Source: a bacterium (GTDB lineage: Bacteria > CAIJMQ01). Taken from it: a DNA stretch of 43,276 nucleotides. The first letter of the stretch is position 1, and every line of letters begins with the position of its first letter. The stretch covers positions 1 through 43,276 of the forward strand of contig JAGLSL010000034.1 in NCBI GenBank assembly GCA_023135785.1, given 5' to 3'. The translations under genes were made by a program, and so were the position numbers. Positions 1 to 43,276 of the stretch are shown here, in pieces. The notes under the pieces were generated by a model. It worked only from the letters and a program-made list of their open reading frames with translations. It did not search any database and was not told the DNA's origin.

Positions 1-79
1 GGCTGTACAGCGCTTCGGACAAGGCTTTCAGCGAAAACAGCCGCGATAGCATTAATATCAAAAATCAGTCGTTTAGCTG

Positions 80-108
80 TTGACAGTAGGGCGGTGTAAT
101 TAGACAAT
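80..108 (+). promoter_or_regulatory. possible sigma70-type promoter for the tRNA-Tyr/tRNA-Gly transcript
   Basis: TTGACA at 80-85, 17-nt spacer, GACAAT at 103-108 (4/6 match to TATAAT), about 17 nt upstream of tRNA-Tyr. Confidence 0.35.
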
Positions 109-124
109 GCCCGGCTTGCGTACC

Positions 125-206
125 GGAGGGGTACTCAAGCGGTCAACGAGGGCAGACTGTAAATCTGCTGGCTATGCCTTCGAGGGTTCGAATCCTTCTC
201 TCCCCA
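125..206 (+). tRNA. tRNA-Tyr (anticodon GTA), class II with long variable arm
   Basis: Hand-folded cloverleaf: acceptor GGAGGGG, anticodon loop CTGTAAA, variable arm TGGCTATGCCTTC, T-arm GAGGG-TTCGAAT-CCTTC. No CCA is encoded. My acceptor fold has one A-C mismatch and two G-T pairs, so the ends are +/-2 nt. Confidence 0.85.
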
Positions 207-213
207 CTAAAAG

Positions 214-291
214 TAGTTTATGGTTGATGGTATATAGTTAATAGTAAAAGATTAAGAGAAAAGGAAATGATAAACTATTAACCATAAACTA
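214..291. repeat. 12-bp inverted repeat TAGTTTATGGTT (214-225) / AACCATAAACTA (280-291) enclosing the tRNA-Tyr to tRNA-Gly spacer
   Basis: Exact reverse complements read directly. The same 12-mer AACCATAAACTA recurs at 18241-18252. Confidence 0.9.
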
Positions 292-310
292 TAGACTATC
301 GACTAGTTGC

Positions 311-381
311 GCGGGTGTAGCACAATGGTAGTGTCGCAGCCTTCCAAGCTGTCTATGGCGGTTCGATCCCGCTCACCCGCT
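311..381 (+). tRNA. tRNA-Gly (anticodon TCC)
   Basis: Acceptor GCGGGTG/CACCCGC is perfectly paired. Anticodon stem-loop GCAGC-CTTCCAA-GCTGT, T-loop GGTTCGATCC, discriminator T, no encoded CCA. Confidence 0.92.
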
Positions 382-430
382 CTTATATAGATTGAGGATT
401 CAATTTATTTGTGTAGTCATAATTAAAAAC

Positions 431-458
431 TTGACATATATTATTATTTTAGTATAAT
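431..458 (+). promoter_or_regulatory. near-consensus sigma70 promoter upstream of tRNA-Thr and tuf
   Basis: TTGACA (431-436), 16-nt spacer, TATAAT (453-458). It lies 15 nt upstream of tRNA-Thr. Confidence 0.7.
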
Positions 459-472
459 AAAACGCTTTTTTT

Positions 473-545
473 GCTACTGTAGCTCAGTTGGCAGAGCGCA
501 TCCTTGGTAAGGATGAGGTCACCGGTTCGATCCCGGTCAGTAGCT
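473..545 (+). tRNA. tRNA-Thr (anticodon GGT)
   Basis: Acceptor GCTACTG/CAGTAGC is perfect. D-loop AGCTCAGTTGGCAGAGC, anticodon stem-loop GCATC-CTTGGTAA-GGATG, T-loop GGTTCGATCC. Confidence 0.92.
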
Positions 546-603
546 CAGAAAAAAAACATAACAAGGAATTAAATTTTTTTTAAATAGGGGGGAGGAATAA
601 GAA

Positions 604-1803
604 ATGGCAAAAGAGAAATTCGAGAGAAAGAAACCGCATATAAATATAGGAACGATAGGTCACGTAGACCATGGCAAAACGACGCTAACATCAGCAATAA
701 CAAAAGTATTGTCAACTAAAGGTATGACAAGCAAAGAATTCTCGGTAGACGAAATAGACAAAGCGCCGGAAGAAAGAGAACGAGGATTAACAATAAACAT
801 ATCCCACATGGAATACGAAACAGAAAAGCGCCATTATGCACATATAGATTGTCCGGGTCATGCTGATTACATCAAGAACATGATAACCGGCGCGGCACAG
901 ATGGACGGAGCAATACTGGTAGTATCAGCGGCAGACGGTCCAATGCCCCAGACACGAGAACACATACTACTTGCGCGCCAAGTAGGTGTACCCTCAATAG
1001 TAGTATTTCTAAACAAAACAGACCAAGTAACCGACCCTGAACTATTAGAACTGGTAGAACTGGAAGTAAGGGACCTGTTAAAGAAATACGAATTTCCGGG
1101 CGATGAAATACCGATAGTAAAAGGCAGCGCACTAAAATGCATACAAGCATCTGACGTAGCAGGAGAAGACTGCAAAAGCATATACGAACTATTAGACGCA
1201 GTCGACTCATACATACCAACTCCGAAACGCGAAACCGACAAGCCATTTTTAATGGCAATAGAAGACATATTTACAATAACCGGAAGAGGTACAGTAGTAA
1301 CCGGCAGAATAGAGCGTGGCAAAATCAAGACAGGTGATGAAATCGACATAGTCGGCTTAAGTTTAGACATAAAAAAGACAGTGGCAACAGGCGTAGAAAT
1401 GTTCAGAAAAATACTAGACTACGGCGAAGCCGGTGATAACGTAGGCATACTGTTAAGAGGCGTAGAAAAAGCTGACGTAGTAAGAGGTCAAGTTCTAGCC
1501 GCGCCTGGCAGTATAACCCCACACAACGAATTCAAAGGCCAAGCATACATTTTGACAAAAGAAGAAGGTGGTAGACATACACCGTTTTTTACAGGTTACA
1601 GACCACAATTCTATTTTAGAACAACAGATGTAACCGGCACAGCAGCACTACCCAAAGATGTAGAAATGGTAATGCCTGGCGACAACGTGATGATGGAAGT
1701 AAAATTGATAGCGCCTGTAGCGATGGAGAAGGGACTTAGATTTGCTATAAGAGAAGGCGGTCATACTGTAGGTGCAGGTGTTGTTAGTGAAGTGATTAAA
1801 TAA
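604..1803 (+). CDS. tuf: elongation factor Tu
   Basis: 399-aa ORF with [17 protein letters not shown] and NKTD GTPase motifs. Strong RBS GGGGGAGGA upstream. The classic tRNA-tuf arrangement. Confidence 0.99.
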
Positions 1804-1814
1804 GGAATTAGACT

Positions 1815-2147
1815 ATGACGAAGAAAAAAGAGAAAAACACAAATCGGCAACGAATGAAAGTGAAACTCAAGGCGTACGATCATAGGATATTGGATGGATC
1901 AATTAAAGAGATTATCCGAACGGTCGAAAGGACCGGTGCTAGGATGGTAGGTCCAATTCCTTTGCCTACAAAAATAGAAAAATGGACTGTGCTAAGATCT
2001 CCTCATGTAGATAAGAGATCAATGGAATCTTTCGAAATTAGAATTCACAAAAGATTATTTGAGATTGTGGATCCCACAAGGAAAACTACAGACGCATTAA
2101 TGAAACTGAATCTTCCTGCTGGAGTTCATGTGGAGATAAAAATATAA
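1815..2147 (+). CDS. rpsJ: 30S ribosomal protein S10
   Basis: [13 protein letters not shown]...[20 protein letters not shown] is a typical S10 sequence and it is first in the S10 operon order. Confidence 0.97.
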
Positions 2148-2230
2148 AAAAGCAGGTAAGCGTTAGAGGATAGCGCGCTATAGCAAAAAAAAGACTAATA
2201 GTTAGGTAACCAAGAACTTAATAAGGAAAA

Positions 2231-2920
2231 ATGATAGGACTAATTGGTAAAAAAGTAGGAATGACCCAAATATTTAATGAGGAAGGGAAAGTAATCCCTG
2301 TTACTGTTATTGAAGCAGGTCCTTGCAAGGTTGTTCAAAAAAAGACAAAAGCAAAAGATGGGTATGATGCTATACAATTAGGTTTTGGAGAAGTAAAAGA
2401 AACTAGAGCAAGCAAACCTTATATTGGTCATTTTAAAAAAATAGGGTTAAACCCAATGGAAATATTGGAAGAAATAAGGATAGAAGATTTAAGTAAATTT
2501 AAAGAATGTGATGAAATTAAAGTGGACATATTCTCAAATTCCAAATTTGTAAATATCCAAGGGATGACCAAAGGTAAAGGTTTTATGGGTGTTATGAAAA
2601 GATGGGGATTTGCGGGAATGCCTGCTAGTCATGGAACGCATAAAAAACACAGACACCCTGGGTCTATTGGTCAGCATACAGATCCTGGTAGAGTATTTAA
2701 AGGTAAGAAAATGGGCGGAAAAACGGGAAACGAAAAGATTACCGTAAAAAAATTAGCAGTTGCAGGAATTGACTTGGAAAAGAATATTTTGTTGGTTAAA
2801 GGTTCTGTTCCCGGATCAAGAGGTTCTGCCTTATTTATTTTTTCGGATTTGAACGCACCCATTAATTTGCAAATAACTCAGCCGCAGGCGGAGAATAAGC
2901 CTGTAGCTGTAGAAAAATAG
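2231..2920 (+). CDS. rplC: 50S ribosomal protein L3
   Basis: MIGLIGKKVGMTQIF...GKGFMGVMKRWGF..HG is typical L3 and the operon position fits. Confidence 0.97.
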   Translation: MIGLIGKKVGMTQIFNEEGKVIPVTVIEAGPCKVVQKKTKAKDGYDAIQLGFGEVKETRASKPYIGHFKKIGLNPMEILEEIRIEDLSKFKECDEIKVDIFSNSKFVNIQGMTKGKGFMGVMKRWGFAGMPASHGTHKKHRHPGSIGQHTDPGRVFKGKKMGGKTGNEKITVKKLAVAGIDLEKNILLVKGSVPGSRGSALFIFSDLNAPINLQITQPQAENKPVAVEK

Positions 2921-2940
2921 ATTGACGAGAGGAAACAACA

Positions 2941-3573
2941 ATGTCTGAAGTAGATGTTTATGATATGGAAGGTAAAATAGTCAAAAAGATAGAGTTGAAA
3001 GATTCTATTTTTAACTTCCAACCAAATCTTCAATTAGTGTCTGAAGTAGTGAATATGTATTTGGCTAATATAAAAATCCATACCGCATCTACTAAAACAA
3101 AAGGTGAGGTACGTGGTGGCGGGAAAAAACCTTGGAGGCAAAAAGGCACCGGCAGAGCAAGGACGGCTTCTCTTAGGTCTCCTCTATTTAGAGGCGGCGG
3201 CGTTACATTTGGTCCACGGCCTAAAAAAGTAGTATGCCATATTCCCAAAAAGAAGAGAAGTATTGCTTTAAAATCCACTCTTTCCTTAAAGTTGCGGGAA
3301 GGGAAGATAAAAGTTATTGAAGGCATAAATTTGGAAGAAGGGAAATCAAAAAATTTTAATGAAATCTTAAGCAAAATTCAAGTTGATAATGATAAAGGCA
3401 AAAAAATGATGGTGATTATAAATTCGCCGTCAGAAACCGTTATCAAAGCGACAAATAATTTAAAAAAAATAAGAATAAAGAATCCATTAATACTCAATGC
3501 TCTTGACGTAATGTCTTGTGATTGGTTAATATTAGAGCTTAATTCTTTGCCTTTATTGGAAAAGAGAGTTTAA
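2941..3573 (+). CDS. rplD: 50S ribosomal protein L4
   Basis: RGGGKKPWRQKGTGRAR motif and operon position. Confidence 0.96.
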   Translation: MSEVDVYDMEGKIVKKIELKDSIFNFQPNLQLVSEVVNMYLANIKIHTASTKTKGEVRGGGKKPWRQKGTGRARTASLRSPLFRGGGVTFGPRPKKVVCHIPKKKRSIALKSTLSLKLREGKIKVIEGINLEEGKSKNFNEILSKIQVDNDKGKKMMVIINSPSETVIKATNNLKKIRIKNPLILNALDVMSCDWLILELNSLPLLEKRV

Positions 3574-3576
3574 AAA

Positions 3577-3867
3577 ATGATAGCCGAATCAGTTAAAATT
3601 ATAAGAGAACCAGTAATAACAGAACAGACAACAGCTAAGATGGAATCTTATAATAAATATTCTTTTAGAGTTGACCCCAGAGCTAACAAAAGTGCAATTA
3701 AGCGGGCAATTGAGCAAATGTTTAGTGTAAAGGTAGTAAAAATTAATACTAAAGTAAGAAAGTCGAAACCTCGTAAAGTCAGGTTAAGACAAGAAGGCAG
3801 AACACCGTTTTGGAAGGAAGCAATAGTTACTTTAAAGAAGGGACAATCAATAGATATATTGGGTTAA
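3577..3867 (+). CDS. rplW: 50S ribosomal protein L23
   Basis: 96 aa. PVITEQT...YSFRVDPRANKSAIKRAIEQMF is L23-like and the operon position fits. Confidence 0.95.
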   Translation: MIAESVKIIREPVITEQTTAKMESYNKYSFRVDPRANKSAIKRAIEQMFSVKVVKINTKVRKSKPRKVRLRQEGRTPFWKEAIVTLKKGQSIDILG

Positions 3868-3890
3868 ATATAAAAATAGTTGATAGTCTA

Positions 3891-3910
3891 TAGTTTATAG
3901 CTATAAACTA
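3891..3910. repeat. 20-bp perfect palindrome TAGTTTATAGCTATAAACTA in the rplW-rplB spacer
   Basis: Read directly. It overlaps a 17-mer (3882-3898) that is the exact reverse complement of 284-300 in the tRNA spacer. Confidence 0.95.
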
Positions 3911-3931
3911 TTCGAACAAAGCGAGATACAT

Positions 3932-4747
3932 ATGGGATTAAAAACACATAAACCAGTTACTCCAGGTCAAAGGAATATGGTCAGTCAAACCTTTGAGGAC
4001 TTGACGAAAAAGTCACCGGAGAAGAGCCTGACAAAGGGACATGTAAGAAGAGCAGGGAGGTCTCGCCAAGGCAGTATAACGGTTAGAAGAAAAGGCGGGG
4101 GATGTAAGCGTCGTTATAGAACAATAGATTTCAGCATGAAAAAAGAAGGAGTAAAAGGAAAAGTTTCAAGTATAGAATATGATCCTAATCGAACTGGTCG
4201 TATTGCATTAATAAAATATATAGATGGCGATAAGAGATATATAATAGCTTCTGCGGGTTTGAAAGTTGGCGATGAAATATCAAATGGGGAAAATGCTAAT
4301 TTAACGAGTGGTAGTTCTCTGCCGTTAAAGAATATTCCCGTTGGAACGCTTATATATAATATCCAATTGAATAAAGACAAGAGTGCTCAAATGGTAAGAG
4401 CCGCAGGAACATATGCGCAAATTTTAGCTAAGGAAGGTGATTTTGCTAATGTAAAATTGCCGTCGGGAGAAGTAAGAAAATTTAGAATAGATTGCAAAGC
4501 ATGTATTGGGCAAGTAGGGAATATTGAACATTCTTCCATTAGGATAGGCAAAGCTGGTAGAAATCGACATTTGGGAAAAAGACCCCGAGTTAGAGGTGTT
4601 GCAATGAATCCGATAGACCATCCTCTTGGTGGTGGTGAGGGAAGAAGTTCCGGTGGAAGGCATCCTTCTACTCCTTGGGGGAAACTTGAAAAGAAGACGC
4701 GCAAAAAGAAGCTTTCAAATAAATATATAGTAAAAAGAAGGAAATAA
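3932..4747 (+). CDS. rplB: 50S ribosomal protein L2
   Basis: 271 aa. The GRNRHLGKRPRVRGVAMNPIDHPLGGGEG motif is diagnostic of L2. Confidence 0.98.
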   Translation: MGLKTHKPVTPGQRNMVSQTFEDLTKKSPEKSLTKGHVRRAGRSRQGSITVRRKGGGCKRRYRTIDFSMKKEGVKGKVSSIEYDPNRTGRIALIKYIDGDKRYIIASAGLKVGDEISNGENANLTSGSSLPLKNIPVGTLIYNIQLNKDKSAQMVRAAGTYAQILAKEGDFANVKLPSGEVRKFRIDCKACIGQVGNIEHSSIRIGKAGRNRHLGKRPRVRGVAMNPIDHPLGGGEGRSSGGRHPSTPWGKLEKKTRKKKLSNKYIVKRRK

Positions 4748-4750
4748 AAA

Positions 4751-5035
4751 ATGGGTAGATCAGTAAAAAAAGGTGCTTTTGTAGACTTGAAATTGGTTGC
4801 TAAAATAGAAAAAGCGAAGAGAGAGAACAGCAGAAAGCCAATTAAGACTTGGAGTAGGAGTTCTATGCTTACTCCTGACTTTGTAGGGTTGACTCTTTCT
4901 GTTCATAATGGTAAAACCTTCGTCAATCTTTATGTTACGGAAAATATGGTAGGTTATAAAGTTGGAGAGTTTGTTCATACCAGAACTTTTAGATCTCACG
5001 GTGCGCATACTGAAAAATCTGCGACGACAACATAA
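4751..5035 (+). CDS. rpsS: 30S ribosomal protein S19
   Basis: [11 protein letters not shown]...[20 protein letters not shown] is typical S19. Confidence 0.97.
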
Positions 5036-5085
5036 TTATCCACCATTAATTTGATAATGATGTTTAAATTGAGAGGGAGTTTTTA

Positions 5086-5478
5086 GTGATTGGAAAAGCA
5101 GTGTTAAGTTTTGCTAAAATATCGCCCATAAAACTGAGGGAAGTTGTTTCTTTAATTAGAGGCAAAGAAGCGAATGAATCCTTGGTGGTATTACAATTTA
5201 CAAATAAAAAAGGAGCGGGTATTTTAGGAAAAGTTTTAAAAAGCGCTATCGCTAACGTTTTACAAAAAGAAAGTTCTATAGATGAGGATTCTCTTATTGT
5301 AAAAGAAGTGAGGGTTGATGAAGGTTCAAGGGGGAAGAGAATAAGCTTTGCTGCGAGAGGTGGAGCTTCAGTTATCAAGAGAAGAACATCGCATGTAACG
5401 ATAGTTGTAGAAGGTAAACCTAAAGTAAAAGAAAGCAATAAGAAAAAAGCAGTAAAAGATAAAGTAAAAGGTAAATAA
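5086..5478 (+). CDS. rplV: 50S ribosomal protein L22 (GTG start, Lys-rich C-terminal tail)
   Basis: [16 protein letters not shown] and [10 protein letters not shown] are L22-like. RBS GAGGGAG lies 7 nt before the GTG. Operon position fits. Confidence 0.93.
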
Positions 5479-5480
5479 AT

Positions 5481-6281
5481 ATGGGTCAAAAAGTTAATCC
5501 TAAAGGTTTTCGTGTTGGCGTCACAATAGATTGGGAGTCTAAATGGTATGCCGATAAAGATTATTCGAAATTGTTGCATGAAGATATAAAAATAAGAAGT
5601 TTGATAAAAGATAAATTAAGATTTGCAGGTGTTCCCAAAATTGAAATTGGCAGACTTCCCGAACAGGTTGTAATTGATGTGTTTACCGCAAAGCCGGGCA
5701 TAGTAATTGGAAGAGGTGGAACGGAAGTAGATAAATTACGAGGTCAGATACAAGGATTGGTAAACAATAAAGAGGTTGTATTAAATGTCAAAGAAGTAAG
5801 AGGTGTTTCTTCAAACGCTCAATTGGTAGCTGAAAATATAGCTTTGCAATTAGAGAAGAGAATACCTCACAGAAGGGCAATGAAAAGAGCTATTAGTCAG
5901 GCGATGGACTCTGGCGCTAAAGGAATAAAAATTAAGTGCAAAGGTAGATTGGGTGGCAATGAGATAGCCAGAGACGAAGAGTATAAAGAAGGAAAAGTTC
6001 CGCTTCATACAATAAGAGCTATTATCGATTATGGTTTTATTGAGGCAAAGACAATGTTTGGAATTATAGGTGTTAAAGTATGGGTATATAAAGGGGAATT
6101 TTTAAGAGTTAAAGCCGACAAAGTAACTGAAAATAAAGTTTCCTCTGAAACGCAGGCTGTTGCTAATGTGCCTGTTACTGAGAAAAAAACTGCAAGCAGG
6201 CAAAAACCTAGCTTTCCAAAACAAAAAGTAAGTAAAAATAAAAACGTCAAAGAAAAAATAGACAAAGTTGGGGGAAAATAA
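5481..6281 (+). CDS. rpsC: 30S ribosomal protein S3 (about 60-aa Lys-rich C-terminal extension)
   Basis: [13 protein letters not shown], a KH domain and [10 protein letters not shown] motifs. Confidence 0.98.
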
Positions 6282-6284
6282 TCC

Positions 6285-6713
6285 ATGCCTCTTATTCCTA
6301 AAAGAATCAAATATAGAAAAAGACATAAGGGCCGCATAAAAGGTAAGAGTTCAAGGGGTACCGTGTTGACGCATGGCGAATATGGAATTAAAGTTGTTGA
6401 AGTGGGTATAATCACTTCTAAACAAATGGAAGCTGCAAGGTTGGCTATAGCTCGAACTATTAAGAAGGGCGGCAAAATATTTTTTAAAATTTCAACGGAT
6501 AAGCCGATTACAAAAAAACCATTGGAAACAAGAATGGGAAAAGGAAAAGGAGAAGTTGCAATGTGGGTTGCTCCGATTCAACCTGGCAGAATAATACTGG
6601 AAATTGAAGGAATTTCTGAAGATATTGCAATGAAAGCTTTAAAAGTTGCTTGTGATAAGTTGCCATTTCAGACTAAAATAGTTTCTCGTCACAAACTTGG
6701 AGTTTCACAATGA
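6285..6713 (+). CDS. rplP: 50S ribosomal protein L16
   Basis: MPLIPKRIKYRK.HKGR...ETRMGKGKG motif. Confidence 0.98.
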   Translation: MPLIPKRIKYRKRHKGRIKGKSSRGTVLTHGEYGIKVVEVGIITSKQMEAARLAIARTIKKGGKIFFKISTDKPITKKPLETRMGKGKGEVAMWVAPIQPGRIILEIEGISEDIAMKALKVACDKLPFQTKIVSRHKLGVSQ

Positions 6714-6922
6714 AGAAGGTAGAATTTGAACAATATTCTAACGAAGAATTACTCTCGAAGAGAAATTCTTTCTATATAGAGCTTTTTAATTTAAGAACTC
6801 AACTTATTACAGGGCAATTAGGGAATATGAAAAAGGTAAAAGAAAGAAAAAAAGATATTGCTCGTATATATACAATACTAAAAGAAAGACAATTAAAAAA
6901 TGAGAAAACAAAGACAAGGTAG
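6710..6922 (+). CDS. rpmC: 50S ribosomal protein L29
   Basis: 70-aa helical protein (ELFNLRTQL) in the L29 position. ATGA overlap with rplP. Confidence 0.9.
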   Translation: MKKVEFEQYSNEELLSKRNSFYIELFNLRTQLITGQLGNMKKVKERKKDIARIYTILKERQLKNEKTKTR

Positions 6923-7211
6923 GGTTATATCTGATAAGATGCAGTCCACAGTTATTGTGGAAACGGTTAGTTTAGTGTCTCATCCTATGTATAAAAAGAC
7001 GCTAAAGAGAAAAAGTAAATTTGTAGCTCATAATTCTGAAAATAAGGCAAAATTAGGCAACATAGTCAGAATAGTGGAAACAAAACCTTTATCAAAAACC
7101 AAACGATGGAAAGTAGCCGAAATTATAAAGGCCGATAGGTCCACATTAGGAACTGTTCTTAAGAAAAAGACTTCTAAACGCAAGAAATCAAAGAAGAAAG
7201 GTGCAAAATGA
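6900..7211 (+). CDS. rpsQ: 30S ribosomal protein S17 (Lys-rich C-terminal tail)
   Basis: [23 protein letters not shown]...[28 protein letters not shown] is typical S17. It overlaps rpmC by 23 nt. Confidence 0.95.
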
Positions 7212-7573
7212 TTGGTTTAGCCTCTAGATTAGACGTTGCAGACAATACCGGAGCAAAAAGAGTTTATTGTTTTCAGGTATTAAGTGGTAAAAAGAAATTT
7301 GCTACTGTTGGCGATATTATAACAGCGTCGGTAAAAGAAATAGGTGTTGGCGGTAGTATTAAGAAAGGCGAAGTTGTGAGAGCTGTTGTTGTAAGAGTAA
7401 AAAAAGAAATAAAACGAAATGACGGGACATATATAAGATTTGACAGAAATTCGGTAGTGTTGATTGATAAAACTAATAACCCAATAGGGACACGTATTTT
7501 TGGTCCTGTTCCTAGAGAATTGAGAGAGAAAAATTTTACAAAAATAGTATCTCTTGCTCCCGAAGTGGTATAA
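7208..7573 (+). CDS. rplN: 50S ribosomal protein L14
   Basis: [17 protein letters not shown]... and IRFD.NSVVLID are typical L14. Confidence 0.97.
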
Positions 7574-7588
7574 ATAAAAGAGAAAAAT

Positions 7589-7912
7589 ATGAGTATTTCT
7601 ATTAAAAAAGGTGATACTGTTCTTGTGATATCCGGCAAAGATAAAGGTAAGACTGCCAAGGTTAAGGTGGTGTTGTCTAAAAAAAATAGAGTAGTTTTAG
7701 AACGTATAAATATTGCTAAAAAACATACTAAACCTTCGCGAAAAAACGCTCAAGGAGGAGTTGTAGAGTTAGAGAAGTCAATTAACTGTTCTAATGTAAT
7801 GATTTATTGCCAGAGATGCACAAAAGGCGTAAGAATCGGCGTAAAAGTGTTAAAAGACGGTGCTAAAAGCCGTTTCTGTAAAAAGTGTGGTGAAATAATA
7901 GAAAAAGGATAG
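7589..7912 (+). CDS. rplX: 50S ribosomal protein L24 with C-terminal CxxC...CxxC ribbon
   Basis: KKGDTVLVISGKDKGKT KOW motif, then CQRC..16..CKKC at the C-terminus. Confidence 0.95.
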   Translation: MSISIKKGDTVLVISGKDKGKTAKVKVVLSKKNRVVLERINIAKKHTKPSRKNAQGGVVELEKSINCSNVMIYCQRCTKGVRIGVKVLKDGAKSRFCKKCGEIIEKG

Positions 7913-7950
7913 CTTTGTCTTTTTATCCAAAGGCATGGAGTTAAATAGAA

Positions 7951-8511
7951 ATGACAGAAGAAAAATATGTTCCCAGGTTAAAAGATAAGTATAAAGGAGA
8001 AGTTGTCCCATATATGATGGAGAAGTTTAAATATGCTAATTTATTGCAGGTTCCCAAAATAAAGGCGATAGTCATAAATATGGGGGTCGGGGAAGCCAAA
8101 GATGACAAGAAATTCTTAGACGAAGCGTTAAAACTTCTTTCAATAATAAGTGGGCAGAAACCGGTTGTTACCGTAGCTAAAATATCAGTTTCGGGTTTTA
8201 AACTAAGACAAGGAAAACCTATAGGGTGCAAAGTTACTTTAAGGAAAAATAATATGTATGAATTTTTAGATAGGCTTATTTCTTTTGTCCTGCCTCGTAT
8301 AAGAGATTTTAGAGGTGTTAATCCCAACTCTTTTGATGGAAGAGGGAACTATTCTATGGGAATGCAAGAGCAACAAGTTTTTCCAGAAATAGCTCATGAA
8401 CAAATTCCTCATGTTATGGGAATGGATATTTGTTTTGTGACTACGGCAAAAACAAATGAAGAAGGATATGCGTTATTGGAATCTTTTGGAATGCCGTTTA
8501 GAAAAGATTAA
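7951..8511 (+). CDS. rplE: 50S ribosomal protein L5
   Basis: PRLKDKYK..V...[19 protein letters not shown] and [15 protein letters not shown] motifs. Confidence 0.97.
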
Positions 8512-8524
8512 AAATTAAAATAAT

Positions 8525-8710
8525 ATGGCAAGAAAAGCGTTAATAGAAAAGACAAAAAATAAGAATAAATTTAAGGTTCGTTCTTATAATCGTTGTCAAT
8601 TATGTGGAAGACCCAGAGCTTTTATAAGAAAATTTGGTCTTTGCAGGATATGTTTCCGAAATTTAGCTCACAAGGGGCAAGTTCCTGGAGTGACTAAATC
8701 TAGTTGGTAA
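8525..8710 (+). CDS. rpsN: 30S ribosomal protein S14, short zinc-binding (type Z) form
   Basis: 61 aa with CQLCGR-x12-CRIC, ending in W. Confidence 0.96.
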
Positions 8711-8766
8711 ACAACGGACTATATTAATTATTACCTTAATTTTTTAATATGTGTTAAGGAGAAAAT

Positions 8767-9159
8767 ATGAGTATTACTGATCCAATAGCAGATTTTGTGG
8801 TTGCTTTAAAAAATGCTTCTTTGTCACGCAGAGCTGAAATAGTTATTGCTTTTTCTAACATGAAGATGGGTATTTTAGAAGTGCTTAAGAAAGAAGGATT
8901 CATAGAGGATTACGCTAGCAAAAAAGAAGGCAAAAAAAGCAATATAACAATCAAATTAAAATATTTTGGCAGTGAGTCAGCTATCAGAGATGCAAAAAGA
9001 GTAAGCAAAATAAGCAAAAAAGTTTATGTCGGAAAAGACACTATGCCTTTAAGAGAGGGAAACAGAATATGGGTTGTGTCAACATCTAAAGGAATAATGA
9101 CGTCAGATGAATGCAAAACAAAAGGCATTGGTGGAGAAATCTTGTGTTACGTAGAATAG
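8767..9159 (+). CDS. rpsH: 30S ribosomal protein S8
   Basis: MSITDPIADFVVALKNA...VSTSKGIMT..EC...GIGGEILCYV is typical S8. Confidence 0.97.
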   Translation: MSITDPIADFVVALKNASLSRRAEIVIAFSNMKMGILEVLKKEGFIEDYASKKEGKKSNITIKLKYFGSESAIRDAKRVSKISKKVYVGKDTMPLREGNRIWVVSTSKGIMTSDECKTKGIGGEILCYVE

Positions 9160-9170
9160 GAGAATGAATA

Positions 9171-9734
9171 ATGTCACGAATTGGTAAAATGCCAGTTGCT
9201 ATACCTAATAATGTTAAAGTCGAGATTAATCAAAACATTGTTTCGGTTGAAGGTCCAAAGGGCAAATTGTCTGAAAAGTTTTCTTCCCTAATGGATATTA
9301 CAAGGGACAAGGAAGAAATTATTGTCAAACGTTCTTCGGATGAAAAATTCAATCGCGCTCTTCATGGAACTACGCGAGCTCTAATTGCTAATATGATAAA
9401 AGGGGTTTCTGATGGGTTCCAAAAAGAACTGGAGATAATAGGGGTTGGTTATTCTGCCAAGATGGAAGGCAAGAAATTAGTTATGAAACTCGGCTTTTCT
9501 CATCTGGTTGAGTATATGCCGTCGGATATAGTTAAATTGGAAGTGAAAAAAGCAAAAAATTTTGAAGTGATTGTAAGTAGTCCAAACAAGCAGGAAGTAG
9601 GTCAGGCGGCCTGCGAAATTCGTAAGTTTTGTCCACCTAATGCTTATAAAGGTAAGGGAATAAGATATAAAGGGGAATACATAAAATTGAAACCAGGTAA
9701 GACAGCGGCAACAGGGGCGGCTGGCGCAGGATAA
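9171..9734 (+). CDS. rplF: 50S ribosomal protein L6
   Basis: MSRIGKMPV.IP..V.V....N.V.V.GPKG and PPNAYKGKGIRY motifs. Confidence 0.97.
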   Translation: MSRIGKMPVAIPNNVKVEINQNIVSVEGPKGKLSEKFSSLMDITRDKEEIIVKRSSDEKFNRALHGTTRALIANMIKGVSDGFQKELEIIGVGYSAKMEGKKLVMKLGFSHLVEYMPSDIVKLEVKKAKNFEVIVSSPNKQEVGQAACEIRKFCPPNAYKGKGIRYKGEYIKLKPGKTAATGAAGAG

Positions 9735-9738
9735 AAAC

Positions 9739-9757
9739 ACAGAAAACAGACGACAGA
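9739..9757. repeat. 19-mer ACAGAAAACAGACGACAGA, copy 1 (rplF-rplR spacer)
   Basis: Exact 19-nt match to 16847-16865. It is embedded in a CAGA/CGAC word tract (9735-9775) followed by the complementary words TGTCTTCTG and CATCTG. Confidence 0.9.
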
Positions 9758-9804
9758 GAACAGAAAAAACGACTGACATCTGTCTTCTGGCATCTGATAA
9801 TATT

Positions 9805-10170
9805 ATGAGTAGAGAACTTAAAGAAAAACGTATAAAGAGAGAAAGAAGACATAGGAAAACAAGGGCAAAAATACACGGGACTTCCCTATGTCCTCGAATA
9901 TGTGTTTTTAGAAGCAATAAGAATATATATGTTAATATGATAGACGATGAGAACAATAAGGTCATGATGACTTTCTCTTCTCTTTCTAAAGAGAGTAAAG
10001 AGGGGAAAATTAATGGCTCTAATGTTAAGGCTGCTGTTTTTGTCGGAGAATTAGCTGGTAAAAAAGCCATAGAAAAAGGCATTAAAAAAGGCATTTTTGA
10101 CAGGAGCGGATATCGATATCATGGAAGAGTAAAAGCTGTGGCTGAAGGTTTAAAGAAAGCCGGGATATAA
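9805..10170 (+). CDS. rplR: 50S ribosomal protein L18
   Basis: RRHRKTRAKI.GT...PRICVFRSNKNIYV..IDD and GYRYHGRVKA.AEG motifs. Confidence 0.96.
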   Translation: MSRELKEKRIKRERRHRKTRAKIHGTSLCPRICVFRSNKNIYVNMIDDENNKVMMTFSSLSKESKEGKINGSNVKAAVFVGELAGKKAIEKGIKKGIFDRSGYRYHGRVKAVAEGLKKAGI

Positions 10171-10189
10171 ATAGAACAAGCGAGGAATT

Positions 10190-10693
10190 ATGGAACATAC
10201 TAAAGGAAAATTTAGATCAAGAAGTGAACAGGTAGGGTTCAAAGAGAAAGTCGTATATATAAACCGTGTAGGTAAAGTAGCTAAAGGCGGAAGGAAAATA
10301 GCTTTCAGCGCAGTTGTGGTGGTGGGGGATGGTAATGGCAAGGTGGGGTGTGGTTTAGGCAAGGCACCCGAAGTAGCGGAAGCCATAAGAAAAGGGATTA
10401 AAATAGCTACAAAAAATATGGTCGAGATTCCCATGAAAGACAATACAATACCTGCTTCGGTTGTAGGGGAATTTATTGCCTCAAGAGTAGTTCTTAGACC
10501 TGCTTTCAAAGGAACCGGTATCATTGCCGGAGCACCTGCTAGAGCAGTTTTGGAACTTGCCGGCATTAAAGATATTCTTACCAAGTCCTTGGGTTCCAAT
10601 AATCCTCTCAATGTAATAAAAGCGACTTTAAACGGACTGCAAAAGATAAAAGAAGATATAGAACGTTATCAGATGAGGATTGAAAATAAATGA
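10190..10693 (+). CDS. rpsE: 30S ribosomal protein S5
   Basis: VVYINRVGKVAKGGRKIAFSAVVVVGDGNGKVG.GLGKA is typical S5. Confidence 0.97.
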   Translation: MEHTKGKFRSRSEQVGFKEKVVYINRVGKVAKGGRKIAFSAVVVVGDGNGKVGCGLGKAPEVAEAIRKGIKIATKNMVEIPMKDNTIPASVVGEFIASRVVLRPAFKGTGIIAGAPARAVLELAGIKDILTKSLGSNNPLNVIKATLNGLQKIKEDIERYQMRIENK

Positions 10694-11328
10694 AATTACA
10701 TAATTTATTACCTCCTTATGGTGAAAAACATAAAGTAAAAAGATTGGGCAGAGGAAATTCTTCCGGAAGCGGTAATTACAGCGGAAAAGGGATGAAGGGA
10801 CAAGGCTCTCGTAAGGGGCGTGGCACTTATCTTGGTTTTGAAGGCGGTCAAATGCCTTTATACAGAAGACTGCCTAAAAGAGGTTTTACTCCTTTAAACA
10901 AAGAAAGATATCAGGAAGTTAATCTTTGTTCTCTTAATAGTTTGAAAGACGAGAAAGAGATAACGCCGGAAATTTTACGAAAAAAAGGTCTTATCAAAAA
11001 AGTAAACGAAAAAATAAAAATTCTTGGAAAAGGGACGCTTGAACTAACACTTGTCGTAAAAGCCCACAAATTCAGTCGCAAAGCAAAAGAAGAAATAGTT
11101 AAAAAAGGCGGCAAAGCTATAGAGATAGTATCCTATACATCCAAACCCAAGATAGATAAAGAAGAAGTGGAAAGAAACAAAGTAACGGTAAAAGAATCTT
11201 TAGCAGAAAAAGAGCAAAAGACAAAAGGTAAAGAAAAAACAGAGATAGAGCCGAAAATTATAAAAAGGAAGAAATCTTTAAAAAGTGAAGATAAGGCAAA
11301 AACAAAAGGGAAGAAGAAGGACAAATAG
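10690..11328 (+). CDS. rplO: 50S ribosomal protein L15 with about 65-aa Lys/Glu-rich C-terminal extension
   Basis: KRLGRGNSSGSGNYSGKGMKGQGSRKG and MPLYRRLPKRGF motifs. ATGA overlap with rpsE leaves no room for rpmD. Confidence 0.95.
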   Translation: MKLHNLLPPYGEKHKVKRLGRGNSSGSGNYSGKGMKGQGSRKGRGTYLGFEGGQMPLYRRLPKRGFTPLNKERYQEVNLCSLNSLKDEKEITPEILRKKGLIKKVNEKIKILGKGTLELTLVVKAHKFSRKAKEEIVKKGGKAIEIVSYTSKPKIDKEEVERNKVTVKESLAEKEQKTKGKEKTEIEPKIIKRKKSLKSEDKAKTKGKKKDK

Positions 11329-11366
11329 AACCTTTTCATCTGTATCCTTAACATAAAAACTAAAAA

Positions 11367-12695
11367 ATGGCTGTAAATCTTGGTGGATTAAGAGATATTT
11401 TTAAGATTCCGGAATTATCAAGACGGATATTTGCGACTTTAGGTTTTCTTGCTCTTTATAGAATGGGAATACATGTCCCTACTCCTGGAATAAATAGCGC
11501 ATCTTTAGCAGATTTTTTTGAGAAAATGAAGGGAACTCTTTTTGGAATGTGGGATCTATTTGCCGGCGGGGCTTTGAGCCAAGCTTCAGTATTTGCTTTG
11601 GGTATAATGCCCTATATCACCGCTTCCATTATCATTCAGATGTTGGTTCCGGTTGTTCCCTATCTGGAAAAAATTTCAAAAGAAGAAGGCGAAGAAGGAA
11701 GAAGAAAAATAGTGCAGTTTACTCGCTACGGTACTATTCTGATTGCGTTAGTACAGTCTTTGGGGATTGCAAAAGTGCTCGAGATGCCGGGCAATTTTGG
11801 AGGAATTGTTATGGTTGATTCTCCAGGATGGGCGTTTAGGATAATGACCATCATAACAATGACTGCGGGAACTACTTTTATAATGTGGATTGGGGAACAA
11901 ATTTCCGAAAAGGGTATAGGTAATGGTATTTCTTTAATAATTTTCGCGGGTATATTAGCGCGTTCTCCAAGCGATGTCCTTAAGACTCTCACACTTGTAA
12001 AAAACAAGCAAATGGGTATTCCTTTATTGATTTTCGTTGTAATCTTTGCGGTAGCAATAGTTGCAGGGATAGTATTAATAACTCAAGCTCAAAGACGAAT
12101 TCCTGTTCAATACGCAAAAAGAGTTATAGGTAGAAAAATATATGGAGGGCAATCCACTTATGTTCCTTTAAGAGTAAATCAGGCAGGAGTTATTCCCATA
12201 ATATTTGCGGTTTCCATAATGCAGTTCCCTGAAACTATAAGCACATTTTTTCTTCGCGGTACTGAATCTAAATTTACAGAAATTTTATCTCTTTTCTCAT
12301 TAAGAAATCCTTTAGGAATGTTTGTTTATGCGCTTTTAATAATTTTCTTTACATATTTTTATACTGCTATGACTTTTAATCCTAATGATATGGCTGATAA
12401 TATAAAAAAACAGGGCGGATTTGTTCCGGGGATAAAGCCCGGTAGAACTACGGCTGATTATTTTGAACGGATAATGTCAAGAATTGCGCTTCCTGGAGGA
12501 TTGTTTCTTGCAGCGATAGCGTTGCTTCCGATGATTCTTGAACGCAAACTTAGTCTCCCTTTTTATTTTGGAGGAACGTCGTTACTCATTGTTGTAGGTG
12601 TTGCACTGGATACAATGGGACAATTGGAATCACATTTATTGATGCGCCAATACAGTGGATTTATTCAAAAAGGCAAGATGAAGAGTAGATATTAA
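11367..12695 (+). CDS. secY: preprotein translocase subunit SecY
   Basis: 442 aa, about 10 TM segments, with GIMPYITASII and ISEKGIGNGISLIIFAGI motifs. Confidence 0.98.
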   Translation: MAVNLGGLRDIFKIPELSRRIFATLGFLALYRMGIHVPTPGINSASLADFFEKMKGTLFGMWDLFAGGALSQASVFALGIMPYITASIIIQMLVPVVPYLEKISKEEGEEGRRKIVQFTRYGTILIALVQSLGIAKVLEMPGNFGGIVMVDSPGWAFRIMTIITMTAGTTFIMWIGEQISEKGIGNGISLIIFAGILARSPSDVLKTLTLVKNKQMGIPLLIFVVIFAVAIVAGIVLITQAQRRIPVQYAKRVIGRKIYGGQSTYVPLRVNQAGVIPIIFAVSIMQFPETISTFFLRGTESKFTEILSLFSLRNPLGMFVYALLIIFFTYFYTAMTFNPNDMADNIKKQGGFVPGIKPGRTTADYFERIMSRIALPGGLFLAAIALLPMILERKLSLPFYFGGTSLLIVVGVALDTMGQLESHLLMRQYSGFIQKGKMKSRY

Positions 12696-12800
12696 ATAAA
12701 CAATTTAAAATTCAAAACGCAAAGTTTTAAAGGACTATAGAAATTTTTGATTTTTAATATGCAATTTTACTATTTGATATTTAATGTTTGATTTAAAGAT

Positions 12801-13454
12801 ATGAAGATATTAATAATGGGGCCTCCGGGCGCAGGAAAAGGTACGATAGCCGAAATGTTGCAGGAAGATTTTGATATTGTTCATCTTTCAAGCGGAGATG
12901 TTTTAAGAAATGCGATAAAAGCAAATAATCCGCTTGGGATAGAGGCTAAATCGTTTATGGAAAAAGGCGTGCTTGTTCCGGATGAAATAATCATAGAATT
13001 AATGAAAGAAAAAATTAATGCGGATGCTTTTGTATTGGATGGCTTTCCGAGAAATTTAGTGCAGGTCAAAAAACTAGAGGATGCAGGCATAAAAATAGAT
13101 ATAGTGCTGAATTTACGGGTAAATGAGGAAACTGTAATTTCTCGTATTTCAGGTAGGCGTATTTGCGCTCAATGTGGCAAGATTTATCATCTTAAAAATA
13201 TGCCTTCCCAAAAAGAGGGCATATGCGATGTTTGTAATGGGAAACTTTACCAAAGAGAAGATGATAAACCTCAGACGATAAAAGAGCGACTTAATACTTA
13301 TAGGGAGCAGACTGAAGAATTGGTAAAATATTATGACGAAAAAAATATACTAGAAAATATAGATGCTGGTGGAAATAAAGAAGCCACTTATGATAGAATA
13401 ACAGGTTTAGAATGGCTAAAAAAGAGAAAATACAAGTTAAAGGCAGGATTGTAG
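12801..13454 (+). CDS. adk: adenylate kinase (zinc-lid type)
   Basis: P-loop [27 protein letters not shown]. The 3' end overlaps infA by 43 nt. Confidence 0.96.
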
Positions 13455-13633
13455 AATCTTTGCCTAATGCATACTTCAGAGTAGAGCTTGAGAATGGACA
13501 TAAGATTTTGGCCCATATTTCTGGAAAAATGAGAGTGCATTTTATACGAATTTTGACGGGAGACGAAGTTACAGTTGAACTTTCTCCTTATGATTTAACA
13601 AGAGGCAGAATAACATATAGGCACAGTAGATAA
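13412..13633 (+). CDS. infA: translation initiation factor IF-1
   Basis: [63 protein letters not shown] is typical IF-1. Confidence 0.97.
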
Positions 13634-13684
13634 TTTATACTGATATAAAATGATCAGATTGACGAACGAAGTGAGGAGAGGTTC

Positions 13685-13798
13685 ATGAAAGTAAGAGTTT
13701 CAGTTAAAAAAATATGCGGGAAATGTAAACTTATAAGAAGAAGAGGACGTCTTCATATAATTTGTTCTAATCCTGCGCATAAACAAAGGCAGAAATAA
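13685..13798 (+). CDS. rpmJ: 50S ribosomal protein L36 (absent from the ORF track; translated by hand)
   Basis: [37 protein letters not shown] (37 aa, C-x2-C-x12-C-x4-H). RBS GAGGAGAGG upstream. It sits in the canonical infA-rpmJ-rpsM position. Confidence 0.95.
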
Positions 13799-13800
13799 CC

Positions 13801-14208
13801 ATGGCAAGAATTATGGGTGTTGAAATACCGGATGGAAAAAAAAGCAAAATATCGCTCAGGTATATTTATGGAATAGGGCCTGCTAGGGCTATGTTTATAT
13901 TAAGTTCTACAGGCATAGATCCCGACAAAAAAATAAAAGAACTAAGTGGAGAGGAATTAAGTAAAATAGCCGCAGCAATTCAATCTAACTTTAAGGTTGA
14001 AGGGGCATTGAAACAGGAAATCACAGATAACATAAGAGAACTTTCAAGCATAGGAACGTATAGAGGATATAGACATAAAGTGGGATTACCTGTTCGCGGA
14101 CAAAGAACATCTTGCAATGCACGCACAAGAAAAGGCCCAAAGAAGACTGTTGGTGTTTTAAGGAAAAAAGTGAGAGAAAGAATGTCAGGATCAGATAAAA
14201 AGGGATAA
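13801..14208 (+). CDS. rpsM: 30S ribosomal protein S13
   Basis: MARIMGVEIP..K....SL.YIYGIG and YRGYRH..GLPVRGQRT motifs. Confidence 0.97.
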   Translation: MARIMGVEIPDGKKSKISLRYIYGIGPARAMFILSSTGIDPDKKIKELSGEELSKIAAAIQSNFKVEGALKQEITDNIRELSSIGTYRGYRHKVGLPVRGQRTSCNARTRKGPKKTVGVLRKKVRERMSGSDKKG

Positions 14209-14224
14209 CTAAAAAGGTAAAACT

Positions 14225-14785
14225 ATGGCAGATCCAAAACCAGAAAAAGAGAAGAAAGAAAAATTGACCGAAAAGCAGAAAAAAACTGAAGAGAAAAAAA
14301 AGGTTGAGGCAAATCAAAAAGTTGAACAAGCCAAAGATCCTAAAGTTGTTGCTGAAGAAAAACCGGTTGACGAAGGTAAAATAGTCGAAGAGATTAAAAC
14401 GACTATTAGCAAGGGCAAGAAAAAAAGAAAGAATTTAAAGATTTCCAAAGGCGTTGTTCATATAAAATCGACTTTCAACAACACACTGGTAACAATTGCT
14501 GATTCGCAAGGGAATACTATTGTTTCTTCTTCTTCCGGGGCAGTCGGATTTAAAGGCACAAAAAAATCTACCCCTTTTGCGGCTTCACGTGCCGCAGATA
14601 TTGCGGGCAAAAAAGCTTTGACATTTGGCATGAAAGAAGTAAGTGTTTATATTAAAGGACCTGGGGCAGGAAGAGAAGCGGCTATAAGGTCTTTGGAATC
14701 TGCAGGGCTTACGATAACACTTATAAGAGATGTAACCCCTATCCCGCATAATGGATGCAGACCGCCTAAGAGGAGAAGAGTGTAA
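14225..14785 (+). CDS. rpsK: 30S ribosomal protein S11 with about 57-aa Lys/Glu-rich N-terminal extension
   Basis: The core [12 protein letters not shown]...[12 protein letters not shown]...[16 protein letters not shown] begins near residue 76. No in-frame ATG lies closer to the core. Confidence 0.9.
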
Positions 14786-14786
14786 A

Positions 14787-15428
14787 ATGAGATACAGTGG
14801 ACCTAGTTGTAAATTATGCAAGAAGGCAGAAGAAAAGTTATTTTTAAAAGGATCCAAATGCAATACAGCTACATGTATTATTGCACGCAAAGCAGAAAAA
14901 TCCTATAAAAAAAGTAGAACCAGAAGAACTACTTCCCGAAGAAGAAGGACTAAACTGTCGGATTATGGAATCAGGCTTGCGGAAAAACAGAAACTAAGAA
15001 GAATTTACGGTCTTTCGGAAAAAAGTTTTAGAATAATTTTTGATGTCGCTTCCAAGAAAAAAGGTAATACTGGTGAAGTATTCTTGACCCTTTTGGAAAG
15101 ACGGCTTGATAATGTTATTTTTAAAATGGGTTTTGCAAATTCAAGAGCGCATGCAAGGCAGCTTGTAGGTCATAAATTTTTCATTGTTGGCAAAAGGAAG
15201 GTTAACATTCCTTCATATCTTGTAAAAGAGGGAGAAGTAATTAAATTAGATTCTGCCAAACAAGAAAAATTAAAGAAGACTATATCAACTGAAGCAGAGA
15301 TGGGAGTTCCTCTATGGCTTTCCTCCGATAGAAAAAAATTAGAAGGCAAGGTATTAAGGGATCCCAAACGAGAAGAAATTTCTGTTCCTGTGGAGGAGAA
15401 TTTGATTGTCGAATTTTATTCTCGTTAA
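14787..15428 (+). CDS. rpsD: 30S ribosomal protein S4
   Basis: Start moved to ATG 14787 (MRYSGPSCKLCKK..., the canonical S4 N-terminus with a 4-Cys knuckle), one nt after the rpsK stop. The track start at 14751 would overlap rpsK. Confidence 0.95.
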   Translation: MRYSGPSCKLCKKAEEKLFLKGSKCNTATCIIARKAEKSYKKSRTRRTTSRRRRTKLSDYGIRLAEKQKLRRIYGLSEKSFRIIFDVASKKKGNTGEVFLTLLERRLDNVIFKMGFANSRAHARQLVGHKFFIVGKRKVNIPSYLVKEGEVIKLDSAKQEKLKKTISTEAEMGVPLWLSSDRKKLEGKVLRDPKREEISVPVEENLIVEFYSR

Positions 15429-15486
15429 TCTATTATTTCATTGATCAAAAGATTTTTATAACGGTTTAAAAAGGGGATAGAAAGCT

Positions 15487-16476
15487 ATGGAAGAAAATAA
15501 CAAGATTAAGTTTCTAATTATGCCGGAAAAATTAGAATGGGAAACATTGACCGAATCGTATGGAAAAGTTTTCGTATATTCTCTTGAAAGAGGATTTGCT
15601 ACAACGCTGGGTAATTCTTTAAGGCGAATGCTTCTGTTTTGTATTCCGGGTGCAGCTATAACTTCTGTCAACATAGAAGGTGTCAAACACGAATTTTCAA
15701 GCATACCGGGTGTTTTAGAAGATGTCCCCCAACTTATTGCTAACCTTAAACAGACAATAATAAAAATTCATGATGAAGAAGGCGGTAAAAAAGAACTTTT
15801 ACTTGATGTTCAAGGCGAAGGAGAAGTAAGAGCCGGAGATGTAAAGACTGACAAAGATGTGGAAATACTCAATCCACATCTTCATATTGCTACATTGAGT
15901 AAAGGCAAAAGTTTAAAGATAAGTATTCAAGTTGAAAGAGGTAAGAGTTACATACAAGCTAAAAAAATGCCTGTTGATGCAGATGTGCCGAAAGGAACTA
16001 TAGCTGTCGATGCGCTGTTTTCTCCTGTCCAAAAAGTAGATTTTAAAGTGGAAAACACGCGTGTAGGAGATAGAATAGACTATGAAAAACTAGCCTTGGA
16101 AATCAGGACAAACGGAACGATAACTCCAGATAAAGCATTAGAGTATGCAACGGAAGTTTTGATTAAGCACTACGAATTCATTTTGAATGTTTTAGAGAAA
16201 AAAGATGTCAAAGAAGAGATAGAAGAAGAAATTCTAAAAGAAACTAAAAAAGAAGATAAAAAAGGATTGTTATCTAGAAATCTTTCTGAGTTTGATCTCT
16301 CAGTTCGTTCAATGAATTGTTTGAAAGTTGGGAACCTAAAGACTTTGAACGATTTAGTGAAAAGAAATGAAGAAGAATTGATGCAGATTAAGAATTTTGG
16401 CAAAAAATCTCTTGACGAATTGGGTGATTTGGTTGCTAAACTTGGGCTTTCGTTTAAACAAACAAAAGAAAAATAA
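15487..16476 (+). CDS. rpoA: DNA-directed RNA polymerase alpha subunit
   Basis: 329 aa. NTD GFATTLGNSLRR.LL..IPG.AIT, CTD LSVRSMNCLK...L.DLV. A Glu/Lys-rich linker joins them. Confidence 0.97.
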   Translation: MEENNKIKFLIMPEKLEWETLTESYGKVFVYSLERGFATTLGNSLRRMLLFCIPGAAITSVNIEGVKHEFSSIPGVLEDVPQLIANLKQTIIKIHDEEGGKKELLLDVQGEGEVRAGDVKTDKDVEILNPHLHIATLSKGKSLKISIQVERGKSYIQAKKMPVDADVPKGTIAVDALFSPVQKVDFKVENTRVGDRIDYEKLALEIRTNGTITPDKALEYATEVLIKHYEFILNVLEKKDVKEEIEEEILKETKKEDKKGLLSRNLSEFDLSVRSMNCLKVGNLKTLNDLVKRNEEELMQIKNFGKKSLDELGDLVAKLGLSFKQTKEK

Positions 16477-16491
16477 CACTAATCACAAAAA

Positions 16492-16878
16492 ATGAGACAT
16501 ATTAATAAAAAAAGAAAACTTGGGATGAAGGCGTCTCGAAGAAAATCTGTTTTAAAAAATTTATTCACCTCGCTTCTTGCTTACGGTGAAGTAAAAACGA
16601 CAGAAATAAGAGGCAAAGAATTAGTGAGAGTTGGCAATAGTCTTATAGAAAAAGCGAAAAAGAGTGATTTAGCTTCCCGCAGAAAAGTTTCATCGCATAT
16701 TACCAAAGACACGGTTTCCATAAACTTTTTTCAAGAAATCTTGCCAAAATTGGCTAATCGTACAGGCGGGTATCTTAGATTGTTTAGAGTGGGTATTCGA
16801 AAAGGTGATGGAGCTAAAGTAGTAATGGTGCAGCTGATTACAGACGACAGAAAACAGACGACAGAAGACAGACGATAA
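16492..16878 (+). CDS. rplQ: 50S ribosomal protein L17
   Basis: MRHINKKRKLG...RK..L.NL...L......TT..R.KEL motif. Last gene of the alpha operon. The last ~11 codons (DDRKQTTEDRR) are encoded by the CAGACGACAGA word repeat. Confidence 0.95.
   Translation: MRHINKKRKLGMKASRRKSVLKNLFTSLLAYGEVKTTEIRGKELVRVGNSLIEKAKKSDLASRRKVSSHITKDTVSINFFQEILPKLANRTGGYLRLFRVGIRKGDGAKVVMVQLITDDRKQTTEDRR
16847..16865. repeat. 19-mer ACAGAAAACAGACGACAGA, copy 2 (inside the rplQ 3' end)
   Basis: Exact match to 9739-9757. The word tract continues to about 16910 and is followed by complementary TCTG words and TTTTT (16907-16937). Confidence 0.9.
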
Positions 16879-16943
16879 GAAGACAGAAAATAAACGACAA
16901 GAAAAATCTGTAGTCTGATTTCTGACCTCTGACTTTTTATATC

Positions 16944-18182
16944 TTGAAGATGAGCATCAAAGTTATAAATGACAAATGCACAGGCTGTAGATTGTGTCTT
17001 AGTGTCTGCCCCGTTAATGCAATCGAAATCAAAGATAAACCTGCCCGCCATTACTACGAAGGCGGGCAAGCCCGCCAGAGTAGTAGTGGCGGGAAAGCTG
17101 TAATCCTTCCAAACTGCACATTTTGCGGTGTCTGCGTAGACGCATGTAAATTTAACGCTATCGTTATTACAAAAGAAGAAAAAAAAGCAAAAGAAGGATA
17201 TAAAGGCGTTTGGGTGTTTGCCGAAAGAAAAGGCGATGCGCTTCATGGTGTAGGTATAGAACTCTTATCCTGCGGCAGAGATATAGCAAACAAATTAGGT
17301 GTTGAGTTGGTATCAGTTCTTGCTGGCGATCATTCCCAAGACGATGCTCAAAAACTTATTTATTATGGTGCAGATAAAGTTTTTATAATAAAAGATTCAA
17401 AATTAAATACAGCCGAAATAGGATTTTTAACTAAAGCATTCTCCGATTTGGCAGAAAGAGAAAAACCTGAAGTTATCCTTTTTGGAGCAACCTCGTTAGG
17501 TAGGTCATTAGCTCCTCGCATTGCAGGACGTCTCAATACGGGACTTACAGCCGATTGCACAGAACTTGATGTAGATATTGATAAAAAACTCTTGCTCCAA
17601 ACACGCCCGGCTTTCGGCGGAAACATAATGGCTACGATCATAACTCCCGCAATGAGACCGCAGATGGCTACAGTTCGTCCAAAAGTAATGAAGAAACCCG
17701 AATTGGACAAAACAAGAAAAGGCGAAATAATAACGATAACCCCCTTGCTTGATGCAAAAGACCAACTTACAAAAATACTGCAAACCATAAGAGAAGAAAA
17801 AGATGTAGTTGATTTACAGGAGGCAGATATAATTGTTTCTGGCGGAAGAGGAATAGGTAAAAAAGAAAACTTTGTTCTTATACAAGAACTTGCAAAGATT
17901 TTAGGCGGCGCAGTTGGCGCATCAAGAGCAACTGTTGACGCGGGATGGATTCCTTCTTATCATCAAGTCGGACAAACGGGCAAAACTGTTCAATCCAAAC
18001 TCTATATTGCTTGCGGCATTTCAGGCGCTATTCAACACCAAGTAGGCATGCGTTCATCAGATATAATAATAGCAATCAACAAAGACCCCGAAGCTCCCAT
18101 CTTTGACATTGCAACCTATGGTATAGTCGGTGATCTCTTCGAAATAATTCCTGCTTTAATAAAACAACTCAAGAAACGATAG
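16944..18182 (+). CDS. electron transfer flavoprotein alpha subunit (EtfA/FixB-like) fused to an N-terminal 2x[4Fe-4S] ferredoxin domain
   Basis: CTGCRLCLSVCP and CTFCGVCVDAC cluster motifs, then an ETF alpha core (GGRGIG..ENF, GASRA.VDAGW....QVGQTGK.V.P.LYIA.GISGAIQH). No etfB lies adjacent. Confidence 0.88.
   Translation: MKMSIKVINDKCTGCRLCLSVCPVNAIEIKDKPARHYYEGGQARQSSSGGKAVILPNCTFCGVCVDACKFNAIVITKEEKKAKEGYKGVWVFAERKGDALHGVGIELLSCGRDIANKLGVELVSVLAGDHSQDDAQKLIYYGADKVFIIKDSKLNTAEIGFLTKAFSDLAEREKPEVILFGATSLGRSLAPRIAGRLNTGLTADCTELDVDIDKKLLLQTRPAFGGNIMATIITPAMRPQMATVRPKVMKKPELDKTRKGEIITITPLLDAKDQLTKILQTIREEKDVVDLQEADIIVSGGRGIGKKENFVLIQELAKILGGAVGASRATVDAGWIPSYHQVGQTGKTVQSKLYIACGISGAIQHQVGMRSSDIIIAINKDPEAPIFDIATYGIVGDLFEIIPALIKQLKKR
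17040..17093. repeat. 54-nt GC-rich tandem double hairpin inserted in frame within the EtfA ferredoxin domain
   Basis: GCCCGCC-ATTACTACGAA-GGCGGGC, AA, then GCCCGCC-AGAGTAGTAGT-GGCGGG. 36/54 G+C inside AT-rich coding sequence. It encodes PARHYYEGGQARQSSSGG. The arm GGCGGGCAAG (17061-17070) is the reverse complement of CTTGCCCGCC at 34938-34947. Confidence 0.85.
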
Positions 18183-18240
18183 GTAAAGCTCTAAGTTTAA
18201 GTGTTAAGCATGAAGAGAAAACTGACGACTAAAGATTATA

Positions 18241-18252
18241 AACCATAAACTA
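18241..18252. repeat. AACCATAAACTA motif copy, ending 3 nt before the fic start codon
   Basis: Exact 12-mer shared with 280-291, with its reverse complement at 214-225. Confidence 0.8.
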
Positions 18253-18254
18253 AA

Positions 18255-19340
18255 ATGTCATTCACTTTTGAATTCAGTATCTTGCCGAAAGTTAACCACG
18301 CAATTATAGAAATAGAAAGAGTAAGGGGTTTTCTAGACGCAGTTAAGGCAAAAAAAAATCAGCTGTTAGATATGCAAAATGAAGTTCTTATGCTTGAATC
18401 TCATTACTCTACACATATTGAGGGAACGGAGCTGACTTTAGACGAGTCAAAAGATATATTAGAAGATATACCCGTTAAAGATGTAAATTCTGGAGACAAA
18501 CAAGAACTACTCAACTATAGAGAAGCTTTAATCCTTATTCGCAAACACATAAACACAGATGCCCCTATTACAGAACAACTAATCAGAGAACTTCATAGAA
18601 TAAGTGTAAAAGATATAAGGAATAACCAAGCCGAGCCGGGGAATTATCGTAAAGTCCAGAATTATGTGGTGAACCTAAAAACACAGGAAATTATCTATAC
18701 TCCGCCGCCTTCTTCGGAAGTACCACAATTAATGAAAGAATTCGTAATGTGGCTTAATAAAAAGAGAGAGTTTCTATCGCCTGTTTTTATTGCAGGCATA
18801 GCCCAAATCCAGCTTGTTAACATTCACCCTTTTATTGATGGCAATGGCAGAACAGCTCGACTGCTTGCCACCCTAATCCTTTACAAAAAAGGATATGATT
18901 TTAAACAGCTTTTTAGTATATCGGAATATTATGACAAAGATAGACCCGCCTACTATGAAGCTATTCGTTCTGTCAGCCAAAACGATATGGATTTGACCTT
19001 ATGGCTTGAATATTTTGTAAAAGGATTGCAATTTCAAATATCTAAAATTAGAGAAAAAGCCGAAAATATTATCCAATTGGAATTATTAATAGAGCAACTA
19101 AATTCTTGCAAACTCAACGACTGTCAAGAAAAAATTATCGGCTATATTTTCCTAAAAGGAAGTATTGACAACGAAAAATGTCAAAAACTGTGTCGCTTAA
19201 CGAAGACAAATTCTATTCGCAATCTAACTTATCTGGTTAAAGAAAATTTAATAGAAACGAAAGATCACGAAAATATATCTTCCTGTCTTTTTTCTAATTT
19301 AGTGCTTGGAATAGTAAAAAATATAAAGAAACACAGGTGA
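18255..19340 (+). CDS. Fic/DOC family protein (AMPylase-type Fido domain) with N-terminal inhibitory motif and a C-terminal region
   Basis: Fic motif HPFIDGNGRTARLL. An upstream S-x3-E-G inhibitory-helix-like motif (STHIEG). 361 aa. Confidence 0.9.
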   Translation: MSFTFEFSILPKVNHAIIEIERVRGFLDAVKAKKNQLLDMQNEVLMLESHYSTHIEGTELTLDESKDILEDIPVKDVNSGDKQELLNYREALILIRKHINTDAPITEQLIRELHRISVKDIRNNQAEPGNYRKVQNYVVNLKTQEIIYTPPPSSEVPQLMKEFVMWLNKKREFLSPVFIAGIAQIQLVNIHPFIDGNGRTARLLATLILYKKGYDFKQLFSISEYYDKDRPAYYEAIRSVSQNDMDLTLWLEYFVKGLQFQISKIREKAENIIQLELLIEQLNSCKLNDCQEKIIGYIFLKGSIDNEKCQKLCRLTKTNSIRNLTYLVKENLIETKDHENISSCLFSNLVLGIVKNIKKHR

Positions 19341-19356
19341 GAATTTTTTAAAAATC

Positions 19357-19764
19357 TTAATTGTTTGATTTAAATGAAGTTATCGTAATAACTCTGCCAT
19401 CATCCATTATCTTTTGAATCTTTTTCTTAAGCTCTTTCTTTATAAATGCTCTGGTAACAGGGATGAGGGCTAAGAAGCCGACAGCATCAGTTAACAATCC
19501 TGGGGTAAGTAGTAGCATCCCTCCGCAAAGTATTATTACTCCGTCAATTATCTCTTCGCCGGGCATTATGCCGCTATTTACTTCTGTTTCTATTTTCTTG
19601 AGTGTTTTAAAACCTTGTTCTCTTGCAAGGAATGCGCCCAGCACTCCTGTTACTATTACAATTATCAGAGTATAAATAACACCGATATGCTTGCCGATTT
19701 CTATTAATAGAGCAAGTTCTATAATCGGGATTAATGTAAAAAGCAGAATTAAATATCCTAACAT
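19357..19764 (-). CDS. fxsA: FxsA family membrane protein
   Basis: MLGYLILLFTLIPIIELALLIEIG...GAFLAREQG is FxsA-like. Start set at the internal ATG, which is preceded by AAGGAGGAG. The longer track ORF lacks an RBS. Confidence 0.75.
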   Translation of the reverse strand: MLGYLILLFTLIPIIELALLIEIGKHIGVIYTLIIVIVTGVLGAFLAREQGFKTLKKIETEVNSGIMPGEEIIDGVIILCGGMLLLTPGLLTDAVGFLALIPVTRAFIKKELKKKIQKIMDDGRVITITSFKSNN

Positions 19765-19842
19765 TTGCCGTCTCCTCCTTTTAAGTCTTTTTATTATACT
19801 AAATAACGATAACAAGCGCGATATATAAAAGGCGAGATATTC

Positions 19843-19871
19843 CTGACAAGAAGTTCAAAAGCAGGTATAAT
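19843..19871 (+). promoter_or_regulatory. sigma70-like promoter placing the TSS at or next to the ATG of the DUF45 gene (possible leaderless mRNA)
   Basis: CTGACA (19843-19848), 17-nt spacer, TATAAT (19866-19871). The ATG at 19879 is 7 nt after the -10 and no SD lies between. Confidence 0.45.
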
Positions 19872-19878
19872 CATAAAA

Positions 19879-20562
19879 ATGTCCGTTACGGTTAAGATAG
19901 ATAAAATAATCCGTTCAAGACGCAAAACTTTGGGTTTGGAAATTTCCGGCGACGCTTCTTTAATTGTTCGCTCGCCATATGGCGTTTCTTTGAATGATAT
20001 CAGGAAAATTATATTTGAAAAAAAGGATTGGATCACATCCAAGCAAAAGATTGCAAGAGAAAGACGTCTTCAAACATTCCCCCGAAAATTTTCAGAAAGA
20101 GAAGAATTTTTATATTTAGGTAAAAGTTATCCTCTTATTATTTTGGAAACTGCAGCAAATCCGCTTTCTTTTGATAAAGAATTTCGGCTGATAAGGAAGC
20201 ATCTTTCATCGGCGCAGAGGTTGTTTATAGATTGGTATAAGAAACAGGCGTATTTGAAAATAAAGGAAAGGTTGGATTTTTATTCTGAATTGTTGGGATA
20301 TAAATATAGCAAGTTCGCATTATCTAACGCTAAGCGACGATGGGGGTCCTGTAACGGCGAGGGTAATATCCATATTAACTGGAGATTGGTTATGGCTCCG
20401 CATCACATTATAGATTATGTGGTTGTCCACGAATTATTCCACTTAAAAGAAAAGAATCATTCCAAAAAGTTTTGGGACAAGGTGAAGACAATCCATGGCG
20501 ATTACAAACGGAAAAGGAAATGGTTAAAAGAAAACGGGCATTTACTGATTATTGAGGGATAG
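19879..20562 (+). CDS. YgjP-like (DUF45) zinc metallohydrolase
   Basis: RRWGSCN..G.I.INWRLVMAP...IDYVVVHELFHLKEKNHSKKFW contains the HExxH motif, with typical DUF45 layout. Confidence 0.8.
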   Translation: MSVTVKIDKIIRSRRKTLGLEISGDASLIVRSPYGVSLNDIRKIIFEKKDWITSKQKIARERRLQTFPRKFSEREEFLYLGKSYPLIILETAANPLSFDKEFRLIRKHLSSAQRLFIDWYKKQAYLKIKERLDFYSELLGYKYSKFALSNAKRRWGSCNGEGNIHINWRLVMAPHHIIDYVVVHELFHLKEKNHSKKFWDKVKTIHGDYKRKRKWLKENGHLLIIEG

Positions 20563-20655
20563 GATATTTTGAGAGTAAACAATCTTTGCCATTAGAAATC
20601 CTATTCTTTTATAGGTAAAATATGTATTGATAATTTCTAATTTAAGGAGCAAAGA

Positions 20656-21105
20656 ATGAAAACATTAATTGTTATCCTATGTATAGTAATTGCAGCTGTT
20701 CTGATAATGGATCTTTTAACCGGTAGAAGGGAAGAAGCTGCTAGAGTTGCTGTTGAATCTTTACTTGAGGCTATAAAAAAAAAGGATACAGACCGAGTTA
20801 TACAATACTTAGATTATGAGAAAGTAGTTGCTGAGTTGGATATGTGGGCAAGTATAGGAGGTGCTGATTTTACTCTTGAGGACATGAAAGCTCAGCTGAA
20901 GGCAAACGCAAACTTGAGGAAAAGAGATTTTGATTACGAAGTTCTTAATGCTGAAGGTAGATATGATGGTACAGTCAAGGTTACGGTTAAACTAAAAGAA
21001 GACACTGTGGTAGAAAGTGTATTTATAATGAAGGAGAAAGATGGGCAATGGAAATGCGACCTGATGGCTACTGGTAAAGAGAATGCAAAAATGGAGGAAA
21101 ATTGA
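20656..21105 (+). CDS. hypothetical membrane-anchored protein (N-terminal TM, small alpha+beta domain)
   Basis: 149-aa ORF with RBS AAGGAGC and a single N-terminal hydrophobic helix. No family recognised with confidence. Confidence 0.55.
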   Translation: MKTLIVILCIVIAAVLIMDLLTGRREEAARVAVESLLEAIKKKDTDRVIQYLDYEKVVAELDMWASIGGADFTLEDMKAQLKANANLRKRDFDYEVLNAEGRYDGTVKVTVKLKEDTVVESVFIMKEKDGQWKCDLMATGKENAKMEEN

Positions 21106-21145
21106 GAAGAGCGAATGCTATTTATAAAAAAAGGAGGGATGAGAT

Positions 21146-21520
21146 ATGGGATGGTTATTGATAATTATCAAGGTGCTGGGTGTGATTATGGCTGTTGTTG
21201 GAATGCTGTTAAGTTCAATACCGCAGAAGGTGATGAAGTTTTTACCTTTCTTTAAAATAACTAAGAGAATTCGTATTGTAGGAATTATAAGATTGGCAAT
21301 TGCCGTTATTTTTTTACTGGCAGCTTCACAATGCAGATGGTCTGTTGTTGTGGCGGTGTTAGGTATTATTACTCTTATAAGCGGTGTTCTTGCTCTTACG
21401 CTTAAGGTGAAGCATATAAAGACGTTTATTGACTGGATTGAAGGCAGGAATGAGATGTTTATTCGTATTATGGGCGGAGTTGTTGTGCTGATTGGATTGC
21501 TGATTATTTTTGCCGCGTAA
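21146..21520 (+). CDS. hypothetical integral membrane protein (about 4 TM)
   Basis: 124-aa hydrophobic ORF preceded by AGGAGGGA. Preferred over the antisense 175-aa ORF 21118..21645, which has no RBS and a low-complexity composition. Confidence 0.55.
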   Translation: MGWLLIIIKVLGVIMAVVGMLLSSIPQKVMKFLPFFKITKRIRIVGIIRLAIAVIFLLAASQCRWSVVVAVLGIITLISGVLALTLKVKHIKTFIDWIEGRNEMFIRIMGGVVVLIGLLIIFAA

Positions 21521-21573
21521 TAAAAACAAACAAAAAATACGCGTAGAGTTTTGTTAAGACAAGAATCTGATGT

Positions 21574-22023
21574 ATGGCAAATAAAAAAGCAAGAGACCTT
21601 TTTGAAAAACTTAAGAAAGAAACATTTTCGCGTAAAAGTCCTCACGAGATATCTCTTGGGATAGGGTTTGGCGCTTTTTTGGGAGTGTTGCCGTTACAAG
21701 GATTTAAAACCGCGATTGTGGTGTTAATAGGAAGTTTTTATAAGAAGGTCAACATCATAGCGGTATTCGCCGCAAGTACCGTATTTTCTTTTATCCCCGT
21801 AGTTCCTTTTGTGTATTTTTTTGATTATTGGGTGGGGGCTAAAATTTTAAGGATACCGGTGGTTTTTACGATGGAATTTTTTAAACATTTCAATATTAAA
21901 ATGCTGAGCAGCGCTGTAGGAGTTTTGTTTTTGGGTGGGGCAGTTGTTGGGATAACATTTGGAATCCTTTCTTATTTTTTATCGTTTATCATTATCCGCT
22001 CACGGGTATTAACCCATAAATGA
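21574..22023 (+). CDS. DUF2062-like membrane protein
   Basis: SPHEISLGIGFGAFLGVLPLQGFKTAIVVL followed by more TM segments matches my memory of the DUF2062 pattern. Confidence 0.55.
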   Translation: MANKKARDLFEKLKKETFSRKSPHEISLGIGFGAFLGVLPLQGFKTAIVVLIGSFYKKVNIIAVFAASTVFSFIPVVPFVYFFDYWVGAKILRIPVVFTMEFFKHFNIKMLSSAVGVLFLGGAVVGITFGILSYFLSFIIIRSRVLTHK

Positions 22024-22162
22024 ACCCCCGTTAAAAAACATTTTTCTAATGGAGTGAATGCAACAAGAGGCTTTAGTAGATATTGCATTGAATTTATTGG
22101 CAGATAAACGATAATCCCTTCAGGGTGAGTATAATAAACAGAGTAGGTGAGGCAGTTTTAAA

Positions 22163-22717
22163 TTGCATATAAAACGAACTTTAAAAAAAATTGTTTCAGG
22201 TGGACAAACAGGTGTCGACAGAGCCGCACTTGATGTCGCTTTGAAGTGCAAGATTGTCTGCGGCGGATGGTGTCCTAAGGGGCGTATTGCAGAAGATGGA
22301 ATTATACCCAAACGTTATCCTTTAAAAGAAACGGAATCTTCAAGTTATGAGGTTAGAACTGAAAGGAATGTTTGTGATTCCGACGGAACACTTGTTTTGA
22401 ATTCGGGGAAACTTACAGGCGGAACGGCTCTTACAGTTGAATACGCTGAAAAACATAAAAAACCTTATCTTATTGTAGATTTGACCCCGAACCACGTTGG
22501 GTACGGGGTTCAACAGAAATACAAAGAAGATGTGAAAGGCGTGGTTGCTTTTGGTAATAAACTTATTGTCCATGATTGGATTTTTAAAAACCATATTAAT
22601 ATTTTAAATATAGCAGGTCCAAGAGAAAGTAAATTACCGGGAATATATAAAATTGCGAAAAAGTTTCTATTGTCATTGCGAGGGAGTGAAAACGACCGAA
22701 GCAATCTCAAGAAATGA
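22163..22717 (+). CDS. SLOG-superfamily protein, putative molybdenum-carrier-like (YpsA/LOG relatives), TTG start
   Basis: SGGQTGVDRAALDVAL, GGWCPKGR and NIAGPRESK.PGIY motifs. The C-terminal SLRGSENDRSNLKK is encoded by repeat copy A. Confidence 0.6.
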   Translation: MHIKRTLKKIVSGGQTGVDRAALDVALKCKIVCGGWCPKGRIAEDGIIPKRYPLKETESSSYEVRTERNVCDSDGTLVLNSGKLTGGTALTVEYAEKHKKPYLIVDLTPNHVGYGVQQKYKEDVKGVVAFGNKLIVHDWIFKNHINILNIAGPRESKLPGIYKIAKKFLLSLRGSENDRSNLKK

Positions 22718-22755
22718 GATTACCGTACCCTCGTAATATTCGGACTCGCAATGAC
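22672..22755. repeat. structured repeat family copy A: GTCATTGCGA ... CCGAAGCAATCTC ... GAGATTAC ... TTCGGAC TCGCAATGAC
   Basis: The outer 10-bp arms GTCATTGCGA (22672-22681) and TCGCAATGAC (22746-22755) are exact reverse complements. Inner arms are GCAATCTC/GAGATTAC. Related copies lie at 34806-34835 (half) and 41616-41741. Confidence 0.88.
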
Positions 22756-22765
22756 ATACTAAGCA

Positions 22766-23209
22766 CTATTTCCAAATAACTTTCACTTTTAATTGCTTTC
22801 TTCCCCAGTTTAATGCCTGTTGATGTTTCGGGAAGAATACATCGATGTGGTTTCCCTTAATAGCACCGCCTACATCGTGAACAACGCCCCACCCATACCC
22901 CGGAACATACATGTGAGTTCCAAAAGGATAAATTGAAGTATCTGCGGCAATCGTTCCTTTTCTTGCTTTTGTTCCGTCAGCTGTTATCCCTACTTTTTTT
23001 ACTTTTCCTTTTAAGGGCCCACTAGTGTAAATGGGTATCCCAAAAAATCCTCTCTTATAGCCGCAACATTTACCGCAGGGACAATATGCGGTAACTGTCA
23101 TTGCGATTGTAGCTTGTCTGCTTCCCTTTATTGGAGGACGCGATCCTGAAACGCAACCGCCTAATAAAAGAAGCGATAGTAATAATGTAAAAGATAATAT
23201 TTTTTTCAT
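22766..23209 (-). CDS. 3D-domain (MltA/RlpA-like double-psi beta-barrel) lipoprotein
   Basis: Lipobox LLLGGC after MKKILSFTLLL. VTAYCPCGKCCG...GITADGT....GTIAAD......G..M.VPGYG.GVV.D.GGAIKGN.IDV is typical of the 3D domain. Start set at the internal ATG 23209. Confidence 0.75.
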   Translation of the reverse strand: MKKILSFTLLLSLLLLGGCVSGSRPPIKGSRQATIAMTVTAYCPCGKCCGYKRGFFGIPIYTSGPLKGKVKKVGITADGTKARKGTIAADTSIYPFGTHMYVPGYGWGVVHDVGGAIKGNHIDVFFPKHQQALNWGRKQLKVKVIWK

Positions 23210-23353
23210 AATGTTCTTAAACTGTGAGCGAGTAGGAATTTCCAATTCCAAAACAAATTACTGATGTTTAATTTCCAATTCTTAATAAAAGATACTAAGT
23301 TTTTTCTGATTTTTTGATTTGTATATTTATCATTAGTTATTAGAAATTGGAAA

Positions 23354-25339
23354 TTAGGAATTTTTTTTCATTGTTTCTTTCATCCTCTTTATCTCATCCC
23401 TTATTATAGCGGCTTTTTCGAATTCCAGTTCTTTGGCAGATTTAAGCATTTCAGTTTCAAGTTCTGCGATTAAAGATTCATCTTCAATTGTATATCTTAT
23501 CCCTTTTTCCCTTACTAAAGAAATAAGGTGCAGACTTTCTGTCTTTGTCTTTATTTCCCGTTTCAAAAGATCAACGACTTTTCTCTTTATTGTTTTGGGT
23601 GTTATATTGTGTTTTTTATTATAATCCATCTGAATTTTTCTTCTTCTGACGGTTTCCTTTATAGCTTTCTGCATTGAATTAGTCATCTCATCGGCATACA
23701 TTACCACTTCACCTCCCACATTCCTTGCGCATCGGCCCATAACTTGGATTAGTGATGTTTCAGACCTAAAGAGACCCTCTTTGTCGGCATCAAGAATTGC
23801 AACCAGAGAGACTTCGGGCAGATCAAGACCCTCTCTTAAAAGATTTATTCCTACAAGACAATCAAAGTCGCCTTTTCTTAAACCGCTTAATATTTCAACT
23901 CTTTCTATTGTTTCTATTTCCGAGTGAAGATATCTTACTTTTACACCCTTCTCAGAAAGATATTCCGCCAATTCTTCTGACATTCTTTTAGTCAGCGTCG
24001 TAACAAGAATTCTTTCGTGTTTTTCTGCCCTCTGTCTTATCCTTTCAAGTAAATCATCTATCTGGTGTTTTGTGGGTTTAATCGTTATTTTCGGGTCTAC
24101 TAAACCGGTGGGTCTTATGATTTGTTCAACAACTTGTTTACTTCTTTCCAGTTCAAATGGCGAAGGTGTTGCCGATAAAAAAATTGTCTTATTCATTATC
24201 CTCTCAAATTCTTCGAATCTTAATGGCCTGTTATCTAAAGCCGAAGGCAGACGGAAACCATATTCTACAAGCGTTTCCTTGCGGGCTCTATCTCCGTTAT
24301 ACATACCGCGGATTTGGGGAACCGTAACATGTGATTCGTCTATTATTAAAAGAAAATCTTTTGGGAAATAATCAATTAAAGTATAAGGTTTCCCCTCGGG
24401 TTTTCTTAAAGAAAGATGCCGTGAATAGTTTTCTATTCCCTGACAATGGCCTAATTCCTGAAGCATTTCCATATCATAGTTTGTACGTGTTTCAAGCCGC
24501 TGGGCTTCAAGGAGTTTATGTTGTTTGTTCAACTCGGTAAGACGAGTTTTAAGTTCTGTTTTTATTGTTTTGATTGCGACATTCAAATTGTCCTGACTGG
24601 CAACAAAATGTTTTGCGGGATAGAGCATTATCTTGTCTATTTCTCTGACAGTATGATTTGTTAAATGGTTGATTTCTTTCATTCTTTCAATCTTATCACC
24701 CCACATTTCGAGCTTTAAAGCGGTTTCTTCATAGGCGGGGAAAACCTCTATTGTGTCGCCTCTTACCCTGAAAGTGCCTCTTTTGAAATTTATGTCGTTT
24801 CTTTCGTATTGCATTTGAATAAGCCGTTCAAGTATATGTTCGCGTTTATATTTTTTATTTTTCTCTAATACCAGAGCCATGTTTTGCCATTCTTCCGGCG
24901 AGCCAAGCCCGTAAATACAAGAGACACTGGCAACGATAATCACATCGTCTCTTGAGAATAGGCTTGAAGTCGCTTTCAATCTCAACCTGTCAATATCCTC
25001 GTTTATGGAAGAGTCTTTTTCGATATATAAATCTTTCATCGGAAGATATGCTTCAGGTTGATAATAGTCGTAATAACTAACAAAATATTCAACGGCATTA
25101 TTTGGGAAAAATTGCTTGAATTCCGAGTAGAGTTGCGCCGCCAATGTCTTGTTGTGCGATATTACGAGCGTAGGTTTATTTATGTTGGCTATGACGTTGG
25201 CAACAGTGAATGTTTTCCCCGAACCTGTGACGCCAAGAAGTGTTTGCTCCTTATAACCGCGTTTCAAGCCGTCAGTTAATTTTTCGATGGCTTTCGGTTG
25301 GTCACCTTTGGGTTTGTATGGAGAAACTAAATTAAACAT
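23354..25339 (-). CDS. uvrB: excinuclease ABC subunit B
   Basis: 661 aa. [10 protein letters not shown] Walker A, DESH box, C-terminal UVR domain (EFEKAA..RDEI). Confidence 0.98.
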
Positions 25340-25447
25340 AAATTCTATTAAAGATTAGTTTTGGTCATTGAATAAATCTTAAATTTTGAATCTTGAATAT
25401 TTGATGTTATTTTACTTTCCTTACCGCTATATTTCAAATTATAGAGT

Positions 25448-25476
25448 TTGACAGAAAAAGTGCAGAGTAGTATAAA
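25448..25476 (+). promoter_or_regulatory. sigma70-like promoter upstream of the small two-gene module
   Basis: TTGACA (25448-25453), 17 nt, TATAAA (25471-25476). A second extended -10 (TGGTATAAT, 25524-25532) lies 35 nt before the ATG. Confidence 0.5.
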
Positions 25477-25566
25477 TAATCTCAAGTATTGTAGTAATTA
25501 CGGTGTTTGATAGATTGTTTAGGTGGTATAATACAAAATACATATTAAGCAGGACAGAATGAACAA

Positions 25567-25803
25567 ATGAAATATACGCAATATTTTCTCCATACAAGAC
25601 AAAGGCCTGACAGAGCACGCATAAAAGATGAATGGATTGATTTTGCTATTAAGAATCCTGTGAAAACAGAAATACAATCCGATAGGCGAATAAGAAAATG
25701 GGCAAAAATTGAAGACGAAGGAAAATATTTGCGTGTTATATTACTTGAAGACGGAGAAACAATTCACAATGCTTTCTTTGATAGAGAATTTAAGGAGGTG
25801 TAA
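25567..25803 (+). CDS. small DUF4258-like protein (putative toxin partner of DUF2283)
   Basis: 78 aa, 4 nt upstream of a DUF2283-like gene. The family call rests on the pairing and general resemblance and is uncertain. Confidence 0.4.
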   Translation: MKYTQYFLHTRQRPDRARIKDEWIDFAIKNPVKTEIQSDRRIRKWAKIEDEGKYLRVILLEDGETIHNAFFDREFKEV

Positions 25804-25806
25804 ACT

Positions 25807-26016
25807 ATGAAAATAAAATATTTTAATGATACTGATACCGCTTTAGTGGAATTTACAGAAAACTTGGTAAAAAATACCAGGGAAATATCGGAAAATGTAT
25901 CTATTGATATTGATGAAAAAGGCAATCTTGTTAGCATGACTATTGAACACGCAAAAAAGACAGCACATTTGCCCGATATCTATTACCAACAAATAGAAGA
26001 AAAAGTTGCTGTGTAA
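25807..26016 (+). CDS. DUF2283 family protein (putative antitoxin-like)
   Basis: MKIKYFNDTDTALVEF......SIDIDEKGNLVSMTIEHA matches the DUF2283 pattern (Y-D-x-D-x-L, then d-G-x-l-v-g-i-e-i). Confidence 0.6.
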   Translation: MKIKYFNDTDTALVEFTENLVKNTREISENVSIDIDEKGNLVSMTIEHAKKTAHLPDIYYQQIEEKVAV

Positions 26017-26132
26017 CAACTATCGTTGAACCTACTTATCACTACGCTGTCCTTCCCTCTTTATTTCAAATTACTGTATTTGACAGAGAAAAATTGGGAG
26101 AGATAAAATCGGTCAAAATTTAGAAAATTTTC

Positions 26133-26161
26133 TTGACATTCTGAAACTTATGTCGTACTAT
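26133..26161 (+). promoter_or_regulatory. sigma70-like promoter of the riboswitch leader
   Basis: TTGACA (26133-26138), 17-nt spacer, TACTAT (26156-26161). Confidence 0.6.
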
Positions 26162-26184
26162 GCATTTTTAATTTAGTTTAAACG

Positions 26185-26353
26185 TATTAGGTTCCTGAAG
26201 AATCTTCAGGACGAAAAGGGAAACCCGTGCAAATCGGGTGCAGTCCCGCTACTGTGAAAGGGGACGAAATCCACGAAAAGCCACTGTTCCAATAGTCGGA
26301 ATGGGAAGGTGTGGAGAGTAGGAAGATCCTATAGCCAGAAGACCTGCCTAATA
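26185..26353 (+). promoter_or_regulatory. cobalamin (B12) riboswitch aptamer
   Basis: P1 TATTAGG/CCTAATA. Conserved core AAAAGGGAAACCCGTGCAAATCGGGTGCAGTCCCGCTACTGT, GCCACTG...GGAATGGGAAGG, and B12 box AGCCAGAAGACCTGCC (26333-26348). Confidence 0.9.
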
Positions 26354-26416
26354 TGATAGAAGCTATTTGGTTAAATAGTTTTTATCCTCGCGGAAGGATG
26401 AAGTAAACCAGGGTGC

Positions 26417-26457
26417 AATCCTTAAGTTCTGAAAAGAGAGCTTAAGGATTTTTTTTA
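26417..26457 (+). terminator. intrinsic terminator (riboswitch expression platform)
   Basis: Perfect 10-bp stem AATCCTTAAG/CTTAAGGATT with a 14-nt loop, followed by TTTTTTTT. Upstream GGAAGGAT could form the competing anti-terminator. Confidence 0.8.
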
Positions 26458-26488
26458 TTTCCAGGGCTCAGGAAGGAAAGCCGGTCGA

Positions 26489-27268
26489 ATGTTAAAAAGC
26501 GGGAAGAGAAAAGCTTTTACTCTCGTAGAGTTGTTGGTAGTAATGACCATAATAGCGGTTTTATCTTCCCTGTTGTTGCCGGCATTAATCAAGACCAGGG
26601 AAATGGCCAGGCGGGTGGTTTGCCTTTCTAATCTTCGCCAGATACACATTGCGGCAAAGGTATATGCGAATAGTTACGATGGTTATTATCCGCCGGCTTA
26701 TTGGTTTGATCCTCCCCCTTTGTCTTTTTATGATCGCCCCCGCTTCTGCACAACTTATGCCTGGGACTTTACCACTATAACGGATACAGTCACAGGCGAG
26801 AAACAAGTTATCCCCGGCATATTATGGCAGGAGGCAGGAGATATGAAAATTCAGCAATGTCCCTCGTTTACAGGTGCGGCTAATTGGCTTAGTGATCCCT
26901 ATACCGGCTATAACTATAATACTAGCTATATTGGACATGGCTATCTTGAAAGCATTCCGGAGCCGGCGCGGACTACTGATGTAAAGTCGCCTTCCACTTG
27001 CGCCCTGTTTGGGGATGGCGAATATGGGGGCGGAGCAAACAAATTTATGCGGGCGCCCTGGCCTAATCCGGGTGATGCCAACTTTTCTAATGCCGGCAGA
27101 TACGCCGGAACACAGGGTTACCGGCATATGGGTTATACCAACGTGGTTTACTGTGACGGACATGCGGAGTCCGTACGTGAATGTTATTCTGAAACCAGTA
27201 AAAAGGAGAAGGTGGCCCCCGGAACCGGTTTTCTTTCGCCTGATAATAGTGCTTATGATTTGAAATGA
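26489..27268 (+). CDS. prepilin-type N-terminal cleavage/methylation domain protein of the DUF1559 / H-X9-DG family
   Basis: [26 protein letters not shown] leader/helix, [15 protein letters not shown] segment, and H-X9-DG motif [12 protein letters not shown] near the C-terminus. 259 aa. Confidence 0.85.
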
Positions 27269-27300
27269 ACCGGGAAAAGTGAAAAAAGGAGAATAAGCTA

Positions 27301-29469
27301 ATGCAAACTTACGCTTATGGTTTTCCCAGATTGGGGAAAAAGAGGGAATATAAGAAAATTATAGAAAGTTTCTGGAGTAAAGAAATCAAGGAAGGAGAGC
27401 TTCGGGAAAGCATTGGCAGCCTGGAAAAGGAAAGACTGACAACTTATGAAAGATATGTAGATAAGTTTCCGGCAGGGGAGATGACCTTTTACGATCACAT
27501 GCTGGATACAGCTTTAATGCTGGGTTTGTATAAGTGCAAAGATTTAGATGCATATTACAATTTGTGCAGGGGCAAGGATGCCCTGGGATTAAGCAAATGG
27601 TTTAATACTAATTATCATTATCTTATTCCCCGGTTCAGCCAATCATTTAGCCCCTCCGAATTTAAGGCAGTTTGGAATAAACCCCGGGAGGCCGGGCAAT
27701 TATACCGGAAAGGTATTCCTTATTTAATAGGACCTTTCACTTTTTTAAAATTGTCCAGGGGAATTAATCCGGAGAGGTTAGGGGAATATCTTTTACCTTT
27801 GGCGGATGCCTATGTTGAATTGATTAAAGATTTTCCTGAAGTGCATATAGATGAACCTGCCTTTGCAATGGAGCTTTCCAGAAAAGAAATTGAGTGGATT
27901 AAGCAGATTTACTACCGGCTGGGTTCTCAAAATCCTCACATCAACCTCTTTACTTATTATGACTCCGTAGATTTTTTGCAGGATCTATATGAGTTACCCG
28001 TAAAGGCAATAGGGCTGGATTTTGTCAATGGCAAAGAAAACTTAGCAAATATTAGAAAGTATGGTTTTCCGAAAGAGAAGACCTTGATTGCCGGCATAGT
28101 AAACGGTAGAAATGTCTGGAGAGTTAATATTAGCAAAAGGGTGGAATTTTTAAGAGAGCTATCCCGCTATGCAGAAGATTTGGTTATTTCCAATGCCGCG
28201 CCGCTTTACCATTTACCAATAACAATAGAAACCGAGCAATTAGATGAGAGGTTATTAAAGAAGATTGCTTTTGCTGAAGAGAGACTGGCTGAGTTAAAGC
28301 TAATTGCTCAAGTCTATGAAGGCAAGAAGCAAGAAATAAAAGATAAGGGTGAAATTGCGGGCTTTGGCGCAAATCCCAAAGTTCAGGAAAGAATTAAAAA
28401 TCTAAAAGACGAGGATTTTAAAAAGGCTGTTTTTTATGATGAGCGGATTAAAAAGCAAAAGAAGATTTTAGCTCTTCCTCTTTTTCCTACCACTACCATA
28501 GGCAGTTTTCCCCAAACTCAAGAAGTCAGGAAAAAAAGAGCGGATTTTAAATCAGGTAAAATTCCAGAAAGGGAATATACGACTTTTATTAAAGAAGAGA
28601 TTACTAAGTTGATAATACTTCAGGAAAATTTAGGTTTGGATGTATTAGTGCATGGAGAATTTGAAAGGACAGATATGGTGGAATTTTTTGCCCAGGAATT
28701 GGACGGGATTGCCACCACCAAAAATGGATGGATTATTTCTTACGGCACCAGGGGCTATAGGCCGCCGATAATTTTTGGTGATATTTCACGACCAAAGCCT
28801 ATGACTCTTAATGAGATTAGTTTTGCCCAGAGTCTGACCGAGAGACCTGTCAAGGGGATGTTAACAGGATCGGTTACTATAATTGCCTGGAGTTTTGTCA
28901 GGGACGATATCCCAATTTCTGAGGTTGCTTATCAGCTGTCTCTATGTTTGCAGGATGAGATAAGAGATTACGAGAAAGCAGGTATCAAGATTGCCCAGAT
29001 TGATGAACCGGCCTTTAGAGAAAAAGCGCCGCTTAAAAAAAGAAACAGGGATAGTTATTTTGATTGGGCAGTAAAATCATTTAATTTAGCTTCTCGGGCA
29101 AAACCTGAAACACAAATCCATACCCATATGTGCTATTCGGAATTCGGAGAGATTATTGAATATATTCTCAAAATGGATTTTGATGTGATTACTATTGAGG
29201 CCTCAAGAAGTAAAGGCGATATTATAAAGTATTTCCAGAATGTAAATTTTAAAAGGCAGATAGGGCTGGGTGTCTGGGATATCCACTCACCGGCCATTCC
29301 GGACGTTAAAGATATGACAAAGATTGTAGAGAGAGCTCTGGGAGTGTTCTCAGAAGAAAACTTCTGGATAAATCCGGACTGTGGATTAAAAACAAGAGAT
29401 TGGCCGGAAACAAAAGCTGCGTTAAAAAATTTAGTGGCGGTAGCTAAGAAAACAAGGAAGTCATCCTAA
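27301..29469 (+). CDS. metE: cobalamin-independent methionine synthase
   Basis: 722 aa, two-domain MetE. N-terminal GFPRLGKKREYKK, C-terminal IGSFPQT, IQIDEPA, HMCYSEF and DCGLKTR zinc-site motifs. Confidence 0.96.
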   Translation: MQTYAYGFPRLGKKREYKKIIESFWSKEIKEGELRESIGSLEKERLTTYERYVDKFPAGEMTFYDHMLDTALMLGLYKCKDLDAYYNLCRGKDALGLSKWFNTNYHYLIPRFSQSFSPSEFKAVWNKPREAGQLYRKGIPYLIGPFTFLKLSRGINPERLGEYLLPLADAYVELIKDFPEVHIDEPAFAMELSRKEIEWIKQIYYRLGSQNPHINLFTYYDSVDFLQDLYELPVKAIGLDFVNGKENLANIRKYGFPKEKTLIAGIVNGRNVWRVNISKRVEFLRELSRYAEDLVISNAAPLYHLPITIETEQLDERLLKKIAFAEERLAELKLIAQVYEGKKQEIKDKGEIAGFGANPKVQERIKNLKDEDFKKAVFYDERIKKQKKILALPLFPTTTIGSFPQTQEVRKKRADFKSGKIPEREYTTFIKEEITKLIILQENLGLDVLVHGEFERTDMVEFFAQELDGIATTKNGWIISYGTRGYRPPIIFGDISRPKPMTLNEISFAQSLTERPVKGMLTGSVTIIAWSFVRDDIPISEVAYQLSLCLQDEIRDYEKAGIKIAQIDEPAFREKAPLKKRNRDSYFDWAVKSFNLASRAKPETQIHTHMCYSEFGEIIEYILKMDFDVITIEASRSKGDIIKYFQNVNFKRQIGLGVWDIHSPAIPDVKDMTKIVERALGVFSEENFWINPDCGLKTRDWPETKAALKNLVAVAKKTRKSS

Positions 29470-29495
29470 AGTGTTTTGAGGGAGTTTAAGAATAT

Positions 29496-29801
29496 ATGCA
29501 AACCGGTAAAATGGATAGCATGCAATTTGAATTTTTTCTTGATAGTATTTATGAAAGCCTTTCTCAGGAGGACTTCTCCGTTACCGAGCACAATCTTAAG
29601 ACAGCTCTTCAGTTTGGCTATAGCGTAGATGACCTTTTTGAAATAGTCTTATGCGATTTCATGAAAAGGATTAAGAATGACTTTTCTACTGTGTTAATGA
29701 AATTAGATGCCTTAAATAATACTGTGAGAATATTAGAATATTTAGGAGGTTTACATAAAAACATAGAAGGAGGAACTAAAAGATGCCCCGGGCTGAATTA
29801 A
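29496..29801 (+). CDS. hypothetical 101-aa helical protein between metE and thyX
   Basis: ORF with a possible RBS (GAGGGAG). It overlaps the thyX start by 19 nt. No secure family assignment. Confidence 0.45.
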   Translation: MQTGKMDSMQFEFFLDSIYESLSQEDFSVTEHNLKTALQFGYSVDDLFEIVLCDFMKRIKNDFSTVLMKLDALNNTVRILEYLGGLHKNIEGGTKRCPGLN

Positions 29802-30529
29802 ACGTAAAACTTTTGGATGTAACGCAGGACGCAGTTTCTATTATCTACGCTGCCTGTAGGCAATGCTATTCTGCTAAATTTGTCGTTGATATCCTAAAAG
29901 AGCAGAAAGGAAATTTGGAAAAGCAGATAGTGTTTGTTAAAAAAGTTGTTGAATCCGGGCACGAAAGCCCATTGGAACACGTAAAGTTCACTTTTGCCAT
30001 AGAGGGTGTATCACGGGCTTTAACGCATCAGCTTGTCCGGCACCGGATGGCTTCTTATTCCCAGCAAAGTCAAAGATATGTGATAGAAAAAGATTTTAAT
30101 TACATAATCCCGGCCTCAATTGAGAGAGATGAAACCCTGAAAAGTGAATTTATAGGAGTTATGGGAGAGATTCAGCAAAGTTACCACCGGATACTAAGAA
30201 AGCTGGAAGAAAATGGTATTGTAGGGGAGAAAGCAAACCAGGATGTCCGATTTATTTTACCTCAGGCGGTAGAGACAAAGATTGTGGTAACAATGAACTG
30301 CAGGGAGCTTCTGCATTTCTTTAAACAAAGATGCTGTGTCAGGGCGCAATGGGAAATCAGAAACCTGGCAAACAAAATGCTGGAAATGTGCCGCAGCCAT
30401 CTCCCGGCGGTATTTTCCCATGCTGGAGCGAAATGCGAAAGCTTAGGTTATTGCCCTGAAGGTGAGAAATTTACCTGCGGTAAGTATCCTCGGAAAGAGG
30501 AAGCCATTAAAAGAAAAAAACTGCAATGA
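29783..30529 (+). CDS. thyX: flavin-dependent thymidylate synthase
   Basis: ThyX motif [14 protein letters not shown], plus [21 protein letters not shown]. Confidence 0.95.
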
Positions 30530-30963
30530 CTTTGTTCCAAAAAAGGCTCAAAAAAGGAAGAGCTTTTACTCTCGTAGAGTTGTTGGTAGTAATGACCATA
30601 ATAGCGGTTTTGTCTTCCCTAATGCTGCCGGCATTAATCAGGGCCAGGGAAATGGCCAGGCAGGCTAACTGTATATCCAATTTACGGCAAATTCATTTGG
30701 CGGTGCAGATGTATGTTCAGGATTGGGAAGGCTGGTATCCGCCGGTCGCCGCCGATATTCTCGGCAAACAGCTTCATCGCTGGCATGGAACCAGGTCGAC
30801 AATGGGGCAGCCTTTTGACCCTGCCGGGGGACCGATATATCCATATCTCCGGACTGGTGAAATAAAAATGTGCCCCTCATTTGTAGAGTATCTTCAAAAA
30901 GGCGGTGGCGCCTTTGAGTTAGGTTGCGGCGGTTATGGTTATAACGGTCAGTATGTAAAATAA
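30526..30963 (+). pseudogene. truncated DUF1559 pseudopilin paralog (lacks the H-X9-DG C-terminal half)
   Basis: The N-terminus is near-identical to 26489..27268 ([41 protein letters not shown]). ATGA-coupled to thyX. The ORF stops at 145 aa, and its stop codon (30961-30963) overlaps the first two bases of the left 27-bp inverted repeat of the RAYT element (30962). Confidence 0.75.
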
Positions 30964-31707
30964 TCGGGGGACACAATACCTATTTCTCTTGACAAATGTA
31001 GCTTGAACAGTTAAAACCTATCTATGTCAAGGATAGCAAGAGTAGTTGTTCCTGAATATCCTCATCATATAATTCAAAGAGGCAACCGCAGGCAAAAGGT
31101 ATTCTTTAATGAAGGTGACTATGAAGAATATCTTAGATTACTAAATAACTATTCGCTTCGGTTTAAAGTAGATATTCTATCCTACTGTTTAATGCCCAAC
31201 CATATACATCTTATAGCAACTCCTCATGAAGATGGAAGCTTAGCCCAAGCCATAGGTGAAACTCACCGTAATTACACAAGATTCATTAATTTTAGGGAAA
31301 AATGGCGGGGGTATCTATGGCAAGGAAGATTCTCGTCATATGTTCTTGATGAAGGCTACTTATTAGCTGCAGTCCGCTATATACTTTTAAATCCTGTGAA
31401 AGCAGGAATAGTAAAGAAACCATGGGACTATAAGTGGTCAAGCACACAGCATCATATGAAGATTAAGAACAACCCTTTGATAAAAGATACTCTCTTGAGA
31501 GAACTCATAGAAAATTGGCAAGATTTTCTTAGTATAACGGCAGACGATGATGATAACATTAAGTTGTTACAATTACATGAAAGAACAGGACGGCCATTAG
31601 GAGATAATACATTTATAGAAAAACTGGAATCTCTTCTTAAGATAAGGCTTAAAAAGAAGAGAGCCGGGCGCAGGAAGAAGGAGAAATAGGTATTGTGTCC
31701 CCCGATT
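30962..31707 (+). mobile_element. 746-bp element: HUH/Y1 transposase gene bounded by 27-bp perfect inverted repeats (RAYT/REP-like)
   Basis: AATCGGGGGACACAATACCTATTTCTC (30962-30988) is the exact reverse complement of 31681-31707. The right repeat overlaps the transposase stop codon. Confidence 0.85.
31024..31689 (+). CDS. REP-associated tyrosine transposase-like (IS200/Y1_Tnp family, HUH endonuclease)
   Basis: HUH motif MPNHIHLI, catalytic-Tyr helix AAVRYILLNPVKAGIV, and the N-terminal PHHIIQRGNRRQ typical of this family. 221 aa. Confidence 0.85.
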   Translation: MSRIARVVVPEYPHHIIQRGNRRQKVFFNEGDYEEYLRLLNNYSLRFKVDILSYCLMPNHIHLIATPHEDGSLAQAIGETHRNYTRFINFREKWRGYLWQGRFSSYVLDEGYLLAAVRYILLNPVKAGIVKKPWDYKWSSTQHHMKIKNNPLIKDTLLRELIENWQDFLSITADDDDNIKLLQLHERTGRPLGDNTFIEKLESLLKIRLKKKRAGRRKKEK

Positions 31708-31763
31708 CCACCCCGATTCCCTTCCTGTCCGATTCCCTGATTCTGCTGATTCTCCCTGATTCT
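31702..31763. repeat. degenerate stutter of six GATTC-core words (3x CCGATTCC, 3x CTGATTCT)
   Basis: Units at 31702, 31713, 31729, 31737, 31746 and 31756. The first unit overlaps the outer end (CCCCCGATT) of the right inverted repeat. Confidence 0.85.
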
Positions 31764-31930
31764 TGTAGCTCTTGTGATCGAAGGATTAAATGAAATCATT
31801 GGAGTATAATAATGCAATTCAGTGGATGTCGTATAAGCGCTGGCGCAAAAATATAAATATTTTTGATTTCCATGTATATACAACACCACTGAACTTAACT
31901 GTTATGATTGATTAAAATGAAAGGATTGGG

Positions 31931-32128
31931 ATGAAATTAAATAGAAATGCTGTTAAGTTATCTCAAATGAAATATATTATTGACGATGACTATGTTGATG
32001 CCTCAACTAAGGAGTGCTTAGAAATGATGTGGGATATTGCTATGGAGCTATGGTTTATATCAAAAAAAGGAGAATTAAGTGCTAAATCAAGATTACAAAG
32101 AAATGTTGGAAGTCTTAAAAGAGCATGA
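31931..32128 (+). CDS. hypothetical small helical protein overlapping the downstream nucleotidyltransferase-fold gene
   Basis: 65-aa ORF whose 3' end overlaps the next ORF by 50 nt (26 nt if that ORF starts at ATG 32103). No family assigned. Confidence 0.35.
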   Translation: MKLNRNAVKLSQMKYIIDDDYVDASTKECLEMMWDIAMELWFISKKGELSAKSRLQRNVGSLKRA

Positions 32129-32537
32129 TGTTGATTTTATTCTTGTGGGAGCATATGCCTTAGCTGCTCAGGGGTATCCGCGAGGCACGCTTGATATCGA
32201 TATTTGGGTTGCTCCGACCGAAATTAACTCCAAAAAGACATATAAAGCATTAGCAAAGTTTGGCGCGCCTCTCAATGATATCAATGAAGATACATTTAAA
32301 GAAAAAGGGGTTATTTTTCAAATTGGTGTTGCCCCATGCAGAATTGACATCATCACTGAAATATCTGGAGAAATAGAATTTGAAGACGCAAAAAAAAGAT
32401 CCGATCAAGTTGAAATTGAAGGGATATCCCCAAATATATTGTCCATCGAGGACTTAATAAAAAACAAGGAATCAACTGGGAGACCAAAGGATATCGAAGA
32501 TGCGACAAATTTACGAAAACATAAGAAAAAATCGTAA
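32079..32537 (+). CDS. minimal nucleotidyltransferase-fold protein (start GTG 32079 or ATG 32103)
   Basis: VDFILVGAYALAAQGYPRGTLDIDIWV (hG-x-n-DxD NTase signature) and C-terminal SIEDLIKNKESTGRPKDIEDA. Confidence 0.65.
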   Translation: MLNQDYKEMLEVLKEHDVDFILVGAYALAAQGYPRGTLDIDIWVAPTEINSKKTYKALAKFGAPLNDINEDTFKEKGVIFQIGVAPCRIDIITEISGEIEFEDAKKRSDQVEIEGISPNILSIEDLIKNKESTGRPKDIEDATNLRKHKKKS

Positions 32538-32547
32538 CAGATCAATC

Positions 32548-32580
32548 CAGCGAATGGCAAAAAGCGCCATTGCTGATTTT
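32548..32580 (+). terminator. possible intrinsic terminator after the NTase-fold gene
   Basis: CAGCGAATGGC-AAAAAGC-GCCATTGCTG (10 bp, one bulge) followed by ATTTT. Confidence 0.45.
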
Positions 32581-32600
32581 AGCCGTTCGGGAGGAAGGAT

Positions 32601-33095
32601 ATGAAACGAATACTAATCATTGCGCTCGGTCTCACGCTGTTTTCTTCGTCTATCTCCATGGCCGGAAATGAGCAGTTCCCTCCGCCGGAGTTGGTCGGAA
32701 CGTGGACTGGAACCGTAGAAATCTTTGGTTCCTTTAAGGTAGAGCCTTACCCAAGCAAGGCGCCCGAGGACCATCAGCAGGTTGTTATCACTATCCATGC
32801 CGACGGAACAGTCATTGGCAAGATTGGGAATGCTGAATTCAAGAACTCTTCGGTTAGCAAGAACCGCGGATGGATAGGCAGAAAGCTAAAGGTGAAGACC
32901 GACTATATTGTTTCAGGGGGAACCATTCAAGGCAAGGTAACCCCCAACGACAACGGGACGAACAGCAAGTTCACCATTCCATTCAATATTAAAGACGGGA
33001 CATTCAAAGGCACAATCATGCTTCTTCCTAAGTTTCCATTAACCCGACCGTTGCAGTTAACAAAACAGAAAGAGAATTCCGAACAAAGAAAATGA
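32601..33095 (+). CDS. hypothetical secreted/lipoprotein-like beta-rich protein, compositionally GC-rich
   Basis: Signal peptide MKRILIIALGLTLFSSSISMA. A sampled 60-nt line (32641-32700) has 33 G+C, against 20/60 in a ribosomal-gene line (7441-7500). Confidence 0.6.
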   Translation: MKRILIIALGLTLFSSSISMAGNEQFPPPELVGTWTGTVEIFGSFKVEPYPSKAPEDHQQVVITIHADGTVIGKIGNAEFKNSSVSKNRGWIGRKLKVKTDYIVSGGTIQGKVTPNDNGTNSKFTIPFNIKDGTFKGTIMLLPKFPLTRPLQLTKQKENSEQRK

Positions 33096-33167
33096 GAGGT
33101 ACGCAGAACCTGCTATCGCGGATTCCGCGCTCCCTCATTTTCGGCGTTAGGTGAAAGAATAATAGAT

Positions 33168-34211
33168 ATGAACAAAAAAATTGCTTTTTTTGACACAAAA
33201 CCTTATGACCAAAAATCATTTGAAGAAGTTAACAGAAATTTTGGGTTTGATATAACTTATTTTGAAACGCATCTTAACCAACATACTGTCGAGTTATCGA
33301 ATAATTTTGATGCTGTCTGCGCTTTTGTGAATGATTCATTAGACAAAAAAGTTATTGAACATTTCGTAAATCATAAAATTCGAATAATTGCGATGCGATG
33401 CGCAGGATATAATAACGTAGATTTCAAGACAGCATATGGGAAAATACATGTTGTACGGGTTCCTGCTTACTCCCCATATGCTGTAGCAGAGCATGCTGTT
33501 GCGCTCATTCTAGCGCTAAACCGCAAAATCCATAAAGCATATCACCGAACCCGTGATGGAAACTTCTCAATTAATGGTCTCTTGGGTTTTGACATGTATG
33601 GCAAAACTGCCGGTATCATCGGTACAGGTAAAATTGGGAAATGTCTTGTTTCTATATTAAAGGGTTTTGGAATGAATATTCTTGCATATGACATTCATGC
33701 AGATCACGAATATGCAAAAAAAACCAATATTCGATATGTCGCTCTAGATGAATTATATAAAAAATCAGATATTATTTCTCTTCACTGCCCGCTTACAAAA
33801 GATACAGAACATATGATAGATGCCAAGGCCATTGATCATATGAAAAACGGCGTAATGATAATAAATACAGGTCGGGGTAAACTTGTCAATACACAAGCCT
33901 TGATAAACGACCTTAAATCAGGCAAAATCGGATCAGCCGGACTTGATGTATACGAAGAAGAAAGCGACTATTTCTTTGAAGATAAATCAACAGAACTTAT
34001 AATTGACGATACGCTTGCGCGTTTACTTACCTTTCCAAATGTATTGATCACTTCTCATCAGGCTTTTTTTACTCAGGAAGCGATTCATAATATAGCATAC
34101 ACTACGCTTAGCAATTTAAAAGAATTTTTTGATGGTGGATATCTCAAAAATGAGATATGTTATAAATGTGAGAAGCCTTGTTTAAAAAAACAAAAGAAAC
34201 GTTGTTTTTAA
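33168..34211 (+). CDS. ldhA: D-isomer-specific 2-hydroxyacid dehydrogenase, D-lactate dehydrogenase-like
   Basis: NAD fold GIIGTGKIG and catalytic-region motifs (R..GKLV, GLDVYEEE, ITSHQAF). 347 aa with a Cys-rich tail CYKCEKPC..8..C. Confidence 0.85.
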   Translation: MNKKIAFFDTKPYDQKSFEEVNRNFGFDITYFETHLNQHTVELSNNFDAVCAFVNDSLDKKVIEHFVNHKIRIIAMRCAGYNNVDFKTAYGKIHVVRVPAYSPYAVAEHAVALILALNRKIHKAYHRTRDGNFSINGLLGFDMYGKTAGIIGTGKIGKCLVSILKGFGMNILAYDIHADHEYAKKTNIRYVALDELYKKSDIISLHCPLTKDTEHMIDAKAIDHMKNGVMIINTGRGKLVNTQALINDLKSGKIGSAGLDVYEEESDYFFEDKSTELIIDDTLARLLTFPNVLITSHQAFFTQEAIHNIAYTTLSNLKEFFDGGYLKNEICYKCEKPCLKKQKKRCF

Positions 34212-34309
34212 AAATCACCTAACAATTAGTTCCAGCTGACTGTAAAACTGCGCTTTTCGGCAGGTGAGTTCTAACGTTAAAACAATAAAACAAGTAAAAG
34301 GGGGTAAGA

Positions 34310-34765
34310 ATGCTTGCGAAAAAATTTGCTTTGGGCTTTGGAATAGCAATAGTTCTCCCAATGATGATCCATTATGGCGTCAGCACCTTTGTAACTGAAC
34401 CTAAATGGGATGATTACCAAGTAAAGAATTATTATCAACGCTATAAACATGGAACGCCAGAGGAGAAAAAGGCATTAGAAGCAGAAAAAGGCCGATTAGA
34501 CGAACAATACAAAAAGGAAGAAGAACAATTTCAGAAAAATTTATTTTTTGTAGCTGTTCCCTTGGGAATAATTGCTATCATTGTCGGTTCTTTCCTCTCA
34601 GTTCAAGCAACAGGCACTGGTCTTATGTTCGGTGGAATATTTAGCATATGTGACGGCTATATAAACTACTGGTCAGAATTAAGCGATGCCTTGAAATTTC
34701 TCTCGTTATTAGTTGCCTTTATCGTTTTATTGTTTGTTGGTTACAAGAAACTTGAAAAAAAGTAG
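34310..34765 (+). CDS. hypothetical membrane protein (3-4 TM with a charged loop)
   Basis: 151-aa ORF with RBS GGGGGTAAG and hydrophobic segments flanking an EEKKALEAEKGRLDEQYKKEEEQ loop. Confidence 0.55.
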   Translation: MLAKKFALGFGIAIVLPMMIHYGVSTFVTEPKWDDYQVKNYYQRYKHGTPEEKKALEAEKGRLDEQYKKEEEQFQKNLFFVAVPLGIIAIIVGSFLSVQATGTGLMFGGIFSICDGYINYWSELSDALKFLSLLVAFIVLLFVGYKKLEKK

Positions 34766-34805
34766 AAAAATAGAAAACAAGGACAGCTGTTTATTTTTAA
34801 AAGAC

Positions 34806-34835
34806 GAGATTGCTTCGTTTTTGACTCGCAATGAC
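34806..34835. repeat. structured repeat family, half copy B: GAGATTGCTTCG-TTTTTGAC-TCGCAATGAC
   Basis: It shares the right-half consensus (GAGATTGC..TTCG..TCGCAATGAC) with copies A and C. The left arm is missing. Confidence 0.75.
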
Positions 34836-34871
34836 AGAAACTTTTTGTTTGGAATTTTGGTTATTGTTTGC

Positions 34872-34900
34872 CCTCTGGAATTTCTTTGAAATTCCAGAGG
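34872..34900. repeat. 13-bp perfect hairpin CCTCTGGAATTTC-TTT-GAAATTCCAGAGG
   Basis: Read directly. It lies in the spacer between a convergent gene pair. Confidence 0.9.
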
Positions 34901-34937
34901 ATTTAATCCCCGCAATCTTTCAGACTGTAGGGGATAT

Positions 34938-34974
34938 CTTGCCCGCCTGCCATTCGGTTGCGGGCAGGTTTCTT
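34938..34974 (+). terminator. GC-rich hairpin plus T-tract, member of the CTTGCCCGCC/GGCGGGCAAG hairpin family
   Basis: CTTGCCCGC-(13-nt loop)-GCGGGCAGG followed by TTTCTT. The arm sequence is shared with the in-frame insert at 17040-17093. Confidence 0.55.
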
Positions 34975-35030
34975 GGTGTTTGGTTATTAACCATTTTGCA
35001 TTTTGACTTTTACATTTTGAATTGTTTTTA

Positions 35031-35792
35031 TCATTTCCCCCATCTTCTTTGTCTTGCATGATATTCCGCAATCGCTTCGTATAATTTTTCTTTACTCAAG
35101 TCGGGCCAGAATTCGGGGATGATTACAATTTCGGTATATGCCATTTGCCAGAGCAGGTAATTAGAGATGCGGAAATCTCCTCCGGTTCGTATTAGAAGGT
35201 CGGGGTCGGGTAGCCCTGCGGTATATAAATTTTCCGAAATGGTTTCTTCATTTACCCCGCCCTTCGCTTCAGTATTAGATTCTTTATTTTTAGGAAGGGC
35301 GGGGTCTACTTTTTTAATATCTTTATTTTCTAATATTTTATTGACTGCATCTACTATTTCTTTTCTACCGCCGTAATTTACAGCGAGGTTTACGACCATC
35401 TTGTCGTTATTCTTCGTGGTTTCTTCTGCATAATCTATGGCTTTTTTGAGATTTCCTTCAAGCTCATGGATTCTTCCTATAAATCTTACTTTGATATTTT
35501 TTGAATGGAAATAGTCTATTTTTTTCTTAAGAAAATTTGCACCAAACTTCATTATGAAATTTACTTCTTTCTCTTTTCTCTTCCAGTTTTCTGTGGAAAA
35601 AATATAAAAGGTGAGCACGGGTATTCCCAGTTGGAGGCAATCTTCAATTACTCTAAGGACAGTGTCGCTGCCTTTTTTATGTCCCTGGGTTGAGAGGAGT
35701 TTATTTTTTTTAGCCCATCTGCGGTTGCCGTCAACGATAAATGCGATGTGTTGAGGAAGTTTGGTTTTATCTAAATCTATTTTTTGAGTCAT
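35031..35792 (-). CDS. uppS: undecaprenyl (isoprenyl) diphosphate synthase
   Basis: HIAFIVDGNRRWA, FSTENWKR and RTGGDFRISNYLLWQ.AYTE motifs. Start set at ATG 35792 (MTQKIDL...) rather than the upstream GTG. Confidence 0.93.
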   Translation of the reverse strand: MTQKIDLDKTKLPQHIAFIVDGNRRWAKKNKLLSTQGHKKGSDTVLRVIEDCLQLGIPVLTFYIFSTENWKRKEKEVNFIMKFGANFLKKKIDYFHSKNIKVRFIGRIHELEGNLKKAIDYAEETTKNNDKMVVNLAVNYGGRKEIVDAVNKILENKDIKKVDPALPKNKESNTEAKGGVNEETISENLYTAGLPDPDLLIRTGGDFRISNYLLWQMAYTEIVIIPEFWPDLSKEKLYEAIAEYHARQRRWGK

Positions 35793-35828
35793 TATTTTCT
35801 CGTAATCCGTAAGTAGTAATCTTAACAC

Positions 35829-35912
35829 GTAATTCGTAAATGGTAATCTTAATATGCAACTCGTAATCAGTAAATCGTAATTAGTAATTACTGTTTACCA
35901 TTTACGAATTAC
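35829..35912. repeat. 18-bp perfect inverted repeat GTAATTCGTAAATGGTAA / TTACCATTTACGAATTAC with 48-nt spacer, upstream of uppS
   Basis: 35829-35846 and 35895-35912 are exact reverse complements. The surrounding tract is built from CGTAAT/GTAAT words. Confidence 0.9.
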
Positions 35913-36016
35913 CAATTACATTATTCTTTTGTTCCCATTATACGAAATTTTCTCCTAAAAAATAAATTAGTATTTCTTTATCATCTATCCCGCTGTCGGT
36001 TTTAATTTATATATCT

Positions 36017-36157
36017 AGTTGACCCCGTTAGAGATTAAGTGAAATACGATTTATACACAGTTATCTATTGAAGAAAAAGCTATACTATATGTAAAGTAAA
36101 CTTGCAATTCGCGGTTGCCACAGATACAGTGGCAACCTATCTCTAACGGGGTTGACT
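36017..36157 (+). ncRNA. candidate structured element (RNA or MITE-like), about 141 nt
   Basis: Closing stem 36017-36035 / 36139-36157. 13 bp are perfect (CCCCGTTAGAGAT/ATCTCTAACGGGG) and the stem extends to 19 bp with two G-U pairs that are only valid on the + strand. An internal 9-bp hairpin GGTTGCCAC-AGATACA-GTGGCAACC lies at 36113-36137. Confidence 0.4.
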
Positions 36158-36180
36158 TTAATATTATGAAATTGTATTAT
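36152..36180 (+). promoter_or_regulatory. sigma70-like promoter of the aminotransferase-serA operon
   Basis: TTGACT (36152-36157), 17-nt spacer, TATTAT (36175-36180). The -35 lies inside the right arm of the 36017-36157 element. Confidence 0.55.
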
Positions 36181-36194
36181 TCCATCTTCTCTAA

Positions 36195-36225
36195 ACCTCG
36201 TTGATATTTGTAATATCTACGAGGT
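36195..36225. promoter_or_regulatory. 31-nt palindrome in the predicted 5' UTR
   Basis: ACCTCGT-T-GATATT-TGT-AATATC-T-ACGAGGT. Two perfectly symmetric stems sit about 15 nt upstream of the RBS AAGGAGGA. Confidence 0.5.
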
Positions 36226-36254
36226 AAACTTACTCTAAAAGGAGGAAGCACAAG

Positions 36255-37394
36255 ATGAAAAAGAAGTATCTTTTGACTCCGGGACCTACACCATTGCCAC
36301 CGGAAGTTATGAGCGCTTTAGCAAAGCCTATTATACATCATAGGACTGCCGAATATAGCGCATTGTTTGTGGAAGCAAATGAAGGTTTGAAATCTTTATT
36401 TCAGACCACTGAAGATGTTTTTACCTTTGCTTCTTCAGGTACCGGCGCCATGGAGGCGTCTGTCGTTAATTTGTTTTCACCAAAAGATAAAGTAATCGCA
36501 GTTGAGGCAGGTAAGTTTGGAGAAAGATGGTTGGAACTTGGTAATATATACGGTTTAGACGTTATTCCTGTTCATGTCCAGTGGGGTAAAGCAGTTGAGC
36601 CGTCTTTAATAGAAAAATTATTGAACGAAAATCCTGATGCTAAAGCTGTATTTGTCACCTTATGCGAAACTTCTACGGGTGTAAAAACAGACGTAAAAGC
36701 CATTGCGGCAATTACTGCAAAGACTAATGCGGTTATAGTGGTGGACGCGGTATCTGGTCTTGGCGCTATGGAGCTAAAAACCGATGAATGGGGTGTTGAT
36801 GTTGTTGTTTCCGGTTCGCAAAAAGGTATGATGTTGCCGCCGGGGCTTGCTTTTATCTCATTGAGCAAAAAAGCGCAGAAAATGCTCGAAACATCAACAT
36901 TACCTAAGTATTATTTAAGTCTTAAAGCGTATAAGAAAGCTTTAGACAAATCCAGCACACCATACACACCAGCAATTAGTTTGATGGTGGCTTTGAAAGA
37001 AGCGCTTAAACTCATACGTGATGAAGGACTTGAAAATGTATTAAAGAGACATGCTGTAATGGCTGAAGCGACAAGGCAGGCAGTCAAAGCATTGGGTTTG
37101 GAAGTTTTTGCTTCTTCGCCTGCCGATGCAGTTACTTCTGTGAAATTACCCGAGGGTATGGATGGAGTTAAGCTTTTTAAGATTATGAAAGATGAAATAG
37201 GTGTTCAGGCCGCAGGCGGGCAGGGAGACCTAAAAGGCAAAATATTGAGAATCGCTCATTTAGGATATATGGATGCTTCCGATGTGATTCTGGGTATTTC
37301 TGCCCTAGAAGTTGCATTGGGTAAAATAGGTTACCCTGTGAAAATGTGTGAAGGTGTAAAGGTGGCACAGAAAATCTTGTACAATACAAATTAA
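36255..37394 (+). CDS. class V (AGXT/serine-pyruvate type) aminotransferase, likely the phosphoserine/serine aminotransferase of this locus
   Basis: LLTPGPTPLPPEV...HHRT.EY N-terminus and the PLP-lysine motif SGSQKGMMLPPGLAF. Adjacent to serA. Confidence 0.85.
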   Translation: MKKKYLLTPGPTPLPPEVMSALAKPIIHHRTAEYSALFVEANEGLKSLFQTTEDVFTFASSGTGAMEASVVNLFSPKDKVIAVEAGKFGERWLELGNIYGLDVIPVHVQWGKAVEPSLIEKLLNENPDAKAVFVTLCETSTGVKTDVKAIAAITAKTNAVIVVDAVSGLGAMELKTDEWGVDVVVSGSQKGMMLPPGLAFISLSKKAQKMLETSTLPKYYLSLKAYKKALDKSSTPYTPAISLMVALKEALKLIRDEGLENVLKRHAVMAEATRQAVKALGLEVFASSPADAVTSVKLPEGMDGVKLFKIMKDEIGVQAAGGQGDLKGKILRIAHLGYMDASDVILGISALEVALGKIGYPVKMCEGVKVAQKILYNTN

Positions 37395-37520
37395 TCAATT
37401 TAAAATTAGCAGTGCAAAATTAGCAATTCCAAATTAGAAGAAACATTTTTAAATGCTAATTGTTAATTTTTCATTTTGCAATTCCCGAACATTAGTGAGG
37501 GAACAATGGAGGATAATTAA

Positions 37521-38477
37521 ATGAAAGTTCTTATATCAGATAAACTTAACAGCGAAGCAGTTGATATTCTCAAAGAACAAGGGTTGGAAGTGGATGTTGA
37601 TACTGAGCTTACTCCCGAACAGTTGAAAGAGAAAATAAAAGGTTACGATGCTTTGATTGTCAGGTCAAAAACCAAAGCTACAAAAGAAATAATTGATGCT
37701 TCTGATAATCTGAAAGTAATCGGTCGGGCAGGTGTGGGTGTGGATAATATAGACATTCCTGCGGCAACGGCTAAAGGAATTGTGGTAATGAATGCGCCTT
37801 CGGGAAATACTGTGTCGGCTGCAGAACATGCATTTGCTTTAATGATGGCTCTTTCAAGAAATATTCCACAGGCTCATTCTGCGTTGAAAGGTAAGAACTG
37901 GGATAAGAAAAAATTTGCCGGTGGCGCTGAAGTTAATGGAAAAACTTTGGGAGTAATAGGATTGGGTAGAGTTGGCTCTCATATGGCTAATATGGCTAAG
38001 GGTGTGGGAATGAAAGTTTTTGGTTATGACCCGATTATAACCAAAGAGAAGGCAGCAGAACTTGGTATAGAGCTTATTGAGTTGGATAGACTGTTGCAGG
38101 AATCCGATTACGTCTCCTTACATATTCCGCTTACGCCCGAAACAAAGCATATTATAGGAGAGAGAGAGTTGAAATTGATGAAAAATTGCGCGAGACTGAT
38201 AAACTGCGCAAGGGGCGGAGTGGTTGATGAAACTGCTCTTTATGAAGCTTTGAAAAACGGAGAAATAGCCGGCGCGGCGCTTGATGTTTTTGCGCAGGAG
38301 CCACTTGCAGATTCTCCGCTTCTTGAATTGGATAATATTATAGTTACACCGCATTTAGGCGCATCTACCAAGGAAGCACAGGTTAAAGTTGCGGTGGATA
38401 TCGCCAATTCAATAGCATTGGCTTTAAAAGAAGGAAAATTTGAAAACGCTTTAAATTTGTCTCAAATAAAGAGATAA
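37521..38477 (+). CDS. serA: D-3-phosphoglycerate dehydrogenase, short form without ACT domain
   Basis: GVIGLGRVGS NAD motif, NCARGG.VDE, ALDVF..EP and TPHLGAST. 318 aa. Confidence 0.85.
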   Translation: MKVLISDKLNSEAVDILKEQGLEVDVDTELTPEQLKEKIKGYDALIVRSKTKATKEIIDASDNLKVIGRAGVGVDNIDIPAATAKGIVVMNAPSGNTVSAAEHAFALMMALSRNIPQAHSALKGKNWDKKKFAGGAEVNGKTLGVIGLGRVGSHMANMAKGVGMKVFGYDPIITKEKAAELGIELIELDRLLQESDYVSLHIPLTPETKHIIGERELKLMKNCARLINCARGGVVDETALYEALKNGEIAGAALDVFAQEPLADSPLLELDNIIVTPHLGASTKEAQVKVAVDIANSIALALKEGKFENALNLSQIKR

Positions 38478-38502
38478 ATTTAATTTTAAGGAGATTTAAA
38501 TT

Positions 38503-39774
38503 ATGGTTAAGAAACTTCAGCCTGTTAAAAAGAAAATTCTAAAGGGACCAAGAATACATATTCTTGATGTAACCAATAGAGACGGCGTTCAGACTTCTCG
38601 CCTCGGATTGGCTAAACTCCAGAAAACAATGATAAATATGTATCTGGACAAGATGGGCGTTTATCAAAGCGAGTTCGGGTTTCCATTTACAAATCATGAA
38701 ACAAACTATATTAATGCCAATCTCGAACTTAAAAAAATAGGCGCATTCAAGTCCCTTATTCTTTCCGGATGGTGCAGGCCTGTAATTAAAGATATTGAGA
38801 AGTCACTAAAACTTACCGATATTAAACACATGAACTTGTCAGTATCTACTTCTGACCAAATGCTTAGTAACAAGTTTGGAGGTAAATATTCCAAAGATGA
38901 CATAATCAAAATGATTGTAAAGGCTACAAAGTTTGCCAAGAAAGAAGGTATCAAAACAATAGGCATCAATGCAGAAGATGCTTCCAGGTCTGATGTAGAT
39001 TTCCTTATAGATTTTGCCATTGCCGCTAAAGAAGCCGGAGCCGATAGGTTTAGATACTGTGATACTTTGGGATATGATGATCCTTTTTCAATCTATGAAA
39101 GAATATCCAAAATAGTCGCTTCCGTCAAAATAGGTGTTGAATTACATTGTCATAATGATTTGGGTATGGCTGTTGCAGTTTCAATAGGCGGAGCTAAAGC
39201 GGCAGTTGACAGCGGAGTAGATGCATATATAAATACTACTGTTAACGGAATGGGCGAAAGAGCTGGCAATGCGGATTTAGTGTCCACAATATTGGCTGTA
39301 AAGAAGGCAAGTGGTTTAAAAAGAAAATATGCAATGGACGACAATATAGATTTAAAAATGGCTTGGAAAATTTCCAAATATGCATCTTATGCTTTCGGTG
39401 TGCCTATTCCAATAAATCATCCGGGAGTAGGGGATAATGCTTTTGCGCACGAATCGGGCATTCACGTTGACGGTGCCTTGAAAGATTCCAGAAACTATGA
39501 GCTTTACCATTATGAAGAATTAGGCAGAGGAGAACCTGAAATTATTGAAACCGGAAGACAAATAACAGTTGGTGAATATAGCGGTATTAAAGGGTTTAGA
39601 AATGTTTACGGTAAACTTGAGATAGAATTCAAGGATGATAAGGAAGCTACGAAAATAATGGAACTTGTCAGGTATGCCAATGTTCACACCCAAAAGCCTT
39701 TAGTTGAGGATGAGTTGAAATTTATTGCGGCTTATCCTGAAATAGCTAAAAATATTATGACGGTTACCCCGTGA
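38503..39774 (+). CDS. homocitrate / 2-isopropylmalate / citramalate synthase family protein (HMGL-like TIM barrel, no LeuA regulatory domain)
   Basis: DVTNRDGVQ, HCHNDLGMAVA and HESGIHVDG motifs. 423 aa. Substrate specificity cannot be read from the sequence. Confidence 0.8.
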   Translation: MVKKLQPVKKKILKGPRIHILDVTNRDGVQTSRLGLAKLQKTMINMYLDKMGVYQSEFGFPFTNHETNYINANLELKKIGAFKSLILSGWCRPVIKDIEKSLKLTDIKHMNLSVSTSDQMLSNKFGGKYSKDDIIKMIVKATKFAKKEGIKTIGINAEDASRSDVDFLIDFAIAAKEAGADRFRYCDTLGYDDPFSIYERISKIVASVKIGVELHCHNDLGMAVAVSIGGAKAAVDSGVDAYINTTVNGMGERAGNADLVSTILAVKKASGLKRKYAMDDNIDLKMAWKISKYASYAFGVPIPINHPGVGDNAFAHESGIHVDGALKDSRNYELYHYEELGRGEPEIIETGRQITVGEYSGIKGFRNVYGKLEIEFKDDKEATKIMELVRYANVHTQKPLVEDELKFIAAYPEIAKNIMTVTP

Positions 39775-39817
39775 TACTTTCTGTAAAAAACAAAAAATTT
39801 AGAATGGATATACGGTA

Positions 39818-39930
39818 GAAATAAATAGAGATAAATAGATATACGTGGTAGACAGGCAACATATATCAACATATTTCCAAGTATTTCGACTTATATCAAA
39901 GTTTTACTTCCATGTATTTCTATTTATTTC
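39818..39930. repeat. inverted repeat GAAATAAATAGAGATA / TGTATTTCTATTTATTTC-type arms in the spacer upstream of the OMP gene
   Basis: 39818-39829 and 39919-39930 are exact reverse complements (12 bp), extendable to 16 bp with one G-U pair. Confidence 0.8.
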
Positions 39931-39987
39931 GGTAAGGTCTTGATATTTTAATCAAATTAGATATAATAAAAGTTGGAAATTAAAAAA

Positions 39988-41502
39988 ATGGGATTAAGAA
40001 AAAAGTTAGGTCTTTTAGGATTAATTTTTTCTATCTGCTGTCTTTATTCTCCATATGTTTTTTCATCTGTATCTAATTCTGATTTAGCAGATAAAGAATT
40101 AAACGCAGGAATCCTTTCCTTAAAAGTAGGGGATTGCGAAGATGCCCTGGAAAAATTTCAAAAAGTGTTGGGTGTTGATCCCGTAAATGCGGATGCTTAT
40201 TACTATTTGGGAACGACTTATTCTCAAATGGAAGACTTTTATAAAGCGGTTTCTTACTATCAGAAAGCCCTAATATTAAATCCGCAGTTAACAAAAATAC
40301 ATTTCTCCCTTGGCGTTGCTTATTATCAATTAAAACAATACGTAAACGCGTTAGAATCCTTGTCGCAGGCGGAACAATATTCGCCGGAAGATGCCATGGT
40401 TTATTATTATCAGGGCTCGACATATTACAGTATGAAAAAATATTACAAAGCTGTTGCCCCTTTTAGAAAAGTGAGAGAACTTGACCCTGCGCTTACGGTT
40501 TTGTCTTACTATTGGCAGGGAGTGTCTCTTTTTAAACAGAGTTTATATAATGAAGCGCAGTTTAATTTGTATCAGGTAAAACGTCTTTCTTCTGATTCAC
40601 AACTTGGCAAATCTTCCGATGAATTTTTACGCGCAATAGAAAAACGAACCAAACCTTTAAATTTAAACGCAAGTGTTGGCGTGGAATATGACGACAATGT
40701 TACCTTGCAATCGGGAGACGAAGACGCGTCTACTATTTCCGACAAAGAAGACGAAAGAGCTGTTGTTAATCTAAAACTTGCGCATCGTACTTTTGTAGAA
40801 CCGGGAGAAATAGGGATTTCTTATTCGTTTTATCAGTCTATGCACCATGATTTGACCGAATACAATGTTCAGGGACATACAGGTTCGTTATATTTTGCTT
40901 CAAATTTGCGTCCTTTTCAGCCCTCTATTCAATATAATTACGACCATTATCTCGTTGACAATGTTCAATATCTGGACAAACACACTATTACTCCCTCTTT
41001 AAATATTTCCGTTGCCTCTCCGCATATGACACAAGTGTATCTTCAGTATGAAAAACTCAATTATCTTATCTCTGTAGATGAAGACGAATCTAATAGGAGC
41101 GGTTCTGCAAATGCGGTTGGCTTAAGCCAATATTTTTCTATCATAGATGGTAAAGGTTACATAAAACTCAGCGGTGAATATAAAAACAATGATGCTCAAG
41201 GAGACGATTGGGATTATTCAGAATCTAAAGTCAGGTTAAGCGTATATGCTCCGACTCCAATTGACAAAATGAATATAGAAATTGGCGGTGAACAATCAAA
41301 CAGCAATTTTTTACACGAGGATTCTTCGTTTGAGCAAACCAGAAAAGATACAACTTTAAGCGGATGGATTGAATTTATATACAAATTGAACGACAATTGG
41401 AGCGTTGCCTTGAACTATAAACATACTAACAATAGTTCCAATATAGATTTTTACGAATATAAAAGAAATATAACTTCTTTATTTTTGAGTTGTAAGTTTT
41501 GA
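39988..41502 (+). CDS. TPR-repeat / C-terminal beta-barrel outer membrane protein
   Basis: Signal peptide (LGLLGLIFSICCLYSPYVFS). Several TPR units (A..YY.LG..Y....Y.KA...Y.KAL.L.P). A C-terminal ~290 aa of alternating beta-strand pattern ends in a terminal Phe (...LSCKF). Start set at ATG 39988. Confidence 0.75.
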   Translation: MGLRKKLGLLGLIFSICCLYSPYVFSSVSNSDLADKELNAGILSLKVGDCEDALEKFQKVLGVDPVNADAYYYLGTTYSQMEDFYKAVSYYQKALILNPQLTKIHFSLGVAYYQLKQYVNALESLSQAEQYSPEDAMVYYYQGSTYYSMKKYYKAVAPFRKVRELDPALTVLSYYWQGVSLFKQSLYNEAQFNLYQVKRLSSDSQLGKSSDEFLRAIEKRTKPLNLNASVGVEYDDNVTLQSGDEDASTISDKEDERAVVNLKLAHRTFVEPGEIGISYSFYQSMHHDLTEYNVQGHTGSLYFASNLRPFQPSIQYNYDHYLVDNVQYLDKHTITPSLNISVASPHMTQVYLQYEKLNYLISVDEDESNRSGSANAVGLSQYFSIIDGKGYIKLSGEYKNNDAQGDDWDYSESKVRLSVYAPTPIDKMNIEIGGEQSNSNFLHEDSSFEQTRKDTTLSGWIEFIYKLNDNWSVALNYKHTNNSSNIDFYEYKRNITSLFLSCKF

Positions 41503-41581
41503 TTGAAACGTAGTTTCAATCATCCCGCGAAGTATTGGGAAAATATCGTAGAAATTTTCCCGATGGTTTACGCCGCGGGAT
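41500..41581. repeat. hairpin cluster: 10-bp hairpin over the stop codon plus a nested 8+8-bp hairpin
   Basis: TGATTGAAAC-GTA-GTTTCAATCA (41500-41522). ATCCCGCG...CGCGGGAT (41522-41529 / 41574-41581) encloses GGGAAAAT-ATCGTAGAA-ATTTTCCC. Confidence 0.85.
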
Positions 41582-41615
41582 TATGACAGATACACAGATT
41601 AAAATATGCAAATTT

Positions 41616-41741
41616 GTCATTGCGATGGTCCGATGACTCCGAAAGGACGGAGTATACGGACTCTTCGGAGAGTGATAGCGACCGAAGCAATCTTGTATTT
41701 TGGGATTGCCACGCTCTCACAAGGTTCGGGCTCGCAATGAC
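41616..41741. repeat. structured repeat family copy C (126 nt, with an internal insertion)
   Basis: GTCATTGCGA (41616-41625) ... CGACCGAAGCAATCT (41679-41693) ... GATTGC ... TTCGGGC TCGCAATGAC (41732-41741). The arms and inner motifs match copy A. Confidence 0.88.
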
Positions 41742-41760
41742 GGAAAAGGAGTTTTAAAAA

Positions 41761-42603
41761 ATGAATAAAAATATATTAGGAATAATTTTCGTGGGGTTTT
41801 TGTTAATTGTAAGTGTTTCTTTTTCTTTATATGCCCAGGAATCAATCGGCAAAGTTGTCTCTTTAACCGGAACGGTAGAGGCGAGGCTCGATGAAGACGG
41901 AGCTTGGAGAGCGTTAAGTAAAAAAAGCGATATTTACGAAAAAGACACTATTAAAACGGGTGAAGATTCCAAAACGAGCATTTTCTTTGTTGACGAAACA
42001 AATGTTTCTATAGGACCCGAGACGACTATAAAAATAGAAAAACTTTTATGTTCTCCTGCCAAAAACCATCGGGAAGGAAAAATGAATGTTGTTATGGGGA
42101 AAGCGAGGTTTAATGTGGGAAAACTTTTCTCTAAGGACTCGTCTTTTGAAGTTCGCACTCCCACAGCAGTGGCAGGAGTTAAAGGTACAAGTTTTATCGT
42201 TCAGGTAACGTCCGAACAGTTGACGCAACTGATGGGGTTAAGCGGAGTAGTGACTGTAACAAATATTTTACCCGGAATTGAAGGCGAAGTGCTATTGACC
42301 AGCGGCGTTATGATATCGGTTGAAGACGGCGCGCCGCCGGGCGACCCGGTCCCTATAAGTTTTGACGAACTATTGAATTTCCTCCAAAGTTCGGGACTTC
42401 TTAACGATGGTGATGATGATGGTGGGGGACAGGGAGCAGGAAATGTCGGCGGGAACAATTTTGGAAATTTTAGAGGAGGCAATCAACAGGGTGGAGGCGG
42501 ACAGAATATAATTAACCAGCCGTTGGGGGGGGAGAATCTGCCTGCGCCGTTACCTGAACCGCCACCGCCGCCTGAATCGCCTGGTTATGAAATTGAAGGT
42601 TGA
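41761..42603 (+). CDS. secreted FecR-domain protein with Gly/Asn/Gln-rich then Pro-rich C-terminal tail
   Basis: Signal peptide, a FecR-like beta-sandwich pattern (G.V....G.V.......W......D.I...D.I.TG..S...I.F.D.....IGP.T...I; VRTPTAVAGVKGTSF), and the tail GGGQGAGNVGGNNFGNFRGGNQQGGGGQ...PEPPPPPESP. Confidence 0.7.
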   Translation: MNKNILGIIFVGFLLIVSVSFSLYAQESIGKVVSLTGTVEARLDEDGAWRALSKKSDIYEKDTIKTGEDSKTSIFFVDETNVSIGPETTIKIEKLLCSPAKNHREGKMNVVMGKARFNVGKLFSKDSSFEVRTPTAVAGVKGTSFIVQVTSEQLTQLMGLSGVVTVTNILPGIEGEVLLTSGVMISVEDGAPPGDPVPISFDELLNFLQSSGLLNDGDDDGGGQGAGNVGGNNFGNFRGGNQQGGGGQNIINQPLGGENLPAPLPEPPPPPESPGYEIEG

Positions 42604-42651
42604 TGTAATAGATTTTAGTGAAACAATTTTTAAAAGAGGTGAGATAAAAAT

Positions 42652-43276
42652 ATGTGTAAAAAAATGAATTTGCTCGGCAACAAAATCCTGTTGTCTTTGC
42701 TTGTAATTTTTTCTTTGGTTTGCTTTATCCAGCCTGTTCATGCCCAAGAGCACCCATGGACTGTTATGGTCTATATGGTGGCTGATGCCGATTCTATGGG
42801 AACGGCTCTTGCTGATGAGGCGACAATCTTGGGATTTAATTCGGAAGATACGGTGTTTTTGGATGAATCGGGAGTAGCAGATACCCAGAGGTTAGTGAAT
42901 TTTGTCCAAGGCGCCGTGGCAGCAAACCCCGCCCAAAAATACGCTCTTATTCTCTGGAATGCGGCAAGTCTTTATGGCGACGAAGAAAAGCTTTCAGTTG
43001 CAGATATAAGAAGCGCATTAGATGAGTTGGGGGTAAACATAAATCTTATCGGTTTTGACGGTGGTTCTATGGGAATGCTTGAAGCCGCTTACGAAATAAA
43101 AGATTATGCGGATGTAATGGTTGCTTCCGAAAAGAATCAGTCCCCAGGCACATGGCCCTATGATACTATTTTGAATGAGTTGGTTAATGTTGACACCGAA
43201 ATGAGTTCCGCCCAGTTATCTCAAACAATAGTGGATAAGTATGGAGCGCCGGATGCAGGTAACGCCAACAATTCCC
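42652..43276 (+). CDS. clostripain-like (peptidase C11 family) secreted protein, 3'-truncated by the window end; catalytic dyad apparently substituted
   Basis: Translated by hand. Signal peptide ...FIQPVHA, WTVMVYMVADAD, YALILWNAAS in place of the expected W-x-H-G, and LIGFDGGSMGMLEAAYEIKDYADVMVASE in place of the expected F-D-A-C-x-M, then PGTWPYD. Confidence 0.6.
   Translation, partial: MCKKMNLLGNKILLSLLVIFSLVCFIQPVHAQEHPWTVMVYMVADADSMGTALADEATILGFNSEDTVFLDESGVADTQRLVNFVQGAVAANPAQKYALILWNAASLYGDEEKLSVADIRSALDELGVNINLIGFDGGSMGMLEAAYEIKDYADVMVASEKNQSPGTWPYDTILNELVNVDTEMSSAQLSQTIVDKYGAPDAGNANNS

Follow-up and report, generated by a model that had tools for sequence, protein, structure and literature searches.

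A GC-rich block of 54 nt, termed E1, interrupts the ferredoxin domain of an etfA gene from the phylum Omnitrophota in the 43,276-nt stretch of DNA that was analysed (the window). With a probability of about 0.78, E1 is an inverted-dimer copy of a short, dispersed, GC-rich REP-like palindromic repeat that inserted in frame. The host gene and the parts of the insertion are located as follows.

16950-18182, forward strand: Fd-EtfA gene, host of E1, assigned by Pfam, by its match to CarE and by gene order.
17040-17093, forward strand: E1, a GC-rich palindromic insertion of 54 nt, in frame, encoding PARHYYEGGQARQSSSGG (residues 31-48).
17043-17067, forward strand: hairpin unit 1 of E1, GCCCGCC-ATTACTACGAA-GGCGGGC, the top match to the family model R1 at 40.2 bits.
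17070-17093, forward strand: hairpin unit 2 of E1, GCCCGCC-AGAGTAGTAGT-GGCGGG, which is unit 1 inverted.

The host encodes the alpha subunit of an electron-transfer flavoprotein with an N-terminal 2x[4Fe-4S] ferredoxin domain (Pfam ETF, ETF_alpha and Fer4) that is matched over its full length by CarE (PDB 6FAH_A, E 2e-114), and the gene order rpoA-rplQ-etfA-fic is kept in relatives. E1 (CCTGCCCGCCATTACTACGAAGGCGGGCAAGCCCGCCAGAGTAGTAGTGGCGGG) is placed exactly between codons 30 and 31. Its sequence and G+C content (36/54) are as quoted in the preliminary description of this DNA, and etfA outside E1 has a G+C content of 39.6%. The cluster motifs are spaced 34 residues apart with E1 versus 16 in the closest relative, in agreement with the lengthening proposed in that description. 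E1 was found in a single public record. The NCBI database gene call for the EtfA of the window starts 14 codons late and the ferredoxin-domain Pfam matches of the database entry are faint, which together are a caution for annotators.

L024, the closest relative, matches the window at 96.8% of 8,769 aligned upstream sites, and its EtfA is 97% identical to that of the window with the E1 block exactly missing. The empty site in L024 and L088 reads GAC AAA/AAA GCT (the slash marks the junction) and orthologs without E1 read KDK/KAVI. At least 10 further close orthologs, of 79-92% identity, are also without the block, and the alignment with CarE (PDB 6FAH) has an 18-residue gap exactly at the E1 position. 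Since L024, at least 10 orthologs and CarE read through with nothing there, E1 is an insertion. It is lineage specific, as had been anticipated for the 18 residues, and is carried by some close relatives and not by others. Homologues were found at the same codon boundary in two more distant relatives, L001 (42 nt) and L004 (27 nt); all three versions are multiples of three in length, keep the frame and are open. The left end is identical in the three copies (11/11 positions) and the flanks differ up to the junction. The encoded inserts share PARQ/H...GG ends, and by hand count their tails look homologous (11/16 and 10/14). No target-site duplication is present at E1, the sequence being AAA/AAA in empty sites and AAA[54]AAA in the filled site, and the left flanks (AAA, AAG, ATC and ACC) show no evident target motif; the codon following the L004 version is GTG. 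Divergence between the window and L024 is raised near E1 (5 differences in 44 nt), but the patch is too small to interpret. A protein database search with a 42-51 aa alignment of the insert region returned seven candidates, none significant, and scanning metagenomes with an N-terminal alignment specific to the clade recovered three close loci only and no new E1 carrier.

The E1 palindrome is far above chance level. The 76-nt fold has an energy of -40.4 kcal/mol versus -18.45 ± 2.86 for dinucleotide shuffles (z -7.67), with 0/200 shuffles folding as well, and E1 ranks first in stability among all 60-nt windows of the 43 kb (mean -7.9, sd 4.1), the runner-up reaching -27.8. The pattern GCCCGCC-N(5-30)-GGCGGGC has one match in the window where 0 are expected. 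The preliminary description held that E1 consists of two tandem hairpins. Two units are indeed present, separated by a spacer of 2 nt, but the side-by-side fold did not stand: the minimum-energy structure is a single nested hairpin with an outer stem of 14 bp and an inner stem of 6 bp, since the loops of the two hairpins are reverse complements of each other. By hand count the two hairpins are identical at 20/25 positions with one inverted versus 14/25 when read directly, the direct-read matches falling in the arms only. An inverted dimer folding as a single long hairpin is a more apt description than 'double hairpin'.

Sequence comparison places E1 in a dispersed REP-like family with intergenic copies, one of which lies downstream of the uppS gene of the window.

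34938-34968, reverse strand: intergenic family member CCTGCCCGCAACCGAATGGCAGGCGGGCAAG, 36.2 bits, 63 nt beyond the stop codon of uppS and oriented like that gene.
35031-35792, reverse strand: uppS, encoding undecaprenyl-diphosphate synthase (UppS; homologs PF01255).

Family members have the core CCTGCCCG-N(8-13)-GGCGGG and a unit of about 27-31 nt, and units of 25-31 nt fold at -10.9 to -18.1 kcal/mol; two matches were found in the window, with 0 expected. On the minus strand the hairpin at 34938-34968 reads AAACCTGCCCGC-N-GGCGGGCAAG over 31 nt, and both of its ends are those of the first EtfA hairpin. Only a shared 10-mer had been recorded between the two, and the match proved stronger, extending to the same 31-nt length and identity at both ends. 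The intergenic hairpin is kept 3' of uppS in the relative L097 (2134-2164). A further copy lies on the contig of the window (L101, 13986-14012), 14.5 kb past the 34938-34968 hairpin, and the window genome has few copies, 3-4 in ~63 kb. L001 has five matches in 21 kb (etfA and four intergenic) with 0 expected; its etfA insert CCTGCCCGCCAAGATTTGGCAGGCGGGGGTT is identical at 29/31 positions to the intergenic copies at 6356 and 7488, GGTT tail included, and the other intergenic copies are at 5247 and 9812. L004 has the etfA copy only, and no copy was found in the 21 kb of L024 scanned. Where the upstream gene was called, the intergenic copies follow its stop codon by 4-74 nt and share its orientation. 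Copies are found in intergenic spacers as well as within a gene, as had been proposed, the intergenic ones occurring in the window and L001 genomes.

All listed copies score 28-40 bits against a single covariance model. A scan with this model of 288 kb of Omnitrophota and other loci yielded no copies beyond the training set, and the family census therefore rests on exact-pattern matches. Against the reading of E1 as a family copy stand the low copy number, the lack of a target-site duplication or end tag at E1, and the possibility that short GC-rich arms converged by chance: an ordinary terminator of L004 also has a CCCGCC/GGCGGG stem, so that such a stem does not by itself identify a family member. 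The left ends of the family are AAACCTGCC or ATCCCTGCC and the right ends GGCGGGCAAG or GGCGGGGGTT. A GTAG or CGTC tag is missing from the ends of the aligned copies, CGTC/GACG was found at the ends of none of them, and GTAG is present only within the loop of the window dimer.

A second hairpin in frame was found within uppS.

35251-35304, reverse strand: E2, an in-frame GC-stem hairpin of 54 nt, unrelated in sequence to E1, reading D[PALPKNKESNTEAKGGVN]E in the coding sense.

The E2 stem is 12 bp (ACCCCGCCCTTC/GAAGGGCGGGGT) and the 60-nt fold has an energy of -25.8 kcal/mol. E2 is carried by three other lineages and missing in ~20. As with E1, L024 is without it, and has otherwise near-identical flanks (2 mismatches over ~240 nt), and PDB 1F75 aligns to UppS with a gap at E2. 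The insertion is flanked by an apparent 5-nt duplication, GTAGA/GTAAA, which is GTTCA/GTAGA in L097 and a single GTAGA in L024. An assembly artefact is unlikely, since E2 and the intergenic copy were found in three independent assemblies (L100-L102).

E1 would be read as peptide because it is divisible by three in length and because the sequence CCN-GCC-C...GGC-GGG specifies Pro-Ala...Gly-Gly without a stop. In the predicted structure of EtfA, residues 31-45 have a pLDDT <50 and are located between strands 25-28 and 49-52, which points to a low-confidence surface loop at the tip of the beta-hairpin joining the two [4Fe-4S] cluster motifs, consistent with the surface loop that the preliminary description had proposed to look for. 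At this turn Elusimicrobia and other distant lineages carry 12 extra residues, which form a different conserved peptide, and the DNA encoding it shows no folding signal. Since the pLDDT <50 loop is located between strands and accommodates this unrelated 12-residue insert elsewhere, the inter-cluster turn is likely permissive to insertions. Translated E1 would form a flexible Gly/Ser-rich surface loop of 18 residues, and we infer that E1 is translated and nearly neutral.

Repetitive extragenic palindromes (REPs) are dispersed, imperfect palindromes of 20-40 bp located mostly just 3' of coding regions; the units often pair in opposite orientation to give larger folds, and some, the intragenic REPs, are wholly inside ORFs and are read through (Di Nocera et al. 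2013, PMC3733652). REP families are species-specific and variable among close relatives, and the GTAG and CGTC superfamilies have a tetranucleotide tag at one end (PMC3733652). The Omnitrophota hairpins are likewise short, GC-rich, dispersed palindromes, with units in the 20-40 bp range, opposite-orientation pairs, locations mostly 3' of genes in the stretches scanned and some copies inside ORFs. They differ from REPs in having no GTAG/CGTC end tag and in a copy number that looks modest. A literature search found no paper linking Omnitrophota to REPs. The RPEs of Rickettsia, to which E1 had been likened, are ~100-150 bp in length and belong to defined sequence families in which the peptide is conserved; they are inserted in frame in unrelated housekeeping genes and also occur at non-coding sites (PMC10969869). 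The E1 family is similarly in frame in housekeeping ORFs with a fold-compatible peptide and has non-coding copies (etfA is occupied in three genomes, and intergenic spacers in those of the window and L001), whereas its unit of 27-31 nt and dimer of 54 nt are smaller and its phylum is different. The comparison with RPEs is valid only for behaviour and not for family membership, and the E1 family is outside both the RPE and the GTAG-REP definitions.

REPINs resemble E1, which is composed of two inverted units in one long hairpin and has a RAYT-like Y1 transposase on its contig, although REPIN spacers are tens of nt as opposed to 2 nt. MITEs and terminator-like repeats (pneumococcal SPRITE, named in PMC10969869) are also small, non-autonomous inverted-repeat elements. 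The likeness extends to the apparent 5-nt target duplication of E2 and to intergenic copies at terminator-like places, and the arms of E1 are trivially inverted repeats; in contrast to MITEs, E1 lacks a duplication, and the ~63 kb that were read revealed no parent IS sharing its ends. Scans for the consensus of an intrinsic terminator (GC stem, loop of 3-8 nt, T run) were negative at E1, E2 and 34938-34968. Programmed translational bypass of the T4 gene 60 type was rejected: AAA codons flank E1, but the take-off codon has no following stop, and the frame is kept in the 54, 42 and 27 nt versions, all of which are open. The MJRE repeats of Suyama, Lathe and Bork (2000) are reportedly short GC-rich palindromes in the AT-rich genome of Methanocaldococcus jannaschii, a few of which are said to lie in ORFs and leave them unbroken. 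They would resemble the Omnitrophota elements as GC-rich palindromes inside ORFs and differ in being archaeal.

The usual place of the family in this Omnitrophota group would be intergenic spacers just past stop codons. The dimer may be the product of an inverted duplication, or of a second copy that landed head-to-head with the first, as in REP dimers and REPINs, and E1 would be a near-neutral passenger that survives through the permissive turn. A single-strand (HUH/Y1-type) transposase acting in trans could have made the insertion, and possibly a seamless removal, although this is less likely than not; hairpin-driven replication errors may be an alternative route. The transposase step is the weakest part of the explanation. 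A candidate gene is located on the same contig, ~6.8 kb past the end of the window.

L101 18343-19008: RAYT-like Y1 transposase (Y1_Tnp; NF047646, 77.6 bits).

The repeats flanking this gene are GGGGACAGACACC inverted repeats and not the E1-family hairpin, and since they differ the transposase is probably not cognate to the hairpin family; its role as the cognate mobiliser is unsupported. No REPtron, a RAYT gene flanked by the family hairpin, was found in the ~63 kb of this genome that were read. With its GGGGACAGACACC flanks the gene looks like the 'TIRYT/TIRtron' of PMC3733652, unlike the RAYT of REPINs.

The three E1 carriers (window, L001 and L004) are non-monophyletic and the nearest sampled neighbour of each is a non-carrier, which implies that the same nucleotide position was hit three times or that 54 nt were lost exactly on several occasions. 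No flanking microhomology is available for exact losses, and plain random insertion fits the distribution poorly too. It is conceivable, if on balance unlikely, that one ancient insertion into etfA in the ancestor of the clade of at least 83% identity was remodelled in place and lost several times, in which case L004 would afterwards have lost 15 nt, the window lineage would have acquired an inverted duplication and most lineages would have deleted the element exactly. The site and the PARQ/H...GG ends common to the three carriers and their alignable tails are consistent with this history. It also accords with E2, the loop sequence of which is kept across lineages down to 74% aa identity and the right arm of which has uncompensated single mutations in three lineages, as in an old, decaying element, and the 5-nt repeat around E2 would permit exact loss by slippage. 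The same history requires, however, at least three exact etfA losses of 54, 42 or 27 nt with no flanking direct repeat, and leaves unexplained the 29/31 identity between the insert and the intergenic copies of L001 when the genomes differ by ~22-29%.

That identity, together with the ends AAACCTGCCCGC and GGCGGGCAAG in the window, indicates that etfA copies resemble the intergenic copies of their own genome, which would be expected if the etfA codon boundary were a preferred target for recurrent insertion and scar-free excision by IS200/IS605-RAYT-type 'peel and paste' on single-stranded DNA. On that view the EtfA loop would be polymorphic, switched on or off, and would not reflect one old accident. 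The carriers fall in three separate species-tree cherries, each with a non-carrier, and the 11/11 left-end identity next to flanks divergent to the junction, the lack of a duplication or microhomology for slippage and the RAYT-like gene on the same contig are consistent with recurrence. We nevertheless consider it unlikely: three carriers only were sampled, the left flanks have no evident target motif, the homologous-looking tails (11/16 and 10/14) fit a single origin and the transposase is flanked by different repeats. The broader proposal, that the family has a real target preference and scar-free chemistry, for example through a single-strand HUH transposase recognising the hairpin, by which the etfA boundary (and one in uppS) is repeatedly filled and emptied across Omnitrophota, is doubtful.

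A structure selected in cis at the RNA or DNA level, acting as a ribosome pause between the cluster-binding halves, in mRNA protection or as a block to antisense transcription, is improbable. The extreme stability of the fold, the rare GC-rich codons (GCC CGC) kept at synonymous sites in three lineages with diverged flanks, and the shared orientation of all intergenic relatives with the preceding genes would be in its favour. Most orthologs, including the closest relative, are nonetheless without E1, no compensatory changes were seen and the E2 arms decay, and E1, E2 and the intergenic copy all fail the simple terminator consensus. Sense and antisense folding energies showed no consistent difference, leaving an orientation effect at the RNA level unsupported. 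A local palindrome formed de novo by template switching or slippage, unrelated to any dispersed repeat, would account for the near-perfect inverted duplication of the window copy, as strand-switch errors at a hairpin would give, but is very improbable and appears largely refuted by intergenic relatives of the unit in two genomes (up to 29/31 identity); template switching may explain formation of the dimer, not the origin of the unit.

Insertion of palindromes in frame has precedents in Rickettsia and other bacteria and is apparently undescribed for Omnitrophota. Interpreted as a REP-like inverted dimer, E1 extends to this phylum a process known from Rickettsia and scattered REP-bearing bacteria, and is a clean, comparatively dated case of a non-coding repeat becoming protein sequence; the insertion is missing in a relative 96.8% identical over the upstream operon, matching intergenic copies are present in the same genomes and the structural context is known. 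The non-monophyly of the carriers at one nucleotide position bears on how REP-like elements move. If the boundary is indeed repeatedly filled and emptied, a mobile element would be switching protein surface loops on and off, and these lineages would offer a natural system for movement of REP-type elements in a phylum without a cultured model.

E1, the 54-nt GC-rich palindromic block of the window, lies in a gene whose product has an N-terminal 2x[4Fe-4S] ferredoxin domain followed by ETF and ETF_alpha domains. The protein gives a full-length match (E 2e-114) to PDB 6FAH_A, which is CarE from the caffeyl-CoA reductase-Etf complex.

17040-17093, + strand: E1, in frame in ORF 16950-18182 (Fd-EtfA), encoding PARHYYEGGQARQSSSGG

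The sequence quoted for E1 in the preliminary description was exact, with a G+C content of 36/54 compared with 39.6% for the remainder of the host gene. Unit 1 reads GCCCGCC-ATTACTACGAA-GGCGGGC and unit 2 reads GCCCGCC-AGAGTAGTAGT-GGCGGG. The RNA fold of 76 nt around E1 was -40.4 kcal/mol versus -18.45 ± 2.86 for dinucleotide shuffles (z = -7.67), and E1 was by a wide margin the most stable 60-nt window of the 43-kb sequence (all windows: mean -7.9, sd 4.1; second, -27.8). The two separate hairpins originally proposed are not the minimum-energy structure, which is one nested hairpin with an outer stem of 14 bp and an inner stem of 6 bp, the result of unit 2 being an inverted copy of unit 1. 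The units are identical at 20/25 positions with one reverse-complemented and at 14/25 in direct alignment, where all matches fall within the arms. In the window (16950-18182), as in orthologous loci, the gene is found directly 3' of rpoA-rplQ, a Fic gene usually comes next, and no etfB partner adjoins it in any close Omnitrophota locus. The database gene call for the window protein (P0001, 396 aa) misses the first 14 codons and gives only faint Fer4 Pfam hits.

Comparison with homologs, which are from uncultured Omnitrophota and neighbouring phyla, shows that E1 is an insertion in the Fd-EtfA gene. The nearest genome is an Omnitrophota MAG (L024, JAHJCU010000003.1; metagenome contig L088 is identical to it), with 97% identity in EtfA and 96.8% across the ribosomal operon upstream (8,769 ungapped sites). 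There the site reads GAC AAA|AAA GCT, both Lys codons adjacent and E1 absent. The same E1-less K-D-K-K-A-V-I is found in 10 more orthologs (79-92% identity), and alignment with CarE places an 18-residue gap precisely at E1, in agreement with the proposal that the insert is lineage-specific. Two relatives more distant than L024 carry inserts at the same codon boundary: 42 nt in L001 (CCTGCCCGCCAAGATTTGGCAGGCGGGGGTTCTAAAGGTGGA, encoding PARQDLAGGGSKGG) and 27 nt in L004 (CCTGCCCGCCAAGGTGGTAAAGGCGGG, encoding PARQGGKGG). The three insert lengths are each divisible by three, and the leftmost 11 nt are common to all three, while the flanks diverge right to the junction in genomes just 71-78% identical. 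Elusimicrobia and other distant lineages have at this EtfA turn a different insert, 12 residues long and conserved (SREE.GKPHPRFKK), and the turn therefore tolerates insertions. The DNA of that insert folds no better than shuffles and its peptide is different, so that it is not the homologous, non-palindromic insert in distant lineages that had been named as evidence against the original reading. An AlphaFold2 model of the window EtfA from a 27-sequence alignment (mean pLDDT 82.9) places the E1-encoded segment at the tip of the beta hairpin that links the two cluster motifs, with residues 31-45, between strands 25-28 and 49-52, at pLDDT <50; the insert is thus predicted, at low confidence, to form a loop.

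Further copies of the hairpin, whose absence would have spoken against the original reading, were found between genes in the window contig and both between genes and inside a gene in L001. The pattern CCTGCCCG-N(5-16)-GGCGGG matched 5 times in 21 kb of L001 (0 expected), once in etfA and four times between genes, and twice in the window (0 expected), at E1 and at 34938-34968. An additional hairpin occurs in L101, the continuation of the window contig.

34938-34968, uppS sense (- strand): intergenic family hairpin, 63 nt downstream of uppS
L101 13986-14012: GCCCGCC-N11-GGCGGGC hairpin, 5 nt past the stop of a peptidase gene
L001 5247: family copy, secY-adk spacer
L001 6356: family copy, infA-rpsM spacer
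L001 7488: family copy, rpsK-rpsD spacer
L001 9812: family copy, 4 nt past the rplQ stop

The minus strand of 34938-34968 has AAACCTGCCCGC and GGCGGGCAAG in common with E1 unit 1, at an equal length of 31 nt, consistent with its earlier assignment to the E1 family, and the hairpin is conserved downstream of uppS in the relative L097. The L001 etfA insert is 29/31 identical to the 6356 and 7488 copies of the same genome (CCTGCCCGACAATATTTGGCAGGCGGGGGTT). All asymmetric copies have the orientation of the gene containing or preceding them; the L101 hairpin is a perfect palindrome and its orientation is therefore unassignable. Intergenic copies are located 4-74 nt past a stop codon where the upstream gene was called. 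A covariance model from 10 copies scored these at 28-40 bits and detected no others in 288 kb of loci, both related and unrelated. No copies were found in 5-21 kb each of L024, L007, L008 and L010, and the etfA insert was the sole copy found in L004. Overall, the shared sequences indicate that E1 belongs to a dispersed hairpin family. Identity of the copies as terminators was rejected, a scan showing that none matches a simple consensus, and sense and antisense folding showed no consistent difference. At L001 6330-6400 and 7460-7530 the hairpins are set within longer repeated flanks (CGGTTATAGGTTATC ... GGTTTGCGGTTATCG), and a CGGTT-rich spacer motif at L024 19800-19830 is similar to these flanks; together they may represent a larger composite repeat unit.

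The carriers (window, L001 and L004) do not form a clade in either the EtfA tree or the operon tree. The window and L024 are sisters (100% bootstrap), as are L004 and L010 (100%), and L001 lies near L007 (weak support), each pair comprising one carrier and one non-carrier. The same nucleotide position may have been hit three times independently, and the resemblance of the etfA copy in each genome to that genome's own intergenic copies favors such recent independent entry, or gene conversion. Alignable tails in all three inserts favor instead one old insertion followed by at least three exact losses, although the boundaries AAA|CCT...GGG|AAA offer no flanking microhomology to drive exact loss. 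From these comparisons the recurrence at one codon boundary in non-sister lineages may reflect either independent entries or a single origin with losses.

Listing of all indels of at least 6 nt between the window and L024 revealed a second in-frame hairpin.

35251-35304, - strand: E2, 54 nt, in frame in uppS; stem ACCCCGCCCTTC/GAAGGGCGGGGT; coding sense D[PALPKNKESNTEAKGGVN]E

The L024 uppS is without E2, its flanks otherwise matching the window with two mismatches over ~240 nt. The peptide is present in four UppS lineages (window, P0121 at 93% identity, P0122 at 90% and P0125 at 74%) and missing in ~20 other homologs, including P0123 (96%) and the L024 protein P0124 (94%); alignment with Micrococcus luteus UppS (PDB 1F75) shows a gap within the segment. 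The E2 DNA of the window and L099 differs at ~4/50 positions, though the proteins are 74% identical, and three lineages each have their own uncompensated mutation in the right arm. E2 lies between GTAGA and GTAAA in the window and between GTTCA and GTAGA in L097, and the empty L024 site has a single GTAGA, which looks like a 5-nt target duplication; unlike the flanks of E1, this repeat would permit exact loss. No other E2 copies were found in the sequences examined, and the CCCGCC core is the sole sequence shared with E1. In L098 and L099, where the two genes are only distantly related, E2 is accompanied by an extra 21-nt left-flank deletion (KDIKKVD lost).

A transposase gene is also present on the same contig.

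L101 18343-19008: Y1 (HUH) transposase gene, 221 aa, ~6.8 kb past the window end

In NCBIfam the protein is closest to 'REP-associated tyrosine transposase' (77.6 bits, against a cutoff of 80) and scores only 28.5 bits for IS200. The gene is flanked by inverted GGGGACAGACACC repeats (L101 17685-17697, 18288-18300 and 19014-19026) that agree with GGGGWSAS, the motif described for the inverted repeats of 'TIRYT' genes, which are TIR-flanked and RAYT-like (PMC3733652). Since these repeats differ from the E1-family hairpin, the connection is only a lead. Immediately upstream is a HEPN (pEK499_p136) gene.

Other repeats and indels were recorded. An AG-rich 14-nt tandem repeat, ACAGACGACAGAAG x3.4, spans the rplQ 3' end and rplQ-etfA spacer (16840-16905), giving L17 a TDDRKQTTEDRR tail, and is followed by TCTGTAGTCTGATTTCTGACCTCTGAC, which is partly complementary to it; in the rplF-rplR spacer (9745-9795), an indel between the window and L024 consists of a related block. 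Another indel between the two, 39 nt long, in frame and Lys/Glu-rich, falls in the C-terminal tail of ribosomal protein L15 (window 11220, L024 4310-4348). Window 25341-34993 (~9.6 kb) is without counterpart at L024 19791-20545, which has an unrelated small gene; this stretch includes the gene upstream of the intergenic hairpin and a cobalamin riboswitch operon (riboswitch 26172-26365, + strand, 119 bits, upstream of the 26489-29469 genes). Two strong hairpins (41522-41581 and 41616-41675) occupy the spacer upstream of a FecR-like gene, one with an 8-bp outer GC stem ATCCCGCG/CGCGGGAT and a 12-bp inner stem (-26.8 kcal/mol), the other at -23.6 kcal/mol; neither reaches the gathering threshold of any Rfam family. 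Three tRNA genes are located at the window start (125-545, + strand).

REPs are palindromes of 20-40 bp, mostly downstream of ORFs and often paired in opposite orientation, that vary among close relatives and in several species occur wholly within ORFs (PMC3733652), and RPEs of Rickettsia are the classic palindromic insertions in frame (PMC10969869). The E1 family behaves like both. However, it lacks the GTAG or CGTC tag of REPs and was not found flanking a RAYT gene, and it is far shorter than RPEs. The likeness to RPEs originally drawn therefore holds for behavior and not for membership, the family being far shorter and tag-less. No literature linking Omnitrophota to REP- or RPE-type repeats was found. 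The observation of E1 is confirmed and its reading as an in-frame insertion of a hairpin family is supported. REP- and RPE-like behavior without the defining features of either points to classification as a REP-like family of Omnitrophota that has no tag and includes intragenic copies in frame. In-frame palindromic insertion has precedents, and the comparative evidence for E1 is unusually clean.

Follow-up and report, generated by a model that had tools for sequence, protein, structure and literature searches.

The stretch of DNA analysed here (43,276 nucleotides, in the following called the window) is of Omnitrophota origin, to judge by the 90%-identity clusters of its UvrB and EF-Tu, and carries a cobalamin riboswitch, a gene for a 259-aa pilin-like protein and metE, in this order and on the same strand. 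The Rfam covariance model RF00174 matches positions 26172-26365 (+ strand) with 119.1 bits (E 1.9e-29), the gathering score being 31.5 bits, and the alignment comprises model positions 1-189, i.e. the full, not truncated, model. The B12 box AGCCAGAAGACCTGCC is located at 26333-26348, where the consensus of the model reads AGCCAGGAGACCuGCC. A complete B12 aptamer had been proposed for 26185-26353 in the first-pass annotation, with a cmscan search against RF00174 as the check, and this search confirms it with a shift of a few bases. The promoter named in the same annotation, TTGACA-17-TACTAT, is present at 26133-26161 (+ strand, 10 of 12 consensus matches) and would plausibly put the transcription start just 5' of the aptamer; an alternative site, TTGACA-18-TAAAAT, lies at 26080-26109 (+ strand, 11 of 12 matches). 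However, since the number of promoter-like sites in the region is not above the expectation from shuffled sequence (11 versus 13.1), the promoter is plausible by its position but without statistical support.

An intrinsic terminator, the putative OFF element, was identified at 26417-26458 (+ strand) by terminator scan and folding. It is composed of a 14-pair stem at 26417-26450 with a 6-nt loop and the subsequent U-tract TTTTTTTATTT, folds at -18.3 kcal/mol in isolation and appears in the MFE as well as in the centroid fold of the whole leader, which bears out the hairpin with U-tract formerly placed at 26417-26457. Thermodynamic folding further suggests a relay region of the expression platform at 26355-26403 (+ strand) with two mutually exclusive hairpins. 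Which of them is predicted depends on whether the 3' arm of the terminator is included in the fold. The hairpin at 26355-26386 has bases in common with the 3' strand of P1, and the one at 26380-26403 would sequester the antiterminator strand GAAGGAU (26393-26399). Binding of a corrinoid would thus close P1, hairpin 26380-26403 would keep the antiterminator strand paired, and transcription would halt at the terminator (26417-26458). When B12 is scarce, hairpin 26355-26386 would free GAAGGAU for pairing with the 5' arm of the terminator, and RNA polymerase could go on to transcribe the pilin-like gene, metE and perhaps also thyX.

The pilin-like gene (ORF 26489-27268, + strand) is preceded by the Shine-Dalgarno sequence AGGAAGGA at 26470-26477. 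A spacer of 32 nt (27269-27300, + strand), which carries the metE Shine-Dalgarno sequence AAGGAG, separates it from metE (27301-29469, + strand), whose product is a cobalamin-independent methionine synthase of 722 aa with both domains at full length (Meth_synt_1, E 1.1e-82; Meth_synt_2, E 4.6e-135). The terminator scan found no terminator-like site in the spacer, whose folding energy is only -1.4 kcal/mol. Coordinates, scan and fold therefore agree with the earlier statement that metE begins 32 nt past the stop codon of the pilin-like gene with no hairpin between them, and the sequence is fully consistent with the suggested unit of riboswitch, terminator, DUF1559 gene and metE. From the sequence, we infer that both genes are co-transcribed. 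No terminator-like site was found on the + strand from 26450 to 30033, and it is possible, albeit uncertain, that an ORF of 101 aa without family match (29496-29801, + strand) and thyX, with which this ORF overlaps (29783-30529, + strand; Thy1, E 2.8e-68), form the distal part of the same transcript.

The window resembles the RF00174 leaders of metE in its full-length aptamer, its B12 box, the intrinsic terminator as predicted expression platform and the downstream position of metE. MetE is the B12-independent isozyme and would restore methionine synthesis without the vitamin, in line with the classical logic of an OFF switch. In contrast to these leaders, the first cistron behind the switch is the pilin-like gene, which precedes metE, and thyX is possibly co-transcribed.

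In the 259-aa protein, a 9-aa leader (MLKSGKRKA) precedes FTLVE and a hydrophobic alpha1 helix; the globular domain behind them contains HX9DG and the motifs that are invariant in the subfamily. Both N_methyl (30.8 bits, cut-off 21.2) and TIGR02532 (27.5, cut-off 16.3) recognize the protein, and its N-terminus has the properties of a class III signal, namely a short basic leader, A at position -1, F at +1, E at +5 and the hydrophobic alpha1 helix; Glu+5 (E14) is invariant across the aligned subfamily. DUF1559/SBP_bac_10 (PF07596) was detected with 31.2 bits (gathering cut-off 23.3) in an alignment that covers residues 36-82 only, corresponding to model positions 3-48 of 268. The H-X9-DG motif was found by inspection (H213 to D223-G224), and in the subfamily alignment H213, C222 and D223 never vary and G224 hardly does; the NCBIfam H-X9-DG model gave no match to the protein at E ≤ 0.01. 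The prepilin leader with its helix, the CxSNLRQI segment and the H-X9-DG motif, by which the protein had originally been classified, could thus all be verified. The DUF1559/SBP_bac_10 "prepilin-type processing-associated H-X9-DG" proteins of Planctomycetota and Verrucomicrobiota likewise combine a class III signal, CxSNLRQ after alpha1, HX9DG near the C-terminus and a Pfam score above threshold. What differs from the bulk of DUF1559 is the rest of the globular domain, which together with its motifs is specific to the subfamily. A profile search of the PDB with the subfamily alignment matched only the alpha1 helix of pilins and pseudopilins and found nothing for the globular domain. No known B12-binding motif was recognized in the protein. 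The AF2 model of the protein (30-sequence alignment) is poor (pLDDT 52) and unusable for function, and a Foldseek search with it yielded no match at E ≤ 0.001.

The closest relatives of the 259-aa protein, which come from different phyla, share 55-64% identity over 97-100% of its length. Counted as cluster representatives, the family gives approximately 317,000 matches at E ≤ 1e-3 and approximately 174,000 at E ≤ 1e-10, and only 226 of the 317,259 matching representatives reach E ≤ 1e-30. Here, we define the B12-linked DUF1559 subfamily by full-length similarity together with the subfamily-invariant motifs. Its members belong mostly to Planctomycetota and Verrucomicrobiota, and the window protein is 57-64% identical to 29 other aligned members and has all 59 invariant columns. 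In contrast to the bulk of DUF1559 with its fast-diverging multiple paralogs, the subfamily is nearly single-copy, conserved across phyla and linked to a riboswitch.

This linkage was examined in 80 genome loci of Planctomycetota and Verrucomicrobiota that encode subfamily orthologs. RF00174 is present upstream and on the same strand in 67 of them, and all 68 riboswitch matches on both strands of the 539 kb covered are upstream and in the same orientation, with none downstream and none antisense. In 12 of the 13 loci without a match, the upstream region is shorter than 2.6 kb and cut by the contig end; the other, Limisphaera sp. VF-2 (L021), has no riboswitch in the 3.5 kb upstream of the gene, even at E ≤ 1. 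A survey for B12 elements in front of DUF1559 genes in other genomes had been set as a refutation test, and they are clearly present, but the connection of DUF1559 to B12 holds for one narrow subfamily and not for DUF1559 genes in general. To judge by gene context, genes of the subfamily regularly belong to the B12 regulon, both in Planctomycetota and Verrucomicrobiota and in the Omnitrophota genome studied here. The window itself is an exception among the loci, since its pilin-like gene lies directly behind the switch and is joined to metE. A switch directly upstream of the pilin-like gene with no partner between them occurs in the window and in one further locus (L048) only, and metE is not adjacent in the 67 loci with a riboswitch.

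It could be argued that the pilin-like gene is a mere passenger, which came to lie behind a metE riboswitch and ahead of metE and is under B12 control only by accident and to no functional effect. Its GC content of 47% exceeds that of the window (37%), and 3-4 kb downstream there are a truncated second DUF1559 paralog of 145 aa (30526-30963, + strand; N_methyl and DUF1559) and, 3' of the point where this paralog stops at aa 145, an IS200-like transposase gene (31024-31689). The truncated paralog is of the generic DUF1559 type and outside the B12-linked subfamily. Over its first 109 nt it has 92.7% identity (blastn) with the equivalent segment of the gene behind the riboswitch. The GC contrast, the truncated paralog, the transposase and the common 5' segment suggest a local rearrangement, and the pilin-like gene may be a recent import whose regulation is not yet shaped by this host. 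However, an association with the riboswitch in 67 of 80 ortholog loci from unrelated genomes, away from metE, is beyond chance placement. We therefore reject the passenger reading, which is close to refuted.

Between the switch and the pilin-like gene, 74 of the 80 loci contain one or two genes for secreted proteins with PEP-CTERM or dockerin-like tails, and the median distance from the partner stop codon to the matched pilin-like start is approximately 65 nt. Profile searches with the two partner modules, A and B, detected nothing except the PEP-CTERM tail. For module A, a confident AF2 model was obtained (pLDDT 84), and in a Foldseek search against the PDB its best 18 matches were beta-domains of transcobalamin and intrinsic factor or the bacterial homologue 3u7z, with TM scores of 0.67-0.68 over the beta-domain and a probability of 1.00. 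According to this model, module A has the transcobalamin beta-domain fold, i.e. a fold of the cobalamin-binder type (DUF4430-type; PDB 5np4, 2pmv, 3u7z). The likeness to DUF4430 appears at the level of the fold only, and Pfam scans of 15 module A members gave no DUF4430 match at E ≤ 10. Module A differs from the eukaryotic binders in having a PEP-CTERM anchor and no alpha-domain, and it must be kept in mind that the transcobalamin-type fold belongs to a neighbor gene in related loci and not to any gene of the window. In four loci (L008, L021, L051 and L077), genes for a Peripla_BP_2 protein (BtuF-type) and an ABC ATPase directly follow the pilin-like gene. A tblastn search of the window with the partner modules and the BtuF-like protein found nothing (best E of the partners 0.28).

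The pilin-like gene adjoins these secreted partners in what is apparently an operon, nearly always as the last gene, and this would also fit a dedicated structural pseudopilin that exports or displays modules A and B via a T2SS or type IV pilus-like machine, makes no contact with the vitamin and is B12-regulated only through its cargo. With GspG and the type IV pilins, the 259-aa protein shares the N-terminal leader, FTLxE, the hydrophobic alpha1 helix, which is matched by solved pilins and pseudopilins, and a similar overall size. However, it reaches only 26.7 bits with the GspG equivalog model TIGR01710 (cut-off 88.85), in an alignment limited to residues 9-60, its globular domain has no sequence-detectable solved relative, and no genes for a prepilin peptidase or for pilus or T2SS assembly (gsp, pil) are present in the window. 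What speaks against the structural reading, besides the low GspG score, is that the PEP-CTERM or dockerin-like tails of the partners indicate other sorting routes, that the gene is kept directly behind the riboswitch without partners in the window and in L048, and that the globular domain, with its 59 invariant columns across phyla, is far more conserved than would be expected of a purely structural subunit. Overall, we regard a solely structural role as rather unlikely.

We favor, with moderate confidence, the reading that the leader acts as an OFF cobalamin riboswitch by terminating transcription and that the 259-aa protein is a B12-repressed, pilin-anchored part of a system for corrinoid capture. 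Since a B12 switch precedes nearly every ortholog examined, usually with a protein of a B12-binding fold encoded between them, the pilin-like protein is probably part of a so far undescribed B12-scavenging system. A scavenging role had been offered as an example in the first-pass annotation and gains support from the secreted partners, the transcobalamin-beta fold and the BtuF-like genes in some loci. In such a system, a prepilin peptidase would process the 259-aa protein, the alpha1 helix would anchor it in the inner membrane or in a short pseudopilus, and the globular domain would join in the capture or the hand-over of corrinoids in the envelope. The protein would serve either as a corrinoid binder in its own right or as a docking site for the transcobalamin-beta-like and module B surface proteins, and this step would lie upstream of a BtuF-type ABC importer. 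In the window, the system is best read as stripped down to the pilin-like gene, which is joined to metE. As the window contains neither a partner nor a BtuF-type gene, and the pilin-like gene lies beside an enzyme gene, this gene could serve another role here than in other organisms. It also counts against a capture function that B12 riboswitch regulons include genes not related to transport.

Omnitrophota are regarded as host-associated nanobacteria, and for the window, with its pilin-type leader and helix and without transport partners, one could also assume an adhesin or contact pilin that is induced by B12 starvation and serves attachment to B12-producing neighbors or hosts, with no binding of the vitamin. 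We consider this improbable. The subfamily is found mostly in Planctomycetota and Verrucomicrobiota, beside a transcobalamin-beta-like protein and sometimes BtuF and ABC genes, and with this neighborhood the capture of a small molecule fits better than cell contact. Furthermore, adhesins usually diversify, whereas the domain of the subfamily is almost invariant.

The favored capture reading has counterparts in known systems. The loci encoding BtuG, BtuH and BtuJ are riboswitch-controlled, too. These three are surface-exposed, B12-binding accessory proteins of B12 uptake loci in Bacteroidetes (bioRxiv 10.1101/2025.07.01.662609). Like them, the pilin-like protein and its partners would represent lineage-specific envelope proteins that are encoded in uptake loci beside a core transporter and serve the capture or storage of corrinoids. 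However, BtuG, BtuH and BtuJ are lipoproteins working with the TonB-dependent BtuB, whereas the anchors here are of the pilin or PEP-CTERM type, the cassette lacks btuB and the sequences are not similar. As to the proposed mode of action, there is a parallel to the bindosome of Sulfolobus, in which sugar-binding proteins carry class III (pilin-type) signal peptides (PMC3047682). In both cases a protein for solute acquisition would be anchored or assembled in the envelope by means of a type IV pilin-like signal and feed an ABC importer; the bindosome differs in being archaeal, in binding sugars and in having no riboswitch.

A more far-reaching model, which we put forward only tentatively and regard as doubtful, is a so far unrecognized, riboswitch-controlled machine of the PVC group and Omnitrophota for acquiring corrinoids. 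The pilin-anchored DUF1559 subfamily, the transcobalamin-beta-like PEP-CTERM protein and a third secreted module would together constitute a "bindosome" or pseudopilus that captures B12 outside the cell or in the enlarged periplasm and passes it on to an ABC importer of the BtuF type. If this were true, pilin-anchored capture of other nutrients could, by extension, be the task of the DUF1559 paralogs, of which a planctomycete genome has hundreds.

In Planctomycetota and Verrucomicrobiota, few protein families are as large as DUF1559 with its prepilin-like relatives, and to our knowledge no function has been assigned to DUF1559. In the literature searched, which includes only a minority of the subscription journals, we found no description of a link between DUF1559 or prepilin-type proteins and a cobalamin riboswitch. 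Taken as a physiological label, the riboswitch implies that this subfamily is made when B12 is scarce, and together with the transcobalamin-like neighbor and the ABC genes it yields a hypothesis that is specific and testable, the first of this kind for any DUF1559 protein. The evidence points to a route of B12 acquisition that is not built around the known BtuB and BtuG. Since B12 is traded among the members of microbial communities, its acquisition by the abundant Planctomycetota, Verrucomicrobiota and Omnitrophota matters for models of auxotrophy and cross-feeding.

Some cluster representatives of the subfamily are 700-800 aa in length and were considered as true fusions of partner and pilin-like protein. 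They turned out to be in-frame read-through ORFs, in which the PEP-CTERM tail of the partner runs on into the leader of the pilin-like protein and which we take only as a sign of a tight coupling of both genes.

The DUF1559-related pilin-like protein encoded ahead of metE belongs to a narrow subfamily that stands at the core of a riboswitch-controlled cassette, and the protein encoded first in this cassette has, as modelled, a bona fide cobalamin-binder fold. We scanned one genome per GTDB species, which gave at least 490 relatives, and examined the 80 best-scoring loci. In 67 of these 80 best loci, a cobalamin riboswitch is located upstream of the pilin-like gene on the same strand (Rfam, gathering thresholds). 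All 68 riboswitch matches detected on both strands of 539 kb are upstream and co-oriented, with none downstream and none antisense. In twelve of the 13 loci without a match, the sequence available upstream is shorter than 2.6 kb, and in eight of these twelve the partner gene described below reaches the contig end. Limisphaera sp. VF-2 alone departs clearly from this pattern: no riboswitch was detected there even at E ≤ 1, and a Peripla_BP_2 gene follows the pilin-like gene. The pairing of a B12 element with a DUF1559 gene, which the first-pass annotation had proposed from this stretch and wanted judged by its occurrence elsewhere, therefore recurs in other genomes.

The distance from riboswitch to pilin-like gene in the related loci is usually 0.8-3.4 kb (median 1975 nt), and a single locus (L048, 166 nt) resembles the window in this respect. 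One Planctomycetales genome possesses tandem cobalamin aptamers ahead of the cassette (locus L031, 749-945 and 1111-1307; 87 and 106 bits). PVC-type cassettes were also present at six loci from MAGs labelled Bacillota, Bifidobacteriaceae, Bifidobacterium, Baltobacteraceae or Streptosporangiaceae (L026, L038, L052, L062, L066, L078). MAG taxonomy labels are at times wrong, and these cassettes most likely reside on mis-binned contigs rather than in the labelled phyla.

The aptamer of the window matches RF00174, the Rfam cobalamin riboswitch, over the whole model length at 26172-26365 on the plus strand (119.1 bits at a gathering score of 31.5, E = 1.9e-29), and it is the sole riboswitch that Rfam detects in the 43 kb. 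The B12 box AGCCAGAAGACCTGCC lies within it (26333-26348, plus strand). The proposed hairpin with U-tract proved to be a 14-pair hairpin (26417-26450) followed by TTTTTTTATTT, and no other site in the scanned 5.7 kb resembles a terminator as clearly. The hairpin is found in both the MFE and the centroid fold of the leader and alone reaches -18.3 kcal/mol. The claim of a promoter could be upheld only in part: the sigma-70-like site at 26133-26161 is present, but such sites are not enriched compared to shuffled sequence. A second one (26080-26109) is also located ahead of the aptamer. From 26133-26161, transcription could plausibly start a few bases 5' of the aptamer.

Folding the leader with versus without the 3' arm of the terminator resulted in two mutually exclusive states. 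In the first, a hairpin at 26355-26386 would form and GAAGGAU (26393-26399) would pair with the 5' arm of the terminator (26418-26424), while the second would combine a hairpin at 26380-26403 with the full terminator. Since the 5' arm of hairpin 26355-26386 overlaps the 3' strand of P1, a ligand-stabilised P1 should favour the terminator state. On thermodynamic prediction, the leader probably follows the usual OFF logic.

The first ORF behind the switch is the pilin-like gene (26489-27268, plus strand; 259 aa), which is preceded by a Shine-Dalgarno sequence. Its product starts with a short basic leader, FTLVE and a hydrophobic helix, and its scores for N_methyl and DUF1559/SBP_bac_10 (Pfam) and for the prepilin N-terminal domain (NCBIfam) all exceed the respective thresholds. 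All three motifs that had been named (prepilin leader with helix, DUF1559 segment and H-X9-DG) are present in the translated ORF. As had been described, metE (27301-29469, plus strand) starts 32 nt after the stop codon of this gene; the spacer contains no terminator and is practically unstructured (-1.4 kcal/mol). The metE product possesses both Meth_synt domains and the gene has its own AAGGAG. With all listed elements present at the locus, the original observation is confirmed. The metE gene is a classical target of B12 repression and its control by riboswitches is textbook knowledge.

No terminator-like site was predicted from the riboswitch terminator to the interior of thyX, so that thyX may share the metE transcript. 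Co-transcription of this flavin-dependent thymidylate synthase gene with metE may place two folate-consuming enzymes under B12 control. Within 29496-30529, metE is followed by a 101-aa ORF without a family match, which extends across the start of thyX.

Searched against 5.8 billion proteins, the pilin-like protein had thousands of matches. The best 119 non-self matches span approximately 97-100% of the query with 55-64% identity; these proteins measure about 248 aa and all originate from Planctomycetota and Verrucomicrobiota; an alignment of 30 subfamily members contains 59 invariant columns. When 1.84 billion cluster representatives were searched exhaustively with an HMM, 317,259 of them matched at E ≤ 1e-3 and 173,661 still did so at E ≤ 1e-10. 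Just 226 representatives remain at E ≤ 1e-30, so that the subfamily is sharply delimited and makes up roughly 0.1% of a huge family. Within the pilin-like protein, the Pfam model of DUF1559 covers only residues 36-82, and the remaining globular domain is specific to the subfamily.

All-against-all clustering of ORFs revealed one partner family in 74 of the 80 loci, always upstream of the pilin-like gene and co-oriented with it. The family is encoded by two genes (module A, approximately 185 aa, and module B, approximately 330 aa) or, in Verrucomicrobiota, by one gene of 700-800 aa, and a median of about 65 nt separates the partner stop codon from the matched start of the pilin-like gene. Both modules possess signal peptides and PEP-CTERM or dockerin-like tails; they matched no further Pfam family, and their profiles matched no solved structure by sequence. 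A presumed likeness of module A to the transcobalamin beta-domain was then tested. The AF2 model of module A (29 homologs; pLDDT 84, pTM 0.75) was compared with the PDB by Foldseek, and all of the top 18 matches are transcobalamin or intrinsic factor, the isolated beta-domain of transcobalamin or a bacterial homologue (3u7z). The isolated beta-domain with and without cobalamin (5np4, 5no0) gave TM-scores of 0.67-0.68 normalised to the target at a Foldseek probability of 1.00, and matches after these 18 had a probability of 0.6 or below.

Downstream of the pilin-like gene, several loci contain genes for a BtuF-type periplasmic binding protein and an ABC ATPase, and other loci contain apparently unrelated genes. 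In a Limisphaerales locus (L083), the cassette is preceded by a divergent TonB-dependent receptor gene (3022-5085, minus strand), and the gene behind the pilin-like gene encodes a NikR-like regulator (8856-9287), which hints at a connection with a larger neighbourhood for the uptake of metals or corrinoids. In four database cluster representatives of 589-771 aa (P0188, P0191, P0187, P0199), a single ORF runs from module B through a PEP-CTERM or Arg-rich tail in frame into the pilin leader; these may represent genuine fusions or result from the loss of stop codons or from errors in assembly.

The simplest reading of this context is that the cassette is a corrinoid-capture system with the pilin-like protein as a membrane- or pseudopilus-anchored component. 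Candidate roles of the latter are vitamin binding, docking of surface binders or aid to their display. Its AF2 model is poor (pLDDT 52), and beyond the alpha1 helix a fold search with this model and sequence searches returned no match. In the archaeal bindosome, sugar-binding proteins carry pilin-type signals (PMC3047682), which makes it a mechanistic precedent but no relative of the cassette. Neither partner nor BtuF homologs were found in the window, where the cassette has shrunk to the pilin-like gene alone, joined to metE. A full-text literature search, with most subscription journals outside its scope, returned no article that connects cobalamin riboswitches or the uptake of B12 with DUF1559 or prepilin-like proteins. 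What we rate as new is a putative B12-regulated acquisition locus with new components; for the pilin-like protein, we infer function from context throughout.

The window contains a second DUF1559-type gene (30526-30963), the ATG of which overlaps the thyX stop codon (ATGA), so that it looks translationally coupled to thyX. It stops after 145 aa and is directly followed by an IS200-like Y1 transposase gene (31024-31689; PF01797, E = 7e-14); no C-terminal remainder of the gene was found further downstream. The 5' 109 nt of the two DUF1559 genes, encoding leader and alpha1 helix (26504-26612 and 30554-30661), are 92.7% identical in DNA and the remainder is unrelated, which suggests gene conversion or a recent swap of the pilin N-terminal module between paralogs. 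Both genes have a GC content of 47% (GC3 0.46-0.49) compared to 37% for the window, and the other measured protein-coding genes have GC3 values of 0.27-0.42 (thyX 0.42, metE 0.38). The GC excess of the pilin-like gene hints at import from a higher-GC lineage, and both genes may have been acquired horizontally from a higher-GC PVC lineage.

Just 5' of the promoter (25567-26016), a 78-aa ORF without a family match is followed after 4 nt by a gene for a 69-aa DUF2283 protein, a layout that resembles toxin-antitoxin pairs. At 90% identity, the UvrB protein of the window clusters with proteins that carry the annotation Candidatus Omnitrophota, and the EF-Tu cluster comprises Omnitrophota proteins and one assigned to Ratteibacteria. 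Within 1-16500, three tRNA genes (125-206, 311-381, 473-545) precede the EF-Tu gene and short co-oriented ORFs follow it with the look of ribosomal-protein operons; EF-Tu alone was confirmed, by cluster names. This ordinary housekeeping context shows that the window is chromosomal.
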